Part shown: one piece after another, positions 1-42,000 of the stretch | Position numbering within the stretch: the first letter of the stretch is position 1 | Layout: each line of letters starts with the position of its first letter | From: a virus | Taxonomy: Duplodnaviria > Heunggongvirae > Uroviricota > Caudoviricetes | IMG/VR virus record: IMGVR_UViG_2909262264_000004 | DNA length: 42,000 nt | Direction: 5' to 3' (one strand) | Made by a program: the position numbers and the translations under genes | Notes under the pieces: model-generated | What the model was told of the DNA's origin: nothing | Databases searched by the model: none | The model's input: only the letters and a program-made list of their open reading frames with translations

Positions 1-1005
1 TTAATCCCCCGTGGACACTGCGTGGACACTCACGCCACCTTTCAGCGGATTAAGGGCCACCGCATCCTGCAGGTAATCCGGTGCAAAATGTGCATATGCC
101 ATTGTTTGCTGAATGGTTGCGTGGCCAAGAATCTTCTGAAGCGCAATAATGTTTCCTCCGTTCATCACAAAATGGCTGGCGAACGTATGCCGCAGCACAT
201 GTGCAGCCTGGCCTTTTGGCAAATCGGGCTTAACTCTTTTCAGCGCCAAGCAGAATTCCCGGTACTTCACCTCAAACAAGCCGCCTGTTTCTCTGGTTTT
301 GATCGCCTCACAAACTGCCTGCGAAATTGGCACTGTTCTCTTTCGGCCATTTTTGGTTTCAAGAAACGTTACACGGTTATGAACTATCTGTTCACCACGA
401 AGCTTACAAGCTTCACTCCAGCGCGCCCCCGTGCTTAAACACAAAAGCGCAACACGCCAGTAATCGCCCTCCAGTGTATCGAGCAATAGCGCCACTTCCT
501 TCTGGGACAGGAAAGCCATTTCTCGTGGAGATACATAAAGAATAGAAATTCCCCTTACCGGATGTTCTGCATCCCAGAGGCCTATTTTCTTCAGTACGGT
601 AAACATTCCGGATAACCGATTCATGTATCTGTTAGCAGATGACGGTTTCAATCCATCAGCTATCTTTTGAGAACGCCACGCGATAATTTTCAGCTTATCA
701 AGATCCACAGCCTGCATATCAGCGCCAAGCTCATTGATTATGTTGCGCAGTTGTTTTCGGTCTTCTTCCGCCTTACGCCTGTGTTGACCGTGATACATCC
801 ACCACAACTCAAGCAAATCATTTAGCGTTCGGCGATCACGGTAGCCCTGTATATATTCCCGCTTTTCAGCGTTCGCCATGATGTAGCGTTCAGTGGCCAC
901 CGCTACCGATTTTTTGTCAAATACCTTACGCACGCGCTTTCCCTTGCGTCCGTTCGGCCTGATGTCCAGCAAATAACGACCATCTTCGAGCTTCTTAATT
1001 GACAT
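1..1005 (-). CDS. int: Tyrosine site-specific integrase (P2 Int family)
   Basis: 339-aa ORF ending with stop at 1-3; ATG at 1005 preferred over TTG at 1020. C-terminal catalytic region with R..HxxR..Y pattern (HVLRHTFASH...MAYAHF). Position at prophage left end next to repressor. Confidence 0.9.
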   Translation of the reverse strand: MSIKKLEDGRYLLDIRPNGRKGKRVRKVFDKKSVAVATERYIMANAEKREYIQGYRDRRTLNDLLELWWMYHGQHRRKAEEDRKQLRNIINELGADMQAVDLDKLKIIAWRSQKIADGLKPSSANRYMNRLSGMFTVLKKIGLWDAEHPVRGISILYVSPREMAFLSQKEVALLLDTLEGDYWRVALLCLSTGARWSEACKLRGEQIVHNRVTFLETKNGRKRTVPISQAVCEAIKTRETGGLFEVKYREFCLALKRVKPDLPKGQAAHVLRHTFASHFVMNGGNIIALQKILGHATIQQTMAYAHFAPDYLQDAVALNPLKGGVSVHAVSTGD

Positions 1006-1101
1006 TGCGAAGCCCTCCAATGAACCGCTCTACAATTTCTCCAGCCTCTTTCCAGCAATAATCAGACCAGACAAAGAGCAGGTCTAACCAGTTTTCTGGC
1101 C

Positions 1102-1440
1102 TTAGCGGGGTGATTTTTGGTTTGTTTCGGTTGAAACCTGATCGCCCTCCGAATCGAAGAAGCCATCAAGAGAGAGAGGCGGAGCAATCTGCCCCGTCGC
1201 AGCATTAGTTTGATTAAACATCACCCAATCCGAATACTTCCGAAAACGAGGATGATTCAAAATCAGGAGTAGCGTTTCTCCAGGTATCATTCTTCCCAAT
1301 ATTTCATAATTTTTGAGATTGTTTTGAGATACCCCTGTCACCTCTTCCATCTCTCTACGTGACAATCCCTCTGCCTCTCGAATCAGGCGAAGTTTTTCTC
1401 CAAGGCTTGATTTATGGATCATATGTGATCTAAACTCCAT
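1102..1440 (-). CDS. C: Immunity repressor, P2 C-like
   Basis: 112-aa ORF (alternative ATG at 1422). Resembles P2 C as recalled (..NHPRFRKYSDWVMFNQ..TGQIAPPL..). Sits between int and a divergent cox-like gene. Confidence 0.8.
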   Translation of the reverse strand: MEFRSHMIHKSSLGEKLRLIREAEGLSRREMEEVTGVSQNNLKNYEILGRMIPGETLLLILNHPRFRKYSDWVMFNQTNAATGQIAPPLSLDGFFDSEGDQVSTETNQKSPR

Positions 1441-1537
1441 GCTATTGGGTTACATGTAATACAAAACATTCAAATAGCCAAAATAAGCCTATATAAGCCA
1501 TTTTGGGCCATTTGGACGAATTAAGGAGATTACCACA

Positions 1538-1825
1538 ATGAGCGAATCAGAGCTTGAGGGGTTCATTCAGGTAGCACCATATCCACTTGAAGCGGTGCCA
1601 TATCAACTATTTGCCAAGATGATTGGTCGCAAAGAATCAACCGTCAGAACCATGATTGACGCTGCAAAATTACCAACGATTGACTTTGTGAAACCAGGTT
1701 CAGTGAAGACGCGAGCATCAGAAAACTGGGTATATCTGCCAGCATTTAACGCAGGTATGCGCAAAGCGTTTTTTGATCAGCCGAAAGAACGCCGCGATGC
1801 ATGGTTGTTGTGGCTGGGGCTTTAA
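1538..1825 (+). CDS. cox: Cox/Apl-like excisionase and regulator
   Basis: 95 aa, divergent from the repressor, HTH-like segment (YQLFAKMIGRKESTVRTMIDAAKLP) and WVYLPAFN..WLLWLGL tail typical of P2 Cox as recalled. Confidence 0.7.
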   Translation: MSESELEGFIQVAPYPLEAVPYQLFAKMIGRKESTVRTMIDAAKLPTIDFVKPGSVKTRASENWVYLPAFNAGMRKAFFDQPKERRDAWLLWLGL

Positions 1826-1831
1826 TCATAA

Positions 1832-2038
1832 ATGACCAACAATATCACCAGCGCCATTTTGGACCTTGTATTCCTAGAAGTGGGTGTAATAGCGATTTAT
1901 CTGCTTAGCAAGCTAACAGGACAAAAAGAACGCTTTATTGTTCTCAACGTTCATTACCTCGCCGCTTATGCCAGAGGTCTTTTTCCGATCACCATTGGTG
2001 CGGTGCTCACAGCGTTTGTTATTTGGCTCATCGGGTAG
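1832..2038 (+). CDS. Small hydrophobic protein
   Basis: 68-aa ORF with two hydrophobic stretches, directly after cox. Confidence 0.3.
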   Translation: MTNNITSAILDLVFLEVGVIAIYLLSKLTGQKERFIVLNVHYLAAYARGLFPITIGAVLTAFVIWLIG

Positions 2039-2049
2039 AGGCACGAAAA

Positions 2050-2508
2050 ATGAGTAAGCAGCAGCGAAATGGCAAGCCCCACAACACGGGATTTCGTCGC
2101 AATTACTTTGAAAATGGGCGTTATGCCGGGGAAGTAAATAGGTACGGAGTTTTTGACATGAAGCAACAGTGCAATTCTTCACAGCAACGCTTCCGCAACT
2201 GGGCGGAACGCCATGCTAACCGTTTCGCTAACAGTGCATCGCGTAGCAACTCTCGCTACAGCTTGAGCGAAACACACGCCACACCTGATGGCCATCCCGT
2301 AAAACAAATTGGTGAACACACCTGGCTGATTGAGAAAGCTGGAATCGTGGTTCACAGATGCCCGCACAACCCATTTACCGGAAACCGCATTTTTGCTCTG
2401 AGCAACGGCGACAATCAGTTTGGGCAGGATTTCACATTGTACGAAGCGCTACGCACGGTTGATCGTCTGCTGCGCGGACAGAATTTCATTAAACAGGCTG
2501 ATTTATAA
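2050..2508 (+). CDS. Hypothetical early-operon protein
   Basis: ORF 2023-2508; ATG at 2050 preceded by agagg. No family recognised. Confidence 0.45.
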   Translation: MSKQQRNGKPHNTGFRRNYFENGRYAGEVNRYGVFDMKQQCNSSQQRFRNWAERHANRFANSASRSNSRYSLSETHATPDGHPVKQIGEHTWLIEKAGIVVHRCPHNPFTGNRIFALSNGDNQFGQDFTLYEALRTVDRLLRGQNFIKQADL

Positions 2509-2518
2509 CAGGTGCTTT

Positions 2519-2797
2519 ATGGCCAAAGAGCATGCACAAGGTGTATTTATCCGTTTTATTGATTTTCGCGGTGAACTGTTATTACGCGCATCAGCTATTG
2601 ATGGAGTCGTCCCATCAGAAAAAAACGCAGCTACTTACGTTTATCTGAACGGTACGCGCCTGACTGTGGAGCTTCCGTACCAGACCGTACGAGAAATCAT
2701 TAGCGAAGCTGAAAAGGCACGTCAGGTTAATGGCGATGAACCCTATATCGAAATTATTTGTATGGATTCAGAAGCTGAAATTCAGAAAGCAGATTAA
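2519..2797 (+). CDS. Hypothetical early-operon protein
   Basis: ATG at 2519 just after the previous stop; 93 aa; same strand as the early operon. Confidence 0.45.
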   Translation: MAKEHAQGVFIRFIDFRGELLLRASAIDGVVPSEKNAATYVYLNGTRLTVELPYQTVREIISEAEKARQVNGDEPYIEIICMDSEAEIQKAD

Positions 2798-2808
2798 AGG
2801 GCGTTGCG

Positions 2809-3051
2809 ATGGGCAAAGAATATAAAACTCTCATTAATAAAGCACTTGAACGATTTTATTTTCGCTTAAGTGCATCAGGCGCTCATGCTGAACGTGCAGC
2901 CCGTGACTCATTGACCAGGGCAATCCGGAGTTTGTATGACGTCGCTTTTTACGCTGATGATCTGGATGCACTTAACGAACTTTCCGAGCTGATCTGTGCC
3001 GCAGAATGCGGGGAACACATTGAACCGTATAAGCTGGGGAATATCGCATGA
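2809..3051 (+). CDS. Hypothetical early-operon protein
   Basis: 80-aa ORF, tightly packed in the early operon. Confidence 0.45.
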   Translation: MGKEYKTLINKALERFYFRLSASGAHAERAARDSLTRAIRSLYDVAFYADDLDALNELSELICAAECGEHIEPYKLGNIA

Positions 3052-3161
3052 GTATATTTATCTCATGGCTTGTTCTGATTATTTCGGTGGCCTGCGCCAT
3101 TGGGATTATGCGAATTATTCATTCAGTAAAAAAGATTGAACGCTTTTTCACTGACGAATAA
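3048..3161 (+). CDS. Small membrane peptide (37 aa)
   Basis: ATG overlapping the upstream stop (ATGA); single hydrophobic helix MSIFISWLVLIISVACAIGIM. Below the ORF-track cutoff. Confidence 0.25.
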   Translation: MSIFISWLVLIISVACAIGIMRIIHSVKKIERFFTDE

Positions 3162-3253
3162 CAGCTTAAACAAAACACCAGATTAAACCCGAAAACCTGA
3201 AAACTATCCGCATTCGCGGAGGTATTCGCACACGTAAATAACGGAGATATAAA

Positions 3254-3670
3254 ATGAACGCAAAAGAAGAAGGCATTATCGGCACATTAAAAAAAATATC
3301 AGAAGCGGAAGATGAAATGGCTAAAGATGCCGTGAAGCGTAGCCAACATATGGCAGCACTTCACGCACTGACCATTGCAAAAATCACCGCTGACGCAGCC
3401 AAAATTATTGAGGAACAGAGCAAAGAAATCGACACTCTTAAAACACAGTCAACAGTTGCAGCCATGAATCCGTCCAGCATTGGACGCTGCATTTATATTC
3501 TTGGTTCAGCAATGATGCTGCATTACACCATTATTGCCGAACTGCACGGCAAATACCTGATAACGCCTTACCACACAAAAGAGTCAGAGCTTCTGACAAA
3601 TCTCCGCCTGATAGAACGCTCTCAAGCTGTATTCATTGATGACGCGCAACGTGCCGTATTTAACGCATAG
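3254..3670 (+). CDS. Hypothetical early-operon protein
   Basis: 138-aa ORF with aggag-like RBS (cggagatataaaATG). Confidence 0.45.
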   Translation: MNAKEEGIIGTLKKISEAEDEMAKDAVKRSQHMAALHALTIAKITADAAKIIEEQSKEIDTLKTQSTVAAMNPSSIGRCIYILGSAMMLHYTIIAELHGKYLITPYHTKESELLTNLRLIERSQAVFIDDAQRAVFNA

Positions 3671-3693
3671 GGTTACTGGACAAAGGGGGCGCA

Positions 3694-3897
3694 ATGGCAA
3701 TTAAGCATTTTCCCGTCGTTCGCTTTACCTCCAGAGGGCGCGAATACGAGGTCGACGAACGCCTGATTACCACTATCGACAAACATCGTTCGGAAAAGGA
3801 TGCACACCACATCTACCTCACTGACGGCACTTACTTCTGCGCCACCAACGTGGCGCGGGTGAATCTTATCCGACAGGTACAGGAGCCACGCAGATGA
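3694..3897 (+). CDS. Hypothetical early-operon protein
   Basis: 67-aa ORF; stop overlaps the next start. Confidence 0.4.
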   Translation: MAIKHFPVVRFTSRGREYEVDERLITTIDKHRSEKDAHHIYLTDGTYFCATNVARVNLIRQVQEPRR

Positions 3898-4160
3898 CCA
3901 TTCTGGACTACATCGCTACTCATCCGGGGTGTAGCGGCGGAGAGATCGCCGCAGCACTGAACACCCCAACCACAGCTATTAATACTGAGTTACGCCGACT
4001 TTGGCGCGGCGGCTTAGTCATCAGAACAAACCGCAGCACAGGTGGTCGCGCTCGCAAAACTGGAGGCCAGGCTTCTTACCACGTAAACCCGATGCCGTTC
4101 GGGTGTAGCAATCCACTTACTCACATGTTTAACCAGCTACTGAAGGAAGCCAGAACATGA
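3894..4160 (+). CDS. Putative winged-helix DNA-binding protein
   Basis: 88 aa; GGEIAAALNTPTTAINTELRRLWRGGLV resembles a wHTH recognition helix. Confidence 0.4.
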   Translation: MTILDYIATHPGCSGGEIAAALNTPTTAINTELRRLWRGGLVIRTNRSTGGRARKTGGQASYHVNPMPFGCSNPLTHMFNQLLKEART

Positions 4161-4456
4161 GCACCACCAACCACCAGAAGCTACGCGAACTGGCATTTGC
4201 CCTGCAACGAATGACAACTCCTCAAAAATTACTGGCATTTCGCGCAATGCTCTCGCCGTCTGCTGTGCTGGCACTGCTGGATCAGCTGGAGCACGCCAAA
4301 ACCACACCTCTCGCCATTCGCCTGACGCTCCGTCATGAAATCGAGGATTTCTGCGCGACGTTGGAGGCGCCAGGCGAACCGGAAACGCCGGAAGCAATAC
4401 AGAAAGAGCTGCTGCAACGCATTGACAAGGTTTTTGATTTTTTTCTGAACCACTAA
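4157..4456 (+). CDS. Hypothetical early-operon protein
   Basis: 99-aa ORF, overlapping start/stop with the upstream gene. Confidence 0.4.
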   Translation: MSTTNHQKLRELAFALQRMTTPQKLLAFRAMLSPSAVLALLDQLEHAKTTPLAIRLTLRHEIEDFCATLEAPGEPETPEAIQKELLQRIDKVFDFFLNH

Positions 4457-4579
4457 GAAACCAGAACATGCACACACAAAAAAACCGCTTGCCATGCCGC
4501 AATCAGTCAGGTTACATTTCCGCTGCACTTCATAAAACGGGTGCCGGGTTTCGCAGCCTGCTGACTAGCAAAGCGCACA

Positions 4580-4599
4580 ACCGCGCCAGCGGTTTTTTT
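4580..4599 (+). terminator. Candidate intrinsic terminator after the early operon
   Basis: accgc-gcca-gcggt hairpin followed by a run of seven T. Confidence 0.4.
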
Positions 4600-4778
4600 G
4601 TGCGTACTGTATTGCCACGTCTTTTTCGCACACGAATTATGGCGGGGCGTACGGGGCCGACTTCGGTCGGGCCGGGTTCTTTGCTAGCCGGTACTGCGAA
4701 CCTCGTACGTCTCGCCACCCACAGTTTCGCAGCTCTGGATGGTGAATTTTCAAAACTTACTAGCAAAGAGGCCACACC

Positions 4779-5009
4779 ATGGCAAATCGCAAACAGCACC
4801 GCGCTATCGCGGAGCGTCGTCACATCCAGACTGAAATCGACCGCAGACTCACCCGCGCTGCACACATCGCCTTTATCATGCAATCCAACACATTGCACAG
4901 ACTCAACAGCACTATTTCAGCCGACTACTGCGCCGCTGTATTCAGCTATCTGGCGGAAGACCTCCTGTCTCTTCAGGATCTCATCCAGCAGCAAAACAAA
5001 CTCCATTAA
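4779..5009 (+). CDS. Hypothetical small protein
   Basis: 76-aa ORF after a structured non-coding stretch; coding status uncertain. Confidence 0.3.
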   Translation: MANRKQHRAIAERRHIQTEIDRRLTRAAHIAFIMQSNTLHRLNSTISADYCAAVFSYLAEDLLSLQDLIQQQNKLH

Positions 5010-5081
5010 TTCCTGTTCCGGGCCTTTCCTGCACCTTGCGGCGGGAGGCCTTCGCACATCTGTAACAAGAGGATTGCCGCA

Positions 5082-5447
5082 ATGATTCTCGCCAACGACT
5101 TTCTTGAATACCTGCTCAACACAGAGCGTGATCTTGCCGTTCGCGTGCGTGAACGTTATGACATGTACCTGAAATCCCTGCCTGTACCGCAGCTCGCTGA
5201 CGGAAAGATTGTTATTGATGGTCGCTACATGATTGACAGCCACGAGGGAAATTACAGGCTTTACCGCATTGAAGGTGGCACCCCGTCCGTTATTGGCATT
5301 TACCAGCGCCCATCCTCTGCGATCGTCGATGTGATTGCCGACAGCATCCGCATCACACACCACCATGCCGACACAGAAGACACTGTGCTGGAGATTCAGC
5401 GGCTGGCTGCCGTCTGCCGCGACACCCTGAATGGCATGACGAAGTAA
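5082..5447 (+). CDS. Hypothetical protein upstream of A
   Basis: 121-aa ORF ending 6 nt before A start. Confidence 0.45.
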   Translation: MILANDFLEYLLNTERDLAVRVRERYDMYLKSLPVPQLADGKIVIDGRYMIDSHEGNYRLYRIEGGTPSVIGIYQRPSSAIVDVIADSIRITHHHADTEDTVLEIQRLAAVCRDTLNGMTK

Positions 5448-5453
5448 ATCACT

Positions 5454-8276
5454 ATGACGGCAGAGTACATCAGGGACTGGCAACAACCGCGCCACGCAGT
5501 GGGGCGTGAAGGAACGGGGATCCCCGCTCCTGAATCCGCGCTTTCCTCCTGGCTGGATGCCTACCGGGCAGAGAACGAGCGCCGCCAGGAAATGGCTGAT
5601 GCGGCGTTCTCCGCCACGCCGCTGGGCAGCCTGATTAATAAAAGCCTGGATGCACAGGAAAAACAGGACAAAACCATCACACTGGCAGGAGACGCCAGAA
5701 AACAGGCACGCGGCGCGGTGGATGAAGCCATGGCCTCGCTGCGCCTGCTGCCGTCCTATCTGCGCGATCCGCTTATTCGCCACCTCTCCTTCCTGCGCAA
5801 AAAACAGGAAGCCGATCGCCGGAAAGGCAAAAAGAGCTGGCAGGCGGAACGCTACGCGTGCGGAACCCTGCGCAAAATATTCGAACGTCTGGACCGCACC
5901 GACCACCGCTGGCTGACACCGGGTTATCGCTCCCTTGCCGGACGCGAACGCCTGGATGATTTGCTTTACCTGCCGCAGCTCAACAAACACCAGATACAGA
6001 CGCTGGCCACCATGACGGCGGCGATGTTCAGCAGCACCTTCGAAAAACTCTGCGATGGCTTTGGCGCGACTGATGGCGAGCTGACCATGGATGTAACGCT
6101 GAAGGCGTATCAGATGCTGGCCCGCATGGCGTTACACCTGCACGCTATGCCTCCACATTATGACGCTCTGACAACAGACAAAGACCGGAGGAATGAACCG
6201 GACACGGAGCTGCTGCCGGGCGCAATCCTTCGCCTGACCTGTGCGGAATGGTGGAAACGCAAACTGTGGCTGGTACGTTGCGAGTGGAGAGAAGAACAAC
6301 TCCGCGCCGCCTGTCTGGTTTCCAGAAAAACATCGCCATATCTGAGCCAGGACGCGTTAAGCGAGTTTCGCGCACAGCGCGAGAAAACACGCGATTTCCT
6401 GAAAAGTTTCATGCTGGAAAACGAAGACGGGTTCACGATTGATCTCGAGACAGTGTATTACGCGGGAGTAAGTAACCCGGTTCACCGTAAGGCAGAAATG
6501 ATGGCCACCATGAAGGGACTGGAACTTCTGGCCGAAGCCCGTGGCGACAGAGCGGTGTTTCTGACTGTCACCTGCCCGTCAAAATACCACGCAACAACGG
6601 AGAACGGTCATCCGAACCCCAAATGGAACGGGGCCACCATGCGCGACTCCAGCGATTACCTGGTTAACACGTTTTTTGCGGCGGTCCGCAAAAAACTGAA
6701 CCGCGACGGCCTGCGCTGGTATGGCATCCGCACGGTGGAGCCTCACCATGACGGCACCGTGCACTGGCATATGATGGTCTTTGCTCATCCGGAAGAAATC
6801 GACAGCATCGTGACCATCACCCGCGATATTGCCATTCAGGAAGACCGCCACGAGCTGGGCAATGATATTACTCCGCGCTTTAAGGTGGAGTACGTCGACG
6901 GCTCAAAAGGCACACCAACCAGCTATATCGCGACCTACATCGGAAAAAACCTGGACAGCCGCGCCGTGGATGGCATCGACCCGAAAACGGGCAAACCACG
7001 CGTTGACCACGAAACCGGAAAATCAATGGCCGAGAGCGTGGAGCGCGCCATCGGTTGGGCACGCCTTCACCGGGTCCGCCAGTTCCAGTTCTTTGGCATC
7101 CCCTCCCGTCAGGTGTGGCGTGAACTCCGCCGCCTTGCCAGCCAGATGGCACGCAACCCGGAAGGCCCGCAACGGCTGAAGGATGACGCAATGGATGCGG
7201 TACTCGCTGCCGCTGATGCCGGATGTTTTGCCACCTACATTGAGAAACAGGGCGGCGTACTTGTTCCACGCAAAGACTACCTGATTCGCACCGCCTACGA
7301 CCTCGCAGATGAGCTGAACGATTACGGCGAACAGAGCGTACAGATTTACGGGATCTGGTCACCACTCATCGGGGAATCCTCCCGTGTGTGCACGCATCCG
7401 GATAACTGGAAGCTGGTAAGACGCAAACCGGAAGCGGAAGACAGCGCCCGCGAAAATGCTTTTGACCTTCAGGGCGGCCCTGCCGCCCCTTGGACTCGTG
7501 GCAATAACTGTCCCCGTGTACAGGAAACGGACAACAACGGGACAGAACAGCCGGAAGAACGGCCAGCACCGTGGCCGCAGCTCCCTGACGGCGTTGAAGT
7601 GAACGAATGGATGCGCTCACTGAAACGGCACGAACGCCGGGCGCTGATGCGTTCGCTTCGTGACAAACAGGCAAAAAACAGCAGCGATGAAATGCAGAGC
7701 TGGACACAGAGCCGCAAACAGCAGCGGCCTTTGCCTGATAACCACGAATTACTCGCTAAAGAATGGCGGGAGTCTGCTGAATCTCTCGGCTTGCATATCG
7801 GTGAACAACAGATGCAGCACCTGTTACGGGGCGGCAGTCTGTACGTTGACGGCAGCATCATTGCACCGCAGGGATTTGAAATTGTACGCAAACCGGATAC
7901 CCGCCCGGACAGCCGAATCACGCAGCTCTGGCAGCGCCTGAGCCGTAATCACGGCGTAAGCAGCATGGAGATCCGCCATAACCCGGTCTCCAGCTATCTG
8001 GCACAGCTCGGGGCATCAGACCCCGAAGCCGCCGCACGCCTGGCATCCACACTTCAGCAGGTCCAGAACACCATGAAAACACCCGTTACCGTGCTTTCTG
8101 ACATGCTGCGCGCCATCCGCGACGCAGAGCACGCACAGAGAATCAGTGAAACCACTGAACGCGCCCGCCGCAAAGCAGACCTGCTGCGGGGTGGCCTGAC
8201 CAGTGGAAACAAAAAACAGACAGAAACGGGATTCACAAATCCTGTAAATGAGCAAAAAACGCGCCGCGATATATGA
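5454..8276 (+). CDS. A: Replication initiation endonuclease (P2 gpA / 186 RepA family)
   Basis: 940 aa; HWHMMVF histidine motif and YVDGSKGTPTSYIATYIGKNLD tyrosine pair typical of rolling-circle initiators of P2-like phages. Confidence 0.9.
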   Translation: MTAEYIRDWQQPRHAVGREGTGIPAPESALSSWLDAYRAENERRQEMADAAFSATPLGSLINKSLDAQEKQDKTITLAGDARKQARGAVDEAMASLRLLPSYLRDPLIRHLSFLRKKQEADRRKGKKSWQAERYACGTLRKIFERLDRTDHRWLTPGYRSLAGRERLDDLLYLPQLNKHQIQTLATMTAAMFSSTFEKLCDGFGATDGELTMDVTLKAYQMLARMALHLHAMPPHYDALTTDKDRRNEPDTELLPGAILRLTCAEWWKRKLWLVRCEWREEQLRAACLVSRKTSPYLSQDALSEFRAQREKTRDFLKSFMLENEDGFTIDLETVYYAGVSNPVHRKAEMMATMKGLELLAEARGDRAVFLTVTCPSKYHATTENGHPNPKWNGATMRDSSDYLVNTFFAAVRKKLNRDGLRWYGIRTVEPHHDGTVHWHMMVFAHPEEIDSIVTITRDIAIQEDRHELGNDITPRFKVEYVDGSKGTPTSYIATYIGKNLDSRAVDGIDPKTGKPRVDHETGKSMAESVERAIGWARLHRVRQFQFFGIPSRQVWRELRRLASQMARNPEGPQRLKDDAMDAVLAAADAGCFATYIEKQGGVLVPRKDYLIRTAYDLADELNDYGEQSVQIYGIWSPLIGESSRVCTHPDNWKLVRRKPEAEDSARENAFDLQGGPAAPWTRGNNCPRVQETDNNGTEQPEERPAPWPQLPDGVEVNEWMRSLKRHERRALMRSLRDKQAKNSSDEMQSWTQSRKQQRPLPDNHELLAKEWRESAESLGLHIGEQQMQHLLRGGSLYVDGSIIAPQGFEIVRKPDTRPDSRITQLWQRLSRNHGVSSMEIRHNPVSSYLAQLGASDPEAAARLASTLQQVQNTMKTPVTVLSDMLRAIRDAEHAQRISETTERARRKADLLRGGLTSGNKKQTETGFTNPVNEQKTRRDI

Positions 8277-8352
8277 AGCGCGCATAAAACAGGCAAAAAC
8301 GGGATTTCAGAATCCCGTAAACGATTAATTAATCAACATAAGGAAAAGCGAC

Positions 8353-9312
8353 ATGAAAATTTGTATCGATGACGGCTCCACCAACATCAAGCTGGCATGG
8401 ACTGAGAACGGCGAACGCCGCAACGCCATCAGCCCAAACAGCTTCAAGTCGGAATGGTCTGCGCCGTTCGGTGGCACGCAGCCCGCGAACTACATGCTTG
8501 ATGGCGTGCGCTATGGTTTTGATCCGGTCAGCGATCGCTTTGTCCAGACGACCGACACGCAATACCAGTACAGCGATGTGAATGTCATTGCCATTCATCA
8601 CGCGCTGGTCAAATCAGGCATCACGCCACAGGAGGTGGATGTGGTTGTCACCCTGCCACTGAGCGAGTATTTCGACACAAACGCACAGCCGGACATGGCC
8701 AACATCAACCGCAAAAAAGCGAACGTCATGCGCCCGGTGGAGTACCAGAACGGCGAGGCATTCACTATCCGTAACGTGCGGGTTATGCCTGAATCTATTC
8801 CGGCTGGCTTTAAAGCACTGGCTGGCATGAGTCCGTTTGAATCCCTGCTGATTGTGGATTTGGGCGGAACCACGCTGGATGTGGCAAAGGTTCAGGGGCA
8901 ACTGGCAGGTATCAGCCAGGTGTTTTGCGATCCACACGTAGGCGTTTCTCTGATGGCCGATGCCGTGCTGTCGGTGATGGCCACCAACGGTATGCGCACC
9001 AGTCACCACATCGCCAGTACCATTATCGAACATCGCCACGATGAAGCCTGGCTGCGCCAGCACATCCACAATGACGCGCATTACGCCAGCCTGATGGCAG
9101 TTATTCGTGAAAAGGAGGAAACACTGAAACAACGCGTGATCCGCGCGCTGGCGGGTTTTTCGGGTTACGGGCGGGTGATGGTTGTCGGTGGAGGAGCGGA
9201 GATTGTGGCACCCGCTATCCGCGAAGCCTGCGGAGTTAATGCGACTTTCATCGCGGACGGGGTGCCACAGTTTGCTCTGGTTAATGGGCTGTACGCAATG
9301 AACAAGGAGTAA
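8353..9312 (+). CDS. parM: Actin-like segregation ATPase (ParM/StbA family)
   Basis: 319 aa; IDDGSTNIKL, ISPNSFK, YSDVNV, VMPESIPAG, IDLGGTTLD, VVGGGAE, LVNGLY blocks match plasmid R1 ParM as recalled. RBS aaggaaaag. Confidence 0.85.
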   Translation: MKICIDDGSTNIKLAWTENGERRNAISPNSFKSEWSAPFGGTQPANYMLDGVRYGFDPVSDRFVQTTDTQYQYSDVNVIAIHHALVKSGITPQEVDVVVTLPLSEYFDTNAQPDMANINRKKANVMRPVEYQNGEAFTIRNVRVMPESIPAGFKALAGMSPFESLLIVDLGGTTLDVAKVQGQLAGISQVFCDPHVGVSLMADAVLSVMATNGMRTSHHIASTIIEHRHDEAWLRQHIHNDAHYASLMAVIREKEETLKQRVIRALAGFSGYGRVMVVGGGAEIVAPAIREACGVNATFIADGVPQFALVNGLYAMNKE

Positions 9313-9316
9313 ACCA

Positions 9317-9628
9317 ATGACGACACCAACCAGACGGATAAGTTTCTATCTGAAGCCCGCCGCCATCAAGAACGAAGGAGAAGCATGCGCCTGGCTGGAC
9401 AGCCTTACACCAGAAGCCCGCAAAAGCGGCCAACGCGTGGCTTTTCTGGCCGGGCTGGCACTTCTGAAGACGAATCCGGCAGAGGCTTACCGACTGGCCG
9501 CATGGGCTGATGATGAGATGTTACCTGTGACACAAATCAGCTCAAAAAAGTTTGAAGCACAGTCTGCACCAGTGGCTAAAATAACCAGCCAGATGGCTGG
9601 GAATATCCGGGCGTTATTTCCTGAGTAA
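9317..9628 (+). CDS. parR: ParR/StbB-like adaptor
   Basis: 103-aa ORF 4 nt downstream of parM with aaggag RBS; size and position as for ParR. Sequence similarity itself is weak. Confidence 0.6.
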   Translation: MTTPTRRISFYLKPAAIKNEGEACAWLDSLTPEARKSGQRVAFLAGLALLKTNPAEAYRLAAWADDEMLPVTQISSKKFEAQSAPVAKITSQMAGNIRALFPE

Positions 9629-9756
9629 AAGCATCTGCGCGAAAAATGCTCACGTTTATAGAAACAGTATCATTCCATTTGGCACACTTACTTCAATAAT
9701 CGATCTGTTAAACAAATAGATTGTCTATTATCTATCGATTAAAACGATCAATTATC

Positions 9757-9784
9757 TTGACAGTAATGTGCCTTTTTGTAAGAT
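9757..9784 (+). promoter_or_regulatory. Candidate sigma70 promoter with flanking operator-like inverted repeat
   Basis: ttgaca at 9757-9762, 16-nt spacer, taagat at 9779-9784. Imperfect inverted repeat ttatcttgaca (9752-9762) / gacaagataa (9801-9810) brackets it. Confidence 0.3.
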
Positions 9785-9992
9785 CGTTCGCATTGTGAGC
9801 GACAAGATAATTGCGCGGCATTGTCCATGCAAAACGCCCCAATAGCAGCAACTATTGGGGCGTAAAACTCGGTCGGACTCACTTAACCTGATATGCGTGC
9901 CTTCCGAAGTAAATCAAAATGTGCGTCGTATATTTTATTGCTTACACGCACCTCTGTAAAGGCACGCATATTTTTCCTATGAGGTAAATAAA

Positions 9993-10262
9993 GTGCGGGC
10001 TAAAACAGGTATTTGCAAGAACCCTCATCGTTATAACCCAACATTTCTGTCTCTCCCTGAATATCAAGGACAAGAAGGTCGGCACAAATGCGCTGCCTGT
10101 GCTTTTGAGCTAGGCATAAAAGATGCGCTTGAAGGACGCGCTATGGCTCAGAATGATTTAGTTTTAGCTAACATTCCGTTTAGCCAGGCTGGAACTGTAA
10201 GGCACAGAGATGCCTATGAAGCATATGTTCGTGGTTGGCGATTAATACACAGCAACAATTGA
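9993..10262 (+). CDS. Small Cys/His-containing protein of unknown function
   Basis: 89 aa, GTG start with gagg RBS; C-x3-H ... H-K-C-A-A-C arrangement. Last gene before the cos-like region. Confidence 0.45.
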   Translation: MRAKTGICKNPHRYNPTFLSLPEYQGQEGRHKCAACAFELGIKDALEGRAMAQNDLVLANIPFSQAGTVRHRDAYEAYVRGWRLIHSNN

Positions 10263-10272
10263 TACTTTTGAA

Positions 10273-10295
10273 GCGCCGATAAGGCGCTTTTTTTG
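10273..10295 (+). terminator. Intrinsic terminator
   Basis: gcgcc-gataa-ggcgc hairpin followed by TTTTTTT immediately after the 9993-10262 ORF. Confidence 0.6.
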
Positions 10296-10559
10296 TTTGC
10301 ACGATAGTGCACAAGTTTGCACAATTTTTTTGAACGACTTTTTGTACTTCCGGCCCGCGTGGTGGCTGGATCCGTCAAGGATCCGTACGTGCACAAAAAA
10401 ACGCGTTTTTTCTACGCGCAGGTGACGGGGGAACAGCCCGCGTTTCAGGGGGTAAATAGCATTCCCTGAGCGATGTCGCAGCGACACAACAGAATGGCCA
10501 TATTTCTCACGCTGAGCGTGAAAAAGATGTGAGGGCTTTTGATTTGATGGGGTGAAAGG

Positions 10560-10600
10560 TAAGGCCGTCAAAATCGCACTGAGGCGGCGAAGAACATGCA
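10560..10600. other. Candidate cos (cohesive-end) region
   Basis: gaggcggcgaagaaca lies about 160 bp from the portal gene end and resembles P2/186 cos (GGCG.GGCGGGGAAAGCA) as recalled. A second similar string is at about 10423-10437. Weak. Confidence 0.2.
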
Positions 10601-10749
10601 GTCAACGCGGTGGGATTGCGTAAGAGCCTGACCGTCGATGATGGCAAAAAGCTGGAAGGCGTCGTGAAATTATCTGACTGATACAGGAGCTGGAGAGCCG
10701 GGGCATAAATTTTTTATGCCCCGGCGAAGCAGCAGACAAGCGAAGCGCG

Positions 10750-11796
10750 TCAGGATGTGGGCTGGGTGTCCAGCAGTGCATAAGGGTTAAAGCGGATCAC
10801 CTCTTCGCCAAGCCAGTCATTGATGTGCTTCATGGCCTCCATGACGGGCATCAGCTCGTTAATTGCGTAAACCCGCGCGGCCTTCTCCACATCACCAAAC
10901 GCACTTTTTTCACCCGGCATCGCCCCCATCAGTTGCGGCGGGACACGGTGCGCAGCCAGCACATCATCACGGGATGCCGCCTTAACATTCATGAACTCAT
11001 CCTTTGCGGTGATCTGCTGGAACGGCAAAATTTGCACCCCCTCTTTGCCCCCGTTGGGCGCATGAATGAGCACGTTTTTAAACGCACCACCACCACGTGC
11101 ACCCTGTAACGTTTCTTTCAGGGAGTCCATGCTTTCGCGGTTTACCTGCGCTGCACCGATGTAGATGATGCACCCGGCGTGGGATCCGTTGTCGTAATAC
11201 AGTTTTCTGAACATGTCCGCCGAATGAGACAGGCTGGCCGAGAGTAATGCGCCGAGATATTCCGGCATGCCGTAGATTTCCTGGTTAATATCCGGATTCA
11301 TCAGGTGGCACACTTTGCCAGGGCGAAACTGGAACGCGTCCTTGCCATCCTGCACATACCACCATGATTCAAGATCGCTTCCGCGTCGCATGTATTTCGC
11401 CAGGGCGTGCCGTAATTTAAGCGGTTCACCGAGCATATTGCTTCGAAGCTCAAGGAATGCGTTACCGAACACAAACCAGTCCAGCGCCAGCGCCGAGAAA
11501 TCCTGCCGGGAAAGCAGCGGGTGCGGGATGTAGCAACCGAGTAATACATTGCGCTTAAAGTAAAGCGCAGACTGATGCCAGGACGTTTGCCGGGCCGCTC
11601 TTGCCAGACCGTACCAGTCCACCGGGGTTTCATACCACCGCCCGTTATCAGCACAGTACATATTGTCCAGCAGGTCATGCCCGGTCAGGCGATAAGGACC
11701 ATCAAATGTGAATGCACTGAGCGATGATTCTTTCCTGAGCGCATCAGCGAGATCAATGCGTGAACTCATGCGCACTTTTTTATTTTTTCTGCTCAT
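10750..11796 (-). CDS. Q: Portal protein (P2 gpQ family)
   Basis: 348 aa, close to P2 Q length; start overlaps the stop of the upstream P reading frame (ATGA), as in P2. Confidence 0.9.
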   Translation of the reverse strand: MSRKNKKVRMSSRIDLADALRKESSLSAFTFDGPYRLTGHDLLDNMYCADNGRWYETPVDWYGLARAARQTSWHQSALYFKRNVLLGCYIPHPLLSRQDFSALALDWFVFGNAFLELRSNMLGEPLKLRHALAKYMRRGSDLESWWYVQDGKDAFQFRPGKVCHLMNPDINQEIYGMPEYLGALLSASLSHSADMFRKLYYDNGSHAGCIIYIGAAQVNRESMDSLKETLQGARGGGAFKNVLIHAPNGGKEGVQILPFQQITAKDEFMNVKAASRDDVLAAHRVPPQLMGAMPGEKSAFGDVEKAARVYAINELMPVMEAMKHINDWLGEEVIRFNPYALLDTQPTS

Positions 11797-12415
11797 CAGA
11801 ACTCCATAACCGTGAAACGCTCGTTTTCTCCTTCGCCGCCAATTGGTTCGTTAATGACAGCAAGCATGGTCGCCCACGCAAGGTCGCCGTGGCTGATCCC
11901 CCTCGCGCGGTCCGTTTCGTAAGTGATAAAGCCGCCCGGTGTTTTCACCTTACGCACGGCGTTAAAGGCCGCGACCAGTTCGCGTTCGGCGCGATCGTAT
12001 TCCCACCGCCCGGCACGCATTATTTGCAGCATTTTCAGTACCAGCGACCGTTTTGATGACAGCGTGAAGGTGTACGGAATAGCAGCAGGGAAAAACCGTT
12101 TCACTATCTGATAAACAGCCTCCCCGTTCCCGCCCGTCACATCAATACCGATGTGTTCCACGTTGTAGCGACACGTGAACTCTTCAATGACTCTGGCCTG
12201 TTCTTCAAACTCCAGCCCCTGAACGCGTCGCGTCTCCACCGTTCGAAAACGGCCACCAGGAACAGCCGGAGGAACCACCACGGACACAGCGCCGCTGTCG
12301 CCGTTGCCACTGCTGCCGTTTGCGTCATACCCAATCCATACCGGACGATTTCCCATCGGGCGGGGAGCAAAAGGTTTCCAGTCTTTCCAGTCGTCGTATC
12401 CGTCAACGCCGCAGC
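11684..12415. repeat. 732-bp direct repeat, copy 1
   Basis: Identical to 15055-15786 over the stretches compared by eye. Covers the Q 5' end and the P 3' end. Confidence 0.9.
11796..12415 (-). pseudogene. Terminase large subunit fragment (C-terminal ~210 aa only)
   Basis: Identical to the C-terminus of the intact terminase at 15167-16918; the 5' part is replaced by the IS21-family element at 12416. Confidence 0.8.
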
Positions 12416-12617
12416 TGCAAAATGGCATCTAAATCGATCACGGTTTGGCATTCGAATCGATCATGATTTGGCATCCATCTCCGATCACAGTTTGGCATCA
12501 CAATCGATCACGATTTGGCATGCTTCCGATCATTGATTGGCATCCTGCCAGTCACTCCGGGAATTAACTCTTTTCACCACAGTCTTCATTGCCGTGTTTA
12601 AACCAGTGGAGACGGCA

Positions 12618-14183
12618 ATGTCCAGAAAGAGAAAATCCAGGAGCACTATGGAAACCTGTTTTAAGATCCTTCAGCTCAAGTTCGACCAGAAGCTGACTAA
12701 CCGTTGTATCGGACTGACGTTACACATCAGCGCCTCAACCGTTTTTGAGGTTCTTGCACGCTTCAAAGCCTCTTCTCTGTCATGGCCATTACCTGCTGAT
12801 ATATCCCATGACACGCTGGAGAAACTCATTTACCCGCCCAAAGACACCTCTGCGTCAGAGCTTGTTATGCCTGACATGCTGTACTTCGATACGGAAATGA
12901 GAAAACCGGGCGTGACGCGCCAGCTGTTGTGGATGGAATACAAGGCACAGGCGAGTGACAAAGCGATGGGATACTCGCACTTCTGCCGTTGCTACCGGGA
13001 GTGGAAAAAAACGCGACGCCTCTCCATGCGCCAGGAGCATCGTGCCGGCGAAAAGCTCTTTATCGACTTCTGCGGTCCTACGGTTCCTGTTATTAATCCG
13101 GACACCGGAGAGATACGCCGCGTGGCAATCTTCGTGGCCGTGATGGGGGCATCCAACTATACCTACGTTGAAGCGTGCGAAGGTCAGGACATGATGTCAT
13201 GGTTAAATGCCCACAGCCGTTGCCTGACCTTCCTGGGCGGCGTGCCGAAGCTGCTCATCCCCGATAATCTCAAAAGTGCAGTCAAAAAAGCCGATCGCTA
13301 TGAGCCTGTCATCAACGACAGTTATCAGGCGCTGGCTGAGCACTATGGCACGGTTATTATCCCGGCCCGCCCGCGCAAACCTAAAGATAAACCAAAAGCA
13401 GAAAACGGCGTCCTCATCGTCGAACGATGGCTTCTTGCCCGCATCCGTAATGAAACCTTCCACACGCTCAGGGCGCTGAATGCGCGCCTTCGGGAGTTAC
13501 TGACGGACATGAATAACCGGCCAATGAAGGGGTACGGCAATCAAACCCGTGCAGAACGCTTCCGCATGCTGGATGCGCCAGCACTCTCTCCGCTGCCTCT
13601 GGCACCTTATGAATACACGGAATACAAAGCCGTGAAGGTTGGCCCTGACTATCACGTTGAATATGCCCGTCACTGGTACTCCGTTCCACACGAACTGGTC
13701 GGTCAGCGTCTGTCACTGAAGGCGGGGCAGTCTGTGGTACAACTCTGGCACAAGGGGCAGTGTGTGGCGCAACATCCGCGCAGCACACATGAATATAAAC
13801 ACACAACCAATCCGCTTCACATGCCAGAGCGCCACCGGCAGCACGGGACATGGACACCGGAACGCCTGATCGAGCAGGGGAAACGTACGGGCCCGTCCAC
13901 AGGCCGGGTGGTTGAATCCATGCTGAAGGCAAAACCCCATCCGGAACTGGCTTATCGTGCAGTTCTGGGGCTGCTGGCACTTCAGAAAAAATACGGCCCG
14001 GAACGACTGGAAAAGGCCTGTTACGTTGCCCTGCACTATAACGCCCCTGACAGACGCTTTATCGACAATCTGCTGCGTCACCATCGGGAGAACCTGGAGC
14101 TTCCATTATCCCGCCAGGGCGAACAACATCCGACATATGCTTCAGAGCATGAAAACCTGCGTGGTCCGGGCTACTACCACTGA
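12618..14183 (+). CDS. istA: IS21-family transposase IstA
   Basis: ATG at 12618 with ggaga RBS; N-terminal HTH, central DDE region; upstream of and overlapping istB as in IS21-family elements. Confidence 0.85.
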   Translation: MSRKRKSRSTMETCFKILQLKFDQKLTNRCIGLTLHISASTVFEVLARFKASSLSWPLPADISHDTLEKLIYPPKDTSASELVMPDMLYFDTEMRKPGVTRQLLWMEYKAQASDKAMGYSHFCRCYREWKKTRRLSMRQEHRAGEKLFIDFCGPTVPVINPDTGEIRRVAIFVAVMGASNYTYVEACEGQDMMSWLNAHSRCLTFLGGVPKLLIPDNLKSAVKKADRYEPVINDSYQALAEHYGTVIIPARPRKPKDKPKAENGVLIVERWLLARIRNETFHTLRALNARLRELLTDMNNRPMKGYGNQTRAERFRMLDAPALSPLPLAPYEYTEYKAVKVGPDYHVEYARHWYSVPHELVGQRLSLKAGQSVVQLWHKGQCVAQHPRSTHEYKHTTNPLHMPERHRQHGTWTPERLIEQGKRTGPSTGRVVESMLKAKPHPELAYRAVLGLLALQKKYGPERLEKACYVALHYNAPDRRFIDNLLRHHRENLELPLSRQGEQHPTYASEHENLRGPGYYH

Positions 14184-14199
14184 CAGAAGGAACAACAGT

Positions 14200-14955
14200 A
14201 TGAGTGATAACCTGTTAAACAAACTGACCCAACTGAAACTCCCGGCGATGGCCGGGAGCCTGATACGGCAGCGGGAAACGCCTCAGACCTACGACGAACT
14301 GTCGTTCGAGGAAAGGCTGACGCTGCTGGTTGATGACGAGCTTCTGAGCAGGGAAAACAGCCGTGTGGCACGGTTGAGAAAAAATGCCGGCCTGAAATAC
14401 CAGGCAACACCGGAAGGGCTGCGCTATCCGGCCTCAAGAGGTCTGCGGGCTGAACAGATGAGAGAACTGCTGAACGGTCACTACATAACCCACAGGAAAA
14501 ACCTGCTGATAACCGGTCCGACAGGATGTGGCAAGAGCTGGATAGCCAATGCGCTGGGCGAACAGGCATGTCGACAGAAACACAGCGTCCGGTACTGTAG
14601 AACCGGGCGATTACTGGAACAGCTGGCTCAGGGACGTGTTGATGGCAGCTGGCTGAAATATCTGAAACAGTTGCAAAAAATACAGGTTCTAATCCTGGAC
14701 GATCTGGGGCTGGAACAGTTAAGTAACGCCCAGTGTAATGACCTTCTGGAGCTCATAGAGGATCGTTACGGACAAAGCAGCACGATAGTGGTAAGCCAGT
14801 TCCCGGTAGATAAATGGCATGGTCTGATGGAAAACCCAACAACAGCAGATGCCATCCTGGACAGACTGGTACATAACTCACACAGAGTGGTCCTTCAGGG
14901 AGAGTCCCTGAGGAAAAATCCCCCGACAGTGGAAAGCAGCGAAAAAACGAGTTAA
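14200..14955 (+). CDS. istB: IS21-family ATP-binding helper IstB
   Basis: 251 aa; Walker A GPTGCGKS and Walker B LILDDLG. Confidence 0.85.
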   Translation: MSDNLLNKLTQLKLPAMAGSLIRQRETPQTYDELSFEERLTLLVDDELLSRENSRVARLRKNAGLKYQATPEGLRYPASRGLRAEQMRELLNGHYITHRKNLLITGPTGCGKSWIANALGEQACRQKHSVRYCRTGRLLEQLAQGRVDGSWLKYLKQLQKIQVLILDDLGLEQLSNAQCNDLLELIEDRYGQSSTIVVSQFPVDKWHGLMENPTTADAILDRLVHNSHRVVLQGESLRKNPPTVESSEKTS

Positions 14956-15054
14956 AAAGCGATAGAAAAAGTTAAGTTCCCGGTTGATCGAATGTATGCG
15001 AATCGCTGATCGGACTTCGATGCCAATCCGTGATCGAATAGAGCGGAATACGCA

Positions 15055-15167
15055 GTCAGGCGATAAGGACCATCAAATGTGAATGCACTGAGCGATGATT
15101 CTTTCCTGAGCGCATCAGCGAGATCAATGCGTGAACTCATGCGCACTTTTTTATTTTTTCTGCTCAT
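15055..15167 (-). pseudogene. Portal gene 5' fragment (first 38 codons)
   Basis: Same N-terminus as the portal (MSRKNKKVRMSSRIDLADALRKESSLSAFTFDGPYRLT), then reads into IS-derived sequence (ORF 14952-15167). Confidence 0.7.
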
Positions 15168-15786
15168 CAGAACTCCATAACCGTGAAACGCTCGTTTTCT
15201 CCTTCGCCGCCAATTGGTTCGTTAATGACAGCAAGCATGGTCGCCCACGCAAGGTCGCCGTGGCTGATCCCCCTCGCGCGGTCCGTTTCGTAAGTGATAA
15301 AGCCGCCCGGTGTTTTCACCTTACGCACGGCGTTAAAGGCCGCGACCAGTTCGCGTTCGGCGCGATCGTATTCCCACCGCCCGGCACGCATTATTTGCAG
15401 CATTTTCAGTACCAGCGACCGTTTTGATGACAGCGTGAAGGTGTACGGAATAGCAGCAGGGAAAAACCGTTTCACTATCTGATAAACAGCCTCCCCGTTC
15501 CCGCCCGTCACATCAATACCGATGTGTTCCACGTTGTAGCGACACGTGAACTCTTCAATGACTCTGGCCTGTTCTTCAAACTCCAGCCCCTGAACGCGTC
15601 GCGTCTCCACCGTTCGAAAACGGCCACCAGGAACAGCCGGAGGAACCACCACGGACACAGCGCCGCTGTCGCCGTTGCCACTGCTGCCGTTTGCGTCATA
15701 CCCAATCCATACCGGACGATTTCCCATCGGGCGGGGAGCAAAAGGTTTCCAGTCTTTCCAGTCGTCGTATCCGTCAACGCCGCAGC
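15055..15786. repeat. 732-bp direct repeat, copy 2
   Basis: Duplicate of 11684-12415 immediately right of the IS. Confidence 0.9.
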
Positions 15787-16918
15787 CAATCAGGATATTC
15801 AGGTTAAATGCCGATTCCCCTTCGCGGACAAACTCACACATGTAGAGATTGAGGAACTCGTCTTCGGTGTTTTCATCGCGGATTTCGTCAATATCGGTGT
15901 GTTTCCAGCCGTGATTAACCACATCTTCCAGCGTGACAATCTGCCGCCATGTCCGGTCAGGGCAGATAAGTCCGTTATGCAGCGTTTTCCAGTCCACAGA
16001 AAAACGCTGGCGTTTATGCGTGGCCTTTTTCTCGTTCCAGCGGTCGCCGTTCCAGTAGGCGTATGCCTCGTGCGTTTCGGTGGATGGCGTGGAGAAGTAG
16101 GTGCGCCGCAGTCCGCTGAGGGTTGCCATAGCGCCAGCCACCTTGCGCAGTTCAGCAAAGCGACTGACCCAGAAAAATTCATCAAAATAAAAATTGCCCG
16201 TATAGGACTGTGCCGACGCAGCAGAAGTGCCGAGAAAATGCAGCTCTGCGCCGTTGGAGAGGATGATTTTATCGCCCCCTTTCAGCTCCACATCAACTTC
16301 AGCCGCGGCCTTCTGAATAATGCTTTTAAACTGGAACGCCTGACGACGCGACGCAGACAAAAAAATCTGGTTACGCTGGTAAGGTTGCGCCACATCGTCA
16401 CGCAGCGCCATCAGCAGCGCTTCCTGTGCAAAATACCAGGTCGCCCCAATCTGTCGGGATTTCAGGATCATCCTGTTACGTATCCCGGCTTCCCTGCAAA
16501 GGGTCAGGGAGTCAAACCAGCCCCGCTGATGCCACTCCAGCCTGCTGATGATTTTTTCCCGCAGTGCGGCAATCTGTTCCGGCGTGAAATGATTTTTGAG
16601 TTTTTTCGTCCGGCCTTTCTTTCCTGTGACCGTCGCATCCGGCTGGCCATCATGCAGTTTTTTAAGCTGCCGGGTCAGCAGGTCTATTTCCTTAAAGTCA
16701 CCGCCTGTTTTATTCTGTTTTTCAGTAAGCTGGATGAGGCGCGCATCGATGGACTGCGTGACACGCTGCACGGGTGGCGTTTCATCCCACTGGTCGCGTT
16801 TTTTCCACGCATAAATCGTGTTCGGGTTTATTCCCATCAGACGTGATATTTCTGCGGGCGGATAACCCTGCCAGTAAAGTTGCCGCGCACGCTGGCGCAC
16901 AAAAGCGTCCTGAATCAT
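15167..16918 (-). CDS. P: Terminase large (ATPase) subunit (P2 gpP family)
   Basis: 583 aa, close to P2 P length; intact; divergent from the O-N-M-L operon. Confidence 0.9.
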   Translation of the reverse strand: MIQDAFVRQRARQLYWQGYPPAEISRLMGINPNTIYAWKKRDQWDETPPVQRVTQSIDARLIQLTEKQNKTGGDFKEIDLLTRQLKKLHDGQPDATVTGKKGRTKKLKNHFTPEQIAALREKIISRLEWHQRGWFDSLTLCREAGIRNRMILKSRQIGATWYFAQEALLMALRDDVAQPYQRNQIFLSASRRQAFQFKSIIQKAAAEVDVELKGGDKIILSNGAELHFLGTSAASAQSYTGNFYFDEFFWVSRFAELRKVAGAMATLSGLRRTYFSTPSTETHEAYAYWNGDRWNEKKATHKRQRFSVDWKTLHNGLICPDRTWRQIVTLEDVVNHGWKHTDIDEIRDENTEDEFLNLYMCEFVREGESAFNLNILIGCGVDGYDDWKDWKPFAPRPMGNRPVWIGYDANGSSGNGDSGAVSVVVPPAVPGGRFRTVETRRVQGLEFEEQARVIEEFTCRYNVEHIGIDVTGGNGEAVYQIVKRFFPAAIPYTFTLSSKRSLVLKMLQIMRAGRWEYDRAERELVAAFNAVRKVKTPGGFITYETDRARGISHGDLAWATMLAVINEPIGGEGENERFTVMEF

Positions 16919-17072
16919 TGCTCCCCCTGAGTAATTACAGGAAGATTACCCGCGCGCGAAACCGTTCTCCTTAACCCCCTGTTCTGGCCGTTTTCTTACA
17001 ACAAAAGCCCTTTGTATCAGCCTGTTACGCTTTGCCATCATGACTGAAGAACCAGTCAGAGGGGCAAAAACT

Positions 17073-17909
17073 ATGGCTAATGAAAAAAAGACATCCCGCA
17101 AAAAGTTTCGCGTGGCTGTCTCCGGATCAACTGTTGATGGCCGTGAAATCAGTCCGGTGCATCTGCGTGAAGCCGCCGAGAACTTCAACCCGGATGTTTA
17201 CGCTGCCCGCGTGAACGTTGAGCACTATCTCTCGCCATGCCCGTCAAGCGAATTTTCCGCAATGGGCGATGTCATTGCACTGAGTACGGAAGACATTACG
17301 GAAGGTCCGCTGGCCGGACGTACTGCGCTGTATGCAGAAATCGAACCGACCGAGCGCATGAAGCAGCTTGTCGCGGACGGCAAGAAAATCTATTCCAGTA
17401 TCGAACTGCACCCGCAGTTCTCCGTTAACGGGCGCGCCTATCTGGTCGGGCTGGCGATGACCGACACCCCGGCAAGCCTGGGCACTGAGCGCCTGAAATT
17501 CACGGCACAGCAACGTCAGGCGGTAATGACGTTCAACAGTGTCCAGGGTGAAGCGCCGCTTATCTCCGAAGCCATCGAGTCTGAAATCATCGAAATGGCA
17601 GAACAACGCCAGGAAGAAGGCACCCAGTGGTTTAACCGCGTAATGGGGATTATTGGCCGTGGCCGCAAAGCGGATGACGCCAGTTTCTCCCGTATTCAGG
17701 AAGCGGTGGAAGGCGTCGCAACGTCACAGGCCGACATTATCGACCGTTTTAATGTGCTGGAAACCCGCCATCAGCAGGACCGCCAGAAAATCACGTCACT
17801 GACCACAGAGCTGGCAGCACTGAAGGAAAAACTGCGCACGCATGACGGCGATCCGCAGAACCGCTTCACCGCAACGGGCGCAGCCTCCGACCAGCTGGCT
17901 GACTTCTGA
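17073..17909 (+). CDS. O: Capsid scaffolding protein (P2 gpO family)
   Basis: ATG at 17073 with gagggg RBS; N-terminus MANEKKTSRKKFRVAVSGSTVDGREIS resembles P2 O. Confidence 0.85.
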   Translation: MANEKKTSRKKFRVAVSGSTVDGREISPVHLREAAENFNPDVYAARVNVEHYLSPCPSSEFSAMGDVIALSTEDITEGPLAGRTALYAEIEPTERMKQLVADGKKIYSSIELHPQFSVNGRAYLVGLAMTDTPASLGTERLKFTAQQRQAVMTFNSVQGEAPLISEAIESEIIEMAEQRQEEGTQWFNRVMGIIGRGRKADDASFSRIQEAVEGVATSQADIIDRFNVLETRHQQDRQKITSLTTELAALKEKLRTHDGDPQNRFTATGAASDQLADF

Positions 17910-17932
17910 TAAGACAAAGGAGCAAATTTTTT

Positions 17933-18985
17933 ATGAATCTGGTGATGTCAGATATTACCCGCAACAAGCTGGGTTGCTATATGGCGCAGCAGGCGTCGCT
18001 TAACAATATCCCGGTATCTGCACTGGTATCGCGATTTACCGTGGAACCCGCGGTGCAGCAGCGTTTTGAAAACGCCTCAAAGGAAAGTACCGAATTTACG
18101 AAAAGAATTAACGTGATCGGCGTGACCGACCAGAAAGGCGAAAAAATCCTCCTGGATACCACAGGACCGATTGCGCGCACGAATACCAGTTATGACGGAA
18201 CAAAACGCCGTAACCCGAATAACGTGGTTGATCTGAAAAACCGCAAATACCAGTGCGAACAGGTGAACTACGACACGTTTATTTCGTATCCGCAGCTTGA
18301 TGCCTGGTCGGCACACCCTGATTTTCAGTCCCGCATCAGCGCACAGATTGCCCGACAGGTGGCGCTTGACCGCATCATGATCGGTTTCAACGGCACGTCT
18401 CACGCGGATGAGTCCAACTTCAGCACCAACAAGCTGCTTCAGGACGTTAACGTGGGCTGGCTGGAGCACATCAGAACCGACGCCAGCGAACGCGTTATGA
18501 ATGACGTGACGCTGACCTCCCGCAACATGGACAACACCGTGGCGCACGCGGGTAAGTATGCGAACGCTGATGCACTGGTACAGGACGCGCGTTCATCCCT
18601 GCTGGATGAATGGCACAAGGAAGCTGACGACCTCGTGGTGATTATGGGGCGCAACCTGTTTAACTCGCTGCGTCTGCCCGTGCTGAACAGCATCAGCGGC
18701 CAGAATCCCAATGCGGAATTACTCGCCGGGCAGCTCATCCTGTCATCGCGCACCATTGGCGGGCTGGGCGTGTTCCTTGCGCCGTTCTTCCCGGATGCAA
18801 CGATGCTTATCACCTCGTTCAACAACCTGTCGATTTACTGGCAGAAAGGTTCAATGCGTCGCCTGATGAAAGACGAGCCGGAATACAACCGCATCGCCAC
18901 CTACCAGTCCATCAATGACGCTTATGTCGTTGAAGACTATGGCAAGTGCGCGATGGTCACTGGCCTGAAGTTCGCCGACAGCTAA
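17933..18985 (+). CDS. N: Major capsid protein (P2 gpN family)
   Basis: 350 aa; aaggag RBS; FTVEP..., MIGFNGT and VEDYG blocks as in P2 N. Confidence 0.9.
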   Translation: MNLVMSDITRNKLGCYMAQQASLNNIPVSALVSRFTVEPAVQQRFENASKESTEFTKRINVIGVTDQKGEKILLDTTGPIARTNTSYDGTKRRNPNNVVDLKNRKYQCEQVNYDTFISYPQLDAWSAHPDFQSRISAQIARQVALDRIMIGFNGTSHADESNFSTNKLLQDVNVGWLEHIRTDASERVMNDVTLTSRNMDNTVAHAGKYANADALVQDARSSLLDEWHKEADDLVVIMGRNLFNSLRLPVLNSISGQNPNAELLAGQLILSSRTIGGLGVFLAPFFPDATMLITSFNNLSIYWQKGSMRRLMKDEPEYNRIATYQSINDAYVVEDYGKCAMVTGLKFADS

Positions 18986-19030
18986 TCAACTCACGGCGGG
19001 CATCATGCCCGCCTGTAACGGAGAGAAAAA

Positions 19031-19831
19031 ATGATTACTCCTGCACAACAACACTGGCAGAACGTGATGGCACAGCGCGCAGGCCGGGCGAATGAAGGCG
19101 TGGACCACGCCGCGCGTACCGCGCATGAAGAGGTGCTGTATCGTCTGCGTCTGGCACAGGCCCGGCTTAAGGGCGTACAGGCCAGAAGCGCGAAAGCCGC
19201 CATCAAAAAAGAGTTGTTGCCGGATTTTTCCGGCTGGATTGAGGGAACGCTGGAGGCTGACGGCGGGCAGCAGGATGAAGTGATTGCCACGCTGATGGTG
19301 TGGGCGATTGACTGCGGCGATCTTCCGCTTGCGTTGCGTATTGGTGCGTATGTGGTCCGTCATAACCTCATTATGCCGGATAACTTTGGCCGTACTGCTG
19401 CCACGGTACTGACCGAAGAAATCTGCAACCCGGTACTGACGCAGGCCGGGACGGATGCTGACGCGGATTTGTCCGCCTTTATCGAACCACTGGACACCCT
19501 CCGGGAGATTGTCACAGACCAGGACATGCCGGACGAAGTGCGCGCCAAATTATGCAAGGCGTGCGCCTTTGCCCGTCGTGGTCTGACCGATGCAGACAAC
19601 ATGGCCTTATCACTGAAGCTGCTGCGCGAAGCGATGCACCTGAACCCGAACGCAGGTGTGAAACGCGAGATTGCAACCCTTTCCCGCGCCCTGAAAAAAG
19701 CCGATTCCGCAGCCGCACCAGAAGACGCCAGCACACCGCAGGCGCAGGACGAAAGCAGCAAAAGTAAAAAGACAACGCGGAAGCCTGCAACACGAAAAAC
19801 CACCGCGACGCAGAAGGCGAAGCGCGGTTAA
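19031..19831 (+). CDS. M: Terminase small/endonuclease subunit (P2 gpM family)
   Basis: 266 aa; DMPDEVRAKL and AGVKREI blocks; basic Lys/Arg-rich C-terminus as in P2 M. Confidence 0.85.
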   Translation: MITPAQQHWQNVMAQRAGRANEGVDHAARTAHEEVLYRLRLAQARLKGVQARSAKAAIKKELLPDFSGWIEGTLEADGGQQDEVIATLMVWAIDCGDLPLALRIGAYVVRHNLIMPDNFGRTAATVLTEEICNPVLTQAGTDADADLSAFIEPLDTLREIVTDQDMPDEVRAKLCKACAFARRGLTDADNMALSLKLLREAMHLNPNAGVKREIATLSRALKKADSAAAPEDASTPQAQDESSKSKKTTRKPATRKTTATQKAKRG

Positions 19832-19932
19832 CGACTGACCCCGTCAGCGGGCGGCGTGCGCGGTGTTCCGGTTTGACTCCGTGACCGTTTACACCGCGCA
19901 CCCACCGCCCGATTTTTTCAGGAGTGAACCCC

Positions 19933-20427
19933 ATGAGTATGGTTGCCAGAACCAACCCCGGCCCCGCAGAGGACGACATCACCGATACCGATGATGGTGA
20001 TACCCGTATTTCAGCGGGTGCATTCTGGCCGGATATTGTGCTGCGTGAGCTGCGTCTGGCGATACGACTGCCGGGCCGTGTGACCACCTCCCGCCTGCTG
20101 CATACCGCCACCGGGGCCGTGGCACACGTTACCCGCGAGCTGGAAGCATGGCAGCAGGAACAGCAGGCGGCTGGCCATCAGACGCTGGCCGATGTTCCTG
20201 CACCCGTAATTAACGGAGAAAGCGTCAATCTCTGGCACTGGCGCAATGCTGTTTATACCGCCACACGCGCCCTGATTCTGGAGCGTTATCGTGATGCAGA
20301 CACAACGGACAAGGGCGACCGCCGGGCGGACGCTCTGGATATACAGACATCGGATTTGTGGCGTGATGTGAGCTGGGCCATCTCTGACATTCTGTGCCGC
20401 CCGCGAATCTTTGCGGAGCTGTGCTGA
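19933..20427 (+). CDS. L: Head completion protein (P2 gpL family)
   Basis: ATG at 19933 after aggag; FWPDI, LADVPA and LWRDVSWAI blocks resemble P2 L. Confidence 0.8.
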   Translation: MSMVARTNPGPAEDDITDTDDGDTRISAGAFWPDIVLRELRLAIRLPGRVTTSRLLHTATGAVAHVTRELEAWQQEQQAAGHQTLADVPAPVINGESVNLWHWRNAVYTATRALILERYRDADTTDKGDRRADALDIQTSDLWRDVSWAISDILCRPRIFAELC

Positions 20428-20627
20428 TGAAAGTGAAGGCACTGGAAGGCGACACCGTGGATTCGCTCTGTTTCCGGTACTACGGCACGACGCAGGGTGT
20501 CACCGAAAAGGTGCTGGATGCCAACCCCGGACTCTGTCAGCAGGTATTTCTGGACGCCGGGCAGGAAGTGGAGATGCCGGAGCCGGAGAAGAAGAAACGA
20601 GAAATGATTCAGTTGTGGGGGGAGTAG
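20427..20627 (+). CDS. X: Tail protein X (P2 gpX family)
   Basis: 66 aa; MKVKALEGDTVDSLCFRYYG...ANPGL resembles P2 X. Confidence 0.7.
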   Translation: MKVKALEGDTVDSLCFRYYGTTQGVTEKVLDANPGLCQQVFLDAGQEVEMPEPEKKKREMIQLWGE

Positions 20628-20629
20628 CA

Positions 20630-20953
20630 GTGAGCACCATTCAAACAGGGATCACAGAGCAGGTTATTGCGTGGCTCTTTGATCACCTGCCAACGGTGTA
20701 TGCAGTAGGCGCGGCGGTCAGCATTTCCGCGCTGATGAGTCTTTATGACGGACGAACACTGGTTCAGACCGTAACGGGATCGCTGGCGTGCGGCATTCTT
20801 GCCATGGCCGTGGCCGGGTCGTTGCGCTTCTTCGGGTTTCCTGAAGATGCCGTGACGTTTATCGGCGCATCAATCGGTTTTATGGGGGCAGAGAAAGCAC
20901 GCGACAAGGTTATTGCGGCCTTTAATCGCAGGGTGAAGGAGAAGGACGAATGA
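20630..20953 (+). CDS. Holin-like membrane protein
   Basis: GTG start; three hydrophobic segments and charged C-terminus, directly upstream of the endolysin. Confidence 0.55.
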   Translation: MSTIQTGITEQVIAWLFDHLPTVYAVGAAVSISALMSLYDGRTLVQTVTGSLACGILAMAVAGSLRFFGFPEDAVTFIGASIGFMGAEKARDKVIAAFNRRVKEKDE

Positions 20954-21342
20954 GCAACACATTTAAATTCAGCAGCCGGAGCGAAAAGAATTTGCAGGGC
21001 GTAAATCCTGATCTGGTGAAAGTGACCCGACGGGCACTGGAAATCTCGGAAGTGGATTTTGGTATCACCGAAGGGGTGCGCAGCCGTTACCGCCAGAAGC
21101 AACTGGTGGCCACGGGTAAGAGCCAGACCATGAACAGCCGCCACCTTACGGGGCATGCCGTGGATGTTGTGGCTTATATCGGCAGCCAGGTGTCATGGGA
21201 ATGGCCGCTGTACGAAAAAATCGCAGCAGCATTCAGACAGGCCAGCCGGGAACTGAATATTCCGGTGGAATGGGGCGGCGACTGGAAGACCCTGAAAGAC
21301 GGACCGCATTTTCAGTTACCACACGGAGCCTATCCGGCATGA
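20950..21342 (+). CDS. Endolysin, peptidase M15-type
   Basis: 130 aa; SRHLTGHAVDV His/Asp metal-site motif; sits between holin and spanins. Confidence 0.7.
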   Translation: MSNTFKFSSRSEKNLQGVNPDLVKVTRRALEISEVDFGITEGVRSRYRQKQLVATGKSQTMNSRHLTGHAVDVVAYIGSQVSWEWPLYEKIAAAFRQASRELNIPVEWGGDWKTLKDGPHFQLPHGAYPA

Positions 21343-21746
21343 AGCTCTGGCCCACGCTTGGCGTCGCTTTCCTTCTGATTGCCGGATGGGGAACATCCAT
21401 GCGTCTGTCGTGGTCGCTGGGCCGGGAGAACGCCAGAAACGAAGCGCAGGCCAGCACCCTGAAAAGTACCGCCGACACCCTGAATATCATCAGCGCCGGG
21501 GTACAGGATATGCAGCAGGTGCTGGCGCAACTCCGCGTGGAAAATCAGCAACGCAATCAGGACGGAGAGGTAAGACGTGAACAGCTACGCAACGATATTG
21601 CAAAAGATGAATGCGCCCACGCTTTGCCTGACGCTCGTTTTACTGACAGGTTGCGCAGGCACGCAGAACGCGCCACGGCCAGCGCCGTCAGTCCGGCTTA
21701 TACCACAGACGCTGACCATACCGGTAATGCCTCCCCCCTTCCCTGA
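21339..21746 (+). CDS. lysB: i-spanin (LysB/Rz-like)
   Basis: N-terminal TM helix then periplasmic coiled-coil-like region; follows the endolysin. Confidence 0.55.
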   Translation: MKLWPTLGVAFLLIAGWGTSMRLSWSLGRENARNEAQASTLKSTADTLNIISAGVQDMQQVLAQLRVENQQRNQDGEVRREQLRNDIAKDECAHALPDARFTDRLRRHAERATASAVSPAYTTDADHTGNASPLP

Positions 21747-21897
21747 TACTCCCACATGGGGAAATCTCGGTATATGGGGCGACCGCCTTCTGGATGCACT
21801 TGAAACCTGTAACGCGGATAAACGGGCCATTGAATTACTGGAACAGCGCAGGCTGCAACGACTGAACAACAAGGATAACAACCATGCTGAAAACTGA
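21607..21897 (+). CDS. lysC: o-spanin lipoprotein (LysC/Rz1-like)
   Basis: Signal peptide with lipobox LLTGC, Pro-rich, overlapping the lysB 3' end in another frame. Confidence 0.55.
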   Translation: MNAPTLCLTLVLLTGCAGTQNAPRPAPSVRLIPQTLTIPVMPPPFPDTPTWGNLGIWGDRLLDALETCNADKRAIELLEQRRLQRLNNKDNNHAEN

Positions 21898-22351
21898 TTC
21901 CCTGCGTGAAGCCATGACCCGTTCATGCCGATGGTGTCAGGCTAACCCGGAAAAATTCACCATTTTCGTGGAGAGCGGCAACATTGAAACGACCGGAGAA
22001 ACGCCCTCGTTTGTTTACCGCTATCAGATGGTGATGTTTGTCATGGATTACGCCGGAGAGCTGGACGACCTCACGCTGCCGCTGCTGGCGTGGTTATCCG
22101 AAAATCAGCCACAGTTGTTGCTCAATCCGGAGCGTAATCAGGACATCAAATTTTCCGCCGTTATCAATGACGATGACAGCGCCGATCTCCTGTTTACGCT
22201 CCCCCTGCGGGAACGCGTTCGCATTACGCGCAACAGTCAGGGGACACCGCAGGCAGAACACCTGCCGGAGCCAAAACCCCGCCTGCCCTCTTCCGCAGGC
22301 GACTGGTCGCATGTATTCCAGGATGTGACGTGGGGTGAAAGCGATGGATAA
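21884..22351 (+). CDS. R: Tail completion protein (P2 gpR family)
   Basis: 155 aa, same length as P2 R; position in the late operon. Confidence 0.8.
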   Translation: MLKTDSLREAMTRSCRWCQANPEKFTIFVESGNIETTGETPSFVYRYQMVMFVMDYAGELDDLTLPLLAWLSENQPQLLLNPERNQDIKFSAVINDDDSADLLFTLPLRERVRITRNSQGTPQAEHLPEPKPRLPSSAGDWSHVFQDVTWGESDG

Positions 22352-22979
22352 GGCATTCACCCGCGTGGATGAAACCTTTGAGGCCATCCGCGACAGCCTG
22401 AATCAGCAGGCCATCAATAACATCGCCAGAAAGCTGGCACAGGATTTACGCCGCGCCCAGCAGGCACGTATCCGGTCACAGAAAGCGCCGGACGGGACCG
22501 CATGGACACCACGCAGACGCCGCGTAACCCGGATACAGGAGCGCATTCGCTTTATCTGGAATAACGAAGCACGCACGCTGAAAAACTGGCATCACGACAC
22601 AGGGAAATACGGGCGAACCATCACCGGGTGGGATGAGGATAAAAACAGCATCCGCACGTTTTACCGGGATGACATCGACCGCTTTCTGGAAATACGCACC
22701 CGGTGCATCAACCAGGACAGCACAAAGCGCGTCCCCATGTTCGTAAAACTGCGCACCGCCCGCTACCTGAAAGCCCGTGCAGATGCTTCCGGTGTGACGG
22801 TGGGTTACAGCGGCGTGGCCGCACGTATTGCACGCGTTCATCAGTTCGGTGAGCGCGATCAGGTTGCGCCGGGCATTTTCACCGATTACCCGGTACGTGA
22901 GCTGCTGGGTATCAGCCAGGCAGATGAGCGCCTGATTTATAACACGGTGCTGGGCCGGATTGCGGAGGCTGTACGGTGA
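22344..22979 (+). CDS. S: Tail completion/virion morphogenesis protein (P2 gpS-like)
   Basis: ATG at 22344 overlapping the R stop; position between R and V. Confidence 0.7.
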   Translation: MDKAFTRVDETFEAIRDSLNQQAINNIARKLAQDLRRAQQARIRSQKAPDGTAWTPRRRRVTRIQERIRFIWNNEARTLKNWHHDTGKYGRTITGWDEDKNSIRTFYRDDIDRFLEIRTRCINQDSTKRVPMFVKLRTARYLKARADASGVTVGYSGVAARIARVHQFGERDQVAPGIFTDYPVRELLGISQADERLIYNTVLGRIAEAVR

Positions 22980-23557
22980 GCGCAGAACTCATGCGGCTAC
23001 TGAGCAATATCATCCGCACCGGGATCATCTCTGAAGTTGATGAGAAGTCCTGGCGCGTGCGCGTTCGCAGCGGCGAACTGGAAACAGGTTGGCTGCGCTG
23101 GAACACCACGCGCGCGGGAGCCTTCAATGTGTGGCTGCCGCCATCACCAGGCGAACAGGTGGTAATTGCCTGCATTGGCGGCAACCCGGAAACCGCCATG
23201 ATAATTGGCAGCCTGTGGAGTGATGCCATTCCGGCCCCCGGCAAAAGCCTGAAAGAAATCGTGGTCAGCGCGCCGGATGGCGCGGTGTTCCGCTACGACG
23301 CGGACGCAGGCGCACTGAGCGCCAGCGGCATGAAAACAGCCACCCTGCAGGCATCCGTCAGCGTGACACTGGATACGCCCGTCGTGGAATGCACAGACCT
23401 TCTGAGAACGGCGACGCTTGACGTCACAAAAGGGGGAAAGATGAGCGGCAATATCACGCACAGCGGCGGCAATTTCACCTCAAACGGCATCACAGTGCAT
23501 ACGCATAAACACGGTGGCGTTAAAGGTGGCAGCGATTCGACAGGAGGCCCGCAGTGA
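22976..23557 (+). CDS. V: Baseplate spike protein (P2 gpV family)
   Basis: 193 aa; position and Gly-rich C-terminus. Confidence 0.85.
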   Translation: MSAELMRLLSNIIRTGIISEVDEKSWRVRVRSGELETGWLRWNTTRAGAFNVWLPPSPGEQVVIACIGGNPETAMIIGSLWSDAIPAPGKSLKEIVVSAPDGAVFRYDADAGALSASGMKTATLQASVSVTLDTPVVECTDLLRTATLDVTKGGKMSGNITHSGGNFTSNGITVHTHKHGGVKGGSDSTGGPQ

Positions 23558-23904
23558 CAACCCGCTACACAGGAATGAACCCGGACGGAACGGGAAACCT
23601 GAACGATATGGAGCACCTGAAACAGTCAGTCAGGGACATCCTGACCACCCCGCTGGCAAGCCGGGTTATGCGACGGGAATATGGCAGCCTTGTGCCTGAT
23701 TTGATTGACGAACCCATGAATAACACCACGCGTCTGCAATGCATGAGTGCTGCCGTGATTGCGCTGACACGATGGGAACCCCGCATTGCCCTGGACGCTA
23801 TCGACGTTGTCTGGAAGGCAGGAGGCCGCGCCGGGGTGACGCTGTCGGGCACTGTCATGCAGACCATGCAGAATGTTGAATTAACCATCACGCTGAGGGA
23901 GTAA
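23554..23904 (+). CDS. W: Baseplate protein (P2 gpW / gp25-like)
   Basis: 116 aa; MTTRYTGMN...SRVMRREYGSL resembles P2 W. Confidence 0.85.
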   Translation: MTTRYTGMNPDGTGNLNDMEHLKQSVRDILTTPLASRVMRREYGSLVPDLIDEPMNNTTRLQCMSAAVIALTRWEPRIALDAIDVVWKAGGRAGVTLSGTVMQTMQNVELTITLRE

Positions 23905-23907
23905 ATC

Positions 23908-24804
23908 ATGCCTGCCGTTGACCTTTCACAGTTACCGGAACCCGCCATCATCGCGGAGCCTGACTTTGAGGCAATTCTGGCTGACACAAAGGCCATGATG
24001 ATTGCGTCCTATCCCGCCGAACAGCGTGAAGCCGTTTCCGCCGCGCTGGAGCTGGAATCGGAACCCCTTAACGTTATCGCTCAAACCATGTCGTTTCGTG
24101 AAATGCTGTTACGCCAGCGGGTCAATGAGGGTGCACGCGCCTGCATGCTAAGCCACAGCGCCGGGACAGACCTGGACAACCTCGCGGGCAATATGAACAC
24201 AAAGCGCCTGGTTATCACTCCGGCAACGGATACCACCGACGCAGTGATGGAAAGTGACACCTCGCTGAGACTACGGGCGCAACGGGCATATGACGGTCTG
24301 AGTGTTGCTGGCCCGTCAGGTGCATACGAGTATTTTGCACGCAGCGCCAGCGGTCTGGTACGCGATGCGCGGGCCATCAGCCCGTCTCCGGCCAACGTGA
24401 CGGTTTCCATCCTGTCCACTGAGGGCGACGGCACAGCAACGGAGGCGTTGCTTAATACCGTTCGCGCCGTTCTGAATGCAGAGGATACCCGCCCGGTGGC
24501 CGACCGCCTGACCGTACAGAGTGCCAGAATCGTGACATGGCGGCTGAATGCAAAACTGTACTTTTACCCCGGCCCGGAATCCGAACCTATTCTGGCCGCG
24601 GCGGAATCGTCGTTCAGGAAGTGGCTGTCTGAGCAGGGGCTTATCGGTCAGGACGTGGCGTTGTCCGCCATTGCTGCCGCACTGCATGTGCACGGTGTGC
24701 AACGCGTGGAGATAATCGAACCCACACAGAATATGGCCATCAGCGACATACAGGCGGCGCGCTGTGAGTCATTCACCATCAGCGAAGGTGGGCGCAATGA
24801 GTAA
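23908..24804 (+). CDS. J: Baseplate protein (P2 gpJ family)
   Basis: 298 aa, close to P2 J length; position. Confidence 0.9.
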   Translation: MPAVDLSQLPEPAIIAEPDFEAILADTKAMMIASYPAEQREAVSAALELESEPLNVIAQTMSFREMLLRQRVNEGARACMLSHSAGTDLDNLAGNMNTKRLVITPATDTTDAVMESDTSLRLRAQRAYDGLSVAGPSGAYEYFARSASGLVRDARAISPSPANVTVSILSTEGDGTATEALLNTVRAVLNAEDTRPVADRLTVQSARIVTWRLNAKLYFYPGPESEPILAAAESSFRKWLSEQGLIGQDVALSAIAAALHVHGVQRVEIIEPTQNMAISDIQAARCESFTISEGGRNE

Positions 24805-25327
24805 TTCGTTGTTACCACCATCAGCCAGCAATTTCATGCGTTGTGCCGAAGCCGTCGGAACACGCATTACAGACATTCCGGTAGACCTCAACACGCTGTG
24901 GTCGCCGGATACCTGCCCGGTGCATCTGCTGCCCTATCTCGCCTGGGCATTTTCCGTTGACCGCTGGGATCGCAACTGGCCGGAAGAGACAAAGCGACAG
25001 GTTATTCGTGATGCATGGCTGATACACCGACACAAAGGGACCATCAGCGCACTGCGCAGGGCCATTGAGCCGCTGGGATACCTCATTCGCGTGTCTGAGT
25101 GGTGGGAGTTCGGCGGAGAACCGGGAACATTTACCGTTGAAGTCGGCACACTGGACAGTGGCGTGACGGAGGAAATGTATCTGGAAATGGAGCGGTTGAT
25201 TGCTGATGCCCGTCCGGTCAGCCGCCACATGACAGGGCTGAATATCATTCAGGAAATTCCGGGGGATATTTTCGCAGCGGCGGCAACTTATGACGGTGAA
25301 GTTATTACCATTTATCCGGACGATTAA
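24797..25327 (+). CDS. I: Baseplate/tail protein (P2 gpI family)
   Basis: ATG at 24797 overlapping the J stop gives 176 aa, the P2 I length. Confidence 0.85.
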   Translation: MSNSLLPPSASNFMRCAEAVGTRITDIPVDLNTLWSPDTCPVHLLPYLAWAFSVDRWDRNWPEETKRQVIRDAWLIHRHKGTISALRRAIEPLGYLIRVSEWWEFGGEPGTFTVEVGTLDSGVTEEMYLEMERLIADARPVSRHMTGLNIIQEIPGDIFAAAATYDGEVITIYPDD

Positions 25328-25329
25328 GC

Positions 25330-26604
25330 ATGAGTACCACAACACGAAAATTTAAAACCGTTATCACCGATACAGGTGCAAAAAAATTAGCTCAGGCAGC
25401 CGCGCCAGATGGTAAGCCTGTCCGCCTGACTCATATGGCCGTGGGCGACGGTGGCGGCACGTTGCCCACACCAGACAGTAAGCAGACCCGTCTGGTGCAT
25501 GAGGTGTGGCGACATACTGTTAATCGCGTCATCCTGGACGCAACACATCAGAACCGCATTATTGCGGAGCTGGTTATACCTCCTGAAACGGGCGGATTCT
25601 GGATCCGGGAAATTGGTGTATTTGATGAGCACGGCGATTTAATCGCGGTGGGCAATACTGCCGAAAGTTACAAGCCAACCGTTGCCGAGGGGTCCGGACG
25701 TGCACAAACATTTCGCACCATTCTGACCGTATCCAGCACTGCCAGCGTGGCGCTTACCGTGGATAACACCATGGTGATGGCCACAGTGGATTACGTGGAT
25801 GACAAACTGAAAGAGCATGAACAGTCACGACGTCACCCGGATGCCTCGCTGACCGCAAAAGGCTTTGTTCAACTCAGTAGCGCCACTAACAGCGATTCTG
25901 AAACGCTGGCCGCAACGCCGAAAGCGGTTAAGGCCGCGTATGACCTGGCTAACGGAAAATATACCGCTCAGGACGCCACGACGGCACGAAAAGGGATAGT
26001 CCAGCTCAGCAGTGCAACCAACAGCACGTCTGAAACGCTGGCAGCGACACCAAAAGCGGTTAAGGCGGTAATGGATGAAACGAACAAGAAAGCCCCATTA
26101 AACAGCCCGGCACTGACCGGAACGCCAACAACACCAACTGCACGACAGGGAACGAATAATACCCAAATCGCAAGCACGGCTTTCGTTATGGCCGCGATTG
26201 CCGCACTTGTAGATTCGTCACCTGACGCACTGAACACGCTGAACGAGCTGGCGGCGGCGCTGGGCAACGACCCGAATTTTGCGACCACCATGACTAACGC
26301 GCTTGCGGGTAAGCAACCGAAAGATGCCACCCTGACAGCGCTGGCCGGGCTTGCTACTGCGGCAGACAGGTTTCCGTATTTTACGGGGAATGATGTTGCC
26401 AGTCTGGCAACCCTGACAGAAGTCGGGCGGGATATTCTTGCGAAATCGACCGTTGCCGCTGTTATCGAATACCTCGGTTTACAGGAAACGGTAAATCAGG
26501 CTTCTGGCGCATTACAGAAAAACCAGAACGGCGCAGATATTCCGGTGGACTTACTTTTGAAAACGACTCAATCCTTGCCTGTCGCGCATATAGCGCATGG
26601 CTGA
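25330..26604 (+). CDS. H: Tail fibre protein, proximal/constant part (P2 gpH family), ends prematurely
   Basis: 424 aa with repeated QLSSATNS.SETLAATPKAVKA units as in P2 H. Stop at 26602-26604 lies inside the shared block, and the distal fibre sequence continues in another frame. Confidence 0.8.
   Translation: MSTTTRKFKTVITDTGAKKLAQAAAPDGKPVRLTHMAVGDGGGTLPTPDSKQTRLVHEVWRHTVNRVILDATHQNRIIAELVIPPETGGFWIREIGVFDEHGDLIAVGNTAESYKPTVAEGSGRAQTFRTILTVSSTASVALTVDNTMVMATVDYVDDKLKEHEQSRRHPDASLTAKGFVQLSSATNSDSETLAATPKAVKAAYDLANGKYTAQDATTARKGIVQLSSATNSTSETLAATPKAVKAVMDETNKKAPLNSPALTGTPTTPTARQGTNNTQIASTAFVMAAIAALVDSSPDALNTLNELAAALGNDPNFATTMTNALAGKQPKDATLTALAGLATAADRFPYFTGNDVASLATLTEVGRDILAKSTVAAVIEYLGLQETVNQASGALQKNQNGADIPVDLLLKTTQSLPVAHIAHG
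26462..26487. promoter_or_regulatory. gix/pix-like 26-bp invertase crossover site (left)
   Basis: ttatcgaatacctcggtttacaggaa is the reverse complement, with 2 mismatches, of the site at 29571-29596. Resembles Gin/Pin/Cin sites as recalled. Confidence 0.6.
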
Positions 26605-26879
26605 ATATTGGTGGCGATAGTCAGGTCTGGACAACTGCGCAATTTATTTCGTGGCTGGAGAGTCAGGGGGCATTTAACCATCCTTACTGGATGTGCAAAG
26701 GCTCATGGGCTTATGCAAATAATAAGGTCATTACAGATACAGGTTGCGGAAATATTTGTCTTGCAGGTGCTGTGGTGGAAGTTATTGGCACTCGCGGCGC
26801 AATGACCATACGCGTTACTACGCCGAGTACGTCCAGCGGCGGCGGAATTACTAACGCTCAATTCACTTATATTAATCAT
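26577..26879. repeat. 303-bp inverted repeat, left copy (shared tail-fibre block)
   Basis: Matches the reverse complement of 29181-29483 over all stretches compared; encodes ACRAYSAWLNIGG...FTYINH in frame 0. Confidence 0.85.
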
Positions 26880-27437
26880 GGTGATGCTTACGCTCCTGGC
26901 TGGCGACGAGACTACAATACGAAAAACCAGCAGCCTGCATTTGCTTTAGGGCAAACAGGAAGCACTGTCGGAAATGATAAAGCTGTTGGCTGGAACTGGA
27001 ATAGCGGGGTCTATAACGCAAATATTGGTGGCGCATCGACATTAATCCTCCACTTCAATATGAATACGGGGAGCAGCCCTGCTGTACAGTTCCGCGTGAA
27101 TTACAGAAATGGCGGTATCTTTTATCGTTCAGCGCGTGATGGTTATGGCTTTGAAGCTGACTGGTCAGAGTTTTACACCACAACCCGCAAACCCTCTGCG
27201 GGAGATGTTGGTGCATATACGCAGGCAGAATGTAACTCAAGGTTTATTACAGGTATTCGCTTGGGCGGTCTGTCATCTGTTCAGACATGGAATGGTCCCG
27301 GCTGGTCTGACAGGTCAGGTTATGTCGTTACGGGTTCAGTTAACGGAAACCGTGATGAATTAATTGATACAACTCAGGTCATGTATTGTCTGGTATTAAT
27401 GTTCAGGATACAGGGTCCAACTCTGCCGATAATATAG
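26691..27437 (+). CDS. Tail fibre distal (variable) region, currently expressed orientation
   Basis: Frame-0 reading frame is open from 26394 to 27437 (first ATG 26691). Encodes SGGLTFENDSILA... typical of H distal regions, in a different frame from H. Confidence 0.6.
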   Translation: MCKGSWAYANNKVITDTGCGNICLAGAVVEVIGTRGAMTIRVTTPSTSSGGGITNAQFTYINHGDAYAPGWRRDYNTKNQQPAFALGQTGSTVGNDKAVGWNWNSGVYNANIGGASTLILHFNMNTGSSPAVQFRVNYRNGGIFYRSARDGYGFEADWSEFYTTTRKPSAGDVGAYTQAECNSRFITGIRLGGLSSVQTWNGPGWSDRSGYVVTGSVNGNRDELIDTTQVMYCLVLMFRIQGPTLPII

Positions 27438-27506
27438 CGGGCGTTTATTACAGACCCGTTCAAAAGTATATAAATGGCACCTGGTATAATGTAGCGAGCG
27501 TTTAAT

Positions 27507-27890
27507 ATGATGCACTTAAAGAACATAAAAGCGGGTAACGCTAAAACACTGGAACAGTATGAGTTAACAAAGAAACACGGAGTTATCTGGCTTTACTCTG
27601 AGGACGAAAAAAACTGGTATGAGGAACAAAAGAATTTCCAGCCAGACACAATAAAGATTGTTTACGATGCAAATAATATTATTGTCGCCATCACTAAAGA
27701 TGCCTCCACGCTTAACCCTGAAGGTTTTAGTGTCGTTGAGGTTCCCGATATTACAGCCAACCGCCGCGCTGATGATTCAGGAAAGTGGATGTTTAAGGAT
27801 GGAGCTGTAGTTAAACGGATTTATACGGCAAACGAGCAACAACAACAGGCCGAATCGCAAAAGGCTGGGCATCATTTCCGACGAGAATAA
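27507..27890 (+). CDS. Tail fibre assembly chaperone (Tfa, P2 gpG-like); C-terminus out of frame
   Basis: 127 aa; N-terminal ~120 aa identical to the minus-strand copy. The +1 frame continues to about 27982 with a Tfa-like end (..VTFPEQPE). Confidence 0.7.
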
Positions 27891-28012
27891 ACAAAAATTA
27901 ACCGAGTGGATGCTCTATGCGCAGAAAGTCGAATCTACAGACACCTCCAGCCTGCCAGTAACATTTCCCGAACAACCTGAATGAGACAAGGCCCGATAGC
28001 GGGCCTTAATTT

Positions 28013-28615
28013 TTATTCAGGCTTTTGTGGCCATTCAGGATTTGCCGTATCCACACGGCTGACCAGAACACTGTAGCGTTCCCATGCTTCCAGTCGTGTA
28101 CGTTCCTCATCTGTTGCCATATTCAGCCTGACAGCGCGTTCCAGTGGCTGAATAACGCTTTCTGCTTCGGAAAGTAACGCAGCCTTTTGCGATTCGGCCT
28201 GTTGTTGTTGCTCGTTTGCCGTATAAATCCGTTTAACTACAGCTCCATCCTTAAACATCCACTTTCCTGAATCATCAGCGCGGCGGTTGGCTGTAATATC
28301 GGGAACCTCAACGACACTAAAACCTTCAGGGTTAAGCGTGGAGGCATCTTTAGTGATGGCGACAATAATATTATTTGCATCGTAAACAATCTTTATTGTG
28401 TCTGGCTGAAAGTTTTTCACTTCCTCATACCAGTTTTTTTCGTCCTCAGAGTAAAGCCAGATAACTCCGTGTTTCTTTGTTAACTCATACTGTTCCAGTG
28501 TTTTAGCGTTACCCGCTTTTATGTTCTTTAAGTGCATCATATTAAATTGTTTCGTTAGCTGGTATTGCTCTTTTGTTTTAGGGTTGCCAGCAGTAATGTT
28601 TTTTAAGTGCATCAT
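28013..28615 (-). CDS. Alternative tail fibre assembly chaperone (Tfa')
   Basis: 200-aa ORF; likely start at the second [10 protein letters not shown] (28540). First 25 codons are a diverged in-frame duplicate of the N-terminus. Ends ..EWPQKPE. Confidence 0.7.
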
Positions 28616-28648
28616 CGTTAAATACTCCCCGCGTTATACCACGTCCCA

Positions 28649-29182
28649 TTAATGCAATACCAGACAATACATGACCTGAGTTGTATCAATTAATTCATCA
28701 CGGTTTCCGTTAACTGAACCCGTAACGACATAACCTGACCTGTCAGACCAGCCGGGACCATTCCATGTCTGAACAGATGACAGACCGCCCAAGCGAATAA
28801 CTTGCGAGCCGCAAAGCCAGTTCCCGTTATTATCCATGTACGCCTGACCATCGGTGCCATTGGCTGTCCTTGAGTTATTAATCATGTAGATGCCAAATTG
28901 CTTATTTCCCAGACCGCCAATCATAAATTTGCGGTCGGCGTGATTCTGGCGAAGCAACGCCTGAGCGCTATCAGTGTTAACTATATTTTTCCCAAAGATA
29001 GCGTTGTTATCGCGCATCTGAATCCACATACCATTACTGCTGTTAATAGCAAAACGGTCTGAAAGTGTCTCCCCTGAAACATTAAGACCACGCCCCATCG
29101 AAACAGCGCCAGTAGCGTTATTAATCCATAATGGCCTTAATCCGTTATAAGTCCCCATGTTGTCACCGGAGTTTGTCAACAT
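28649..29182 (-). CDS. Alternative tail fibre distal segment (Sv'), silent orientation
   Basis: 177 aa; C-terminal ~47 aa identical to the plus-strand distal segment (IRLGGLSSVQTWNGPGW...). Out of frame (+1) with the shared block at 29181. Confidence 0.6.
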   Translation of the reverse strand: MLTNSGDNMGTYNGLRPLWINNATGAVSMGRGLNVSGETLSDRFAINSSNGMWIQMRDNNAIFGKNIVNTDSAQALLRQNHADRKFMIGGLGNKQFGIYMINNSRTANGTDGQAYMDNNGNWLCGSQVIRLGGLSSVQTWNGPGWSDRSGYVVTGSVNGNRDELIDTTQVMYCLVLH

Positions 29183-29483
29183 GATTAATATAAGTGAATT
29201 GAGCGTTAGTAATTCCGCCGCCGCTGGACGTACTCGGCGTAGTAACGCGTATGGTCATTGCGCCGCGAGTGCCAATAACTTCCACCACAGCACCTGCAAG
29301 ACAAATATTTCCGCAACCTGTATCTGTAATGACCTTATTATTTGCATAAGCCCATGAGCCTTTGCACATCCAGTAAGGATGGTTAAATGCCCCCTGACTC
29401 TCCAGCCACGAAATAAATTGCGCAGTTGTCCAGACCTGACTATCGCCACCAATATTCAGCCATGCGCTATATGCGCGACAGGC
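29181..29483. repeat. 303-bp inverted repeat, right copy
   Basis: Reverse complement of 26577-26879. Confidence 0.85.
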
Positions 29484-29570
29484 CCCAATATTTTTGGTGA
29501 AGGTATCTTTTCCCGGAATATCTGCGCCGTTCTGGTTTTTCTGTAATGCGCCAGAAGCCTTGTTTACCGT

Positions 29571-29596
29571 TTCCTGTAAACCGAGGTTTTAGATAA
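29571..29596. promoter_or_regulatory. gix/pix-like 26-bp invertase crossover site (right)
   Basis: ttcctgtaaaccgaggttttagataa, about 55 bp upstream of the invertase gene. Confidence 0.6.
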
Positions 29597-29650
29597 TGGC
29601 CGTTTCCGGCCTGCATGGCATGATTTGCGCTTTTGGACGGGAGATTCAGC

Positions 29651-30238
29651 GTGCTGATTGGCTATGTAAGGGTATCAACAAATGACCAGAATACAGACCT
29701 GCAACGAAACGCTCTTGTTTGTGCAGGATGTGAACAAATATTTGAAGATAAATTAAGCGGGACAAAGACAGACCGACCGGGATTAAAACGCGCTTTAAAG
29801 CGCCTTCAAAAAGGTGACACGCTGGTTGTCTGGAAACTGGATCGCCTCGGGCGAAGCATGAAACATCTGATTTCTCTCGTCGGGGAACTACGGGAGCGAG
29901 GAATTAATTTTCGCAGTCTGACCGACAGCATAGATACATCTTCTCCAATGGGGCGTTTTTTCTTCCACGTGATGGGTGCCCTGGCTGAAATGGAACGTGA
30001 ATTAATTGTTGAACGTACACTGGCCGGACTGGCGGCAGCACGCGCACGGGGGCGCACAGGCGGACGTCGACCGAAGCTGACAAAAGAACAGCATGAGCAA
30101 ATAGCAAGGCTGATCAAAAACGGGCACGACAGAAAACAACTGGCAATAATTTACGGCATTGGTATATCGACGATTTATCGTTACCACCCCGCAGGAGAAT
30201 CAAGCGGAACAATAGAGAAGAGTCAGGAAACAAAATAA
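29651..30238 (+). CDS. pin: Serine DNA invertase (Pin/Gin/Hin family)
   Basis: GTG start after gggag; N-terminus LIGYVRVSTNDQ with catalytic Ser, C-terminal HTH; near-identical N-terminus to e14 Pin as recalled. Confidence 0.9.
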   Translation: MLIGYVRVSTNDQNTDLQRNALVCAGCEQIFEDKLSGTKTDRPGLKRALKRLQKGDTLVVWKLDRLGRSMKHLISLVGELRERGINFRSLTDSIDTSSPMGRFFFHVMGALAEMERELIVERTLAGLAAARARGRTGGRRPKLTKEQHEQIARLIKNGHDRKQLAIIYGIGISTIYRYHPAGESSGTIEKSQETK

Positions 30239-30272
30239 CCGCTAATCTGACCATTAGCGGTTTTTGTGTTAA
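30239..30272. terminator. Bidirectional intrinsic terminator between convergent pin and U
   Basis: ccgctaat-ctgacc-attagcgg hairpin with A-run on one side and T-run on the other. Confidence 0.5.
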
Positions 30273-30273
30273 A

Positions 30274-30768
30274 TCAGAACAGCCCTTTAACGGAGCTGGC
30301 CGCGCTGTTAAGGGATGATGTGACCTTATCTTTGAAGCCGGACAGCATATCACTGAACGATGAGGATTGCAGGCGCTCCCGCAAATCCTCATCACAGCGT
30401 TCAAGAGTCAGTGAAAATTCTATCTTTTTCGCCTTACCGTAGCGATCAAACTCGGAGCGGGTCGTATTCGTTTCAGTCAGTACATACATGCCGTAAATCT
30501 GCCCGACACCATCAATCAGAGGCCAGGGGCGTCCTGTATATGCCTGCGTGGTCAGCAGCGAAAGCGACACTTCGCCACCTGTAATTTCAGGATAAAGCAC
30601 GCCAGAAAGCACGATGCGATCATCACCTGCACCGATATACTGCCAGCTTGCTGAGCGATTTACGCGCTCATTTTTCACATGCCGCCAGCTTTTGTTTTGC
30701 TGTAACTGCTGATGCGGCAGTGTGCGCAGCTCAAAAACAAACATGCCGTAGATCATCATCATGACCAT
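30274..30768 (-). CDS. U: Tail protein U (P2 gpU family)
   Basis: 164 aa; MMM.YGMFVFELRT..NKSWRHV..RVNRS resembles P2 U. Confidence 0.85.
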   Translation of the reverse strand: MVMMMIYGMFVFELRTLPHQQLQQNKSWRHVKNERVNRSASWQYIGAGDDRIVLSGVLYPEITGGEVSLSLLTTQAYTGRPWPLIDGVGQIYGMYVLTETNTTRSEFDRYGKAKKIEFSLTLERCDEDLRERLQSSSFSDMLSGFKDKVTSSLNSAASSVKGLF

Positions 30769-30774
30769 GACTCC

Positions 30775-33582
30775 TCAATCTTTATCGTAAAAACTGCCAC
30801 GTCCGGCACGGGCGCGCCGTTCCACCTCTGCCCTGACCATTTCACCGACCAGTTTCGCCAGTTCGCGGGGATTCTGCGTAACAACGTTATGCAGATGAAC
30901 ATGAATTTCACCGCCAAATCCGGAGACAGCAGGCTCCCGATTACGGGAAGCTGCAGGAACTGATGCCACTGGCGATCGTATGGCCTCCGCCACCGGGCGG
31001 GAGCTGGCCGCAACAACAGGGACCAGCGCCGGAGGCAGCGGAGCCGGGACCACGGGTGTGATATTAATTGCGGGGGCAGGCTTACTGGCCTGCGCAATCT
31101 TCCGCTCCTGCCACTCCCCACGAACGGCAAGTGCGCGGGGCAGGTTCTTAAAGACAATATCGCCGGGGCCAATGCGTTTTTTCGTCTCATCAACCAGCTT
31201 ACCTGTGTTATCAGCAATTTTGCTGAGTCTGCGCAGCGTACCGGTATTGCTGTCTGTGAGCGGTTTATTGTCTTTGGGGTTATCACCTCCGGTGCCATTG
31301 CCATTTTCCACAGGCTTCGGCGGATTGATTTTCGCCAGGTCCCCCTGAAGCAAGGCAACCTTGTCCTGAAGAATGGCCGCACGCTGTGCGTCTTCGATTT
31401 TCTTGCGCGCCCTTTCCGCTTCATCCGGAAGCACACCAAGCTTTTCAAGTATCCACGCCAGCGTATCCAGCAACATTTTTGCAGGTGTCAGAACAAGTTG
31501 TAACGCACCGCCAAGAACGTTACCGAATATCTCGCCAGCACTGGTACATTTATCCAGAGTTTCCTTGCTGGACTCCATCGGTGACAGCAGCGATTTAAAC
31601 CAGTTAAACACCTGGCTGATCCCACTCCCGATTGCGTCAAAAACAGGACCAAACCGTTCAAAGGTTTCGCGCAACGGGGTCAGCCTTTCCATAATCCCGC
31701 TGAACACCCCGGCAAAAAATGCCCTGATGGGATCCCAGTATTTCCAGATAAGAACGGCAGCTCCGGCAAGCGCAGCCACGATAAGACCAACCGGACTGAA
31801 CAACGCCCCGATAGCGCCTCCCAGTAAAGAAACGGAACCCGTCACCATTCCCCATAGTGCTGGCAGAACCCTGACAGCATTCATTGATCCGGTCAGGAGG
31901 GAAAAACCAAGACGCAGTTTTGCCAGCGGGCCAGCAAGCACACCAATAGCCAGCGACAACGAGCCAACCGTTGCAGTCATTGCCAGCAGTGCACCGCCTG
32001 CAATCAGTAGCTGGCGCGTCAGTGCGGGATGGGCCTGCGCCAGCGCCGTCACCTTTGATACCACACGCGTGAGCCACTGCGTGACAGAACGCAGCGGACC
32101 GTCAATCAGATCTGCAATGCGGATGCGCAACCCTTCCCATGCACTGCTGAGTGATTTCAGATCGCCGTCAAGGTTGTTGGCCATAACCTTTGCCGTGCGT
32201 TCAGCCTCACCGCGCGCGCCTTCAAGTTCTTTTCTCAGTTTGGGTAAGGAGCCGTCACCTGCCGCATCAACGAGGGCCATAAATGATGTGAAAGCCTCTT
32301 CTCCGGCAATGTCCTTAAAGAACGATACCCGGTCAACTTCCCCGTATTTGCGGGTAGCTTTATAAAGGTCAGCCAGCACATCCTCCATCGGGCGCATTTT
32401 GCCCCCGGCATCCGAGACAGACACGCCAAGCTCTTTCAGCGCCTCTGCTGCCGCCTTTGGCGGTGATGCCAGACGAGCCAGGCTGGCACGCATTGCCGTA
32501 CCAGCATCACTCCCCCTGATACCCATATTCGCCAGCACGCCCGCCATCGCTGCGGCCTGCTCCAGCGATATTCCCAGCTTACCCGCCACCGGACCTGCAT
32601 ATTTCATGGTTTCACCCAGTGCGCGAAGGTCAGTGTTGGTACGGGTAAACGCTGCGGTGAGTGTGTCGCCGACCCGGTCCATCTGGTCAGCAGAAAGACC
32701 GAACTGCGTCAGAATATTTGAGCCAATATCCGCCGTCTCACCGAGGTCCATACCGCCAGCCGTTGCCATGCTCAGTACGCCAGGGAGCGCAGCCTGAATG
32801 GCCTGTGGTGTAAAGCCAGCCATTGCAAGAAATGCCTGTCCACTGGCGGCATCGCCTGCGGTGAACTGCGTTTCAGAGCCAAGTTTTAACGCCTGCTCAC
32901 GCAGCGCCTTAAACTGCGGGCTGTTCTGGTCGATTCGCGTCAGTGCCTGAACGCGGGACATCTCTTTGCCGAACCCGATCGCAGGCTGCAAAAAACGCCC
33001 GGCAGCATAGCCGCCCGCCGCTGCCGCACCAATTGCCAGCGCACCACCTGTTTTCAGTTTTCCCGCTGTTTCCTGCGCGCGCGAATACCGCTCACGCGCC
33101 CGTGTTACACGCGCAAGCGCCTGCCGTTCGCGTTCAAGCTGGTTGTTGTACTGTTCGGTGCGTCTGATGGCCTGCTGGATGGTGTTATCGCTGCCTGTCA
33201 GGGAAATGCCGTGGCGTTTCAGCTCTCCGCCAAGCTCCCGCATTTTCTGAATTTCCCGTGTGCGCGATTCATTCAGGCGTTCAAGCCGGGTGCTTAACTG
33301 CTGCATCAGCTTTTGTTGTTTTTCGCTGAGCACTGTACCCGTGCGTTGTAACTGATTAAGGGCGTTAAGCTGGCGTCGTGCTTTCACGATGCCCGCATCC
33401 GCTTTACTGACAGCGTCACGGGCGCGCTCAAATGATCGCGCCTGACGCTCGAGATTTTTGATCGCCCCCTGCGTTCGCTGGATGGAGTCACCAAACTGCC
33501 CCATCAGGCGGCGGGCGTTTTCGGCAGGCCGGGTCAGCCTGTCAACGGCGCTGAAAGCGACCCGGATATCAAGAGTCTTCAT
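30775..33582 (-). CDS. T: Tail tape measure protein (P2 gpT family)
   Basis: ORF to 33618 (GTG); ATG at 33582 overlaps the E' stop. Ala/Gly-rich with a transmembrane-like middle region. Confidence 0.85.
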   Translation of the reverse strand: MKTLDIRVAFSAVDRLTRPAENARRLMGQFGDSIQRTQGAIKNLERQARSFERARDAVSKADAGIVKARRQLNALNQLQRTGTVLSEKQQKLMQQLSTRLERLNESRTREIQKMRELGGELKRHGISLTGSDNTIQQAIRRTEQYNNQLERERQALARVTRARERYSRAQETAGKLKTGGALAIGAAAAGGYAAGRFLQPAIGFGKEMSRVQALTRIDQNSPQFKALREQALKLGSETQFTAGDAASGQAFLAMAGFTPQAIQAALPGVLSMATAGGMDLGETADIGSNILTQFGLSADQMDRVGDTLTAAFTRTNTDLRALGETMKYAGPVAGKLGISLEQAAAMAGVLANMGIRGSDAGTAMRASLARLASPPKAAAEALKELGVSVSDAGGKMRPMEDVLADLYKATRKYGEVDRVSFFKDIAGEEAFTSFMALVDAAGDGSLPKLRKELEGARGEAERTAKVMANNLDGDLKSLSSAWEGLRIRIADLIDGPLRSVTQWLTRVVSKVTALAQAHPALTRQLLIAGGALLAMTATVGSLSLAIGVLAGPLAKLRLGFSLLTGSMNAVRVLPALWGMVTGSVSLLGGAIGALFSPVGLIVAALAGAAVLIWKYWDPIRAFFAGVFSGIMERLTPLRETFERFGPVFDAIGSGISQVFNWFKSLLSPMESSKETLDKCTSAGEIFGNVLGGALQLVLTPAKMLLDTLAWILEKLGVLPDEAERARKKIEDAQRAAILQDKVALLQGDLAKINPPKPVENGNGTGGDNPKDNKPLTDSNTGTLRRLSKIADNTGKLVDETKKRIGPGDIVFKNLPRALAVRGEWQERKIAQASKPAPAINITPVVPAPLPPALVPVVAASSRPVAEAIRSPVASVPAASRNREPAVSGFGGEIHVHLHNVVTQNPRELAKLVGEMVRAEVERRARAGRGSFYDKD

Positions 33583-33805
33583 TGTCTGCATTCCCGCTAC
33601 GAAGTGCCGCCCGCTCACGCCAGCTAACCACTTCGCCGGGCGTCATCATGAAGATTTCGGCGGGCGACCAGTTAAAAATGGCGGCAATATCCGCCACCAG
33701 ATCTTCGATGTGCTCAAAGCACACCAGGGTGATTACGCTGCCGTCTCCTGCACGCTCTTCGCGCCAGAGTCTGGCTCGCTCATAAAATTTACAGCCACAG
33801 CGCAC
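33569..33805 (-). CDS. E' extension reading frame (tail assembly chaperone E+E' by -1 frameshift)
   Basis: Open -1 frame overlapping the 3' end of E and running to the T start, as for P2 E/E'. Confidence 0.55.
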   Translation of the reverse strand: MRCGCKFYERARLWREERAGDGSVITLVCFEHIEDLVADIAAIFNWSPAEIFMMTPGEVVSWRERAALRSGNADNEDS

Positions 33806-34107
33806 AACTGAATAAAATCGCGTGACGACATTTTTTTAATCATCACTTCATCCAGTCGTGGCGAGGTCACGCGAGGCAACAGCGTGAACATGGTATCCGC
33901 TTTCAGATTCAGCACATCAGACAGCGACAGACCACGCAGGGATCCAGCCTGCTCAATAGCCCCGGTGATCTCCACATACGTGATTTTTTCGCCACCACGC
34001 TCAATTGGTCGGGTCAGTTTTACGCCACGTTCGGCAGCCATATCCTCACATGCCGTCACATCATCCGCCATGGTGTTATTCCGGGTTTCAGTATCGATGT
34101 CTTTCAT
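33733..34107 (-). CDS. E: Tail assembly chaperone E (P2 gpE-like)
   Basis: ATG at 34107 with aaggag RBS; between tube and tape measure; carries the slippery site near its 3' end. Confidence 0.7.
   Translation of the reverse strand: MKDIDTETRNNTMADDVTACEDMAAERGVKLTRPIERGGEKITYVEITGAIEQAGSLRGLSLSDVLNLKADTMFTLLPRVTSPRLDEVMIKKMSSRDFIQLCAVAVNFMSEPDSGAKSVQETAA
33784..33790 (-). other. Candidate -1 slippery heptamer A_AAT_TTT in E
   Basis: X_XXY_YYZ heptamer in the E frame (gta aat ttt atg); a -1 shift reads KFYERARLW, the E' frame. Confidence 0.45.
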
Positions 34108-34162
34108 CAGTTGTCTCCTTTTCAGTCAGAGGCGACGCACTGCGCCGCCAGCATATTACTTA

Positions 34163-34675
34163 TCAGCCAAGCCCAAGCGCGGAACGGATGCGATCGGGCA
34201 CAATGTCCTTGCCGTCCTTCCGGTAAATGAAGTTCAGCAGGTCAATCTCCCACAACGGGCGATCGTTAACACTCAGCTTGTAGTAGGTGTTTTTAATGGC
34301 GTAAGTGTGTGATGTGGCTTCGCCCTGTTTGGCTTCCCCCATATCAATTTCCGTCACACGTCCGCGCATTTCGACTTCATACAGGTCGCTTTCTGCATCG
34401 GTGTAGTATTCACCCGCAAAACGCAGCAGCGTGCCGTCAATCGTGCCGCCATACTTAAGGAACAGCTCACGAACTGCGCCCCCCATGACAAAGCTCGCAT
34501 CAAGCGCGGAGTCGTCCAGGCCGAGATCAATACTTACCGCCCCCATCATGCCACCACCCCGGTAGCTGTCGGTTTTGCGCGTCAGCTTAGGCAGAGTGAC
34601 GGACGTCACCTTACCCACTTCGTTTTCACCATCCACAAACAGCGTAAAAAAGCGAAGATGTTTTGGCACAGCCAT
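34163..34675 (-). CDS. FII: Tail tube protein (P2 gpFII family)
   Basis: 170 aa, close to P2 FII length; follows the sheath gene with overlapping stop/start. Confidence 0.9.
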   Translation of the reverse strand: MAVPKHLRFFTLFVDGENEVGKVTSVTLPKLTRKTDSYRGGGMMGAVSIDLGLDDSALDASFVMGGAVRELFLKYGGTIDGTLLRFAGEYYTDAESDLYEVEMRGRVTEIDMGEAKQGEATSHTYAIKNTYYKLSVNDRPLWEIDLLNFIYRKDGKDIVPDRIRSALGLG

Positions 34676-35859
34676 CAGGCACCTCCCAGCACCGCAAATG
34701 CGGGTTCAAAGTATTCATCAGTAAACGTCTGGTAAAGCTCCATGTCTTCCAGTGGCGGAACGGGCGTATATTTGTAGCGAATACGCACACGTCCCTGACG
34801 TAAATCCGTGGTGCTGTTATCCACCACGTCATACCAGCACTCCGCGCCAATCAGTTTCCCGGCAGTAACCAGTGAATCCAGTTTTGCCCTGATGGCACTG
34901 ATAACATCCTTCACGTTCGCAGGCGTCAGTGGACTGTCGATGGTTTCAAACTGCGCTTCCGCAATTGAATCAGCCAGCACCTGTGCGGTTCGGGTATACA
35001 CCTCAAAGATGTAGGCGTTCGTTTCCGGTGTGCGGTTACCCCAGAAGCGGAACCCGTTGCGACGAATAATGGTCGTGATTTCTTTGTTGTTGAGGCTGTT
35101 GGCATCACTGTCTTCGGCCTGCAACGACCAGAACACATGCCTGGACATCCCCAGCACATTTTTAACCGGAACGTTGGACAGCGATTTGTGCCAGCCCTGC
35201 TCATGGTCAATGTACGCACGAAGGCCGCACGCATAGGCAGGCGCGGGGAACGTTTCGTTTTTGCCACTTTTCGGGTTGTAGGCGATGAAGTCCGGCCATA
35301 AGAGCATCACCTCACGTTCGTTGAATTTCTGGCGGTAGGTAATCGCCTCAGCCATCGTGTTACAGCCGTGACATGAGGCATACACAAACGCGCGCAGTTT
35401 ACCCGCAATCACGCACAGGGATTTTGTTACCGCCTCCGTGTCCAGCTCCGGCGCGGCCAGAATACGCGGACGGTATCCGATGCTTTCATCCTGCTCTGCA
35501 ACAAGCAGCGCATACATCCCCGTATAGCTGCCGTCAGATTCAGAACCACCGATAACCAGTTGATCCTGCGTTTTTCCGTCTTCTTCTTTGTGTTCAGCCA
35601 CGCGAACGACGATCACCTTTGTGCTCACCTGGTCTGCGATGGCCTTAAGCGCACGATAAAGCGTCCCCGTTGTTCCGCATTTTCCCAGCACGTCATTGAC
35701 GCGGGTCAGCAGTGTGGGCTTGTTCAGCGGGAACAGCTCCGCATCCGCATCATCCGCCGTTGCCACGATACCGATAACACTGGAATCAACATCGTTAATC
35801 GCTGTTACCAGGTCGGTATTTTCCGTAACACGGGCACCATGAAAACGAGTTTCACTCAT
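34675..35859 (-). CDS. FI: Tail sheath protein (P2 gpFI family)
   Basis: 394 aa; PLNKP, KLRAF, WPDF, EQGWHK.LSNV, RRNGFRFWGNRT, YTPVPPLE blocks match P2 FI as recalled. Confidence 0.9.
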   Translation of the reverse strand: MSETRFHGARVTENTDLVTAINDVDSSVIGIVATADDADAELFPLNKPTLLTRVNDVLGKCGTTGTLYRALKAIADQVSTKVIVVRVAEHKEEDGKTQDQLVIGGSESDGSYTGMYALLVAEQDESIGYRPRILAAPELDTEAVTKSLCVIAGKLRAFVYASCHGCNTMAEAITYRQKFNEREVMLLWPDFIAYNPKSGKNETFPAPAYACGLRAYIDHEQGWHKSLSNVPVKNVLGMSRHVFWSLQAEDSDANSLNNKEITTIIRRNGFRFWGNRTPETNAYIFEVYTRTAQVLADSIAEAQFETIDSPLTPANVKDVISAIRAKLDSLVTAGKLIGAECWYDVVDNSTTDLRQGRVRIRYKYTPVPPLEDMELYQTFTDEYFEPAFAVLGGA

Positions 35860-36016
35860 AGCTTCAGCCCCTTGTATCCGTTAAATGATTCGGCAACAAT
35901 CATCACCCACCACGCGCGTAATCTCACCCCTGCGCCGTTCTCCCGCCACGGCGACAACAAAAAGCAGTAACCCCCTACGCACGCACATGCGACCATGCCG
36001 CACAGGGAGGGAACAG

Positions 36017-37126
36017 ATGACCGATACCACCATGCAATTGCTCAGTCAGAGCACAGACCCCGTGAAAATGCCGGATTTTGATATTCTCGCGGAGGGGGAA
36101 ACACTGTCCGGCGTGGCAGAGCGCCTGATGAGCCTGTCACTGACCGACAACCGGGGATTTGAAGCGGACCAGCTCACCATCACGCTGGATGATGCGGATG
36201 GTCAGTTGCAGCTACCGCCACGGGGCGCGCGCCTGACGGTTCTCATTGGCTGGAAAGGAGAACCGCTGACAGAAAAAGGCACTTACATTGTTGATGAAAT
36301 CGCACACGAAGGACCGCCGGACAGGCTGACTGTTTCAGCCAGAAGCGCAGATTTTCGGGATGAATTTAACGTTAAACGTGAGGTGTCCTGGCATGATGTG
36401 ACCGTTGAGCGCGTGGTATCCGCCATCGCTCATCGGTACGGTCTGAAACCACAAATCAGCGAAATGCTGATGGATATTGAAATCGACCACGCCGACCAGA
36501 CCGAAGAAAGCGACATGTCCTTCCTTACGCGCATGGCGGAAATGCTGGGCGCAATCACTACGGTAAAAAGCGGTAATCTGTTATTCATCATGCCAGGCGG
36601 TGGCGTGAACGCACAAGGCCAGCCGTTGCCCTCGTTCGCCATCACGCGCAGCAGTGGCGATCGCCATCAGTTCCGCATTGCTGACCGCGAAGCGTATACG
36701 GGGGTACGCGCTTACTGGCTTGATCTTAATTACGGGAAAAAGAAAAAAGTCAGCGTGAAACGCCGCAAACCGCCAAAACCCAAAAAGGAGAAAAGCAGCA
36801 GCCGTGAAGGTGATTATATGGAAGGCGCGGAAGGCAATGTGTTTGTGTTACGCAAGACTTATCAGAACGAGCAGGCAGCAAGACGCGCAGCGGCGGCAAA
36901 GTGGCAGCAGCTACAACGCGGAGCCGCATCATTTTCCATCACGCTGGCGCGTGGACGTGCAGAACTCTACCCCGAAATGCATGGCACGGTAACAGGATTT
37001 AAAAGCGAGATTGATAATCAGGACTGGATTATTGCGAAAGCCGAGCACACCATTGATAACAGCGGCTTTACCACGCAGCTTGAGCTTGAAGCAAAAATCC
37101 CGGAATGGATAGCAGAAACAGAGTGA
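36017..37126 (+). CDS. D: Late gene D protein (P2 gpD family)
   Basis: ATG at 36017 after gggagg; 369 aa; immediately upstream of ogr. Confidence 0.85.
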   Translation: MTDTTMQLLSQSTDPVKMPDFDILAEGETLSGVAERLMSLSLTDNRGFEADQLTITLDDADGQLQLPPRGARLTVLIGWKGEPLTEKGTYIVDEIAHEGPPDRLTVSARSADFRDEFNVKREVSWHDVTVERVVSAIAHRYGLKPQISEMLMDIEIDHADQTEESDMSFLTRMAEMLGAITTVKSGNLLFIMPGGGVNAQGQPLPSFAITRSSGDRHQFRIADREAYTGVRAYWLDLNYGKKKKVSVKRRKPPKPKKEKSSSREGDYMEGAEGNVFVLRKTYQNEQAARRAAAAKWQQLQRGAASFSITLARGRAELYPEMHGTVTGFKSEIDNQDWIIAKAEHTIDNSGFTTQLELEAKIPEWIAETE

Positions 37127-37168
37127 GCAACTTAGAATAGCGGCAGCACCACGTTAAGGGAGGTCGCT

Positions 37169-37429
37169 ATGTTCCGTTGTCCGCTTTGTGGCGCATCTGC
37201 CCGTATCCGCACCAGTCGTTCGGAAAATGATTCAAACACCGTACGGAAAAAATATTACCAGTGTAACAACCTGGAATGCGGCATAAGTTTCTCAACACTG
37301 GAAGCTTTCCATAAATTCACATCGAAACACGCCCCCGGCGTTCACTCTTCAGAAGGTATCCCGTGGCATGAGTTGCCAGCTTCACACAGGGGAAACAATC
37401 AGATGAGTTTGCCTTTACCTCAGAATTAA
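37169..37429 (+). CDS. ogr: Late-gene transcription activator, Ogr/Delta zinc finger
   Basis: MFRCPLCGASARIRTSR...KKYYQCNNLECGISF: C-x2-C ... C-x4-C pattern of Ogr. Confidence 0.85.
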   Translation: MFRCPLCGASARIRTSRSENDSNTVRKKYYQCNNLECGISFSTLEAFHKFTSKHAPGVHSSEGIPWHELPASHRGNNQMSLPLPQN

Positions 37430-37619
37430 CAGGCAGAATTGCCGGAGTAACAAAAAAGCGATAGATTACGCGCGGGTGCCTTTCGGCTGATGGTCGGAGG
37501 GAATACCCGAAGGCCAGATGTGGAAAGGCCCCGGAAAACATTTCTGTTTAACCGAGGCCCTAACCGTCTAACCTTAGCAAGTGATAGGTTAGCGCCTCCC
37601 TGAAAAAGGAGCAAGCGCT

Positions 37620-37760
37620 ATGTCGCAAAAATCGCTTACGGCCATCACGTTCTGCGTGACGGCAATCCTCATCATCTGGATGCTGCACGGTTCGCTGTGC
37701 GAAATACGGATGAGCTTCTGGGGAGCGGAGTTTGCGGCGTTCTTACAGTGTAAGCAGTAA
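37620..37760 (+). CDS. hok: Hok/Gef-family type I toxin-like membrane peptide
   Basis: 46 aa, below the ORF-track cutoff. aaggag RBS; one TM helix then SLCEIR..EFAAFLQCK, matching the Hok/Gef signature. Leader has a 7-bp-stem hairpin (ctaacct..aggttag). Confidence 0.65.
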   Translation: MSQKSLTAITFCVTAILIIWMLHGSLCEIRMSFWGAEFAAFLQCKQ

Positions 37761-37822
37761 GGAAACCGCGACGGGGGAGCAATCCCCCGTCAATCGGTTG
37801 CCAGGGTAAGGTCGATAAGGCA

Positions 37823-37833
37823 CCCTATCTCAC
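37823..37833. repeat. 11-bp direct repeat ccctatctcac (left)
   Basis: Identical copy at 39319-39329; both lie just outside the inverted ~115-bp repeats. Confidence 0.5.
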
Positions 37834-37952
37834 CAATGCCGTTCAGTTAGTTAAGGAATTGAGGTTCGATAGCCCGAACCTCGCGCAGAGGCAATATGAC
37901 CGAAAGCCTGATTCCTTAATGCCCAAGATGAGTCTCTATTCATAAAAGCGCT
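37834..37952. repeat. Terminal inverted repeat, left (~115 bp, internally palindromic)
   Basis: Matches the reverse complement of 39209-39318 with a few mismatches and one 4-nt indel. Contains an 8-bp-stem hairpin (gaggttcg..cgaacctc) and ttaaggaat..attccttaa arms. Confidence 0.7.
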
Positions 37953-38169
37953 TAACTACTCGACATTGGCGGTGTATCCCCCGCATTGTCTGAATGCCGC
38001 CTCTTACCTTTCGCGGTCAACTGACGACTTCTAGTTCTAGAACGCCTTGATTTTTTGTACTTGTACATTGAAAAATAACCATAAATTGTTAGCCTGTGCA
38101 GTAGACTCAGTGGCGGTAACTGGTCAGCATGAAGTGTAAAGTGAATAACGAAGCTCTAAAATTATAGGG

Positions 38170-39003
38170 ATGGTCATGAATAATAAGCTAAAGGTAATTG
38201 AGTTAAATAGTCTTGATCTGTTTCGTAAAGAATTACTAACTACTATAAAGCCAGAGAAAGTAGAGAAATTACTTAGATGGTATCTTCAATCATATGGCGG
38301 TGTTAATTTCAAGTTCGGTTATGACAGACCAATTTTTAGAGCGCGAAAGTGCCCAAATGAATGCGGATATAATAACATCAGTGAGATATATCCCCCTCCA
38401 CCAGAAAAATGTAAAATAGGCCGAATGAATGATGATGGACAAGCTATCTTCTATGGCGCTTATAGTATCGGAACAGCTTTAGCCGAAATTAATGCAAAAG
38501 AAGGGGATTATGTTCACATAGCTCACTTTAAGATGCCGGAAAATTCAGAGTCTGGAATGCGATGTTTTGCTATCGGTGAGGTCTTTAATGTGTATCACGG
38601 TGTAAATACAATTTCAATTGAAGTGTTTAATGAAATTCGCGACATCATTAGCAGAATTGGTAAGGACGACATCCGAGCTTTGCTATCATATTTGTATATG
38701 GATGCCCTTTCTGCTGAGTTGCTTAATAGTATCAATGCCCATGAGGTAAATTATATTTACTCAAGAATTTTTTGCCGTCTTCTTCTTGATAAATACCCTG
38801 ATGTTGATGGTCTTATTTATCCTAGCGCTAAAATAAAAGGGGCCTCAAATATCGCTTTGCGCACAGAAACAGTTAAATCGAGAATGCATTTAGTTGCTAA
38901 TCTTGTGTTTAAAGTAAATAAAATTTATCCATATGGAATAGTAGATTTCAGTATAGTAAAACAAGCCAAAGGACATACATCAGATGGGCGCATCGTTTGG
39001 TGA
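38170..39003 (+). CDS. RES-domain protein (NAD+-targeting toxin family)
   Basis: 277 aa (ATG at 38176 has the better RBS). GRMNDDGQAIFYGAYSIGTALAE and GLIYPSAKIKGASNIAL fit the Arg...Glu...Ser RES signature as recalled. No antitoxin-like ORF adjacent. Confidence 0.55.
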   Translation: MVMNNKLKVIELNSLDLFRKELLTTIKPEKVEKLLRWYLQSYGGVNFKFGYDRPIFRARKCPNECGYNNISEIYPPPPEKCKIGRMNDDGQAIFYGAYSIGTALAEINAKEGDYVHIAHFKMPENSESGMRCFAIGEVFNVYHGVNTISIEVFNEIRDIISRIGKDDIRALLSYLYMDALSAELLNSINAHEVNYIYSRIFCRLLLDKYPDVDGLIYPSAKIKGASNIALRTETVKSRMHLVANLVFKVNKIYPYGIVDFSIVKQAKGHTSDGRIVW

Positions 39004-39208
39004 GCCAAACTTTTAGTTAGCTGATTGAAAAACCGATGCGTCAGTTTGCACTGCATGTGGTGTATGGGAAGCGCGGGCTTGTAGTGCAGGTCATTTCAGA
39101 AGAAGCTAACGAGAAAGCTTAGACATACTGTGACTACTAAACAAGCAGAAAGCCCGTGTTTATGGGGGGCAATCCACACAACAGGCGATGTCGATTAGTT
39201 AATACACT

Positions 39209-39318
39209 TGTATGAATAGAGACTCATTTTTGTGCATTAAGGAATCAGGCTTTCAGTCATCTTGCCTCTGCGCGAGGTTCGGGCTATCGAACCTCAATTC
39301 CTTAACTGAACTACATTG
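39209..39318. repeat. Terminal inverted repeat, right
   Basis: Reverse complement of 37841-37952. Confidence 0.7.
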
Positions 39319-39329
39319 CCCTATCTCAC
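39319..39329. repeat. 11-bp direct repeat ccctatctcac (right)
   Basis: Identical to 37823-37833. Confidence 0.5.
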
Positions 39330-39516
39330 AGCTCTAAATGCAAAAATCCCATGAAACTGTGGGTATTTCATTACACACTGACACTGCTCTACCTTTCTAT
39401 ATGTATCACTCTAAACCAGTTAATCAATTGGCACTTATCAACAACAAAAAATCTGATAAAATTAAAATGTTTTGTAACAAATTTCAGCTTGTAGTGTTCC
39501 AAAGGAGACGGATTAC

Positions 39517-39849
39517 ATGGCATTAATCAAATGTCCTGAATGCCAGAAAGAGGTCAGCGATTCAGCATTATGTTGCCCTGCTTGTGGTAAACAACTGAAA
39601 AAACTTAAGCGTTCATTTTTTGGAAAACTCATTAAATGGGCTTTTATATTTTTTAATATTTTTATGATCTATACACTTTTAGTTGGACTAGGAGGCGCTG
39701 ATGAAATAATAAACAATACCACATCCGATGCCGAAAAAGCTGGGGCAGTTATTGGTACGGGCTTAGGTTTAATTGCCATTGGAGGCTTATGGGTTATTGG
39801 CGATATAATTATCGGAATTTTAGTGTTTCTTACTAAACCAAAGGGATAA
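39517..39849 (+). CDS. Zinc-ribbon membrane protein
   Basis: aaaggaga RBS; N-terminal CPEC...CPAC zinc ribbon then two hydrophobic helices; AT-rich. Confidence 0.5.
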   Translation: MALIKCPECQKEVSDSALCCPACGKQLKKLKRSFFGKLIKWAFIFFNIFMIYTLLVGLGGADEIINNTTSDAEKAGAVIGTGLGLIAIGGLWVIGDIIIGILVFLTKPKG

Positions 39850-39853
39850 TAAA

Positions 39854-40747
39854 ATGAAAAATATGATTTTTTCTATAGGTGCATTATTTATATCAATTAG
39901 TGTACTGCCTGTTCACGCAGCAACTGAACATAAGAATTTCAATGCAGTGCTCCAGTGCCGAGCGATAGAAAACAATAAAGACAGACTTTCTTGTTACGAT
40001 AAGTCAATACAACCGACTCGAACGAAAGTTGCTGAAAAATTTGAAAGCAGGGATCAATGCCCTGATGAGAAAGATGATGACAAACGTTTATCTTGTTATG
40101 ATCGTTTTTTTTCTCCAACATTTACTCCATCTGTAAACTCAAAATCTAAAACGGAAAAGCTAGTAACAACAGAGGCTCAGCAACCAAATCTTTCTGAAAT
40201 ATCTAAATGCCGAGCAGAAAATGATAAAGAAGCCAGACTAAACTGCTACGATAAACTATTCCCACAGAATGAAGCTGTTCAATCTGAATCACAATTAGAG
40301 AAAGCCACAGATGCAGGAAAATGGCACACGTCCATTACTACATCGCCAATTGATGATTCGAAAAATGTAATTTTATCGTTAGAAAGTGATGATTATATCA
40401 GAACTCCATTTGGAGAAGCTGTTACTCCCACTCTGTTTATAGCTTGCCGAGAAAAGAAAACCGAAGTATTTCTTAGTTGGGATGTATATTTAGGCCTTGA
40501 ACAAACCAGCATGCTGTATCGTCTTGATAAACAGAAAGCAGTTGAAAGAAACTGGCTAATATCTACAGATACAAAGGCTGTTTTTTATAAAGGTAATGAT
40601 ATTGATTTCATAAGAAAACTTGCCAACTCACATAAAATGTACACAAAAATAACCCCCTATAATGAAAGCCCTGTAAGTGCAACTTTCAATTTAAGCGGCC
40701 TGTCAAATGCACTAAAACCGCTTCAAGATGCTTGTAACTGGAAATAG
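39854..40747 (+). CDS. Secreted protein with three tandem Cys-containing repeats
   Basis: Signal peptide ending VHA-A; three repeats of C-x(11-13)-(R/K)L(S/N)CYD(K/R); 4 nt after the upstream gene. Confidence 0.5.
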   Translation: MKNMIFSIGALFISISVLPVHAATEHKNFNAVLQCRAIENNKDRLSCYDKSIQPTRTKVAEKFESRDQCPDEKDDDKRLSCYDRFFSPTFTPSVNSKSKTEKLVTTEAQQPNLSEISKCRAENDKEARLNCYDKLFPQNEAVQSESQLEKATDAGKWHTSITTSPIDDSKNVILSLESDDYIRTPFGEAVTPTLFIACREKKTEVFLSWDVYLGLEQTSMLYRLDKQKAVERNWLISTDTKAVFYKGNDIDFIRKLANSHKMYTKITPYNESPVSATFNLSGLSNALKPLQDACNWK

Positions 40748-40770
40748 TATATACCTCCCCAATATCAGAT

Positions 40771-40802
40771 GACAAAACGCCCGTGAAAACGGGCGTTTTG
40801 TC
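40771..40802. terminator. Bidirectional intrinsic terminator
   Basis: Perfect palindrome gacaaaacgcccg-tgaaaa-cgggcgttttgtc. Confidence 0.6.
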
Positions 40803-41004
40803 ATCTGTAACTCGAAAATGTGGTCATTGCGTGGACATACGATGATATAAATCCTTTTATATCAAAAGATTAAACCACTATTATTTTCCTCAACAAGGAT
40901 TTTCACGTTTGTGTTACCTGTATGAGACGAGAGTTAACCGGACAAGTGTGCCATAATCTCGCGGCCAGGCATACTTGCGAAGATTTCAGGTATAAGGATA
41001 CGTA

Positions 41005-42000
41005 ATGATACAACCTATTTCCGGCCCTCCTCCTGGGCAACCACCAGGTCAGGGAGATAACCTGCCGTCTGGCGCGGGCAATCAGCCTTTATCCAGTCAG
41101 CAACGTACTTCGCTGGAAAGCTTAATGACGAAAGTGACCTCACTGACGCAACAGCAAAGAGCAGAACTGTGGGCGGGTATCAGGCACGATATTGGTCTGT
41201 CGGGAGATTCACCGCTGCTTTCGCGTCACTTCCCTGCCGCTGAACATAATCTGGCGCAACGTCTGCTGGCCGCGCAAAAAAGCCATTCTGCCCGCCAGCT
41301 TTTAGCGCAATTAGGCGAGTATTTACGTCTGGGGAATAATCGTCAGGCGGTCACGGATTATATCCGTCATAACTTTGGTCAGACGCCGCTGAATCAGCTC
41401 TCACCGGAGCAATTAAAAACCATTCTCACCCTGTTGCAGGAAGGGAAGATGGTTATTCCGCAACCGCAGCAGCGCGAGGCGACCGACCGTCCTTTATTAC
41501 CGGCGGAGCACAATGCGCTCAAACAGCTGGTGACCAAACTTGCGGCGGCAACGGGGGAACCCAGCAAACAGATCTGGCAATCGATGCTGGAACTTTCCGG
41601 GGTGAAAGATGGCGAGTTAATTCCAGCGAAACTGTTTAACCATCTGGTGACCTGGTTGCAGGCGCGCCAGACGTTAAGCCAGCAAAATACGCCGACGCTG
41701 GAATCACTACAGATGGCGCTAAAACAACCTTTAGATGCCAGTGAACTGGCGGCGTTATCGGCATATATCCAGCAAAAATATGGCCTTTCTGCGCAATCAT
41801 CGCTTTCTTCTGCCCAGGCCGAGGATATTCTTAATCAGCTTTATCAACGGCGGGTTAAAGGGATTGATCCGCGTGATATGCAACCGCTGCTTAATCCTTT
41901 TCCACCGATGATGGACACGTTGCAAAATATGGCAACGCGTCCCGCGCTGTGGATACTGTTAGTCGCGATTATCCTGATGCTGGTCTGGCTGGTTCGTTAG
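41005..42000 (+). CDS. flk: Flagellar regulator Flk (host chromosomal gene)
   Basis: 331 aa; Pro/Gln-rich N-terminus MIQPISGPPPGQPPGQ and C-terminal membrane anchor ALWILLVAIILMLVWLVR match E. coli Flk as recalled. Confidence 0.7.
   Translation: MIQPISGPPPGQPPGQGDNLPSGAGNQPLSSQQRTSLESLMTKVTSLTQQQRAELWAGIRHDIGLSGDSPLLSRHFPAAEHNLAQRLLAAQKSHSARQLLAQLGEYLRLGNNRQAVTDYIRHNFGQTPLNQLSPEQLKTILTLLQEGKMVIPQPQQREATDRPLLPAEHNALKQLVTKLAAATGEPSKQIWQSMLELSGVKDGELIPAKLFNHLVTWLQARQTLSQQNTPTLESLQMALKQPLDASELAALSAYIQQKYGLSAQSSLSSAQAEDILNQLYQRRVKGIDPRDMQPLLNPFPPMMDTLQNMATRPALWILLVAIILMLVWLVR

Follow-up and report, generated by a model that had tools for sequence, protein, structure and literature searches.

A P2-family prophage of E. 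coli carries, beside its replication gene, a ParM/ParR cassette which we read, at about even confidence, as an intact type II segregation module (ParM, ParR and centromere), an old accessory of P88-like phages (Xuanwuvirus) that would act transiently on phage circles. The pair, noticed as ParM plus a ParR-sized adaptor at 8277-9640 in an initial annotation of the 42,000-nt stretch analysed here (the window), is borne out by profile and structure-database sequence matches (Pfam, PHROG, PDB), and its proposed position in the accessory slot between gene A and cos by the gene order gpA, parM, parR, portal. As a finding of a genome scan the cassette is ordinary: it is already known, being common, annotated and mentioned in the literature. 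What is added here concerns the intactness of parM and the selection acting on it, the mosaic structure of parR, ParM/ParR pairs in the same slot in four other genera, a candidate centromere and the integration state of this copy.

The upstream neighbour is gene A (5454..8276, + strand), which encodes a P2 gpA-type rolling-circle replication initiator of 940 aa (Phage_GPA, PF05840, E 1.3e-130; PHROG 91), and parM starts 76 nt 3' of its end on the same strand. The far border of the gpA-gpQ accessory locus is the portal gene, a gpQ homologue (10750..11796, - strand), recognised from Pfam Phage_portal and from the annotation in relatives. This locus has been defined as an accessory hotspot for anti-phage and other systems (PMC9122126). 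The cassette belongs to it (gpA-gpQ, the old/tin locus of the P2 family), as it lies between gene A and cos/portal and is variable in close relatives: where gene A is 96-97% identical, defence genes (IetAS, or Dam and an AAA ATPase) stand in its place. Most P2-like phages are without the cassette, and the P2 family as a whole can do without it. Homology to related prophages bearing other cargo stops at ~8170-8176, the last ~100 nt of gene A (from ~8170) being part of the swappable par cassette. At the other end, homology in most related loci ends with parR, and the AT-rich variable spacer which follows (9629..9992, containing at 9834-9863 a hairpin whose 12-bp stem is perfect) is not kept with the cassette. 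Beyond it lies a separate small cargo ORF of 89 aa and unknown function (9993..10262, + strand; PHROG 3941), then a terminator at 10270-10290 (+).

The parM gene (8353..9312, + strand) encodes a protein of 319 aa, identified as an actin-fold segregation ATPase from Pfam, PHROG, PDB and an alignment with StbA. Both Pfam ParM domains match, StbA_N (PF06406) at E 2.3e-82 and the ParM C-terminal domain (PF21523) at E 3.6e-68, and in a PDB search R1 ParM (1mwk) matches residues 2-316 at E 3.7e-92; the product is thus a member of the ParM/StbA family of actin-fold ATPases. In R1 ParM, E148 and D170 are residues of nucleotide binding and hydrolysis, DDGS is the phosphate-1 motif and GGGA the adenosine motif. 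Aligned with R1, the prophage protein keeps the ATPase motifs IDDGSTNIKL, MPESIPAG, DLGGTTLD and GGGAE, and both residues are retained, E148 in MPESIPAG and D170 in DLGGTTLD. Neither of the two outcomes which the initial annotation had named as fatal to its reading, a protein failing to match ParM/StbA or one with degenerate ATPase motifs, was seen. Its description of the protein as a close homologue of R1 ParM stands as far as clear family membership goes, but at 47% identity to R1-type StbA this is not a near copy. In all of the 83 related loci (83 of 83) the gene has its full length of 319 aa, and it is under purifying selection, with a dN/dS of 0.054. It would be scarcely credible, given these figures, the intact catalytic motifs and a synteny that extends over five genera, to see in the cassette a decaying remnant that no longer has a function, even if its dispensability across the P2 family would suit such a view.

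The parR gene (9317..9628, + strand) encodes a predicted centromere-binding adaptor of 103 aa, assigned from Pfam, PHROG and an alignment with StbB. The protein matches PF10784 Plasmid_stab_B (ParR/StbB) at E 3.1e-23 and PHROG 2515 'partition protein' at E 6.5e-59, and in its N-terminal 61 residues it is 33% identical to R1-type StbB; a PDB sequence search with it gave no match at E <= 1. An N-terminal ParR/StbB domain, putatively a DNA-binding ribbon-helix-helix fold, with the invariant strand RRISFYLKP is followed by a hypervariable linker and by a C-terminal tail, NI(R/Q)xxFP(E/K), which is predicted to be helical at 86-100 and aligns with the KKNAMKLI tail of R1-type StbB. An AlphaFold monomer built from 23 alleles is of low confidence (pLDDT 58), with helices at 20-29 and 32-52; the N-terminal strand is unmodelled, as expected, because such a strand forms only in the dimer. 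Judging from the model, the linker is probably disordered.

Across related loci parR is a hypervariable mosaic, with 48 distinct proteins among 83 loci and a pS ~4x that of parM, and nucleotide diversity rises sharply at ~9330, within the gene. Its two ends are under purifying selection and the linker between them is free (dN/dS of 0.31 in the N-terminal domain, 0.70 in the linker and 0.19 at the C-terminus). Since the RRISFYLKP strand, which is predicted to contact DNA, is identical across alleles, the diversity does not lie in DNA specificity, and for the same reason a test of ParR-parC covariation over the 48 alleles has no power.

Upstream of parM lies a candidate centromere, a parC-like region at 8207..8322 (+ strand) with two 42-nt direct repeats 73 bp apart and seven AAAC motifs. 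These are spaced by 7, 10, 33, 30, 10 and 22 nt, mostly near multiples of 10-11; as many + strand AAAC motifs occur in just 0.026% of the 126-nt windows of the 42-kb sequence, and an R1-type parC is likewise rich in them. Palindrome 1, ACGGGATT-CACA-AATCCTGT with its 4-nt spacer, falls within the 3' end of gene A (8226..8245, + strand), and palindrome 2, ACGGGATT-TCAG-AATCCCGT, within the 76 nt that separate gene A from parM (8299..8318, + strand), with GCAAAAAC before it. The palindrome pattern is matched twice in the window and in none of 100 shuffles. In related loci exact matches are found solely at -127 and -54 from parM (39 loci are without an exact match); the arms of palindrome 1 are perfect in most relatives, and the copy studied here has one C-to-T change. 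In Serratia and Enterobacter P2-like prophages, the motif GCAAAAA(N)YGGGA likewise occurs 115-128 nt upstream of parM, as the sole match in these 17-kb loci. The palindromes accompany parMR and are gone where other cargo takes its place, and the candidate centromere is linked to the cassette and not to the backbone of gene A. The parC of R1 consists of ten iterons (2x5, 11 bp each) around a promoter; no 2x5 iteron array is present in 8207-8322, which has just two clear sites, and its role as a centromere bound by ParR is a putative one, suggested by the repeats.

The palindromes could also be RNA hairpins, or minus-strand terminators that shield gene A and the origin from antisense transcription, the ParR sites being elsewhere or absent. 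They do resemble minus-strand intrinsic terminators, since on that strand a T-rich stretch comes after each, and 8318-8299 (minus strand) is among the terminators given by the scan; similar terminator-like hairpins of the minus strand also precede parM in the relatives from Serratia and Enterobacter, and the 153-nt RNA fold has a z of -5.1. An Rfam scan of 7900-10800 (E <= 1) returned no match for the palindromes, and only two sub-threshold matches, both to the hairpin at 9834-9863. Those polymorphisms that are common, an A to G at the first arm base and a C to T in the 3' arm, preserve G-U pairing in a + strand RNA, but they produce an A-C mismatch in the minus-strand hairpin. Moreover, the loss of the palindromes upon cargo replacement, the retention of GCAAAAA(N)YGGGA upstream of parM across clades with otherwise unalignable flanks, and the phasing of AAAC repeats as in R1-type parC all argue against terminators, and we regard this explanation as unlikely.

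In none of five lineages did a scan for consensus promoters, which is crude, or for + strand terminators find a sigma-70-like promoter or a + strand terminator between gene A and parM, where the gaps measure 44-156 nt and both genes are on the same strand. We infer that gene A and parMR are co-transcribed. A weak promoter repressed by ParR could conceivably still lie over palindrome 2 (TTCAGA-16-ATTAAT) and allow expression in lysogens.

In a further explanation the cassette serves lysogenic conversion or conflict. Expressed from the prophage like the rest of the cargo at this hotspot, it would interfere with competitors, for instance by an incompatibility mediated through the centromere or ParR and directed at plasmids, satellites or the genomes of superinfecting P88-like phages, or its target would be the host chromosome. 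Anti-phage and other accessory systems are documented from the gpA-gpQ hotspot (PMC9122126), IetAS-like and OLD-type AAA ATPase genes are found in place of parMR or beside it in relatives, and the parR alleles are unusually diverse. That diversity, however, sits in the probably disordered linker and spares the predicted DNA-contacting strand, and PADLOC defence models gave no match for ParM, ParR or the ORF at 9993-10262. Furthermore, cross-reaction with IncF-type systems is unlikely, as the identity of ParM to its plasmid counterparts is just 47-52% and the candidate centromere is distinct from R1-type parC. As no promoter of its own was detected for the cassette either, a conflict function seems improbable.

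A survey for the same cassette, as the initial annotation had suggested, located its DNA in ~1300 of 5426 complete E. coli genomes. Phage P88, its Xuanwuvirus relatives and E. coli prophages have it at 93-100% DNA identity; NCBI labels it 'plasmid segregation protein ParM' and 'plasmid partitioning/stability family protein'. About one in four E. coli genomes thus has the cassette in a prophage, with parM under strong purifying selection. The order gpA, ParM, ParR, portal recurs in P2-like prophages of four further genera, Hafnia, Plesiomonas, Serratia and Enterobacter, with ParM identities of 53-62%; these distant relatives come from a protein search, and a scan of a genome collection with ParM gave three near-identical loci alone. 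Phage ParMs form two clades, each with 100% bootstrap and with no sampled plasmid ParM inside, and identity to the prophage protein does not exceed 52% even for the nearest plasmid ParMs. The shared synteny, the plasmid-free clades and this distance from plasmid ParMs indicate that the cassette is not recent cargo. A single origin of all phage ParMs was considered and is not established, the union of the two clades having 33% bootstrap.

The copy studied here is integrated, since int lies on the left of the window (1-1020) and host flk on the right (41005-42000), and of the 1450 cassette copies counted in complete E. coli genomes 1448 lie on chromosomes. The initial annotation remarked, fairly, that an integrated prophage does not need a partition system, and raised the possibility of a phage-plasmid lifestyle or of a co-opted function. 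The phage-plasmid idea was already in print: Rousset et al. 2022 reported this cassette in 'around a fourth of P2-like phages' and speculated on a plasmid state (PMC9122126), and Pfeifer et al. 2021 flagged P88 as a putative phage-plasmid, stating 'plasmid-like replication genes' without detail (PMC7969092). P88-like phages would then also persist as low-copy circles, with ParMRC ensuring their inheritance. A complete, selected partition module is a hallmark of low-copy plasmids and phage-plasmids, and the phage-plasmid D6 has a StbA/StbB pair with 48% identity. In addition, the circular 'plasmid' record NZ_CP148288.1 (34,461 bp) contains an entire P88-like phage, joined into a circle at att, and a Plesiomonas relative is on a 32-kb contig that stops just past int.

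The circular record may be an excised circle; it begins ~18 nt from the att breakpoint, as if the assembler had split off an excised loop. A query with the attP junction against complete E. coli genomes revealed no contiguous junction among the matches listed (30 records, the host of the circular record being outside these). Integrase, C repressor and Cox are all kept in the element. Among the early ORFs scanned, several of them small and unannotated, the only replication gene recognised was that of the rolling-circle gpA, which belongs to the lytic programme, and neither a theta-type Rep nor an element for copy control was seen among them. Up to three copies occur together in one genome, which would be awkward for plasmids with a common centromere. 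As for an extrachromosomal lysogenic form, which defines a phage-plasmid, the int and flk borders, the overwhelmingly chromosomal copies and a single ambiguous circular record are what was found, and facultative maintenance as a phage-plasmid, while possible, is doubtful.

The reading as a segregation module acting transiently on phage circles takes integration as its starting point: given that the prophage and nearly all relatives are integrated, the only plausible cargo is a circular extrachromosomal phage genome. ParR dimers would bind the repeats at 8207-8322 through their invariant N-terminal strand, the conserved C-terminal tail of ParR would capture the ends of ATP-ParM filaments, and filament growth would push paired DNA circles apart. 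The replicating form of P2 is a monomeric circle, which also serves as the substrate for packaging. As to timing, we can only conjecture that the cassette would act after infection or excision, when the early operon (cox...A) is expressed and monomeric circles are being made by gpA through rolling-circle replication. There it might separate or position replicating phage circles, or save an unintegrated circle from loss at division. In this the cassette would parallel AlpA/AlpC of prophage CGP3, and we infer that transient action after infection or induction is to be favoured over stable maintenance of a plasmid prophage. More specifically, and more tentatively, P88-like phages may use a plasmid-derived ParMRC as a viral cytoskeleton, by which circles are separated or positioned or an unintegrated circle is kept in a carrier state; we see this as a possibility which falls short of even probability.

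If this were true, one in four P2-like prophages of E. coli would pass through a cryptic phase outside the chromosome that depends on actin-like filaments, the first such case among Gram-negative integrating phages, and the diversity boundary in parR would mark parMR as a conserved anchor for cargo exchange at a defence hotspot. An episomal or carrier state would make P2-like phages count as facultative phage-plasmids, with consequences for prophage stability, for assembly artefacts and for the flow of genes through a major defence hotspot. If the cassette organised lytic replication, the theme of phage cytoskeletons known from AlpAC and PhuZ would reach ordinary 35-kb enterobacterial phages.

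Literature searches for functional work on the cassette gave annotations and two speculative remarks only, and known systems provide the frame for comparison. From the P88/Xuanwuvirus cassette the prophage copy differs in nothing essential, having its own parR allele group and the C-to-T change in palindrome 1. With ParMRC of plasmids R1 and R100 (StbA/StbB/parC) it has in common the parM-then-parR order and the Pfam families, a ParM which aligns end to end (47% identity, ATPase residues kept), a ParR with the same N-terminal domain and a C-terminal tail of the N(A/I)xxLF type, and abundant A/C repeats upstream of parM. Unlike the low-copy plasmids R1 and R100, however, its carrier is an integrating P2-family phage. 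Its ParR is shorter than the R1-type protein (103 vs 117 aa), one of the helices that follow the N-terminal domain being apparently absent, and in place of R1 parC the candidate centromere has two 20-bp palindromes and phased AAAC, partly inside gene A, with no consensus promoter.

The StbA/StbB pair of the P1-like phage-plasmid D6 is likewise a ParM/ParR pair of a tailed phage, its ParM being 47.8% identical and annotated in the D6 record itself as 'similar to phage P88 StbA protein'; D6, however, is a 91-kb plasmid prophage which needs partition, whereas the P2-like element integrates. AlpA and AlpC of the integrated Corynebacterium glutamicum prophage CGP3 are, as here, an adaptor and an actin-like protein encoded by an integrated prophage. 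AlpC forms filaments and AlpA binds DNA, at repeats upstream of its own operon; the genes are switched on early after induction and act on excised circular phage DNA, the copy number of which is halved by their deletion (PMC4446434). AlpC is nevertheless a distant actin-like protein, the adaptor gene comes first in that operon, and CGP3 is a cryptic prophage of an actinobacterial host, whereas the P88-type cassette is known from sequence.

By gene content, the whole window represents a P2-family prophage in the integrated state, opening with an integrase that runs past the left edge (1-1020), a C-type repressor (1102-1440) and Cox (1538-1825), and reaching the host gene flk at its right end (41005-42000). 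A close-to-identical prophage of E. coli W284 adjoins pdxB and, given this counterpart and the flanking flk, the copy in the window sits in the chromosome. The 940-aa replication initiator gpA (5454-8276; Pfam Phage_GPA, E 1e-130) is followed, after a 76-nt gap, by a 319-aa ORF (parM, 8353-9312) and a 103-aa ORF (parR, 9317-9628) in the same orientation, then by an AT-rich spacer (9629-9992), a small ORF matching PHROG 3941 (9993-10262) and the minus-strand portal gene (10750-11796).

The portal and terminase (15167-16918) genes, contiguous in the W284 relative, are each intact in the window and parted by an IS21-family element (~12416-15054; IstA 12537-14183, IstB 13957-14955). A perfect 732-bp direct duplication (11684-12415 = 15055-15786), spanning the portal 5' end and the terminase 3' end, flanks this element, and the arrangement could be an odd insertion plus duplication or an assembly artefact. 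In the early region, gathering-level Rfam matches to isrK (+ strand, 4525-4599, 62.6 bits) and C4 antisense RNA (+ strand, 4635-4722, 82.8 bits) fall at the start of an Ash-family ORF (4468-5085) and suggest a P1/P7-type antisense immunity or antirepressor module within a P2-like phage. Directly before flk, a low-GC cargo block (37-38%; 38000-41000) encodes a RES-domain protein (38170-39003) and a T6SS VasI-like protein (39854-40747).

The initial annotation had proposed a ParM in the slot beside gene A, and this is borne out by agreement among both ParM Pfam domains (StbA_N, 2.3e-82; ParM C-terminal, 3.6e-68), PHROG 691 ('partition protein') and an end-to-end alignment with the crystallised ParM of plasmid R1 (E 3.7e-92). 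A failed ParM/StbA match or degenerate ATPase motifs had been named as grounds for doubt; none of the phosphate-binding or catalytic motifs is missing (IDDGST, MPESIPAG at E148, DLGGTT at D170 and GGGAE), and these grounds therefore fall away. The description as a close homologue of R1 ParM holds for family membership but not for closeness, the protein being a clear family member at 47% identity to R1-type StbA. The 103-aa protein, proposed as a ParR-sized adaptor, indeed matches Pfam PF10784 (StbB/ParR, 3e-23) and PHROG 2515, and is 33% identical to R1-type StbB across the N-terminal domain.

In 83 of 83 related loci parM is a full-length 319-aa ORF, with a dN/dS of 0.054; judged by this conservation the cassette is probably functional, and its being a relic is excluded for practical purposes. 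The same loci hold 48 distinct ParR proteins, and the synonymous divergence of parR is about four times that of parM. Nucleotide diversity, 0.01-0.04 over the gene A 3' end and parM, is 0.10-0.28 from ~9330 onward, a roughly ten-fold rise at the parM/parR junction (77 P88-like loci); since parR alleles are also mosaic, the variable zone of the P2-family accessory hotspot between gene A and the portal gene begins inside parR. The ParR N-terminal strand RRISFYLKP is invariant across alleles. The dN/dS is 0.31 in the N-terminal domain and 0.19 in the C-terminal tail NI(R/Q)xxFP(E/K), which aligns with the KKNAMKLI end of R1-type StbB, while the linker (residues 65-92) is the sole segment nearly free to vary (0.70). 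A low-confidence AlphaFold monomer (pLDDT 58) predicts helices at 20-29, 32-52 and 54-61, disorder at 63-85 and a C-terminal helix at 86-100. This pattern fits the layout expected of ParR, in which the N-terminal domain binds DNA and a flexible linker leads to a helix that would dock on ParM.

The cassette remains accessory in P2-like prophages: E. coli prophages with a 96-97% identical gene A carry IetAS, or Dam plus an OLD-type AAA ATPase, where parMR would be, and one further relative has parMR followed by IetAS-like genes. Such a hotspot context, like the diversity of parR, would suit expression in the lysogen for conflict with competitors, a role made improbable by the lack of any PADLOC match and by the invariant DNA-binding strand of ParR. 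The IetA/IetS-like defence pair (AAA ATPase and S8 peptidase) found in the gpA-portal slot of close relatives lies in place of parMR in locus L096 (7947-11317) and downstream of it in locus L098 (11655-14938). In the spacer at 9629-9992, which most relatives have not kept along with the cassette, a promoter-like site lies at 9757-9784 (TTGACA-16-TAAGAT), followed by a hairpin with a perfect 12-bp stem (9834-9863), weakly similar in Rfam to the antisense RNAs ctRNA and sar, and by inverted repeats of 13 nt (9891-9903 / 9959-9971); the spacer could encode a small RNA.

Overall, the cassette is an ordinary feature, widespread and already annotated. At >=90% identity, the 1.7-kb stretch of the cassette is present in 1302 of the 5426 complete E. 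coli genomes, 1448 of 1450 copies being chromosomal. It is also present in 14 phage records, each of them P88-like (Xuanwuvirus: P88, 520873, 503458, PhiR44_2, phiSM, Chuche and others); RefSeq labels the two genes ParM and plasmid partitioning/stability protein. Its significance has been raised twice: Pfeifer et al. 2021 (PMC7969092) included P88 in a list of putative phage-plasmids and proposed 'episomal and integrative states', and the proposed significance was also suggested by Rousset et al. 2022 (PMC9122126). Both the observation and the phage-plasmid interpretation of the initial annotation had therefore already appeared in print, as speculative remarks. No functional study of the cassette was found in the literature, the P88 paper (PMC5285337) and the C. 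rodentium prophage paper (PMC6456863) merely inducing or annotating the phage.

Among plasmid ParMs, identity to that of the window reaches 52% at most, and the only other phage match is the P1-like phage-plasmid D6 (47.8%). A search of 5.8 billion proteins yielded proteins of intermediate identity from Hafnia and Plesiomonas (62%), Serratia (57-58%) and Enterobacter (53%), four out of four within P2-like prophages at the equivalent position, in the order gpA, zero to two small ORFs, ParM, ParR, more cargo and portal/terminase; two further chromosomal ParMs at ~50% lie in an integrated plasmid and in an ICE. In a neighbour-joining tree, phage ParMs fall into two clades, one of P88-like, Hafnia and Plesiomonas proteins and one of Serratia and Enterobacter proteins. 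Each has 100% bootstrap and is free of any sampled plasmid ParM, and the two unite in just 33% of replicates; genomic context covers phage-clade members other than three on short contigs in the second clade. The in-slot relatives and the two plasmid-free clades point to capture on one or two ancient occasions, after which cassette and phage diverged together, so the cassette is not recent cargo. A ParM 97% identical to that of an E. coli prophage, on a 226-kb contig of a 'Vagococcus sp.' assembly (NZ_JBQPOM010000071.1), is most likely enterobacterial contamination.

Homology between carriers and non-carriers of parMR stops at ~8170-8176, about 100 nt ahead of the gene A stop codon. The cassette-specific stretch beyond contains two 42-nt direct repeats, 73 bp apart, each with a 20-bp palindrome, ACGGGATT-N4-AATCC(C/T)GT (8226-8245 and 8299-8318), a pattern absent from the rest of the window and from 100 shuffles. 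Related loci have exact matches at -127 and -54 from parM and nowhere else (39 of 97 loci are without one), and variation falls mainly within the 4-nt spacer. Seven AAAC motifs, most at spacings near multiples of 10-11 bp, lie in the region, and just 0.026% of equal-sized windows contain as many. GCAAAAA(N)YGGGA, a motif that extends into palindrome 2, recurs as the sole match in the loci of Serratia and Enterobacter; there it stands 115-128 nt ahead of parM, in otherwise unalignable flanking DNA. Taken together, the cassette-linked palindromes, the AAAC motifs and this shared motif mark 8207-8322 as the probable parC. It is possible that the palindromes are instead minus-strand terminator-like elements, because a T-run follows each of them on that strand. 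The putative centromere is AAAC-rich and in this resembles an R1-type parC, which is built of A/C-rich iterons; unlike R1 parC, it offers two clear sites instead of ten and lacks a consensus promoter. A second, minus-strand match to GCAAAAA(N)YGGGA in the early region of ~16 P88-like loci, ~4.7 kb upstream of parM (e.g. 1256-1268 in locus L022), could be chance or a second candidate ParR site.

A facultative plasmid state appears unlikely, though less so than a conflict function; the only supports counted for it are the nature of the genes and one 34,461-bp circular record labelled an E. coli plasmid (NZ_CP148288.1, 1-34461). This record is an entire P88-like phage closed at att, in which parMR occupies 24940-26215. 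Its start, however, lies ~18 nt from the att breakpoint, as in an excision loop split off by the assembler, and it may be either a true episome or such an excised circle.

Between gene A and parM, separated by 44-156 nt on the same strand, neither a sigma-70-like promoter nor a + strand terminator was found in the window and four other lineages, and the simplest reading is thus that parMR would be co-transcribed with the early operon. On this reading the two proteins would be made once infection or derepression has occurred, just when the genome would be a free circle replicated by gpA. P2 replication produces monomeric circles, the form also used as substrate for packaging, and such circles may serve as plasmid-like cargo for a ParMRC spindle. 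We give roughly even chances to the cassette acting transiently on circular phage DNA. The nearest experimental precedent is the adaptor AlpA and actin-like AlpC of CGP3, an integrated prophage of Corynebacterium glutamicum, which are induced early, with the adaptor binding sites upstream of the operon and the filaments attaching to circular phage DNA, and whose deletion halves the circular-DNA copy number (PMC4446434).

Follow-up and report, generated by a model that had tools for sequence, protein, structure and literature searches.

The leader of a small accessory gene in a P2-like prophage appears to contain a conserved and previously undescribed gene for a small cis-antisense RNA, which probably keeps the 89-aa product of the accessory gene switched down. 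Both genes lie at 9629 to 10297 of the window, by which we mean the whole 42,000-nt stretch of viral DNA that was analyzed (IMG/VR record IMGVR_UViG_2909262264_000004), and the features of the region are collected in Table 1. An earlier note, made from the sequence of this DNA, had taken the inverted repeats of the region as signs of a tightly regulated or structured leader. A long structured leader is indeed predicted, but the nested repeats make better sense as RNA elements, parts of an antisense control, than as protein operators, because between alleles their pairing and positions are conserved and their sequences are not. The best explanation, which we hold with moderate confidence, is a cassette in which a convergent antisense sRNA gene within the leader would repress the mRNA of the open reading frame (ORF).

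The segment is one autonomous accessory (moron) cassette that fills the variable slot between the replication gene gpA (5454 to 8276; PF05840) and the portal gene Q (10750 to 11796), and is composed of a predicted sigma-70 promoter, a leader of ~200 nt, the 89-aa ORF, and its own terminator, with a comparable terminator closing every allele. Homology to two parMR prophages with other cargo (L131 and L132) stops at 9628 and restarts at 10298, and homology to a diverged allele (L056) stops at the same position, which is the parR stop codon, and likewise restarts at 10298. Sister prophages have different cargo in the slot, and variable content between genes A and Q of a P2-like prophage, as expected of hotspot cargo, is thus what is found; the earlier reading of the gene as an accessory one is borne out. 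The gpA-gpQ interval is a published P2 hotspot (Rousset et al. 2022, PMC9122126), and the exact 89-aa protein (WP_001390707) is catalogued in a supplementary table as 'StbA + Plasmid_stab_B + hypothetical' (PMC9122126). Apart from that entry, literature searches by accession, hairpin sequence, and topic turned up no account of the cassette or its RNA, and no report of anti-phage testing of the cassette. Like old, tin, and many defense systems among the cargo of this hotspot, the cassette sits in exactly that slot and is swapped in sister prophages; it differs from them in being a single small gene with a predicted RNA regulator and in having no match among the PADLOC defense models.

The region is near-identical in 165 of 5,426 complete E. 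coli genomes, copies that amount to 12 distinct sequences with too few substitutions for a covariation test. The cassette is also mobile: P2-like, P22-like, and other lambdoid phages carry about 10 diverged alleles of it at their cargo sites. In P2-like prophages it follows parR, in P22-like and other lambdoid phages it is downstream of cI, and a Providencia phage has it between Q and the lysis genes; its position beside the replication gene is therefore not specific. The ORF is broken in one related phage (503458).

Table 1. Features of the cargo cassette, in order of their first position in the window
Feature	Coordinates	Strand	Details
Whole cargo cassette	9629-10297		Entire variable slot of the gpA-gpQ hotspot in a P2-like prophage
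Imperfect AT-rich palindrome upstream of the -35, containing two ClaI sites	9696-9755		Arms 9696-9721 and 9730-9755
Conserved box TAAAACGATCAAT	9740-9752	+	GATC at 9746-9749
11-bp perfect inverted repeat around the plus-strand promoter	9749-9813		CAATTATCTTG 9749-9759 and CAAGATAATTG 9803-9813
Sigma-70-type promoter of the ORF	9757-9784	+	TTGACA 9757-9762, 16-nt spacer, TAAGAT 9779-9784; predicted start ~9792
Predicted mRNA 5' leader	9792-9992	+	~200 nt; fold z-score -3.9
Predicted cis-antisense sRNA	9829-9925	-	~95-100 nt; single-stranded 5' part, then terminator hairpin and UUUU; ends inferred
Covarying 12-bp hairpin, read as sRNA terminator	9834-9863	-	TTTTG follows on the minus strand
13-bp perfect repeat, read as leader stem	9891-9971	+	ATATGCGTGCCTT 9891-9903 and AAGGCACGCATAT 9959-9971, 55 nt between arms
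Predicted antisense promoter	9932-9960	-	-35 TTTACA 9960-9955, 17 nt, -10 TAAAAT 9937-9932
Shine-Dalgarno (SD) sequence	9981-9984	+	GAGG; spacing to the GTG start (9993), 8 nt
89-aa ORF, tandem-repeat Cys/His domain	9993-10262	+	GTG start; 3 Cys and 4 His; C8, H12, C33, and C36 invariant
Intrinsic terminator of the cassette	10270-10297	+	Hairpin 10270-10290, then T run

The near-consensus promoter proposed earlier from its ttgaca at 9757 holds up, matching 10 of 12 consensus positions, and equivalent -35 and -10 hexamers at a spacing of 16 to 17 nt are kept in all diverged alleles. The inverted repeat around it is present too, with a length of 11 bp and not the 10 bp first given; it is absent from the closest diverged allele (L055), and its function is for that reason uncertain. 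Upstream of the -35, the AT-rich palindrome (26-nt arms, 73% complementary, with ATCGAT at 9699 to 9704 and 9734 to 9739) is common only to this allele and L055-57 and is missing from parMR prophages without the cassette; it may serve the cassette promoter as an operator or an UP-like element. The GATC of the adjoining conserved box is placed 33 nt ahead of the first base of the -10 hexamer, and each of the 11 diverged alleles examined has a GATC at -32 to -34, with variable flanking bases.

The leader is ~170 nt long in other alleles, the present one having an insertion of ~27 nt. Its perfect 13-bp repeat encloses, as the earlier note described, an inner 6-bp repeat (GTGCGT at 9921 to 9926 and ACGCAC at 9945 to 9950), which flanks the -10 of the predicted sRNA; the outer repeat, however, is separated by 9 nt from the SD and by 21 nt from the GTG, and does not end 20 nt before the ribosome binding site. 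The left arm of the 13-bp stem falls within the part complementary to the predicted sRNA, and the right arm lies over the -35 of the predicted sRNA promoter. A leader stem is predicted in every allele, with a different sequence and an unchanged relation to the predicted sRNA and its promoter. The 12-bp perfect hairpin (9834 to 9845 and 9852 to 9863) and the minus-strand promoter-like site are both additional to the features first listed. Perfect repeats of this length are rare by chance: among 1,000 dinucleotide-preserving shuffles of the 364-nt intergenic region (9629 to 9992, loops of ≤80 nt), repeats of ≥11 bp occur in nine, of ≥12 bp in three, and of ≥13 bp in none, and no shuffle has three repeats of ≥11 bp together, as the real region does with its perfect repeats of 11, 12, and 13 bp. 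In other alleles the SD is within a small hairpin. Small leader peptides and a 44-aa minus-strand ORF (9748 to 9882) were considered and set aside, as inspection of the sequences finds them not conserved between alleles.

Both predicted promoters are conserved across alleles. On the minus strand, the site has the form CTTTACA-17-TAnnnT, of which the CTTTACA and the T-A-n-n-n-T columns are invariant in 17 alleles while the spacers differ. It is present at all 62 cassette loci, 21 to 52 nt before the called start codon (29 to 34 nt in nearly all), and at none of 58 non-cassette homologue loci, a count that leaves out a 59th motif-negative locus (L113), which is a cassette allele with a mis-called start codon. 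From this site we infer the production of an RNA of ~95 to 100 nt, the predicted fold of which has a z-score of -4.0, and a covariance model (R1) gives a single match at each cassette locus, antisense to the ORF.

Between alleles the stem of the 12-bp hairpin changes in sequence and retains its pairing. In a MAFFT alignment 90.9% of cells are paired, with compensatory changes in 9 of 11 pairs; in a model-based alignment these values are 92.5% and 6 of 8. The covariation score is reached by none of 500 shuffles in either alignment, a statistic inflated by shared descent since the alleles come from related enterobacterial phages, and slid controls are paired at 31 to 65%. The hairpin is nearly strand-symmetric, and its assignment to the minus strand rests on G-U bias and flanking tracts: 14 G-U cells are valid only on the minus-strand RNA and one only on the plus, and in all 15 allele hairpins the minus strand continues into a T- or pyrimidine-rich tract and the plus strand into an A-rich one. 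The run of U behind the hairpin is short (four U here, and two to three U and then C in several alleles), which makes the efficiency of termination uncertain. Rfam in E-value mode, over 8000 to 11000 of the window, gave only sub-threshold matches, all to this hairpin (ctRNA_pGA1, 22.1 bits against a gathering score of 45; sar, 22 against 43; Spot_42, 19.4 against 80). Five other alleles had no match at the gathering score, so that none of the known antisense and antitoxin families of Rfam (Sok, sar, C4, RdlD, IstR, SymR, Sib, and others) was matched by its covariance model at that score in the window or in these alleles.

Taken together as an antisense control, these elements would work as follows. 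The plus-strand promoter would give an mRNA with the long leader, the ORF, and the cassette terminator, and the convergent sigma-70 promoter inside the leader would give an antisense sRNA of ~95 nt, ending at the 12-bp hairpin and its U tract and perfectly complementary to the middle of the leader. The hairpin would thus be the sRNA terminator, and the 13-bp repeat would be a leader stem, the 5' arm of which is targeted by the single-stranded 5' end of the sRNA and the 3' arm of which lies over the sRNA promoter. Pairing, then probably cleavage of the duplex, together with head-on transcription would keep the protein low in the lysogen. Antisense pairing of this sort represses in hok/sok, in RNA-OUT/RNA-IN of IS10, and in sar/ant of P22. 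The predicted sRNA overlaps neither the SD nor the start codon, its target ending ~68 nt upstream of the latter, and when the target was kept unpaired in silico, SD accessibility did not change in a consistent way across 11 alleles. Activation by the sRNA, instead of repression, may also be considered.

With hok/sok and the IS10 pair, the cassette as predicted would share an antisense gene in the 5' leader of its target, convergent promoters, a single-stranded sRNA 5' end facing a target stem-loop, and a terminator hairpin, and it does share carriage by mobile elements. It differs from both in that its protein is a hydrophilic Cys/His domain and not a membrane peptide or a transposase, in the distance of the sRNA target from the start codon, and in the lack of sequence or Rfam similarity. 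Like sar/ant of P22, c4/ant of P1 and P7, and the LexA-controlled Tum of 186, it is a temperate-phage accessory gene that is apparently off in the lysogen, and in this prophage it occupies the same genome region as tum of 186. The earlier note had gone further in seeing here a counterpart of the SOS-controlled antirepressor of 186, an idea that is not sustained: this allele of the cassette has no LexA-type box, its protein matches no antirepressor family and nothing in Pfam or NCBIfam, and the cassette is also found at unrelated lambdoid positions. Similarity to sar extends to no more than the sub-threshold Rfam match to the terminator hairpin.

The product is, as modeled, a hydrophilic pseudo-dimeric zinc-type Cys/His domain of an uncharacterized family, in keeping with the small Cys/His protein first proposed. 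Its AF2 model has a mean pLDDT of 85.6, the internal repeat is supported by hhalign (E 6.7e-11), and there is no membrane segment (GRAVY -0.57; maximum Kyte-Doolittle value in a 19-residue window, 0.58). The profile searches that had been suggested place it in PHROG 3941 and in a large family of at least 1,598 protein clusters from several phyla, though in no Pfam or NCBIfam family, and PDB and BFVD gave no structural match. The family emerged from an exhaustive HMMER and profile search, a word-index protein search having given only two near-identical proteins, and pI within it ranges from 5.4 to 9.2. Ribosome modulation factor (RMF; PF04957) was examined as a relative and rejected: sub-threshold matches in 21 of 48 members (best E-value, 8.7e-4) cover a 14-column A..GY..G motif only, and hhalign against E. 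coli RMF aligned 14 columns with a probability of 3.4%.

Elsewhere, family members belong to restriction-modification operons of the DpnII/Dam (GATC) kind, where the next gene is often a few bases away, and a D12 Dam-like methylase, an N6_N4 methylase, or R.DpnII lies within 1.5 kb at 29 of 58 non-cassette loci. The domain is also fused to HNH_2, NOV_C, DndB/DpdB, and WYL domains. These neighbors and fusions make it most likely that the protein serves adenine-methylation and restriction systems as an accessory, binding nucleic acids or regulating. The window itself has neither a methylase nor a DpnII gene in its 42 kb, and homologues in restriction-modification operons show no upstream enrichment of GATC (present in 11 of 51 regions). 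The small size of family members and their presence in DpnII-type operons recall the C proteins of restriction-modification systems (~80 to 100 aa, within type II operons), but the family has a Cys/His tandem repeat in place of a helix-turn-helix, and no conserved C-box-like operator was found. We tentatively suggest, as a less probable extension, that the tandem repeat represents a new class of non-HTH DNA-binding module tied to GATC adenine methylation, acting as a reader or controller for DpnII-type systems and as a targeting domain in nucleases, which enterobacterial temperate phages captured as a stand-alone gene under an antisense sRNA and a fixed-GATC promoter. Such a GATC-linked module could couple expression or action to DNA methylation or replication state, a coupling that might serve phages in conflicts with one another or with host restriction.

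Should the sRNA prove real, a conserved and mobile sRNA-plus-protein cassette joins the small set of antisense-controlled phage accessory genes, and one that is new to Rfam, Pfam, and NCBIfam. It bears on the question of how prophages silence cargo genes, and it gives access to a large uncharacterized family associated with Dam/DpnII restriction-modification and nuclease domains. The P2 defense hotspot, in which the cassette is catalogued only as 'hypothetical', occurs together with parMR in about a quarter of E. coli genomes, and the location of the cassette in this hotspot makes it a concrete and cheap candidate for defense and counter-defense screens.

A special case of the antisense explanation, possible but on balance unlikely, is a type I toxin-antitoxin (TA) system, with a toxic 89-aa protein and the antisense sRNA as its unstable antitoxin, which would stabilize the prophage together with parMR. 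The layout is that of classical hok/sok or ldr/rdl systems (a long structured leader, a nested antisense gene, and an SD in a small hairpin), the cassette is carried by mobile elements and in this prophage directly follows a plasmid-type partition system, and the disruption of the ORF in phage 503458 is as expected of a costly protein. Type I toxins, however, are usually hydrophobic or membrane-active peptides of <60 aa, or else proteins of demonstrable toxicity, and the hydrophilic protein described above, with no membrane segment and a length of 89 aa, does not resemble such peptides. No type I antitoxin RNA was matched in Rfam, and most family members have no sRNA promoter and reside in ordinary methylase/R.DpnII operons or in larger proteins, which argues against intrinsic toxicity.

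We think it improbable that the repeats are instead DNA operators through which a repressor exerts tight, possibly SOS-linked control of transcription, with no functional antisense RNA. The 11-bp and 13-bp repeats do overlap the -35 of the plus- and minus-strand promoter-like sites, respectively, the AT-rich dyad and the invariant GATC lie immediately upstream of the -35, and one allele (L086/L130) has a CTGT-N8-ACAG core. But sequences and arm positions vary between alleles while pairing is kept, a signature of RNA structure that the G-U strand bias also favors, the closest diverged allele is without the 11-bp repeat, and the cassette has no recognizable DNA-binding regulator other than the ORF itself. 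The LexA-like core of L086 is ~25 bp upstream of the -35, and LexA/SOS control is rejected for the present allele, as a scan of the whole window allowing ≤3 mismatches gave nothing that fits the LexA consensus, and 9629 to 9992 contains no CTG-N10-CAG.

More doubtful still is a purely cis-acting leader, in which the 13-bp stem and a following UUUUU would form a plus-strand attenuator or switch and the minus-strand promoter match would be fortuitous. In this allele TTTTT (9972 to 9976) comes directly after the stem, a U-rich tract also follows it in the Providencia allele, and the leader folds far better than its shuffles. The U tract is not conserved, being absent in L068 and weak in P22-like alleles, and on that ground the attenuator was rejected; no cis-regulatory family of Rfam was matched, and the invariant CTTTACA-17-TAnnnT and the minus-strand G-U bias of the hairpin are left unaccounted for.

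Least probable by far is the alternative raised in the earlier note, that the AT-rich stretch at 9690 to 9750 is the centromere (parC) of parMR: an AT-rich palindrome does lie directly downstream of parR, and among cassette alleles the stretch occurs only in the two that follow parMR, but parMR is present in 1,302 of 5,426 genomes against only ~165 for the stretch, in parMR prophages with different cargo the homology breaks off at the parR stop codon and the motif is absent, and in L055-57 the stretch comes after an unrelated terminator and remains joined to the promoter. Type II centromeres lie upstream of parM, as does parC of R1, and a different palindrome pair, two copies of AACGGGATTnnnnAATCCCGTAAA, is found at and upstream of the parM start region of this prophage (8225 to 8248 and 8298 to 8321).

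The window is a P2/186-like prophage, and a cassette with its own promoter, leader, and terminator lies beyond its partition genes. Sister prophages sharing the gpA-parM-parR backbone carry other genes at this position, and they are homologous to the window up to 9628, the parR stop codon, and again from 10298 onward; 9629-10297 is thus the whole variable cargo here, essentially the interval singled out in the earlier note. Among 5426 complete Escherichia coli genomes, 165 have the cassette region at ≥99% identity; counted by itself, parMR is present in 1302. The gpA-gpQ interval is a published P2 hotspot with a partition system in about one-quarter of P2-like phages, and the exact window protein, WP_001390707, has a supplementary table entry reading 'StbA + Plasmid_stab_B + hypothetical' (PMC9122126). 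We note that the Pfam GPA domain spans only residues 179-503 of the 940-aa gpA protein, leaving a C-terminal extension of ∼440 aa without a family match. An IS21-like element in the terminase region lies between the two copies of an exact 732-bp direct duplication, and an uninterrupted prophage (L001) has neither; the flank may be a rearrangement or assembly artefact, because 732 bp far exceeds a normal target-site duplication.

Features of the window and settings of the cassette alleles
Feature	Position (nt)	Remark
gpA replication endonuclease	5454-8276	
Palindrome AACGGGATTnnnnAATCCCGTAAA, two copies	8225-8248; 8298-8321	at and upstream of parM
ParM	8353-9312	
ParR/StbB	9317-9628	
AT-rich stretch with ClaI sites	9696-9755	
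Promoter-bracketing inverted repeat	9749-9759 / 9803-9813	perfect, 11 bp
Plus-strand promoter	9757-9762; 9779-9784	TTGACA, 16 nt, TAAGAT
Hairpin	9834-9863	perfect, 12 bp
Inverted repeat	9891-9903 / 9959-9971	perfect, 13 bp
Minus-strand promoter-like site	9960-9955; 9937-9932	TTTACA, 17 nt, TAAAAT
SD	9981-9984	GAGG
89-aa ORF	9993-10262	GTG start at 9993; between ParR/StbB and portal gene
Terminator	10270-10290	3' of ORF
Portal gene	10750-11796	strand opposite to preceding genes
732-bp direct duplication	11684-12415; 15055-15786	
IS21-like insert	12416-15054	ORFs 12537-14183 and 13957-14955
Alleles L055-57		same P2 slot, diverged
Alleles L002, L059, L061-66		P22-like and other lambdoid phages, directly 3' of cI-type repressor
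Alleles L003, L004, L048, L058, L060		Providencia phage, between Q and lysis genes
Alleles L075-77, L086/87, L113, L130		further E. coli lambdoid prophages

The promoter-leader-ORF-terminator unit is a mobile cassette, as homologues at 50 to 64% protein identity, in different phage backbones, are preceded by ∼300 nt of homologous sequence and followed by a terminator of their own. E. coli W284 has two different alleles, one in each of two prophages, and the position directly downstream of a cI-type repressor is that of lambda rexAB. We note that the sister P2-like prophage with a diverged allele (L056 and L057) has an extra 95-aa ORF without a Pfam match (3334-3621), after the cassette and before the conserved backbone resumes. 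Escherichia phage 503458 (CP025874.1 / NC_049341.1) carries cassette DNA with 98.6% identity at 24869-25582, in which the gene is apparently disrupted, because the ORF match is confined to residues 9-66 (86% identity), in two places.

The sequence features described in the earlier note are confirmed, and its view of an accessory gene under tight control, with a structured leader, is the right one. The promoter matches 10 of 12 consensus positions and the 89-aa ORF is present; the repeat bracketing the promoter is real but was counted one base pair short. The 13-bp repeat is perfect and encloses GTGCGT/ACGCAC as described, and the distance from its end is 9 nt to the SD and 21 nt to the start codon, whereas the earlier note puts the ribosome-binding site 20 nt away. 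The analogy to an SOS-controlled antirepressor is unsupported. The 12-bp hairpin and the minus-strand promoter-like site were absent from the earlier list. Within the 364-nt intergenic region, neither a perfect repeat of ≥13 bp nor three repeats of ≥11 bp together arise in any of 1000 dinucleotide-preserving shuffles. An antisense sRNA gene nested in the leader, together with RNA structure, is the best explanation of the repeats.

TGTAAAG precedes the start codon in every allele, at a distance of 29 to 34 nt in nearly every cassette locus, and reads on the minus strand as CTTTACA, with a TAnnnT hexamer (TAAAAT, TAATCT, TAGACT, TACGAT, TACTCT, or TAGTCT) always spaced 17 nt away. No other columns are invariant in this otherwise variable stretch of the upstream alignment, and the CTTTACA-17-TAnnnT motif is present in 62/62 cassette loci and 0/58 homologue loci outside the cassette, the 58 excluding a 59th motif-negative locus (L113) that is a cassette allele with a mis-called start codon. 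A hairpin with a 4- to 8-nt loop covaries, with its stem sequence changing between alleles (GCCCCAATAG/CTATTGGGGC in the window, GGCCCAGAAGG/CCTTCTGGGCC in P22-like alleles, and CCCCTGTGTAG/CTACAGAGGGG in Providencia) and pairing kept. The MAFFT alignment has 90.9% of cells paired and compensatory changes in 9 of 11 pairs, with a covariation score reached by none of 500 shuffles (slid controls pair at 35 to 62%); after covariance-model realignment of 17 alleles, 92.5% are paired, 6 of 8 pairs are compensatory, and the score is 0.64 versus 0.23 in shuffles. Fourteen G-U cells are valid in minus-strand RNA only and one in plus-strand RNA only, and per-allele folds contain 21 G-U pairs when read as minus strand. 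The tract after the hairpin is T- or pyrimidine-rich on the minus strand in every allele (GCGTTTTGC in the window) and A-rich on the plus strand. Together, the G-U bias, the flanking tracts, and the conserved CTTTACA-17-TAnnnT point to a predicted minus-strand sRNA inside the leader.

The predicted 5' end of this sRNA is near 9925, ∼7 nt past TAAAAT, and the predicted 3' end is near 9829, which would give a length of about 95 to 100 nt in the window and about 70 to 75 nt in other alleles; its fold z-score is −4.0. Covariance model R1 finds the element once in each cassette locus, invariably on the strand opposite the ORF, and not at all in non-cassette loci, and the predicted sRNA has no family match in Rfam. 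The alleles also share a leader stem, different in sequence in each, with its 5' arm between the hairpin and the minus-strand −10 and its 3' arm overlying the minus-strand promoter, as well as a small hairpin holding the SD; the 13-bp repeat is the window allele's version of the leader stem. We note that the predicted single-stranded sRNA 5' end has a GATC-bearing palindrome in most alleles (e.g., L002 at about 3905-3922, L075, L086, and L003); Providencia has it as GTGATCAC, the P22-like and L065-L086 alleles have it as GAGATCTC, and it is missing from L055 and the window allele.

The cassette is laid out like a classical cis-antisense control unit. The two promoters would face each other with predicted start sites ∼130 bp apart, the predicted sRNA would be fully complementary to the central part of the leader, and its single-stranded 5' end would face the 5' arm and loop of the target stem. 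By analogy with the known systems hok/sok, IS10 RNA-OUT/RNA-IN, and P22 sar/ant, we infer that the predicted sRNA would repress the mRNA; likely routes would be the formation of a duplex and its cleavage by RNase III, together with transcriptional interference. The predicted sRNA stops short of the SD, leaving it uncovered, and forcing its target to be unpaired in silico gives no consistent change in predicted SD accessibility among 11 alleles. The regulatory principle is already known. Neither the predicted sRNA nor the protein family is described in Rfam, Pfam, NCBIfam, or the literature searched.

Across the aligned alleles, the plus-strand promoter has a −35 of TTGACA, TTGAAG, TTGAGG, or TTGATC, a 16- to 17-nt spacer, and a −10 of TAAGAT, TAGGAT, TATAAT, or TATTAT, and GATC is fixed 32 to 34 nt before the −10 in 11/11 alleles. 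We note that L086 and L130, from an E. coli W284 lambdoid prophage, have a perfect LexA-type core, CTGTAAAAAAATACAG, in the dyad ATCTGT-N8-ACAGAT ∼58 nt before the −10; degenerate versions of this A-tract-centred dyad lie at the same place in other alleles, and it may be a shared upstream operator. The alternative suggestion that the AT-rich stretch is a parMR centromere is unsupported, because the stretch stays with the cassette promoter (also in L055-57, there after an unrelated terminator), is missing where parMR prophages carry other cargo, and a different palindrome pair is present at and upstream of parM. These AACGGGATTnnnnAATCCCGTAAA copies lie 73 bp apart inside a 42-nt direct repeat that covers the gpA end and the sequence upstream of parM, and may serve as a centromere bound by ParR or as a promoter; a terminator scan also picks up the second copy, on the minus strand.

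The 89-aa protein is hydrophilic, without a membrane segment, and its sole match is PHROG 3941, of unknown function, with no family match in Pfam, NCBIfam, or PADLOC. Exhaustive HMMER searching yields 172 representative proteins, and the profile search proposed in the earlier note finds at least 1598 clusters, none of them named. Residues C8, H12, R30, H31, C33, C36, S64, Q65, R70, and H71 are invariant or nearly so, of which C8, H12, C33, and C36 plausibly form a putative zinc site, and one half of the protein is a homologous repeat of the other, the shared pattern being LPxxQxGxxRHK...AYxxGY (hhalign E value, 6.7e-11). The AF2 model is confident (mean pLDDT, 85.6) and has no match in PDB or BFVD. 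Homologues outside the phage cassette are in DpnII-type GATC restriction-modification clusters; of 58 loci, at least 29 have a D12 Dam-like methylase, R.DpnII, or N6_N4 methylase within 1.5 kb, and in many cases just a few bases separate the homologue from the adjoining gene. Domain fusions are to HNH_2, NOV_C (PD-(D/E)XK), DndB/DpdB, and WYL. The window has neither a methylase nor a DpnII gene of its own. The most economical reading, held with low to moderate confidence, is a nucleic-acid-binding or regulatory module tied to adenine methylation and restriction. We note that some homologues on gut metagenome contigs (L008-L013) adjoin an orphan Dam-like methylase and a DUF6996/DUF6997/DUF7226 protein, and that in L012 these genes belong to a conjugative element that also carries a TraG/TrwB-type coupling protein, RadC, and DUF3644, a setting typical of anti-restriction regions rather than of restriction-modification systems.

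Follow-up and report, generated by a model that had tools for sequence, protein, structure and literature searches.

A 732-bp direct repeat in place of a short target-site duplication flanks an ISSso4-like IS21-family element within the terminase-portal operon of a P2-like Escherichia coli prophage

An ISSso4-like insertion sequence (IS) of the IS21 family sits between the terminase gene P and the portal gene Q of a P2-like (P88/Xuanwuvirus-like) prophage of E. coli, and it is flanked by two direct copies of the same 732 bp of phage DNA. In formal terms, this is a 732-bp duplication of the target site where one of 5-6 bp is usual. Both P and Q remain whole despite the IS. In a base-by-base comparison at an offset of 3371, the two copies were identical at 732 of 732 positions, with mismatches starting at once beyond either edge, and no other long direct repeat was found in the 42-kb window, which is the whole stretch of DNA that was analyzed. 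Chance cannot explain a perfect match of this length. The coordinates of the features are given in Table 1.

Table 1. Positions of the IS, the repeat copies, and the packaging genes in the window.
Feature	Position	Strand	Remarks
Portal gene Q, full length, 348 aa	10750..11796	-	PF04860 Phage_portal
732-bp repeat, left copy	11684..12415		0 mismatches vs 15055-15786
P' remnant ORF, 210 aa	11796..12428	-	Terminase_6C (nuclease domain) only
ISSso4-like IS21-family IS, 2,639 bp	12416..15054	+	TG...CA termini; antisense to P-Q operon
Five subterminal 17-nt repeats (CGATCAYRRTTTGGCAT), spacing 22-24 bp	12435..12543	+	Presumed IstA binding sites, left end
istA transposase, 511 aa, intact	12648..14183	+	rve and Mu-transpos_C_2 domains; no internal stop
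istB AAA+ helper ATPase, 251 aa, intact	14200..14955	+	PF01695 IstB_IS21, E = 2e-60; no internal stop
Q' stub ORF, 71 aa	14952..15167	-	Q residues 1-37 and 34 residues from IS right end
Subterminal repeat, right-end copy	15020..15036	-	One clear copy
732-bp repeat, right copy	15055..15786		0 mismatches vs 11684-12415
Terminase large subunit gene P, full length, 583 aa	15167..16918	-	Terminase_5, Terminase_6N, Terminase_6C
Divergent P/O intergenic region	16919..17039		Position only; presumed late promoter driving P then Q

The prophage was assigned to the P2-like phages (Peduoviridae) on the basis of adjacent genes for a gpP-type large terminase and a portal, which are divergent from those for the gpO scaffold, the capsid, and the small terminase, and the phages nearest to its packaging operon were Chuche, Shae_phiSM, and Xuanwuvirus P88. 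On the minus strand, the full terminase gene P is followed by a 37-codon portal stub, the antisense IS, a C-terminal remnant of P, and the full portal gene Q. The full-length P is equal in length and 100% identical in nucleotide sequence to the uninterrupted P in reference genomes, and Q is likewise so to the annotated portal gene of L001. The left repeat copy covers 113 nt from the start of Q and 620 nt from the end of P, stop codon included, with a 1-nt overlap. The P' remnant begins with an ATG and four codons supplied by the IS left end and continues with P residues ~379 to 583; past this IS-encoded start, its translation matches the C-terminal ~205 residues of P identically, and the overlap between the remnant's stop and the Q start (TGATG) is retained. 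A Pfam search with the Q' stub ORF (71 aa) gave no match. The initial annotation, which had described the same 732 bp of P end and Q start on both sides of the IS, with an intact Q preceded by a truncated P remnant on the left and an intact P followed by a Q stub on the right, was thus borne out. Its estimate that P and Q are 2.6 kb apart has to be revised, as the distance from the P stop to the Q start is 3,371 bp, comprising the IS and the second repeat copy.

The IS21-family identity that had been proposed for the element was supported by the presence of consecutive intact istA and istB, which in this family encode a DDE transposase (with HTH and beta-barrel parts) and an AAA+ helper, the TG...CA tips, multiple end repeats spaced by ~23 bp, and near-identity to ISSso4 copies. 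Along its 2,639 bp, a length shared with other ISSso4-like copies, the element was 97.8-99% identical to those that carry the annotation 'IS21-like element ISSso4 family' and 100% identical to L018-L020, which are copies in other assemblies. The IS ends coincide base for base with those of 12 other ISSso4-like copies, and the boundaries previously placed at 12416 and 15054 hold. Pfam domains rve and Mu-transpos_C_2 were found in the ORF at 12537-14183, and PF01695 (E = 2e-60) was found in that at 13957-14955. The exact IstA protein is present on 7 other contigs, all of which are short IS-only or plasmid-like ones, and the ISSso4-like IS is a common mobile element. The 17-nt subterminal repeat has 6 matches in the window compared with 0.19 expected by chance, and a degenerate second right-end copy was also recognized by eye ~24 bp further inward. 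A spacing of 23 bp has been described for the end repeats of IS21 (PMC10122671). The short target-site duplication typical of such elements (4-8 bp in the family and 5-6 bp in ISSso4-like IS) was not found here. The sequence leading up to the IS is ...GCCGCAGC and that following it is GTCAGGCG..., and these differ, in agreement with the initial annotation. The element remains a member of the IS21 family despite the 732-bp duplication, because the length of the duplication belongs to the insertion event and not to the element.

Both IS-phage joints lie exactly at the IS tips, where the 732-bp copies adjoin the TG...CA termini, and the polarity read from the sequence is that of a normal target-site duplication (L-dup-IS-dup-R). 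Since the repeat is exact and the junctions are at the IS termini, both joints look to have been made by the transposase rather than by slippage or illegitimate recombination; their exact position at the tips also led us to reject slippage or template switching as an explanation for the duplication. To place this in the context of sibling insertions, a target-site duplication of 5-7 bp was found at 13 of the 15 further complete copies of the ISSso4-like IS, and a long flanking repeat within 1.5-5 kb was found at none of these 15, indicating that long duplications are rare in this family, if they occur at all. The duplication made by IS21 is 5 bp, as set by two staggered cuts (PMC10122671; PMC11208146), and the literature searched held no report of long IS21 duplications, the only precedent being that of IS1549 and IS1634. 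The 732-bp flanking duplication is a rare one-off oddity, known as a single instance.

The uninterrupted relatives of the prophage provided further evidence on the age of the event. The empty-site prophage L029, found in another assembly, has 1 mismatch along the left-hand 12,415 bp and 0 along the right-hand 6,593 bp, and UTME-6 has 0-1 mismatches across ~4.9 kb of the left flank and 2 kb of the right flank. The presence of a near-isogenic empty-site prophage with 1 mismatch in 19 kb over both flanks indicates that the insertion event was recent and private. L029 and UTME-6 are near-identical on both sides, giving no sign that the flanks came from different prophages, and a hybrid of two different prophages was ruled out because both flanks match this one lineage. 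Among 5,426 complete E. coli genomes, 0 had the allele with the duplicated flanks. An IS at either of the two edges of the repeat, designated site A (in P; the wild-type equivalent of 15786|15787) and site B (in Q; 11683|11684), was found neither in these 5,426 genomes nor in phage records. The two 32-nt junction sequences had no match in viral_contigs or metagenome_contigs, and no protein record was found for either chimeric ORF, the one of 71 aa or the one of 210 aa. Scanning genome_contigs with the IS left end yielded nothing and with the IS right end yielded fragments only. Prophages with the exact gpA protein were all uninterrupted, and a query with the 186-aa alternative-start P remnant retrieved relatives only ~98% identical, with P genes frameshifted or cut by other elements, such as IS1 in L042. 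These lesions are a different event, and their clustering near site A is an artefact of how the query was chosen.

Detection of the structure in this window alone, and in none of the other collections searched, would be in line with an assembly or population artefact, in which the true chromosome would be wild type or carry a simple insertion and the structure would be the product of an assembly graph resolved wrongly, of a mixed culture, or of a 3,371-bp circle (IS and 732 bp) beside a wild-type prophage. The IS is also a multi-copy element that collapses in short-read assemblies, resulting in IS-only contigs of 2.6-2.9 kb. However, a simple insertion does not explain why the graph should break a second time at a distance of 732 bp, and both the A|IS-left and the IS-right|B joints are needed in the reads, the assembled path being the simplest to include both joints. 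Elsewhere, the window is also clean, being free of further long direct repeats and 100% identical to references for kilobases, and the circle is the expected excision product of the real structure anyway. We consider an artefact, which the initial annotation had also named as a possibility, improbable.

For the origin of the duplication, we tentatively prefer a single aberrant transposition, in which the IS ends were joined to target strands 732 bp apart. The IstA/IstB transpososome would join the 3' end of the IS right end to the top strand at site B. At site A, the 3' end of the left end would be joined to the bottom strand, and the polarity of the 5' stagger over the 732 bp between the two sites would be the normal one. 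The two target 3'-OH ends would then prime strand-displacement repair synthesis over the 732 bp, which would result in the duplication. As a possible route, two IstB decamers, which are normally side by side on one S-shaped target, might bind non-contiguous segments of looped or supercoiled DNA. Single-end ('half') integration by IstA/IstB has been seen in vitro, and two separate IstB decamers hold the target (PMC11208146). Against a single-event origin, no second assembly with the allele was present in the collections searched, leaving a single instance, and neither the 15 sibling copies nor the IS21 reports in the literature searched included a long duplication.

Well-known reactions only would be required if two ordinary ISSso4 insertions in the same orientation had occurred in co-resident prophage copies, one at site A and the other at site B, followed by IS-IS recombination. 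The prophage copies could be a tandem double lysogen, sister chromosomes, or replicating or excised phage circles, and recombination across the 2.6-kb IS copies would join the left part through site A to the part from site B onward, with both 5-6 bp duplications absorbed within the 732-bp repeat. This predicts the exact sequence observed, with the joints at the IS tips. A donor would be available, because the IS is intact and identical copies are present elsewhere, including on a plasmid-like contig, and several P2-like prophages per genome are common, in up to 5 places. However, two independent insertions would have to fall within 732 bp, in the correct order and orientation, in otherwise identical copies; both flanks match one lineage to 1 mismatch in 19 kb. 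Moreover, a simple insertion at either site is absent from the complete E. coli genomes, and the target immunity suggested for IS21 (PMC11208146) would disfavour a second cis insertion in a tandem lysogen. This series of events is possible but, in our assessment, unlikely. Because the final sequence is the same under both models, the sequence cannot separate two insertions from a single event.

The observed sequence would also be yielded by alternative-end (sister-chromatid) transposition, starting from a replicated simple insertion at site A, in which the left end of one sister and the right end of the other are inserted at site B. One product would be an adjacent deletion (L-IS-R), and the other would be L-dup-IS-dup with a break that is resealed via the 5-6 bp duplication. 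Analogous models have been proposed for IS10 adjacent deletions and for sister-chromatid transposition of maize Ac. For this route, two broken flanks would have to be rejoined precisely in E. coli, a host without efficient end joining, and no supporting IS21 observation was found, making it very improbable.

With respect to the consequences for the prophage, 3.4 kb now separates Q from the upstream P, including an antisense IS that is not translated, so that polarity probably silences Q and the prophage would be unable to make portals. The late promoter for P and then Q presumably lies in the divergent P/O intergenic region, by analogy with P2. A sigma-70-like promoter able to drive Q was not found in 10600-17100, and TGT-N12-ACA sites, which were looked for as an outward promoter that could rescue Q, occurred at chance frequency only. 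Homologous recombination between the repeats, which would be mainly RecA-dependent, is predicted to remove one repeat and the IS, resulting in exactly the wild-type operon, and such restoration would be precise since the repeats are perfect. As the initial annotation had claimed, collapse of the repeat is predicted to give the wild-type P-Q junction, reproducing the empty site of L029 and L001. The insertion can, therefore, reasonably be regarded as a putative 'reversible lesion'. Nothing suggests a selected or regulated switch; neither the recurrent ON/OFF alleles (0 of 5,426 genomes, and none in the other collections) nor the dedicated machinery of a programmed switch (phase variation) was found.

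If the structure is real and arose in one step, it would imply that a well-studied two-protein transposition machine can make widely spaced strand transfers in vivo, and it would provide a concrete, testable model for long target duplications. More generally, though this is doubtful at present, IstA/IstB may occasionally join the IS ends to sites hundreds of bp apart on a looped target, giving kilobase-scale duplications and an overlooked class of gene-sparing IS variants that revert precisely by homologous recombination. Such wide end joining could also hint at how the long repeats of IS1549 and IS1634 arise, and self-healing structural variants induced by IS would have been overlooked so far. 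The case is also relevant to IS-mapping software, which assumes short duplications, and to the calling of prophages as 'defective', as a prophage can be disabled by an IS and yet keep every gene intact and possibly revert exactly. The immediate weight of the finding is modest, as it concerns one locus known from assembled sequence.

Compared with known systems, the locus shares with the P2-type Q-P operon of Peduoviridae the gene order, the divergent O-N-M-L genes, the overlap of the P stop and the Q start, and the domain content, and it differs in being split by the IS and in having an extra C-terminal fragment of P and an extra N-terminal stub of Q. Among elements with long target duplications, IS1549 of Mycobacterium smegmatis and IS1634 of Mycoplasma mycoides are similar in that they insert with flanking direct repeats of up to ~500 bp. 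These duplications are variable in length, at 8-514 bp, and their mechanism is unknown, none having been proposed in a 2008 review of the IS4 family (PMC2266710). However, those elements are of an unrelated family with a single-protein transposase, whereas the proteins here are IstA and IstB, and no IS1634-family transposase was found; the long repeats are recurrent there, whereas the one described here is an exception, with short duplications in 13 of 15 siblings and recurrent long repeats in 0 of 15. The arrangement also resembles IS-mediated tandem duplications and further rearrangements with direct repeats, in which perfect direct repeats flank intervening DNA and which are unstable and collapse precisely by recombination. 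Classical IS-mediated duplications have the IS at the borders and at the join (IS-X-IS-X-IS), whereas a single IS lies here between the two copies of X, with none outside.

The window carries a P2-like prophage that extends from the integrase gene to ogr/D and adjoins flk in E. coli, and its closest phage records were Chuche, Shae_phiSM, and Xuanwuvirus P88. On its minus strand, the large terminase gene (P) is followed by a Q stub, an ISSso4-like IS21-family insertion sequence (IS), a P remnant, and the portal gene (Q). The IS lies between two copies of a 732-bp segment, which matched at 732 of 732 positions when compared base by base with an offset of 3,371 bp, the identity ending sharply at both edges. 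The initial annotation had described the IS between such direct repeats; its coordinates proved exact, and its interpretation of the structure was supported overall. No second long direct repeat was found within the 42-kb window, the remaining repeats being inverted and in the tail-fibre region. The P stop overlaps the Q start (TGATG) in both copies, and P and Q have the same length and sequence as the uninterrupted genes in several E. coli genomes.

Features of the prophage and of the interrupted P-Q operon (window coordinates)
Feature	Position	Strand	Description
Integrase	1-1020		
Segregation genes	8353-9628		early region
Q, portal	11796-10750	-	348 aa
Repeat, left copy	11684-12415		
P remnant	12428-11796	-	ATG and four codons from IS, then P from ~residue 379 to 583 (nuclease domain)
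IS	12416-15054	antisense to operon	2,639 bp; starts TG, finishes CA
IstA	12648-14183		511 aa, intact; rve and Mu-transposase C-terminal domains
IstB	14200-14955		251 aa, intact; PF01695, E = 2e-60
Q stub	15167-14952	-	Q residues 1-37, then 34 residues read from IS
Repeat, right copy	15055-15786		
P, large terminase	16918-15167	-	583 aa, all three terminase domains
Invertible tail-fibre region	26460-30240		
Tail-fibre inverted repeat	26462-26884 / 29596-29176		94%
Tail-fibre inverted repeat	27501-27867 / 28546-28180		98%
Tail-fibre inverted repeat	27254-27397 / 28799-28656		100%
Hin/Cin-type recombinase ORF	29633-30238		
ogr/D	~37.1 kb		prophage end
Inverted repeat, 125 bp	37845-37966 / 39312-39188		91%
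Island	38000-41000		low GC (0.37)

Judged from the sequence, the empty site is L-seg-R and the window is L-seg-IS-seg-R, an arrangement identical in topology to an ordinary target-site duplication, except that 732 bp is duplicated instead of 5-6 bp. The left IS tip is joined after the final base of the segment and the right tip before its first base. At both novel joints, the IS ends at exactly the same terminal nucleotides as in all its other copies, indicating that the joints were made by transposase strand transfer. Slippage and illegitimate recombination, as makers of the joints, were ruled out by this precision. An assembly or population artefact is unlikely, because a simple insertion would give no cause for a second breakpoint 732 bp off and both joints are necessarily present in the sequenced DNA.

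The left IS end has five 17-nt repeats at a spacing of 22-24 bp and the right end one clear inverted copy (six matches in the window vs 0.19 expected by chance), resembling the multiple repeats with 23-bp spacing at IS21 ends (PMC10122671). The IS was 97.8-99% identical to copies, both on plasmids and on E. coli chromosomes, that are annotated as "IS21-like element ISSso4 family", and 100% identical to copies from other public assemblies. Given the intact istA and istB, the IS21-type ends, and the near-identical copies elsewhere, it is an ordinary, known member of this group and is probably active. A copy in ERZ651783 NODE_1106 (4759-7398), with 0 substitutions and a 1-bp length difference from that in the window, adjoins Rep3 replication and ParA-like partition genes and has a duplication of 6-7 bp (GGTTCAG); a plasmid of this type could be the donor.

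P and Q are both whole, and the untranslated antisense IS now precedes Q, placing it 3,371 bp downstream of P. No sigma-70-like promoter was predicted throughout 10600-17100, and Ogr-type half-site patterns occurred at chance frequency only. For these reasons, polarity probably keeps Q silent, and packaging by this prophage is probably abolished. Sequence comparison showed that collapse of the perfect repeat gives the empty site exactly, and homologous recombination would therefore restore the wild-type operon. In E. coli, direct repeats of ~700 bp with a few kilobases between them undergo recombination at ~1e-4 to 1e-3 per generation, for the most part in a RecA-dependent manner. The earlier proposal of a reversible lesion appears sound, and nothing indicates a selected switch at the P-Q locus.

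Elsewhere in the prophage, the early region encodes a ParM/StbA actin-like segregation protein and a plasmid-stability (ParR-like) protein, also found in relatives, which hint at a plasmid-like maintenance option. The tail-fibre region has nested inverted repeats beside the recombinase ORF, and its segments differ in order and orientation between the window and the reference prophage UTME-6. The island between ogr/D and flk, annotated in reference genomes with an RES-family NAD+ phosphorylase, a zinc-ribbon protein, and TagO, has the 125-bp inverted repeat straddling its left edge.

The empty site was found in a near-isogenic prophage at 4548-22823 of JACFKJ010000002.1 (GCA_014327735.1), which has one 732-bp copy without the IS. 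Aligned with the window, it showed a single mismatch over the 12,415 bp left of the IS and none over the 6,593 bp on the other side; UTME-6 exhibited the same pattern. This prophage is the best available "before" state, and the strain that carries it may be closely related to the source. Such a near-isogenic empty site indicates that the event is recent and private, and the near-identity on both sides that both flanks are of one prophage lineage. The IS was found at neither junction in 5,426 complete E. coli genomes or among phage records, and the junction sequences had no match in viral and metagenome collections. Among 15 other complete IS copies inspected, 13 had a target duplication of 5-7 bp and two had none, and flank-to-flank similarity within 1.5-5 kb was found in 0 of the 15. 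Complete copies on plasmids NZ_CP075655.1 and CP088375.1, with neither target duplication nor flank similarity, probably arose by IS-IS recombination or adjacent rearrangements.

As to the origin, two ordinary insertions in two co-resident prophage copies, at site B (11683|11684, in Q) and site A (the wild-type equivalent of 15786|15787, in P), followed by IS-IS homologous recombination, would result in a sequence identical to the product of a single event. This main rival is rather doubtful, as it requires two hits no more than 732 bp apart, correctly ordered and oriented, in copies that are otherwise identical, and no simple-insertion allele was found at either site in the 5,426 genomes. Sister-end synapsis, which requires precise end rejoining, is very improbable. 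Separately, in prophages ~98% identical, other elements cut P short at points no more than ~50 bp from site A (an IS1 end at 1-141 of comparison sequence L042 and another element end at 1-24 of L038), a clustering that is probably a by-product of contig retrieval.

We tentatively favor one aberrant transposition event: the two ends of the IS would attack opposite strands of the target at points 732 bp from each other, keeping the usual 5' stagger, and the target 3'-OH ends would then prime displacement synthesis over the interval. This is plausible because single-end integrations by IstA/IstB have been seen in vitro (PMC11208146), normal holding of the target involves two separate IstB decamers that dimerise around the insertion point (PMC11208146), and IS1549 and IS1634 generate long variable duplications of 8-514 bp, by a mechanism not known (PMC2266710). 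IstB decamers bound to stretches of a looped target that are not contiguous could give the long stagger. If true, recurrent long-stagger integration by IstA/IstB would raise the weight of this locus, which is now modest, with one instance. Within the IS21 family, a flanking duplication as long as 732 bp is an unusual variant, seen at a single locus in assembled sequence, whereas the 5-bp repeat of family members is set by the spacing of two staggered cuts (PMC10122671; PMC11208146).

Follow-up and report, generated by a model that had tools for sequence, protein, structure and literature searches.

In the virus record IMGVR_UViG_2909262264_000004, the tail fibre gene H enters an invertible DNA segment, and a full-length fibre can be read from the deposited window (the whole 42-kb stretch of DNA analysed) in neither orientation of that segment. 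This raises the question of whether the broken reading frames belong to the phage or to the sequence as it was deposited. The breaks arise from 12 hops of the deposited sequence between the two orientations, which most likely stem from an assembly error rather than from biology, and we consider it probable (roughly 0.7) that the deposited sequence is a chimeric consensus of a culture of mixed orientation.

An invertible tail fibre cassette of the Gin/Pin type

The cassette is an ordinary Mu/P1-type invertible tail fibre cassette in a P2-family prophage of E. coli, and the underlying system is the already known Gin/Pin switch, a textbook host-range switch of a common E. coli prophage. The window contains exactly two gix-type sites in inverted orientation (none being expected by chance), at the positions where the preliminary description had placed gix-like sites (Table 1); the reference sequence for Mu gix was taken at the annotated G-segment boundaries of Mu. 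Neither an additional gix-like site (at three mismatches or fewer) nor a further core AAACCNNGGTTT was found in the window, and none of the 12 joins described below resembles a gix half-site. A multi-site shufflon, such as Min of p15B or the three-repeat module of an EPEC P2-like phage, was thereby ruled out, as were further crossover sites for Pin, whether internal or quasi. With respect to membership of the Gin/Hin/Cin/Pin group, the invertase carries a resolvase catalytic domain and a C-terminal HTH, and the two inverted 26-bp sites have identical central dinucleotides. The protein shares 86% identity with Mu Gin over 181 aa; the matching part contains the sequence YVRVSTNDQ, which we take to be the catalytic-serine motif. 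Additionally, 177 positions match Mu gin within the first 180 nt of the gene, the 5' region in which the Fis-dependent recombinational enhancer is presumably located.

The resemblance to the G segment of Mu (Gin; S/U and S'/U') encompasses the serine invertase, the two inverted 26-bp gix sites (23–25 of 26 bases identical to those of Mu), a segment of ~3 kb with two alternative fibre C-terminal parts that face one another, each with a Tfa/U-type chaperone gene of its own (chimeric on the left in the record), the position of the crossover site inside the fibre gene, and a B-type arm that is Mu S-like. Conversely, the host phage is of the P2 family (P88-like), the invertase is located between the cassette and an inverted tail-tube and tape-measure module, and the arms are scrambled. 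Long inverted repeats inside the crossover sites, forming part of the fibre gene, liken the record to the P1 C segment (Cin; repeats of 0.6 kb), the e14 P segment (Pin) and the EPEC P2-like 'shufflon'. The latter possesses three inverted repeats, with coexisting orientations in clonal cultures (PMC4272514), whereas the record has only two crossover sites and is not multi-site.

The gene order corresponds to that of P88-like (Xuanwuvirus) cassettes, as represented by E. coli W284, strain 88-19539 and phage P88, namely V, W, J, I, H, tfa, tfa, Sv' and invertase, followed by U and T on the opposite strand, and the prophage shares with these relatives a chromosomal site adjoining flk. In W284, the constant part of H reads into the variable part to give a full-length fibre of 700 aa, tfa1 and tfa2 are intact, and Sv' is open from the gix site. 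Every base of window positions 26486–31740 is contained in the W284 cassette, although in the record this identical material is arranged as 13 pieces of alternating strand. The closely related prophages UTME-13 and 2017-19-1CC, at the same locus, are in opposite orientations that differ by a single clean flip with both joins within the gix repeat; the pair provides indirect evidence that inversion occurs, and the pattern left by this genuine flip is unlike that of the record. UTME-6, another record of the cassette, has a garbled centre annotated as frameshifted tfa genes, a parallel that favours the consensus explanation given below.

Broken reading frames in the deposited sequence

The ORF of H (25330–26604) comprises 424 aa and stops at 26604, while positions 26394–27437 are open in the −1 frame, in agreement with the preliminary description, which had the distal fibre open in another frame. 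A B-type patch of 31 nt (SGGLTFENDSILA) sits inside the A-type fibre, and because it replaces an A-type patch of 29 nt, the sequence 3' of it is shifted to the −1 frame with respect to H. The break had been attributed to a phase problem caused by four extra nucleotides in the 58-bp stretch relative to P2 H; however, this stretch contains no indel relative to the intact H of W284 and UTME-6. The proposed alignment of H to intact relatives for placing the indels instead gave, as the sole length difference in this part of H, the +2 nt of the left patch, which identifies the 31-nt B-type patch as the cause.

Table 1. Features of the cassette in window coordinates, with their correspondence to the cassette of E. 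coli W284
Feature	Position	Strand	Remarks
Constant N-terminal part of tail fibre gene H, 377 codons, upstream of crossover site	25330-26461	+	Single base differs from W284 H (window 26337)
gixL, left crossover site TTATCGAATACCTCGGTTTACAGGAA	26462-26487	+	Central dinucleotide TC; 23/26 bases as in Mu gix
A-type fibre, 58 bp, in frame with H (…TVNQASGALQKNQNGADIP)	26488-26545	+	Identical to intact W284 H, indel-free
Tract T1, 31-nt B-type (Mu S-like) patch	26546-26576	+	Reverse complement of W284 Sv' 5618-5648; joins TCCGG (26541-26545), GCCTG (26577-26581)
A-type distal fibre (CRAYSAW…DELIDTTQ), −1 frame relative to H start	26577-27378	+	Exact tile, W284 H 2746-3547; Pfam gp37_C
Tract T2, B-type fibre C-terminal end (out of frame) and first 119 codons of tfa2 (from 27507)	27379-27867	+	Reverse complement of W284 4335-4823; joins TCAGG (27374-27378), GGCTG (27863-27867)
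tfa1 3' end and intergenic spacer	27868-28012	+	W284 4023-4167
tfa2, intact tail fibre assembly gene, 175 codons	28013-28540	-	100% identical to W284 tfa2; Pfam Caudo_TAP
Tract T3, A-type fibre C-terminal region and first 23 codons of tfa1, reverse complement	28547-28799	-	Reverse complement of W284 3423-3674; joins TTAAA, AATAC, CCTGA, GAATA
B-type fibre middle (MLTNSGDN…CGSQVI), original place	28800-29184	-	Exact, W284 4941-5325
Tract T4, second, inverted copy of A-type 58 bp, 29-nt patch and 308-bp block; B-type N-terminal part replaced	29185-29560	-	Reverse complement of W284 2669-3044; joins CATGA (29180-29184), AGCCT (29556-29560)
gixR, right crossover site TTATCTAAAACCTCGGTTTACAGGAA	29571-29596	-	Central dinucleotide TC; 25/26 bases as in Mu gix
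Gin/Pin-type serine DNA invertase, 195 aa	29651-30238	+	Pfam Resolvase (E 1.5e-50) and HTH_7; DNA 100% identical to W284

When the segment is flipped in silico, the product of 521 aa terminates (...TYINHVDKLR*) five codons past the shared block, the next segment being in the +1 frame, exactly as had been anticipated. The inverted repeats had likewise been described accurately: the near-identical 58-bp stretches, together with gix, form an 84-nt inverted repeat at 95% identity (26462–26545/29513–29596), the non-homologous patches that follow measure 31 nt on the left and 29 nt on the right (29484–29512), and the block reported as 303 bp measures 308 nt at 100% identity (26577–26884/29176–29483), the lower figure omitting a 5-nt overlap. 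Further inverted repeats of 147 nt (99%) and 367 nt (98%) are present. Since the inner repeats are absent from W284, they are by-products of the mosaic.

Additional breaks are observed beyond the patch. The C-terminal ends of the A- and B-type fibres are out of frame (27379 onward; 28661–28674), and T3 is interrupted at the latter position by a 14-nt B-type patch, with a gain of 1 nt (W284 4810–4828 inside). Two Caudo_TAP-type genes face one another, of which the left is a tfa2/tfa1 chimera whose ORF (27507–27890) is truncated to 127 aa, as the 3' end of tfa1 does not continue the frame of the tfa2 part before it; T2 also holds a tfa1-type patch as an exact tile (27627–27649). The right gene is the intact tfa2, the open frame of which extends to 28615 because a 25-codon 5' fragment of tfa1 is joined to it in frame. 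The out-of-frame fibre ends, the truncated left tfa and the tfa fragment on the right tfa ORF had been missed in the preliminary description.

It is conceivable that the split is functional, with a programmed −1 frameshift at G AAA AAC (26517–26523) joining H to the distal fibre: this near-slippery heptamer is located upstream of the patch, and the distal frame is indeed −1 and open across the site. However, the right arm also contains this heptamer, as do the intact H genes of W284, UTME-6 and 88-19539, where the frame is continuous; furthermore, the fibre falls out of frame again at 27379, ahead of the conserved C-terminal end, and no relative has the split arrangement. Related phages of this kind, for which the preliminary description had allowed, are lacking among 5,426 complete E. 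coli genomes. The continuous frames of the intact relatives and the second break thus rule out a frameshift at this heptamer, a reading with next to no probability.

A mosaic of both orientations

Window positions 26486–31740, which include the 3.1-kb segment and 2.1 kb beyond it, are composed of 13 exact tiles of the W284 cassette with alternating strand and 0 mismatches, and the break points are identical with the second parent, strain 88-19539. Both inversion isomers are thus represented within the sequence of the record. The 12 switch points delimit four exchanged tracts (T1–T4), and it is these joins that disrupt the two fibres together with one Tfa chaperone gene. In ten short hops, the joined isomer coordinates are only −3 to +16 nt apart, while two hops in the homologous stretch of tfa1 and tfa2 have an offset of −59 nt, tracking the gene homology. 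At the joins (join sequences being, for example, GATATTCCGGTGGACTTAC and ACAACTCAGGTCATGTATTG), the shared stretch is exactly 5 nt long in 10 of the 12, and 19 and 11 nt long at the two tfa1/tfa2 joins. Near the diagonal, the numbers of shared runs with lengths of 3, 4, 5, 6 and 7 nt are 997, 250, 80, 13 and 10, respectively; finding all ten joins at 5 nt is therefore unremarkable under a hard minimum of 5 nt (p about 0.08), as opposed to p about 4e-7 if 4-nt runs were usable. Such a sharp 5-nt cut-off looks like a software parameter.

The preliminary description had proposed gene conversion between the copies. The frame breaks are genuine features of the deposited sequence and do derive from blocks of one arm residing in the other, but they do not represent one conversion event, and a stepwise order is impossible. 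The source of T1 is within the stretch overwritten by T4, whose own source includes the stretch overwritten by T1, so that T1 needs a B-type patch erased by T4 and T4 an A-type patch erased by T1; T2 and T3 stand in an identical relation. No series of conversions within a single lineage can therefore yield the sequence, and both intact isomers were needed as templates simultaneously. Rescue by reciprocal inversion would demand that the ends of later tracts again fall within these 5-nt joins. A gradual degradation of the fibre genes of a cryptic prophage, through stepwise gene conversion or illegitimate recombination of one arm with the other, is accordingly ruled out on the order of events in the tile map, and we regard it as very improbable, even though blocks of one arm are found in the other, three near-perfect inverted repeats are present, and prophages do decay, as illustrated by the relative VTB96777v, whose fibre is cut short by a deletion of 2 nt. 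Homologous conversion in E. coli requires identity far in excess of 5 nt. Moreover, all tiles are still 100% identical to W284, which leaves no time for decay, and reading frames are of full length in the other prophage genes examined.

Origin of the mosaic

Neither the complete cassette nor the left join region has a match in the 5,426 complete E. coli genomes. Similarly, four join sequences are absent from IMG/VR (where a control parental 27-mer gave 96 matches), the left-patch pattern was not found in GTDB representatives, none of the 12 joins is present in the 104 related loci fetched, and exact protein look-ups of the three chimeric ORFs returned none on record. Natural mosaic fibres common to other phages were ruled out by these absences of the joins.

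A single event in vivo would circumvent the ordering contradiction, as both arms would be intact templates during one pass. Under this scenario, a replication run would have changed template some 12 times, passing from arm to arm or from one sister chromosome to another of opposite orientation, at 5-nt microhomologies (FoSTeS/MMBIR-like), leaving the prophage with dead fibres. Microhomology is present at all joins, the mirrored coordinates of the hops would fit arms juxtaposed in a fold-back, and the remainder of the cassette region is clean relative to the relatives (99.9%, gap-free, over 11.7 kb). However, four or five switches have been described for such events, a number exceeded by the twelve required here; the sharp 5-nt minimum, with no joins of 2–4 nt or 6–10 nt, is unexpected for annealing-driven switching; in duplex DNA, 1.3 to 2.9 kb separate the arms; and the joins are found in no other genome searched. 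We consider such an event unlikely. That the mosaic exists in the cell as the product of one replication or repair event with about 12 switches at 5-nt microhomologies, amounting to a chromothripsis-like scrambling in a bacterium with a site-specific inversion switch at its centre, is slightly more doubtful still. Were it borne out by the reads, the mosaic would constitute an unusually complex template-switching event for bacteria.

The caveat raised in the preliminary description itself, i.e. a consensus built from mixed orientations, provides the best fit. The organism most likely carries an intact Gin/Pin-type cassette in a P88-like (Xuanwuvirus, P2-family) prophage, identical to that of W284, with the layout H-constant, gix, A-type fibre end and tfa1, facing tfa2 and the B-type fibre end, then gix and invertase; this cassette would work like Mu G or P1 C. 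Both orientations would have been present in the culture sequenced, and the consensus would have hopped 12 times between the isomers at short identical runs, generating a mosaic that matches no molecule. Coexistence of both orientations in clonal E. coli cultures is documented for cassettes of P2-like prophages (PMC4272514). The hopping probably took place in software, for instance in a consensus step that makes a separate choice of variant at every variable region along an alignment; among the pipelines in wide use, at least one derives its consensus by independent variant choice per variable region of an assembly alignment, heterogeneity being assumed to be nil (PMC8442456). An alignment-based step is required by this explanation, as short-read assemblers based on De Bruijn graphs are unable to produce joins of 5 nt. 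Counting against the explanation, global alignments reproduced few of the hops: no more than 3 of the 12 hop points were mutually aligned in MAFFT alignments of the two isomers (five modes), and only 3 to 5 were on the optimal path in Needleman-Wunsch alignments (five cost schemes); those recovered by the global alignments are in homologous stretches.

The biological weight of a chimeric consensus is very little. In practical terms, a phase-variable segment would have given rise to a clean-looking sequence that does not exist, with no noisy bases and with every piece 100% identical to real DNA, which annotation pipelines would take for pseudogenes or a 'defective prophage'. The combination of exact alternating-strand tiles, mirrored coordinates and constant join length offers a signature by which public assemblies may be screened. 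The IS-terminase join of the window is spanned by no match in the complete E. coli genomes. Separately, and outside the scope of the chimeric-consensus explanation, a second odd structure is present in the window in the form of a 732-bp perfect direct repeat around an IS.

The fibre cassette and its intact relatives

The cassette is carried by a P88-type prophage (Xuanwuvirus, P2 family) which adjoins flk in an E. coli chromosome. The left 25 kb of the window has matches at ~96% in Citrobacter phage Shae_phiSM, Escherichia phage PhiR44_2 and P88; for the right 11.7 kb, which extends from the tail module as far as flk, several E. coli strains show 99.9% identity. Genes V, W, J, I and H are followed by the 3.1-kb segment, a serine invertase, and then U and the tape-measure gene on the opposite strand. 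Additionally, the prophage contains a ParM-type actin-like segregation gene (8353-9312; Pfam StbA_N, ParM_N), and a gene annotated as plasmid segregation protein ParM is also carried by P88-like phage records. In the interval from the prophage end to flk (38170-39003), genes for a Hok/Gef toxin, a RES-family NAD+ phosphorylase and TagO are annotated in the relatives, all within the stretch that is 99.9% identical between them and the window.

The gix-type sites proposed in the preliminary description (26462-26487 and 29571-29596) were confirmed as the only two in the window, where none is expected by chance; they match Mu gix at 23/26 and 25/26 bases, respectively, both with TC as the central dinucleotide. 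The nested structure described inside these sites was likewise recovered: an inverted repeat of 84 nt at 95% identity, made up of gix and the 58 bp, two patches with lengths of 31 and 29 nt, and an inverted repeat of 308 nt at 100% identity. As had been stated, H stops at 26604 (424 aa) while an open -1 frame spans 26394-27437, and in silico flipping lets H read through the right patch and the repeat block to end after 521 aa (...TYINHVDKLR, stop). The four extra nucleotides attributed to the 58-bp stretch are, however, not there: no extra bases were found relative to intact relatives, and the length difference is the +2 nt of the left patch.

The underlying element belongs with the Gin/Hin/Cin/Pin inversion systems and with fibre cassettes of the Mu G / P1 C type by the features that define them: a recombinase, two inverted 26-bp sites with the same core, a crossover site within the fibre gene and, probably, two facing modules of fibre end plus tail-fibre assembly gene (tfa). 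The system is already known, and the one deviation is that the reading frame is not continuous, in this record only.

The same prophage, at the same site and with a continuous 700-aa H, is present in E. coli W284, UTME-6 and 88-19539. Left patch aside, 25330-27378 differs from W284 by two single bases only (26337 and 26485), and the H region departs from W284 again past 27378. In W284, the A-type fibre end (...GADIPGKDTFTKNIGACRAYSAW...) is followed by tfa1, and the Mu S-like B-type end on the other strand (...GDILSGGLTFENDSILAWIRNTDW...) by tfa2. The left patch of the window encodes SGGLTFENDSILA and thus represents B-type sequence inside an A-type fibre, out of frame with the preceding sequence and in frame with the following one. 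Further upstream, H contains a tandem pair of 96-nt units (25839-26066; 75% identity, 132-nt spacing; SLTAKGFVQLSSATNS..ETLAATPKAVKA), of which P88 H appears to have one more copy since its constant part is longer.

A mosaic of both cassette orientations

Greedy exact tiling of the window onto the W284 cassette covered 26486-31740 completely, with 0 mismatches, by 13 tiles of alternating strand (Table), and identical break points were recovered when 88-19539 served as parent. Both arms of the window carry A-type pieces (the 58 bp, the 308-bp block and a 123-bp stretch) and the 5' part of tfa2, while the B-type counterparts of the duplicated A-type pieces and the middle of tfa1 are missing; the small patches and C-terminal ends are exchanged between the arms. 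The H frame breaks at 26546 and again at 27379, and this second break, together with the intact relatives, contradicts a programmed frameshift. The right-arm fibre has breaks at 29184 and 28661-28674. Of the two tfa genes, the left one is a tfa2/tfa1 chimera cut short to 127 aa; the right one, tfa2, is intact and preceded in frame by 25 tfa1 codons.

Features of the window and tiles of the W284 cassette (locus L001) that make up the mosaic
Feature	Window	W284	Strand	Remarks
Serine invertase	29651-30238			86% identity to Mu Gin
T1	26546-26576			B-type sequence, left arm
T2	27379-27867			B-type sequence, left arm
T3	28547-28799			A-type sequence, right arm
T4	29185-29560			A-type sequence, right arm
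732-bp perfect direct repeat	11684-12415 and 15055-15786			flanks IS
IS21-family element	12416-15054			istA 12537-14183, istB 13957-14955
Tile 1		2657-2716	+
Tile 2		5648-5613	-
Tile 3		2751-3547	+
Tile 4		4823-4576	-
Tile 5		3726-3748	+
Tile 6		4552-4335	-
Tile 7		4023-4701	+
Tile 8		3674-3561	-
Tile 9		4810-4828	+
Tile 10		3542-3423	-
Tile 11		4941-5325	+
Tile 12		3044-2669	-
Tile 13		5692 onward	+

At 10 of the 12 joins, exactly 5 nt are common to both parents (TCCGG, GCCTG, TCAGG, GGCTG, TTAAA, AATAC, CCTGA, GAATA, CATGA and AGCCT), and the other two, in the homologous stretch of tfa1 and tfa2, have 19 and 11 nt in common. The ten short hops link positions that lie -3 to +16 nt apart in the two isomers (the segment being flipped between the gix centres), while the two tfa hops are offset by -59 nt, tracking gene homology. 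Within that offset band, runs common to the two isomers number 997 at 3 nt, 250 at 4, 80 at 5, 13 at 6 and 10 at 7; ten joins all of 5 nt have p of about 0.08 with a hard minimum of 5, and about 4e-7 if 4-nt runs were usable, and are thus expected only under a hard five-nucleotide minimum. No further crossover site was found in the window, and the 12 joins bear no resemblance to a gix half-site.

Among 5,426 complete E. coli genomes, neither the split arrangement nor the left join was matched, the best matches having the 29-nt A-type patch. Similarly, four join sequences gave no hit in IMG/VR (96 loci for a parental control 27-mer), the left-patch pattern was not found in GTDB representative genomes, none of the 12 joins occurred in the 104 related loci fetched, where the parental sides are common, and the three chimeric proteins had no exact record. 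The prophages of UTME-13 (L006, 2115-4788) and 2017-19-1CC (L007) are closely related, occupy the same site next to flk and were deposited with the cassette in opposite orientations. They differ by a single clean flip, joined at both ends within the gix repeat. Genuine inversion among these prophages is unlike the mosaic of the window, and the pair is a useful positive control for true inversion. In another relative, VTB96777v (L004), a 2-nt deletion at about 2312-2317 shortens the tail-fibre gene to 525 aa (661 aa in 2017-19-1CC) and leaves a 413-nt gap without annotation ahead of tfa; this may reflect either an error in sequencing or a true frameshift.

Origin of the mosaic

Gene conversion between the copies, as suggested in the preliminary description, is contradicted as a gradual process by the order of the exchanged tracts (T1-T4). 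The source of T1 lies within the stretch replaced by T4, and that of T4 includes the stretch replaced by T1; the sources of T2 and T3 are mutually replaced in the same manner. The sequence thus cannot be obtained by successive conversions in one lineage, and were reciprocal inversions added to conversion, later tracts would have to end within the same 5-nt joins. Since each tile must come from an intact template, both arms, or both isomers, must have been intact simultaneously. Alternatively, a single real event might have switched template between the arms about 12 times; this is unlikely, given so many switches and so sharp a cut-off at 5 nt.

In the most likely reading, the record is a chimeric consensus drawn from a culture in which both orientations were present, and the anomaly most probably does not belong to the organism itself. 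For P2-like prophage cassettes, clonal E. coli cultures have been shown to contain the two orientations side by side (PMC4272514). Furthermore, some consensus methods work on an alignment of several assemblies, divide it into invariant and variable regions and pick the variant of each variable region independently, heterogeneity being assumed absent (PMC8442456). Given both isomers, such a step would produce long error-free tiles from either, which meet in short invariant stretches at almost identical coordinates; we infer the use of this or a comparable tool for the record. The hop points were not reproduced from isomer alignments: 3/12 were mutually aligned by MAFFT, and 3 to 5/12 lay on an optimal Needleman-Wunsch path. 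In UTME-6 (L002, NZ_CP169023), the cassette centre (3872-4430) is riddled with small indels and mismatches when compared with W284, and both tfa genes are given as frameshifted in the RefSeq annotation. This centre looks like a noisy consensus of mixed-orientation reads, indicating that the locus is error-prone in assemblies.

The IS21-family element and its flanking repeat

The direct repeat that flanks the IS21-family element is made up of 620 nt from the 3' end of the terminase gene and the first 113 nt of the portal gene, and consequently terminase (15167-16918) and portal (10750-11796) are each still present at full length, with an additional C-terminal terminase fragment at 11796-12428. 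Target duplications of the IS21 family are a few bp, so that the repeat is not accounted for by insertion of the element. The join between IS and terminase was found in no complete E. coli genome, and the repeat may represent a second assembly problem or a real duplication.

Follow-up and report, generated by a model that had tools for sequence, protein, structure and literature searches.

The annotated record of bacteriophage P2 gives the late genes in the order V W J I H G ... FI FII E T U D ogr, all of them co-directional, and within this series FI-FII-E-E′-T-U-D make up one F operon, read from the promoter pF, in which U overlaps the terminal gene, D. The late promoters of P2 carry a TGT-N12-ACA dyad that is bound by Ogr and lies about 55 nt upstream of the start, and they have no good −35 element (PMC3931495). 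A single activator site (3057–3087 of the P2 record) serves both pP and pO, the starts of which (3016 and 3127) lie 55–56 nt to each side of it; a shared site for PP′/PO′ was likewise reported for Stenotrophomonas phage Smp131, which also keeps the FI...D operon (PMC3931495). The P2 order is found in 186, Fels-2 and Pseudomonas phage phiCTX as well.

Closer to the locus described here are P88, a plaque-forming phage that has been both induced and engineered (PMC5285337), and Citrobacter phage phiSM, an active temperate phage (PMC6456863). The present analysis concerns the late tail genes of a 42 kb stretch of viral DNA, here called the window, and their comparison with those of P2, P88 and related phages.

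RESULTS

Gene positions and strands were taken from the ORF map together with tblastn searches using P2 proteins (E-values 1e-12 to 1e-112; Table 1). The window holds the late tail gene set of a P2-like phage (Peduoviridae), with homologues of FI, FII, E, T, U and D and of the Ogr/Delta activator, but not in the canonical P2 order, in which FI-FII-E-T-U-D run co-directionally with V-W-J-I-H. An earlier note, made from the letters of the window, had described U-T-E-FII-FI as lying on the minus strand between pin and D, with V-W-J-I-H and D-ogr on the plus strand; the ORF map and tblastn agree (minus-strand block at 30274–35859), and the P2 record, with FI-U co-directional with V-H, bears out that the block is inverted relative to P2. 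Also correct are the detachment of D from the F operon, D being divergent from FI across 157 bp, and the position of the left breakpoint next to the invertase gene, with 35 bp between the pin stop and the U stop. Set against P2, 186, Fels-2 and phiCTX, the window has FI-U inverted, D divergent from FI, and D at the head of a D-ogr unit of its own. FI is the opening gene of the leftward operon and U its final gene. The interval given for pin is that of the longest ORF, and the real start is probably a few codons downstream. Judged by its stem and T-runs, the hairpin in the pin/U gap would stop transcripts arriving from either side, that of pin as well as that of the leftward FI-U operon.

Table 1. 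Positions of late tail genes, candidate regulatory elements and the invertible segment in the 42 kb window
Feature	Position	Strand	Basis or remark
P/O late-promoter dyad, same prophage	16983–17000		−10-like hexamers at ±46 on both sides
V-W-J-I-H	22976–26604	+	ORF map and tblastn with P2 proteins
Tail-fibre invertible segment	26469–29589		Bounded by both gix-like cores; separate from the sheath-tube block
pin-like serine DNA invertase	29633–30238	+	Pfam Resolvase (E=1.5e-50) and HTH_7; P88 and P88_4B11 annotate a DNA invertase
Bidirectional hairpin terminator, pin/U gap	30237–30262	both	10-bp stem, T-run on each strand
gpU homologue, tail protein	30274–30768	−	46% identity to P2 U; size and position as in P88
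gpT homologue, tape measure	30775–33582	−	33% identity to P2 T over 733 aa; P88 annotation
E′ frame overlapping E, putative	33569–33724	−	By analogy with P88, where two small tail-protein CDS are annotated
gpE homologue	33733–34107	−	35% identity to P2 E
gpFII homologue, tail tube	34163–34675	−	42% identity to P2 FII
gpFI homologue, tail sheath	34675–35859	−	46% identity to P2 FI
FI-D spacer	35860–36016		157 bp, between divergent FI and D
−10-like hexamer GATGAT, candidate for leftward pF	35899–35904	−	Centre 46 nt from dyad centre
Putative Ogr/Delta-type activator dyad, TCT-N12-ACA	35939–35956		Extended GTTCT-N12-ACAAC at 35937–35958
−10-like hexamer GACCAT after TG-n, candidate for rightward pD	35991–35996	+	Centre 46 nt from dyad centre
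gpD homologue, baseplate hub / late control D	36017–37126	+	Pfam Phage_GPD; 48% identity to P2 D
ogr homologue, zinc-finger late activator	37169–37429	+	Pfam Ogr_Delta (E=1e-15); CX2C-X24-CX4C motif

The same layout recurs in close relatives. A 10.3-kb stretch spanning the region, used as query, proved collinear with P88 (95.9% identity, 89% coverage) and also with P88_4B11, phiSM and several further Escherichia phages, and window positions 29176–37831 form one 8.6-kb aligned block with P88 at 96.4% identity. Over the longer comparison (31 kb), 29.8 kb of the window aligns to P88 4812–35814, mostly at 95–97% identity and at 84–96% in the tail-fibre mosaic. The ICTV genus threshold is about 70% nucleotide identity, and by its identity to P88 and its divergent FI–D junction the window is a P88-like (Xuanwuvirus) prophage. 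The annotation tables of P88 and P88_4B11 give the invertase (+), five tail genes (−) and D (+), and throughout Xuanwuvirus P88 (NC_026014), P88_4B11, 500465-2, 520873, PhiR44_2, Chuche and phiSM the order is that of the window, pin - U T E FII FI (minus) - D ogr (plus); P88 and its close relatives share the FI-D spacer (157/158 bp) and its dyad too. The window differs from P88 in having an IS21-family insertion between Q and P and a duplicated terminase 3′ end, in carrying different cargo after ogr, and in the opposite orientation of part of its tail-fibre invertible segment.

The earlier note had implied a noteworthy rearrangement, adding that the same arrangement in closely related functional phages would instead make it typical of the lineage. 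Since plaque-forming P88, active phiSM and P88_4B11 have the same order, it is this second result that was obtained: synteny comparison shows the order to be common to the P88-like phages, P2, 186 and Fels-2 differing in that they keep the P2 order. Moreover, a 1-kb probe across the FI–D junction was contiguous in 1354 of 5426 complete E. coli genomes (1378 gave any match), and the arrangement is therefore no assembly artefact, while a synthetic P2-style junction, with the 3′ end of U fused to the 5′ end of D, was found in none of the 1415 E. coli genomes carrying both halves. The block is not polymorphic in E. coli. The pin–U junction was contiguous in only 621 genomes, the U end abutting other DNA elsewhere, which fits a variable tail-fibre/cargo region beside a fixed block. 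For the proposal that a recent rearrangement or an assembly error flipped the sheath-tube block in this genome alone, only the contrast with P2 itself can be cited; against the identical junctions of P88, P88_4B11 and phiSM, the counts for the FI–D and U–D junctions in E. coli and the conservation of the order down to 61% identity in D (see below), we give it practically no credence.

The distribution of the order was followed with the D protein. IMG/VR was scanned with a D-protein alignment, and in all 80 loci kept, where D is 64–99% identical to that of the window, the order is U- T- E- FII- FI- followed by D+ ogr+. A second D-protein scan, taking one genome per species, yielded 48 loci at or above 61% identity in D, all of them with the inverted order; their hosts include Salmonella, Edwardsiella, Serratia, Erwinia, Pantoea, Enterobacter, Kosakonia, Klebsiella, Brenneria, Pectobacterium, Xenorhabdus, Photorhabdus, Providencia, Morganella, Hafnia and Yersinia, among others. 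Altogether 131 of 131 related loci with D at least 61% identical are inverted, from about 40 species of Enterobacterales, and among the scanned loci the P2 order is seen wherever identity to the D of the window is 54% or lower. NJ trees were built for D and for FI and rooted on phiCTX; both gather the inverted loci into one clade with a long stem (125/125 tips for D, 116/116 for FI), and no P2-order tip was found inside it in either tree. The deposited phages of the clade span four ICTV genera, Xuanwuvirus, Reginaelenavirus, Reipivirus and Novemvirus, and many prophages belong to it too. Given this single inverted clade, and the P2 order in P2, 186, Fels-2 and phiCTX, parsimony argues for one old inversion on the clade stem. 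Within Peduoviridae gene order distinguishes two clades; it does not define the family.

It is formally conceivable that the orientation was brought about by mosaic replacement, that is, by a sheath-tube module of another phage lineage inserted backwards, given the mosaic character of the tail-fibre region in P2-like phages. However, FI, FII, E, T and U of the window (33–46% identity to P2 by tblastn) show the same degree of divergence from P2 as the flanking genes V, W, D, Q and P (44–48%), FI and D trees recover the same clade, and the pF dyad stands at the same distance from the FI ATG in the two groups (80–88 nt, as against 79–86 nt in P2-order phages). We consider such a replacement improbable.

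A second possible route to the orientation is suggested by the neighbouring gene. A Pin-type invertase might have made the inversion, or might still make it, through cryptic gix sites, the block being a second invertible segment, and pin indeed ends 35 bp from the left breakpoint. When a gix-like core was searched for as AAACC-NN-GGTTT with at most 1 mismatch, the only two matches (26469–26480 and 29578–29589) proved to be the ends of the tail-fibre invertible segment; no such core was found at either breakpoint of the block, as the earlier note had also reported, and no inverted repeat beyond chance flanks the block. Most members of the inverted clade have no pin next to U, the block in many of them directly following the tail-fibre assembly gene, whereas Fels-2 has an invertase next to FI and yet retains the P2 order. 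A link between the inversion and the adjacent invertase, which the earlier note had left as a possibility, finds no support in this comparison. With the orientation uniform in the 1415 E. coli genomes as well, an origin through the invertase appears very improbable, and we found no support for a single ancient invertase-mediated event either.

Turning to the 157 bp between FI and D, the putative dyad is centred at 35947.5, which is 88.5 nt from the ATG of FI and 69.5 nt from that of D. Its left half-site reads TCT where the canonical one reads TGT, and an exact search for TGT-N12-ACA gave no match at late promoters in the window; the TCT-type sites were recognized by comparing the spacers of relatives. 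We observed a T[GC]T-N12-A[CG]A dyad at a fixed position, with its centre 80.5–88.5 nt from the FI ATG, in 113 of the 116 distinct FI-D spacers of the clade, as a rule one per spacer (three spacers have two overlapping matches), and perfect TGT-N12-ACA predominates among the more diverged members. For the −10-like elements, 38 spacers less than 80% identical to each other were anchored on the dyad and searched for nAnnnT. On the FI side 37 of the 38 have the motif centred exactly 46 nt from the midpoint of the dyad, and all have it within 1 nt of this offset (background median 2/38); on the D side it stands at +46 in 31 and within ±1 nt in all 38 (background median 1/38), and is often preceded by TG-n. 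From the hexamers of the window a minus-strand start is predicted near 35892 and a plus-strand start near 36003, the latter leaving D a short leader of about 14 nt.

At the level of sequence, the spacer has the make-up of an Ogr-dependent P2-type late promoter, with a dyad, −10-like hexamers and no good sigma-70 −35/−10 pair found within it, and also that of a bidirectional promoter of the pP/pO type, with one dyad and hexamers placed symmetrically at ±46. In P2-order phages the pF dyad lies 79.5–86.5 nt from FI, and of 17 spacers with this order 16 have the FI-side hexamer and only 6 a hexamer on the far side. As the FI-side hexamer is present in both orders, the FI side would therefore be the ancestral pF, carried along by the inversion, and the putative D-side element is specific to the inverted clade.

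The claim in the earlier note that D must have its own promoter consequently holds in part: D is detached from the F operon, but a fully separate promoter is unlikely, the activator site of pF being apparently shared (one dyad, hexamers at ±46). An opposing view would let the dyad serve pF only, with D read from an Ogr-independent promoter or the D-side conservation reflecting some other signal. GACCAT on the D side is a weak match to TATAAT, and ogr of P2 has its own promoter; both points favour this view. It has to contend with there being just one dyad per spacer, with a D-side hexamer that keeps the same 46-nt offset, often after TG, in 31 of 38 diverged spacers, with the agreement between that offset and the geometry of P2 pP/pO, and with the lack of a good sigma-70 pair in the spacer. 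We regard it as unlikely, although it deserves more weight than the routes to the inversion discussed above, and we prefer a dyad shared by pF and pD.

A comparison within the window is consistent with such sharing. The P-O spacer carries the same motif, GTTCT-N12-ACAAC, at 16981–17002, and the P-O and FI-D dyads are the only two in the 42 kb with −10-like hexamers on both sides. A third exact copy inside T (31497–31518) has no flanking −10 hexamers and was set aside as a chance occurrence. No separate pV-like dyad was seen upstream of R or V. A scan of IMG/VR with the O protein for diverged P-O spacers returned near-identical relatives only, and four complete phage genomes were used in place of IMG/VR hits to compare P-O with FI-D. 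In each of five genomes the two dyads agree in their half-site variant, Kp4872-3 having TGTG...CACA and the rest TCTG...GACA or GTTCT...ACAAC, which is what one would expect to see were each phage to use its own Ogr homologue at both sites. This covariation amounts to two variants only, in five lineages.

DISCUSSION

The analyses presented here indicate, with a probability that we put at roughly 85%, that minus-strand U-T-E-FII-FI is the fixed ancestral order of a deep clade of P2-like phages of Enterobacterales, inverted once on the stem of that clade and not rearranged in this genome, and that one symmetric activator site now serves both pF and pD. One old inversion of the segment extending from the pF activator site through FI to U would have carried the pF promoter and the dyad-symmetric Ogr-binding site along, placing both beside D. 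Because the site is symmetric, it could now serve two divergent late promoters: pF would read leftward through FI-FII-E/E′-T-U and stop at the bidirectional terminator beside pin, and a clade-specific pD would read rightward through D-ogr. The gene order and its distribution, as well as the conservation of the dyad and of the hexamers, are matters of observation; the transcription starts, and the dependence of pF and pD on Ogr, we infer from the positions of these elements.

With less confidence, we lean towards a fuller account, in which the inversion made use of the symmetry of the Ogr site by setting D on its unused side, where a second promoter of the pP/pO kind may then have evolved. Two dyads would thereby drive four units, D-ogr would be autoregulated by Ogr, and the inversion would be a clean synapomorphy that divides the Peduoviridae of enterobacteria into two clades of different architecture. 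The arrangement itself is already known, in that it is present in annotated public genomes. Among the papers searched we found none describing the inversion or its consequence for the promoter, although a prior description may still exist, and the shared-dyad promoter is best seen as a tidy but incremental proposal drawn from sequence.

Several points follow for work on these phages. A gene order that differs from that of the type phage P2 is not evidence of a rearrangement, given that a quarter of complete E. coli genomes carry the alternative architecture. The inversion marks, in simple structural terms, a deep clade extending across several ICTV genera, and the FI-D spacer provides a compact example of how a split operon may be rescued by a symmetric activator site. 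Those who engineer P88-like phages, or the P2-type tailocins of this clade, would have to reckon with D-ogr as a separate transcription unit.

Finally, the locus may be set beside the described systems that it most resembles. Like the Mu G, P1 C and e14 P segments (Gin/Cin/Pin), the window has a Pin-type invertase and a gix-bounded tail-fibre segment; the sheath-tube block, in contrast to those segments, is 5.6 kb of essential genes with no bounding gix sites and a single orientation in E. coli. All seven genes of the P2 F operon, and ogr, have homologues in the window at 33–48% identity. Upstream of FI the resemblance to the P2 F operon is close, P2 having a dyad about 83 nt before the FI start and a −10 element 46 nt from its centre, as does the window. 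The FI-D spacer in turn resembles P2 pP/pO, where a single dyad stands midway between two divergent late genes in a spacer of about 155–175 bp, with −10 elements about 46 nt, and starts about 55 nt, to each side. What distinguishes the window from P2 is that it would possess a second bidirectional region of the pP/pO kind, with starts predicted from its sequence, lying between FI and D, where P2 has no counterpart.

Dyad variants and related loci

The exact form of the FI–D dyad, the putative Ogr/Delta-type activator site in the FI–D spacer (GTTCT-N12-ACAAC), occurs a third time in the window, on the minus strand within the tape-measure gene T (31497–31518), where it is accompanied by a single weak −10-like hexamer (TACGCT), on one side only and 1 nt off the 46-nt offset that separates dyad and hexamer centres on both sides of the FI–D dyad. 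With about 0.08 such matches expected, we consider that this occurrence is probably due to chance. At four related loci (L079 and L080, together with L111 and L120 of Providencia) the FI–D dyad reads TCTCAT-N6-ATGAGA, i.e. TCT-N12-AGA, each half-site of which differs from the canonical TGT-N12-ACA; the sequences suggest an activator with altered specificity.

Inverted and P2 orders of the tail genes coexist in a single genome of Xenorhabdus bakwenae (CP119194): among its loci L119, L125 and L143, two show the inverted order and one that of P2. The contig of a further locus, L085 (NZ_JBQPOM010000071.1), bears the label Vagococcus sp. WN89Y, a Firmicute, and harbours this same enterobacterial prophage region (D 98% identical); the assembly is likely contaminated or mislabelled.

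Other features of the prophage

The additional features are collected in the table.

Features of the window outside the tail gene block
Feature	Coordinates	Strand	Remarks
isrK	4525–4599	plus	Early region; Rfam match at gathering score
C4 antisense RNA	4635–4722	plus	Early region; Rfam match at gathering score
ParM-like plasmid segregation and partition genes	8353–9628		Downstream of replication gene A; homology to P88 annotation
IS21-family element	11796–15166		Between portal gene Q and terminase gene P; interval takes in the left copy of the terminase 3′ end
IstA	12537–14183		rve and Mu-transposase C domains
IstB	13957–14955		Part of IS21-family element
RES-domain protein	38170–39003		Post-ogr cargo
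Zinc-ribbon protein	39517–39849		Post-ogr cargo
VasI-like protein	39854–40747		Post-ogr cargo

The ParM-like genes are unusual cargo in an integrating P2-like phage. The terminase 3′ end is directly duplicated around the IS21-family element (11796–12428 and 15167–15799, 98.3% identical), and gene P itself looks intact; in the plaque-forming relative P88, Q adjoins P directly.

Within the tail-fibre region (25330–29589), the H ORF ends at 26604, and a change of frame separates it from the fibre ORF that follows (26691–27437). The fibre gene may be split in the present orientation. The gix-bounded invertible segment (26469–29589) contains long inverted repeats (27251–27397/28656–28802 and 27501–27867/28180–28546), and 26462–27378 runs opposite to its P88 counterpart.

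The cargo after ogr (38170–40747) has a low GC content, about 37%; its zinc-ribbon and VasI-like proteins are likewise carried by the close relative P88_4B11.

Follow-up and report, generated by a model that had tools for sequence, protein, structure and literature searches.

The locus considered here raises two questions: whether a 46-codon reading frame to the right of the ogr gene of a P2-like prophage belongs to a complete type I toxin-antitoxin system, and, if so, how translation of a hok gene is switched on where the leader appears to contain no mok gene. The first can be answered with some assurance. Within the window, by which we mean the whole 42,000-nucleotide stretch of DNA that was analysed, a complete hok/Sok-type locus probably occupies approximately 37439-37832, as an accessory gene right of ogr in a P88-type (Xuanwuvirus) prophage. 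The second admits a more tentative answer, which depends on the predicted folds of the mRNA and on their conservation among relatives.

The toxin gene and its prophage setting

The original prediction described a hok-like type I toxin gene with a strong ribosome binding site about 190 bp downstream of ogr, and all of these elements are present. The ogr gene (37169-37429) matches Pfam Ogr_Delta, and 190 nt beyond its stop codon begins an open reading frame encoding MSQKSLTAITFCVTAILIIWMLHGSLCEIRMSFWGAEFAAFLQCKQ.

37620-37760, plus strand: hok-family toxin gene, 46 aa, in cluster 72 of Escalera-Maurer et al. (Pfam, PHROG, dN/dS)
37606-37611, plus strand: hok Shine-Dalgarno (SD) sequence AAGGAG, 8 nt before the ATG (sequence)

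The product matches Pfam HOK_GEF (PF01848) at 29.9 bits (cut-off 22; E 4e-7), with profile positions 5-42 of 42 aligned, as well as PHROG 251 (80.6 bits), and this Pfam match together with the hok-type leader described below bears out the family assignment. It shares 39% identity with R1 Hok over 31 residues that span the SLCEIR...AAF core. Residues 7-22 form a hydrophobic stretch, and C27 and E28, which correspond to C31/E32 in the family logo, are invariant in 21 relatives. The peptide scores below the cut-offs of the NCBIfam models for the HokA equivalog (34 bits; cut-off 89) and the Hok subfamily (21.6 bits; cut-off 73), and it therefore represents a divergent Hok branch; consistent with these scores, the PGAP name is only 'Hok/Gef family protein'. 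The dN/dS values against 17 relatives range from 0.09 to 0.55, and the reading frame is under purifying selection. This is a genuine Hok/Gef membrane toxin gene, and one that has already been catalogued.

The catalogue is that of Escalera-Maurer et al. (2026 preprint, bioRxiv 10.1101/2025.08.07.668861), Table S2 of which lists a peptide with the same amino acid sequence, 72_1621 (plasmid LRP137), in a high-abundance cluster. Of the 45 Hok homologs tested there by over-expression 42 proved toxic, and 72_1621 is not one of the three named exceptions. The expectation that the expressed 46-aa peptide would kill is in agreement with this table and text, in which the identical peptide belongs to the tested set, and the killing test has in effect been done. 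An expression plasmid is also listed for the Stx-phage variant, 72_1589, which is likewise not among the three non-toxic sequences. The same source reports that hok is enriched in prophages and in repeated-copy 'islets', and states that Mok, Sok and mRNA structure were deliberately left unanalysed; the regulatory anatomy given here therefore appears to be absent from the preprint. A literature search on P2- or ogr-linked hok or hokST yielded nothing on the 46-aa subfamily.

The locus is widespread. A DNA query of 37440-37840 finds it in 1749 of 5426 complete E. coli genomes (about one third), annotated as 'Hok/Gef family protein'. P88-type phages (Xuanwuvirus) carry the hok-region DNA at 95-99.7% identity, and the 46-aa hok is a standard accessory gene of P88-type (P2-like) E. 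coli prophages. Stx phages carry the region at about 81% identity, with the 46-aa gene downstream of lom, and there are further 46-aa relatives in Shigella, Salmonella and Klebsiella. A search for related loci with the 46-aa alignment recovered only six, and some of the contigs bear the labels of unrelated taxa, probably through contamination. The D-ogr-hok synteny is found in Salmonella P2-like prophages, sometimes with two to three tandem hok copies.

We note that complete 46-aa hok units also occur in tandem, two or three to an array and approximately 490-500 bp apart (L026 505-1641, L021 1501-2131, L022 1501-2135, and L005 1-600); tac, fbi and a downstream hairpin sequence are present in every unit. 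The three-unit array of L026 lies directly after ogr, the retrieved flank of the two-copy arrays of L021 and L022 (both Salmonella) contains no ogr, and L005 is an E. coli locus near a tRNA-Leu gene. The unit is also found outside P2-like prophages: beside an L31 paralog gene in E. coli strain 350 (L006), beside a Phd/Fic pair in Klebsiella oxytoca (L014), and on a Salmonella contig with a relaxase gene (L019). The variety of these contexts indicates that a module of about 375 bp, from promoter to fbi, moves between contexts as a unit.

The original prediction placed the gene at the right junction of the prophage, and this is not where it lies. The window matches the packaged phage genome P884B11 exactly as far as about 40904, where the two part, and the P884B11 record continues into int, C and cox; this puts attR near 40905, separated from hok by about 3.1 kb of cargo. 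The conserved backbone ends with hok, and a variable cargo bay that holds the RES unit and the zinc-ribbon and VasI/TagO-like genes extends from there to attR. The segment 39517-40747, between the RES unit and attR, is low in GC (about 35%, against about 52%) and encodes a 110-aa zinc-ribbon protein and a 297-aa protein with a Pfam VasI match, the latter annotated by RefSeq in strain C7 as type VI secretion-associated TagO. It is followed by a perfect 19-bp inverted repeat at 40766-40807. At the other end of the window, the early region contains two neighbouring Rfam matches on the plus strand with scores above the gathering threshold, isrK (4525-4599; 62.6 bits) and the C4 antisense RNA (4635-4722; 82.8 bits).

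Predicted architecture of the hok mRNA and its antisense RNA

Homology to the Stx-phage copy runs from 37453 to 37825, and homology to copies in three other contexts also stops just past fbi. The unit was originally taken to end at 37800, but it runs further, since fbi lies at 37813-37825. The elements that we assign to it are as follows.

37439-37467, plus strand: putative hok promoter, with -35 TTGCCG (37439-44), a 17-nt spacer and -10 TAGATT (37462-67)
37474-37832, plus strand: predicted full-length hok mRNA of about 359 nt, its 5' end placed by homology
37474-37488, plus strand: tac, at the 5' end, an alternative partner of fbi or ucb (MFE folds, covariation)
37523-37532, plus strand: ucb, or anti-SD box, bound to the GAGG box when the full-length RNA is folded and to tac when the truncated RNA is
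37552-37559, plus strand: GAGG box, the positional equivalent of the R1 mok SD, nearly invariant in the alignment
37592-37599, plus strand: dcb, or anti-SD, whose partner is the hok SD in the fold of the full-length RNA and the GAGG box in that of the truncated RNA
37770-37791, plus strand: 3' stem-loop of 9 bp with loop GCAA, the predicted protector of the 3' end of the processed mRNA
37813-37825, plus strand: fbi, which pairs with tac (MFE fold, covariation)
37586-37614, minus strand: putative Sok-like promoter, with -35 TTGCTC (37614-37609), a 17-nt spacer and -10 TAACCT (37591-37586)
37517-37579, minus strand: predicted Sok-like antisense RNA of about 60 nt, placed by promoter position and R1/sokW geometry, with approximate ends

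Folding of the full-length RNA (RNAfold, 37474-37832) pairs the two ends of the molecule through tac and fbi, and pairs the GAGG box with 37527-37534 and the hok SD (37608-37611) with 37596-37599. When the RNA is cut at 37793 (37474-37793), tac moves to ucb, and GAGGC (37554-37558) pairs with dcb at 37594-37598. The predicted full-length and truncated folds reproduce the closed and open conformations of R1. Three features of the R1 paradigm are found, namely end pairing of tac with fbi, an alternative fold after 3' trimming, and a 3' stem-loop after the stop codon, whose protective role we take from R1 (PMC9841398). The hairpin seen earlier in the leader has its counterpart in these MFE folds, which contain hairpins there.

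We compared these folds across 19 aligned loci (E. coli, E. albertii, Salmonella and Klebsiella). In the closed structure 90.6% of cells are paired, compared with 37-47% when the partners are slid, and fifteen pairs have changed on both sides, a number reached in one of 500 shuffles. The tac-fbi helix has 15 pairs with 92.6% of cells paired and compensatory changes at five of them; the alternative tac-ucb helix has 12 pairs, four with compensatory changes; and in the 3' stem-loop, with 98.8% of cells paired, compensatory changes are present at five of the nine pairs. The conserved hok leader elements that comparison with other loci had been expected to reveal are therefore there, with tac, ucb, fbi and the 3' stem-loop maintained by compensatory changes. 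The GAGG-dcb helix varies too little for covariation to be of much use there; both sides have changed in a single Salmonella relative (Sal_L026b), in which ucb, the GAGG box and dcb have altered jointly and in a matching manner (columns 56/88/128).

The Rfam model RF01794 ('sok') aligns at full length to 37474-37633 on the plus strand (43.6 bits, E 2.5e-8), a score at the hok leader that is below the gathering score of 59; the relatives score 47.9-57.2 bits and an R1-type locus 87.2 bits. On that R1-type locus (L004 232-403) the stretch aligned with the model is the sense leader, beginning at the mRNA +1 and ending at the hok ATG, which identifies the match here as a hok-type leader with its start at GGGTGCC (37474). 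For the same reason we rejected the idea that a plus-strand 'sok' match contradicts an antisense gene on the other strand. We note that RF01794, in spite of its name 'sok antitoxin', aligns with the sense strand of the hok mRNA leader and not with the antisense RNA, and strand calls made with it should be read accordingly.

The -10 of the putative hok promoter ends 6 nt before the predicted +1 at 37474, and in 18 of 19 relatives a -10 of the form TA[GAC]A[AGT]T is at this fixed distance of 6 nt from GGGTGCC. The putative Sok-like promoter is kept in all 19 relatives as TTGCTC or TTTACT, a 17-nt spacer and TA[AT]CCT, and the R1 Sok promoter (TTGCGC-17-TATCCT) is at the same position in the leader. 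The two match the consensus at eight and six of twelve positions, respectively. A promoter scan calls neither of them and both are weak by consensus, so we infer the antisense RNA from its promoter position and from R1/sokW geometry. The predicted Sok-like RNA folds at -31.6 kcal/mol (z -4.9).

Compared with R1 hok/Sok (parB) and the chromosomal hokA-E loci, the locus likewise has a small membrane toxin with the SLCEIR...AAF core, an mRNA of about 360-400 nt with tac-fbi end pairing, a ucb/SD-box/dcb switch and a predicted protective 3' stem-loop; with R1 it also shares the placement of the putative antisense promoter in the leader (TTGCxC-17-TA(T/A)CCT). The differences are that the toxin has 46 aa whereas those of R1 and hokA-E have 49-55, that it ends in FLQCKQ and not in the (A/M)AYE type of C-terminus, that the locus scores below the cut-offs of the R1/chromosomal family models (Rfam, NCBIfam), and that it has no recognisable mok frame whereas in R1 mok overlaps hok. 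The K-12 chromosomal mok genes are in frame with hok. Apart from the missing mok frame the locus is of ordinary hok/Sok type, and the gene was already known.

A prophage-borne system with some likeness to this one is hokW-sokW of the Stx2 prophage Sp5, where the level of HokW increases upon induction and the peptide contributes to the release of phage (Takada et al. 2021; PMC8621323). The sokW promoter region, as deduced from the probe, has the same layout (TTGCCT-17-TAACC). HokW is a 51-aa HokD-like peptide (MKQQKAM...) of another cluster (35_712), and the possibility that the present locus is hokW-sokW is rejected because HokW is a different peptide. The phrase 'MokW-like host killing', attached to the 46-aa ORF in phage records and to PHROG 251, is only a label.

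Leader reading frames and the activation of hok

The leader contains one reading frame that might be compared with mok.

37490-37603, plus strand: upstream reading frame of 37 codons, with start, frame and stop unconserved among 19 relatives; probably not a gene

A short frame had been reported here, starting at an ATG at 37492 and stopping 18 nt before hok, and likened to mok/hok coupling. The frame does exist, although its ATG is at 37490 and its stop codon (TGA, 37601-37603) is 16 nt before hok; the proposed coupling fares less well. ATG 37490 is missing in the E. coli copy near the tRNA-Leu gene (Ec_L005), in a ykgM-linked E. coli copy, and in all of the Salmonella and Klebsiella loci examined, which have ACG or unrelated sequence in its place. 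Even in phage P88, whose matched DNA is about 95% identical, a 1-nt indel alters both the frame and the stop. When all ATG, GTG and TTG leader ORFs were enumerated in the 19 loci, none was conserved in start, frame or stop, and in no frame is an ATG, GTG or TTG 3' of the GAGG box conserved across relatives. An in-frame TAG upstream of hok blocks any N-terminal extension of Hok. Judged from the sequences, this is a hok locus that appears to lack any mok frame.

This matters because in R1 translation of mok is indispensable, though needed only up to the hok initiation region, and a locus without mok might thus be poorly expressed. One explanation is that the locus is a canonical mok-dependent one, in which 37490-37603 or another leader ORF serves as mok and Sok blocks the mok frame: a ribosome stopping at TGA 37601-37603, just past the anti-SD, would melt the SD hairpin and couple translation of hok to that of the upstream frame. 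The geometry fits, as the stop codon of the frame falls within the loop of the hairpin formed by SD and anti-SD, 16 nt short of the hok ATG, and coupling of this sort would satisfy the R1 requirement for mok translation only as far as the hok initiation region. Many relatives also have some leader ORF, and a few of these overlap hok (e.g. that of E. albertii, 79 codons), and in the models the hok initiation region remains costly to open unaided. However, ATG 37490 is inside the tac region at +17 and is not preceded by an SD, the GAGG box is not followed by a start codon, and in several loci the sole leader ORFs end about 71-72 nt upstream of hok. Together with the loss or alteration of the frame in the relatives described above, and with the TAG that stops any N-terminal extension of Hok, these observations make dependence on a mok frame unlikely.

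An alternative that we regard as possible, without thinking it probable, is that the cluster 72 loci form a mok-less branch of hok/Sok, in which the R1 mok-SD box is kept only as an RNA switch and Sok blocks hok without a leader peptide. If there is no mok frame, activation is probably a direct RNA relay and not translational coupling. In models of the mRNA, opening the hok region from the SD to +6 costs 13.3 kcal/mol on average when the RNA is full-length and 10.1 kcal/mol when it is truncated, the cost being lower after truncation in 19 of 19 loci, and it returns to 13.4 kcal/mol (higher in 18 of 19) when the Sok target is blocked. The opening cost nonetheless stays near 10 kcal/mol in the truncated form, and base-pair probabilities give no consistent rise there in the unpaired probability of the hok SD, for which reason we present the relay as a hypothesis.

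By analogy with R1, the locus would work in the following way. Transcription from a weak promoter would yield a stable full-length mRNA in which tac pairs with fbi, ucb locks the GAGG box and dcb locks the hok SD. Slow 3' trimming to the stem-loop at 37770-37791 would remove fbi, upon which tac would pair with ucb and the GAGG box with dcb; by this the GAGG box would displace the anti-SD from the hok SD, probably as a direct RNA relay. A short unstable antisense RNA (from about 37579 to 37517 on the minus strand) would bind the exposed GAGG hairpin region and lead to decay of the mRNA. Upon loss of the prophage or of the antisense RNA, Hok would be made and the inner membrane damaged.

The RES insertion and the meaning of the locus

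Immediately to the right of the hok unit there is an inserted element, which is a neighbour of the unit and not part of it.

37823-37833: left copy of an 11-bp direct repeat, CCCTATCTCAC, with the right copy at 39319-39329
37834-39318: inserted RES unit of 1485 bp (inverted ends, empty site)

The description of this element as transposon-like is well founded, since it has inverted ends in the form of imperfect terminal inverted repeats of about 115 bp, is flanked by the 11-bp duplication, and has an empty site elsewhere: in E. coli C7 the site is uninterrupted, with a single copy of CCCTATCTCAC. Its only gene encodes a RES-domain protein of 277 aa (38170-39003), and it carries no transposase. 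The unit is present in 65 of the 5426 E. coli genomes, always in one copy and always within the same flanking sequence. In the P884B11 RefSeq record the RES region (L001 7077-7903) is annotated as two hypothetical proteins, gp33 and gp34, whereas here it is one uninterrupted 277-aa ORF; the 99.7% DNA identity to P884B11 refers to the preceding 37100-38170.

The unit adjoins hok, as was originally noted, although it starts 73 nt after the hok stop codon and not about 60. The suggestion that it truncates the 3' region of hok is not upheld, as both the 3' stem-loop and fbi are intact; the unit begins 8 nt after fbi, which leaves the end-pairing element whole. What the insertion does alter is the position of the terminator-like hairpin, which would otherwise follow about 20 nt downstream and now lies about 1.5 kb away, at 39348-39363. 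At the empty site of C7 a terminator-like hairpin follows fbi, and most other relatives have a hairpin and T-run 30-45 nt after it. A search of the window for the terminator that follows fbi in most relatives (CCCGCAGCGTAAAAACTGCGGG) found no copy of it, and we rejected the notion that it is this one which has been displaced; the hairpin at 39348-39363 is a lineage-specific terminator-like one. The plus strand has no terminator-like site between fbi and 38995.

These circumstances bear on a further explanation, that the locus is a silent or decaying relic, its ORF toxic if forced but natively unexpressed or unregulated, especially with a 3' end disturbed by the RES unit. Both promoters are weak by consensus, transcription may continue through into the RES unit, and in E. 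coli K-12 many of the chromosomal hok loci are reportedly inactivated; but the purifying selection on the hok ORF, the compensatory changes that maintain both RNA folds, the intactness of all regulatory boxes in the copy at 37439-37832, the retention of the exact hok and RES arrangement at ≥99% identity in 65 genomes, and an Stx-phage copy that likewise lacks an adjacent terminator make this very improbable.

A maintained hok/Sok-type locus in a prophage may serve in retention of the prophage, in helping lysis as reported for hokW, or in phage exclusion. As a gene find it adds little, being annotated, part of a catalogued Hok cluster and identical to a peptide in the preprint's tested set; the residual interest is in the apparent absence of mok across the whole 46-aa branch and in a possible mok-independent relay. 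If the mok-less interpretation is true, the GAGG box of the trimmed RNA pairs with dcb and so lowers the barrier to direct initiation at hok, Sok represses by occupying the box or by RNase III cleavage, and an insertion 8 nt after fbi would alter the making of the activating 3' end. Conservation of the full tac/fbi/ucb/dcb switch without mok would, if confirmed, mean that translational coupling is not universal for hok regulation.

Follow-up and report, generated by a model that had tools for sequence, protein, structure and literature searches.

MIC231 of Bacillus cereus derives from IS231, an insertion sequence of the IS4 family, and is moved in trans by the IS231 transposase (PMC3913671; PMC2266710). 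The IS4 subgroup is characterised by the end consensus -AATR--------WTW---- and a target duplication of 10-13 bp (PMC2266710, Table 1). In P2-like phages, transposable elements are described as 'almost nonexistent' in the 2026 paper of PMC9122126 and PMC13586616. What proteins of the RES family do physiologically is described as still unresolved, and no link to immunity is drawn (PMC11535050). Here, we analysed a 1.5-kb unit that carries a RES-domain gene within the window, by which we mean the whole 42-kb stretch of viral DNA. We propose that this unit moved in the manner of a mobile insertion cassette, and we discuss in the following what its ends, its passenger and its related copies tell about its origin.

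Insertion site and distribution

The unit is bounded by two exact copies of the 11-mer CCCTATCTCAC, the left at 37823-37833 and the right at 39319-39329. The 42-kb window has just these two copies of the 11-mer (starting at 37823 and 39319), with zero copies on the other strand, and the probability that an 11-mer comes back by chance precisely at the mirrored boundary is about 4^-11. In at least 124 E. coli genomes, the locus is empty and has a single CCCTATCTCAC; in the two strains among them whose empty alleles were checked base by base, C7 and 503025, the sequence reads ...GATAAGGCACCCTATCTCACAGCTCTAAATGC..., with one 11-mer each. Since the empty locus has a single copy, the 1.5-kb unit is a true insertion with an 11-bp target-site duplication. 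An earlier note on this DNA, made from the sequence alone, had proposed a transposon-type insertion between identical 11-mers and had called for a search for empty sites; the duplication proved exact and the sites exist.

The same note placed the unit next to a prophage end. In fact, it lies inside a P88-like E. coli prophage of the P2 family, 1.6 kb from attR, and the boundary on the attR side is at about 40903. Among the accessory genes that extend from ogr to attR, it is inserted with a hok/sok-like locus on one side and a zinc-ribbon gene on the other. Phage P88_4B11, the only match of the unit in the phage search, has the gene order ogr-hok-[unit]-zinc ribbon-TagO-attP-int.

Among 5426 complete E. 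coli genomes, the arm of the unit is present in 66, with exactly two copies in every one, and the unit occupies one site only; a search of plasmids gave no match. The E. coli unit travels with the phage, and at this single site in 66 genomes, a sign of current or recent transposition is absent. With the related copies, the element is known from three flanks that are unrelated to one another, each of them in a P2/HP1-like prophage: the site downstream of hok in the window; the ogr terminator in loci L015, L016, L017 and L023, where a decayed 12-bp duplication (9/12) is left; and the flank of L022. These copies can be read as a derivative series, with a two-gene form (L017), the RES-only form of the window, one-ended forms (L015 and L023) and L145, a collapsed hairpin of 74 bp in which the same site and duplication are retained. 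The three flanks and the empty sites testify to past mobility of the cassette; because it occupies one site only and both of its ends are damaged, the E. coli copy is probably immobile now.

Arms, ends and class of the element

A repeat search together with gapped alignment delimits a left arm of about 135 nt (37834-37968, plus strand) and a right arm of about 133 nt (39186-39318, minus strand). The repeat search pairs 37834-37849 with 39303-39318 (16 nt, 88%), 37849-37926 with 39230-39307 (78 nt, 96%) and 37925-37948 with 39207-39230 (24 nt, 92%), and these three segments form one inverted repeat of about 115 nt, as first described, interrupted by indels of 4 nt and 1 nt; gapped alignment extends the homology to about 135 nt and weakly to about 175 nt. 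Each arm folds into a hairpin, whose core is at 37861-37882 on the left and at 39274-39295 on the right, and carries an inner motif resembling the IS4 repeat, at 37951-37968 (in inverted orientation) and at 39186-39203, respectively. Backbone spacers follow inside the arms: the left one (37969-38050) is common to L015, L017 and L022 and belongs to the element, not to the passenger, and the right one (39123-39185) lies within the block that aligns to the right end of L017. Over 36500-41000, Rfam matched nothing in the arms or in the internal flanks of about 200 bp; its sole match was a sub-threshold one to sok, next door to the unit.

The left outer terminal inverted repeat (37834-37857, plus strand) is of the IS4 type and reads CAATGCCGTTCAGTTA[GTTA]AGGA. 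Counted once its 4-nt internal duplication is removed, it agrees with the right-end repeat of IS4, TAATGCCGATCAGTTAAGGA, at 18 of 20 positions, and intact related copies read CAATGCCGTTCAGTTAAGGAAT. The right outer repeat (39299-39318, minus strand) reads CAATGTAGTTCAGTTAAGGA, with TA in place of the CC of the element consensus. The terminus CAATGCCGTTCAGTTAAGGA is identical to the K-12 IS4 repeats at 18/20 and 15/20 positions and agrees with the end consensus of the IS4 subgroup, and the exact 11-bp duplication falls in its range of 10-13 bp. The element has decayed, as seen from the 4-nt duplication on the left, two substitutions in the right terminal repeat and an 11-nt deletion common to both arms.

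No DDE transposase (YREK motif) is encoded, so the unit is a derivative and not an autonomous insertion sequence. In agreement with what the earlier note had read from the letters, InsG tblastn against the unit and the window returned noise only, nothing better than E=1; the unit holds no InsG-like coding remnant, and the RES ORF is its only substantial ORF. The terminal repeat itself is widespread, with at least 120 loci carrying it. The 120 listed loci include full-length insertion sequences (1398-1430 bp) that encode InsG-like transposases, as well as elements of MITE size (104-208 bp), all with exact duplications of 10-12 bp; a parent insertion sequence, or any transposase with matching subterminal sequence, was not among these 120, each of which has at most 31 nt in common with the arms. 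A metagenome scan for the arms found three loci only, all E. coli-type copies. As for IS4 itself, 2480 of the 5426 E. coli genomes have it.

The IS4-type ends, the 11-bp duplication and the lack of a transposase therefore point to a non-autonomous IS4-type element. Following the published definition of a mobile insertion cassette (PMC3913671), two inverted repeats bracket the unit, a transposase gene is lacking and a passenger lies inside; as for transposition, there are a target duplication, empty sites and three unrelated flanks. We thus consider it likely that the unit is a non-autonomous, IS4-subgroup-derived element, namely a mobile insertion cassette; such cassettes have been described before and are not a new type. 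The suggestion of an element or module of an unrecognised type has to be given up, as the termini and the 11-bp duplication are those of an IS4-subgroup derivative, either a mobile insertion cassette or of MITE type. The homology between the arms, 135-175 nt, far exceeds the 18-bp repeats of IS4, which counts against our reading. A MITE is a miniature, non-coding transposon. Two other classes were rejected: for an integron attC cassette, there is no integrase, and by sequence reading GTTAAGG does not fit GTTRRRY, and attC recombination leaves no target duplication; for a Tn3-type miniature element, 5-bp duplications and GGGG-type ends would be expected.

It is possible, if rather doubtful, that the unit is a composite transposon, a miniature counterpart of Tn10 or Tn5, in which two inverted copies of a complete IS4-type MITE of about 135 bp trapped foreign DNA. 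Indeed, the inner motif of each arm, as the reverse complement CAATGTCGAGTAGTTAAGC, is identical to the IS4 repeats at 16 of 19 positions and is of the TTAAGC type found in the IS4 left-end repeat, and the arm length of 133-135 nt lies within the 104-208 bp of the MITEs that bear the same repeats in other genomes. However, the homology between left and right arm runs about 40 nt beyond this inner motif, the motif is more degenerate in L017, and a solitary arm was found in none of the 5426 E. coli genomes, plasmids, viral contigs, metagenomes and 120 listed loci. Far less can be said for an ordinary moron that came into the phage by illegitimate recombination, whose repeats would be structured or terminator DNA and whose 11-mer would be coincidental: we regard it as highly improbable, for although the position among variable accessory genes of a P2-like phage and the hairpin fold of each arm suit it, the precise empty site with one 11-mer, the IS4-type termini, the same element at two other unrelated sites and the collapsed derivative with the same duplication speak against it. 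Finally, the arms are imperfect palindromes of about 120 nt, an ERIC-like size, and might be taken for a dispersed enterobacterial repeat (ERIC/REP/BIME-like) that flanks the gene by chance. This idea, which the earlier note had raised against its own proposal, has next to no chance of being right, since the arm occurs in the 66 unit-bearing genomes only, always twice, and has no plasmid matches.

The RES gene and its deleted neighbour

The RES-domain ORF (38170-39003, plus strand) encodes 277 aa, or 275 aa from the start at 38176 used by NCBI PGAP, which labels it 'RES family NAD+ phosphorylase'. The domain read from the sequence alone was borne out by the Pfam profile RES PF08808 (E 4.5e-12; 46.7 bits vs a cut-off of 23.2), and the structure prediction that had been suggested with it (mean pLDDT 87.5) gives, with high confidence by fold comparison, a RES/ADP-ribosyltransferase-like fold of the MbcT/NatT/ParT type; a sequence-profile search of the PDB missed the RES toxins, which fold comparison alone found. 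Across 34 homologues with 53-90% identity, G84-R85-N87, E106 and S219 never vary. The putative Arg-Glu-Ser triad is intact, with R85 in GRMN, E106 in ALAEIN and S219 in YPSAK, these residues being assigned by motif order and position, not by residue-level structural superposition. The predicted structure is extended at the N-terminus by 75 aa, and residues 150-208 form a helical insert. Pfam matched nothing in either, including no DUF2384/Xre-like toxin-binding domain, so the reading of a fused antitoxin is without support. As had been noticed before, an Xre/COG5642 partner is found neither in the unit nor in its flanks, and there is none beside the homologues in eight contexts. PADLOC (PADLOC-DB 2.0), PHROGs and NCBIfam gave no match for the protein, which belongs to a broad, uncharacterised full-length family with 358 cluster representatives at E<=1e-10, mostly of 265-325 aa among the hits listed. 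The role in abortive infection or addiction that the earlier note had considered is thus conjectural.

Values of dN/dS of 0.06-0.20, and of 0.12-0.20 among cassette-borne copies, indicate that the RES gene is under purifying selection. In P88_4B11, a run of C in the gene contains a frameshift; thus, either the gene may be dispensable or the base may have been miscalled in sequencing. The upstream region (38051-38169, plus strand), which presumably holds its own promoter, accompanies the RES ORF in every context, and its conservation extends to two loci without arms, Lelliottia L006 and L018; homology to armless RES loci begins only at 38051. A consensus promoter scan found no sigma-70-like site upstream of the ORF.

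The alignment to L017 is split, in that 37834-39049 of the window corresponds to 612-1835 of L017 and 39050-39320 to 2733-3010, which means that the window has an 897-bp deletion. By this alignment, the segment 39050-39122 (plus strand) is what the deletion has left of the 3' end of a second passenger gene (...LHVVYGKRGLVVQVISEEANEKA, then stop). In L017, this gene is still there and encodes a protein of about 290 aa with a C-terminal zinc ribbon, whose Cys codons are lost in the relic. The RES gene, taken before to be the only gene inside, is therefore the only substantial ORF but not the only trace of a gene, and its solitary state is partly secondary, after the 897-bp deletion. In L017 and in L018-L021, which are unrelated contexts, the RES gene has the zinc-ribbon gene as its neighbour at a distance of about 100 bp. 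The RES gene is found without the zinc-ribbon gene in Lelliottia (83% aa), Citrobacter, a conjugative-element-like island of E. coli, Aeromonas and Neptunomonas, and the zinc-ribbon protein without RES in Pectobacterium (81% aa) and Burkholderia. In a Vibrio island, the zinc-ribbon homologue adjoins an ADP-ribosyl-toxin gene. PADLOC-DB 2.0 gave no match for the zinc-ribbon partner.

Considering this adjacency, the relic in the window and the Vibrio arrangement, one might see the passenger as the remains of a toxin-antitoxin or addiction module of two genes, in which the zinc-ribbon protein had served as antitoxin or regulator of the RES toxin and, since its deletion, the RES gene would be silent, inactive or just tolerated. 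We think this unlikely, because each gene also occurs alone at high similarity, and the RES ORF is intact, with invariant catalytic residues and the dN/dS given above for cassette-borne copies.

Proposed history and relation to known systems

The history can be told as follows. The element inserted between the hok/sok-like locus and the zinc-ribbon gene, where a staggered cut duplicated 11 bp of the target, and this movement presumably required a DDE transposase that an InsG-like insertion sequence of the IS4 group supplied in trans. The original passenger comprised at least two genes, for a RES enzyme of about 275 aa, with its own upstream region, and for the zinc-ribbon protein of about 290 aa. 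In the window copy, the 897-bp deletion removed the second gene, and the element has decayed since by damage in both terminal repeats and by the 11-nt deletion in both arms. Presumably, this copy now depends on the phage alone for its spread. Most likely, the RES protein is enzymatically active, in NAD+ consumption or in ADP-ribosylation, and would be of benefit to the prophage in conflicts with phages or other elements, and its activity is probably restrained within the protein, by the N-terminal extension and the helical insert, and not by an Xre antitoxin.

A more far-reaching idea, which we regard as speculative and rather improbable, is that the RES protein of about 275 aa, standing alone, acts against phages or satellites as a new effector encoded by a single gene, killing or arresting the cell via NAD+ consumption, and that transposase-less IS4-type cassettes are a hidden shuttle route into the accessory-gene regions of P2/HP1-like phages. 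Because it has no transposase, the element is invisible to transposase-based screens; if such a route exists, surveys that seek transposase genes miss it.

Like MIC231 and like mic-qnrD and mic-qnrS2, the unit has the inverted repeats of an insertion sequence, no transposase, a passenger with expression signals of its own (presumed for the unit) and a target-site duplication. It differs from MIC231 in that its ends are of the IS4 subgroup and not of IS231, and from all these cassettes in its structured arms of 135-175 nt with an inner repeat-like motif, as well as in its host, a P2-like phage of Enterobacteria, where mobilisation in trans is presumed only. To E. coli IS4 (InsG), it is alike in the terminal repeat (18/20) and close in duplication length (11 bp vs 12 bp for K-12 IS4), but it is without the transposase or a coding remnant, and, among the matches listed, its sequence is unrelated to sampled IS4-group elements beyond about 25 nt from the tips. 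With Tn10, Tn5 and MITE-flanked composites, such as integron mobilisation units and the MITE-flanked integrons of Acinetobacter, it has in common two inverted arms, each with ends that a transposase may recognise, captured cargo and movement as one unit with a single duplication; unlike those of Tn10 and Tn5, its arms are non-coding and about 135 bp long, and solitary copies of them were not found in E. coli genomes, viral contigs and metagenomes. In contrast to the toxins of RES-Xre systems (MbcT, Res of P. putida, ParT and NatT; about 145-250 aa), its protein has 275 aa, with an N-terminal extension and a helical insert, and is without an Xre/COG5642 partner in any of the eight contexts. With this locus, a temperate phage carries an enzyme of the RES-domain family but no Xre antitoxin for it.

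In P2-like phages, the old/tin and Z/fun loci are hotspots of defence genes. Similar to the genes in these hotspots (PMC9122126, PMC13586616), the RES gene is a toxin-family accessory gene in a variable region; since ogr is mentioned in the text of neither paper, the ogr-att locus does not appear among the hotspots described. Unlike the hotspot genes, the RES gene arrived by transposition, and RES is not a recognised defence protein in PADLOC. For phages in which transposable elements are reported to be nearly absent, this locus provides a clean and fully documented counter-example, with empty, filled, two-gene, one-ended and collapsed alleles all available.

The insertion and its place in the prophage

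The unit at 37834-39318 is a true insertion. Its left arm begins at 37834 and its right arm, the reverse complement of the left, finishes at 39318; CCCTATCTCAC stands directly outside both ends, and neither strand of the 42-kb window contains a further copy. In a gapless repeat search the arm pair splits into blocks of 16, 78 and 24 nt (88%, 96% and 92% complementary), because 4-nt and 1-nt indels interrupt it; by gapped alignment, the homology covers ~135 nt, and weakly ~175 nt. Repeat search and alignment thus bear out the ~115-bp inverted repeats with identical 11-mer flanks described in the earlier note. A query made of both flanks joined by a single 11-mer found a contiguous match in 124 E. 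coli genomes, and strains C7 and 503025 read ...GATAAGGCACCCTATCTCACAGCTCTAAATGC..., that is, hok, a single 11-mer and the zinc-ribbon gene. These empty alleles confirm the proposed transposon-type insertion with a target-site duplication. The earlier note had allowed that the arm might be a common dispersed repeat; it is not one in the 5426 complete E. coli genomes, 66 of which contain it, in exactly two copies each and with the same flanks around the unit in all 66.

In the metagenome contig L145, the identical site and duplication surround an element shrunk to a 74-bp perfect hairpin (L145 2966-3039; DNA fold -27 kcal/mol, z = -13.8), its interior lost in a deletion running from one arm's palindromic core to the other's. 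Such a deletion can therefore convert the cassette into a MITE-like foldback, and with the empty sites this gives three allelic states at the site: empty, filled and collapsed.

The window comes from an E. coli chromosome and matches strain WAT at 100% identity; phage P88_4B11 (Xuanwuvirus, Peduoviridae) has the unit at 99.7% identity in the gene order gpD-ogr-hok-[unit]-zinc ribbon-TagO-attP-int. The window starts at the int stop codon and its phage homology stops at 40903, immediately ahead of flk and on the attR side; the unit therefore belongs to the prophage interior, with 1.6 kb between it and the prophage end, and does not lie beside that end as had been supposed. The insertion point is 3' of the hok terminator hairpin and 5' of the zinc-ribbon gene, so no gene is disrupted, and the accessory-gene stretch around the unit is also present in empty alleles. 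Immediately upstream is a hok/sok-like locus (37474-37760), with a 46-aa hok ORF (Pfam HOK_GEF, E 4e-7) and a sok RNA model match of 43.6 bits, under the gathering score of 59; since it too occurs in empty alleles, it is native phage cargo unrelated to the unit. Downstream, 39517-40747 holds accessory genes of P88-like phage. One encodes a zinc-ribbon protein of 110 aa whose C-terminal half is hydrophobic (phrog_6586), the other a protein of 297 aa containing a VasI/TagO-like domain (PF11319, phrog_1848; under the TIGR03360 cut-off), a domain associated with type VI secretion but here borne by a P2-like phage.

Between the prophage portal and terminase genes there is a 3.4-kb insertion (11677-15347), absent from related phages, P88_4B11 included. 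A 300-bp direct repeat (11677-11976 and 15048-15347, 99% identical) forms its boundaries, and inside are an IS21-family pair, IstA-like (12537-14183; rve and Mu-transposase C domains) and IstB (13957-14955), and a duplicated C-terminal piece of the terminase, 210 aa long (11796-12428). With this insertion and the RES unit, the prophage exceeds typical relatives by ~5 kb, a surplus that may bear on its packaging.

IS4-type ends and the nature of the arms

At its outer 20 bp the unit reads CAATGCCGTTCAGTTA[GTTA]AGGA at the left end and CAATGTAGTTCAGTTAAGGA at the right end. Compared with the consensus tip CAATGCCGTTCAGTTAAGGAAT, 4 nt are duplicated in the left tip and the right one carries CC>TA. 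The K-12 IS4 repeats are TAATGCCGATCAGTTAAGGA and TAATGCCAGTCAGTTAAGCA, and a 12-bp duplication flanks the K-12 copy. Members of the IS4 subgroup have ends of the form -AATR--------WTW---- and direct repeats of 10-13 bp (PMC2266710), and the unit agrees with both the end consensus and the repeat length. As an independent check, AATGCCGNTCAGTTAAGGA was scanned in one genome per species, giving at least 120 loci, 24 of which have an InsG-like transposase (45-99% identity) beside the repeat. Among the matches listed, two-repeat elements have exact 10-12-bp duplications, both as full-length insertion sequences of 1398-1430 bp and at MITE size, 104-208 bp.

Inside the unit, an ORF search and a search for coding remnants detected neither a transposase gene, in line with the earlier reading, nor a remnant of one. 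Judged from its ends, the unit is a non-autonomous IS4-type element, whether it is taken as a cassette or as two MITEs. No cognate insertion sequence was found among the matches listed, which is weak evidence of absence, and arm sequence past ~25-31 nt has no match among them. Since 2480 of the 5426 E. coli genomes contain IS4, candidate helpers are widespread; that IS4 acts on the unit's ends, we only infer.

By folding, each arm contains a hairpin, TTAAGGAAT...ATTCCTTAA around GAGGTTCG-N6-CGAACCTC, and the seven arms compared include a compensatory change from G-C to A-T at one stem pair. The main rival to a single cassette is a composite in which each arm looks like a ~135-bp MITE, and we consider it rather unlikely. 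An inverted IS4-repeat-like motif does close the inner side of each arm (37951-37968 and 39186-39203), agreeing with the IS4 repeats at 16 of 19 positions and being of the TTAAGC type, as in the IS4 left-end repeat; however, left/right homology runs ~40 nt beyond this motif, and no solitary arm was found in E. coli genomes, viral contigs, metagenomes or the genome loci among the matches listed. The window's arms have in common an 11-nt deletion and several substitutions absent from other copies, and are 86% identical to each other and 71-77% to the arms of other copies, a pattern that points to gene conversion between them, i.e. concerted evolution.

The MITE-size elements with IS4-type repeats and exact duplications lie at many loci (genome contigs L026, L029, L030, L054, L090, L104, L106-L109, L112, L113, L115, L116 and L121) in several different assemblies, with more than one copy in several. 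Their duplications are often palindromic (GGGCTTGCCC, CCCTATCCAGGG), pointing to an abundant IS4-derived MITE family with a preference for palindromic targets.

Passenger genes and history of the element

RES homologues without arms (Lelliottia, Citrobacter and others) align to the window over 38051-39001 only, so this is the passenger; 37834-38050 and about 39050-39318 are element backbone plus relic. In locus L017, the same element at 85% nucleotide identity is 2.4 kb long and has a second gene after RES, whose product of 292-305 aa carries a CxxC...CxxC zinc ribbon at its C terminus. Relative to L017, 897 bp are missing from the window, which retains only the last ~24 codons of this gene (...LHVVYGKRGLVVQVISEEANEKA*), with the Cys codons mutated. 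RES is thus the only intact gene in the unit, as first described, but not the only one that has left a trace.

The second gene was located at L017 1891-2808, L018 6943-7818 and, in L147, L150 and L153, at 4001-48xx. Its ~290-aa product matches no Pfam, PADLOC or PHROG family and is one of a large group of proteobacterial proteins (269 hits). The two genes are also adjacent in L018-L021, beside an integrase, and each is found alone elsewhere at 81-83% amino-acid identity, so they look like separable accessory modules and not an obligate pair. The zinc-ribbon gene stands alone in integrase-bounded islands; in Vibrio it adjoins an ADP-ribosyl-exotoxin-family gene, with SIR2 and ParA-like genes nearby. 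It may itself be an uncharacterised island or defence gene.

A single-armed copy of the element is inserted in the ogr terminator both in a P2-like prophage of Enterobacter cloacae (L015/L016) and in L023. L017 occupies the ogr-terminator site of L015 with its interior inverted and a decayed 12-bp duplication (9/12); the difference between the two fits an inversion via recombination between long inverted arms. L015 and L023 later lost one arm, the zinc-ribbon gene and ~290 bp of flank. A third, unrelated flank is seen in an HP1/P2-like prophage (L022). Because of its single E. coli site and damaged tips, the window copy is most likely a fossil, now spreading only with the phage.

A partner-less RES protein on a known class of element

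For the ORF at 38170-39003, the Pfam RES score clearly exceeds the curated cut-off, a profile result that upholds the domain assignment of the earlier note, and the strain WAT record annotates it as 'RES family NAD+ phosphorylase'; a promoter scan identified no promoter upstream. Nearly all of its 46 homologues, from Enterobacterales, Aeromonas, Rheinheimera, Neptunomonas and other hosts, are 274-289 aa and align end to end; G84-R85-x-N87, E106 and S219 are invariant in the 34 homologues compared. The RES domain takes its name from an Arg-Glu-Ser signature (PMC2701414), to which R85, E106 and S219 correspond by the order and position of the motifs. The confident AlphaFold2 model (mean pLDDT 87.5, pTM 0.85) has two additional N-terminal helices (12-39) and a helical insert (150-208), neither matching a Pfam family. 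dN/dS is 0.06-0.20, cassette-borne copies included. In P88_4B11 the gene is split into two ORFs (6354-7180), as one base is missing from a run of C (window 38398); this may reflect true inactivation or an error in homopolymer sequencing. When 1.84 billion cluster representatives were searched by profile, 358 relatives reached E<=1e-10, and the majority of the best 150 of these 358 are full-length (265-325 aa); by this measure, the long RES architecture defines an uncharacterised family of some size.

No Xre/COG5642 gene adjoins the RES homologues in the contexts examined, confirming the lack of an antitoxin-like neighbour, and these contexts have no neighbour gene in common. All Enterobacterales contexts are on or beside mobile elements (P2-like prophages, an integrase-bounded island, a conjugative-element-like region and an islet at a prophage end), a distribution suggesting that the protein may act in inter-element conflict. 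Those RES toxins that have been characterised work as NAD+ phosphorylases or NADases, or ADP-ribosylate Prs, and NatT, with an inserted 'Flap', is non-toxic by itself (PMC11535050). By inference, the protein would be an NAD+-using enzyme with control built into the protein.

The earlier note had suggested an unrecognised type of module; element class (mobile insertion cassette or MITE composite) and RES domain are both already known, and the novelty is their combination. The first mobile insertion cassette, MIC231, is an IS4-family derivative that the IS231A transposase moves in trans (PMC3913671); IS4-family derivation is common to both elements. As of 2008, there was no report of passenger-carrying forms in the IS4 subgroup (PMC2266710), and transposable elements are reported to be almost absent from P2/HP1-like phages (PMC13586616). 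The unit brings together an IS4-subgroup cassette, a P2/HP1-like phage carrier and a partner-less long RES passenger, and this combination is new.
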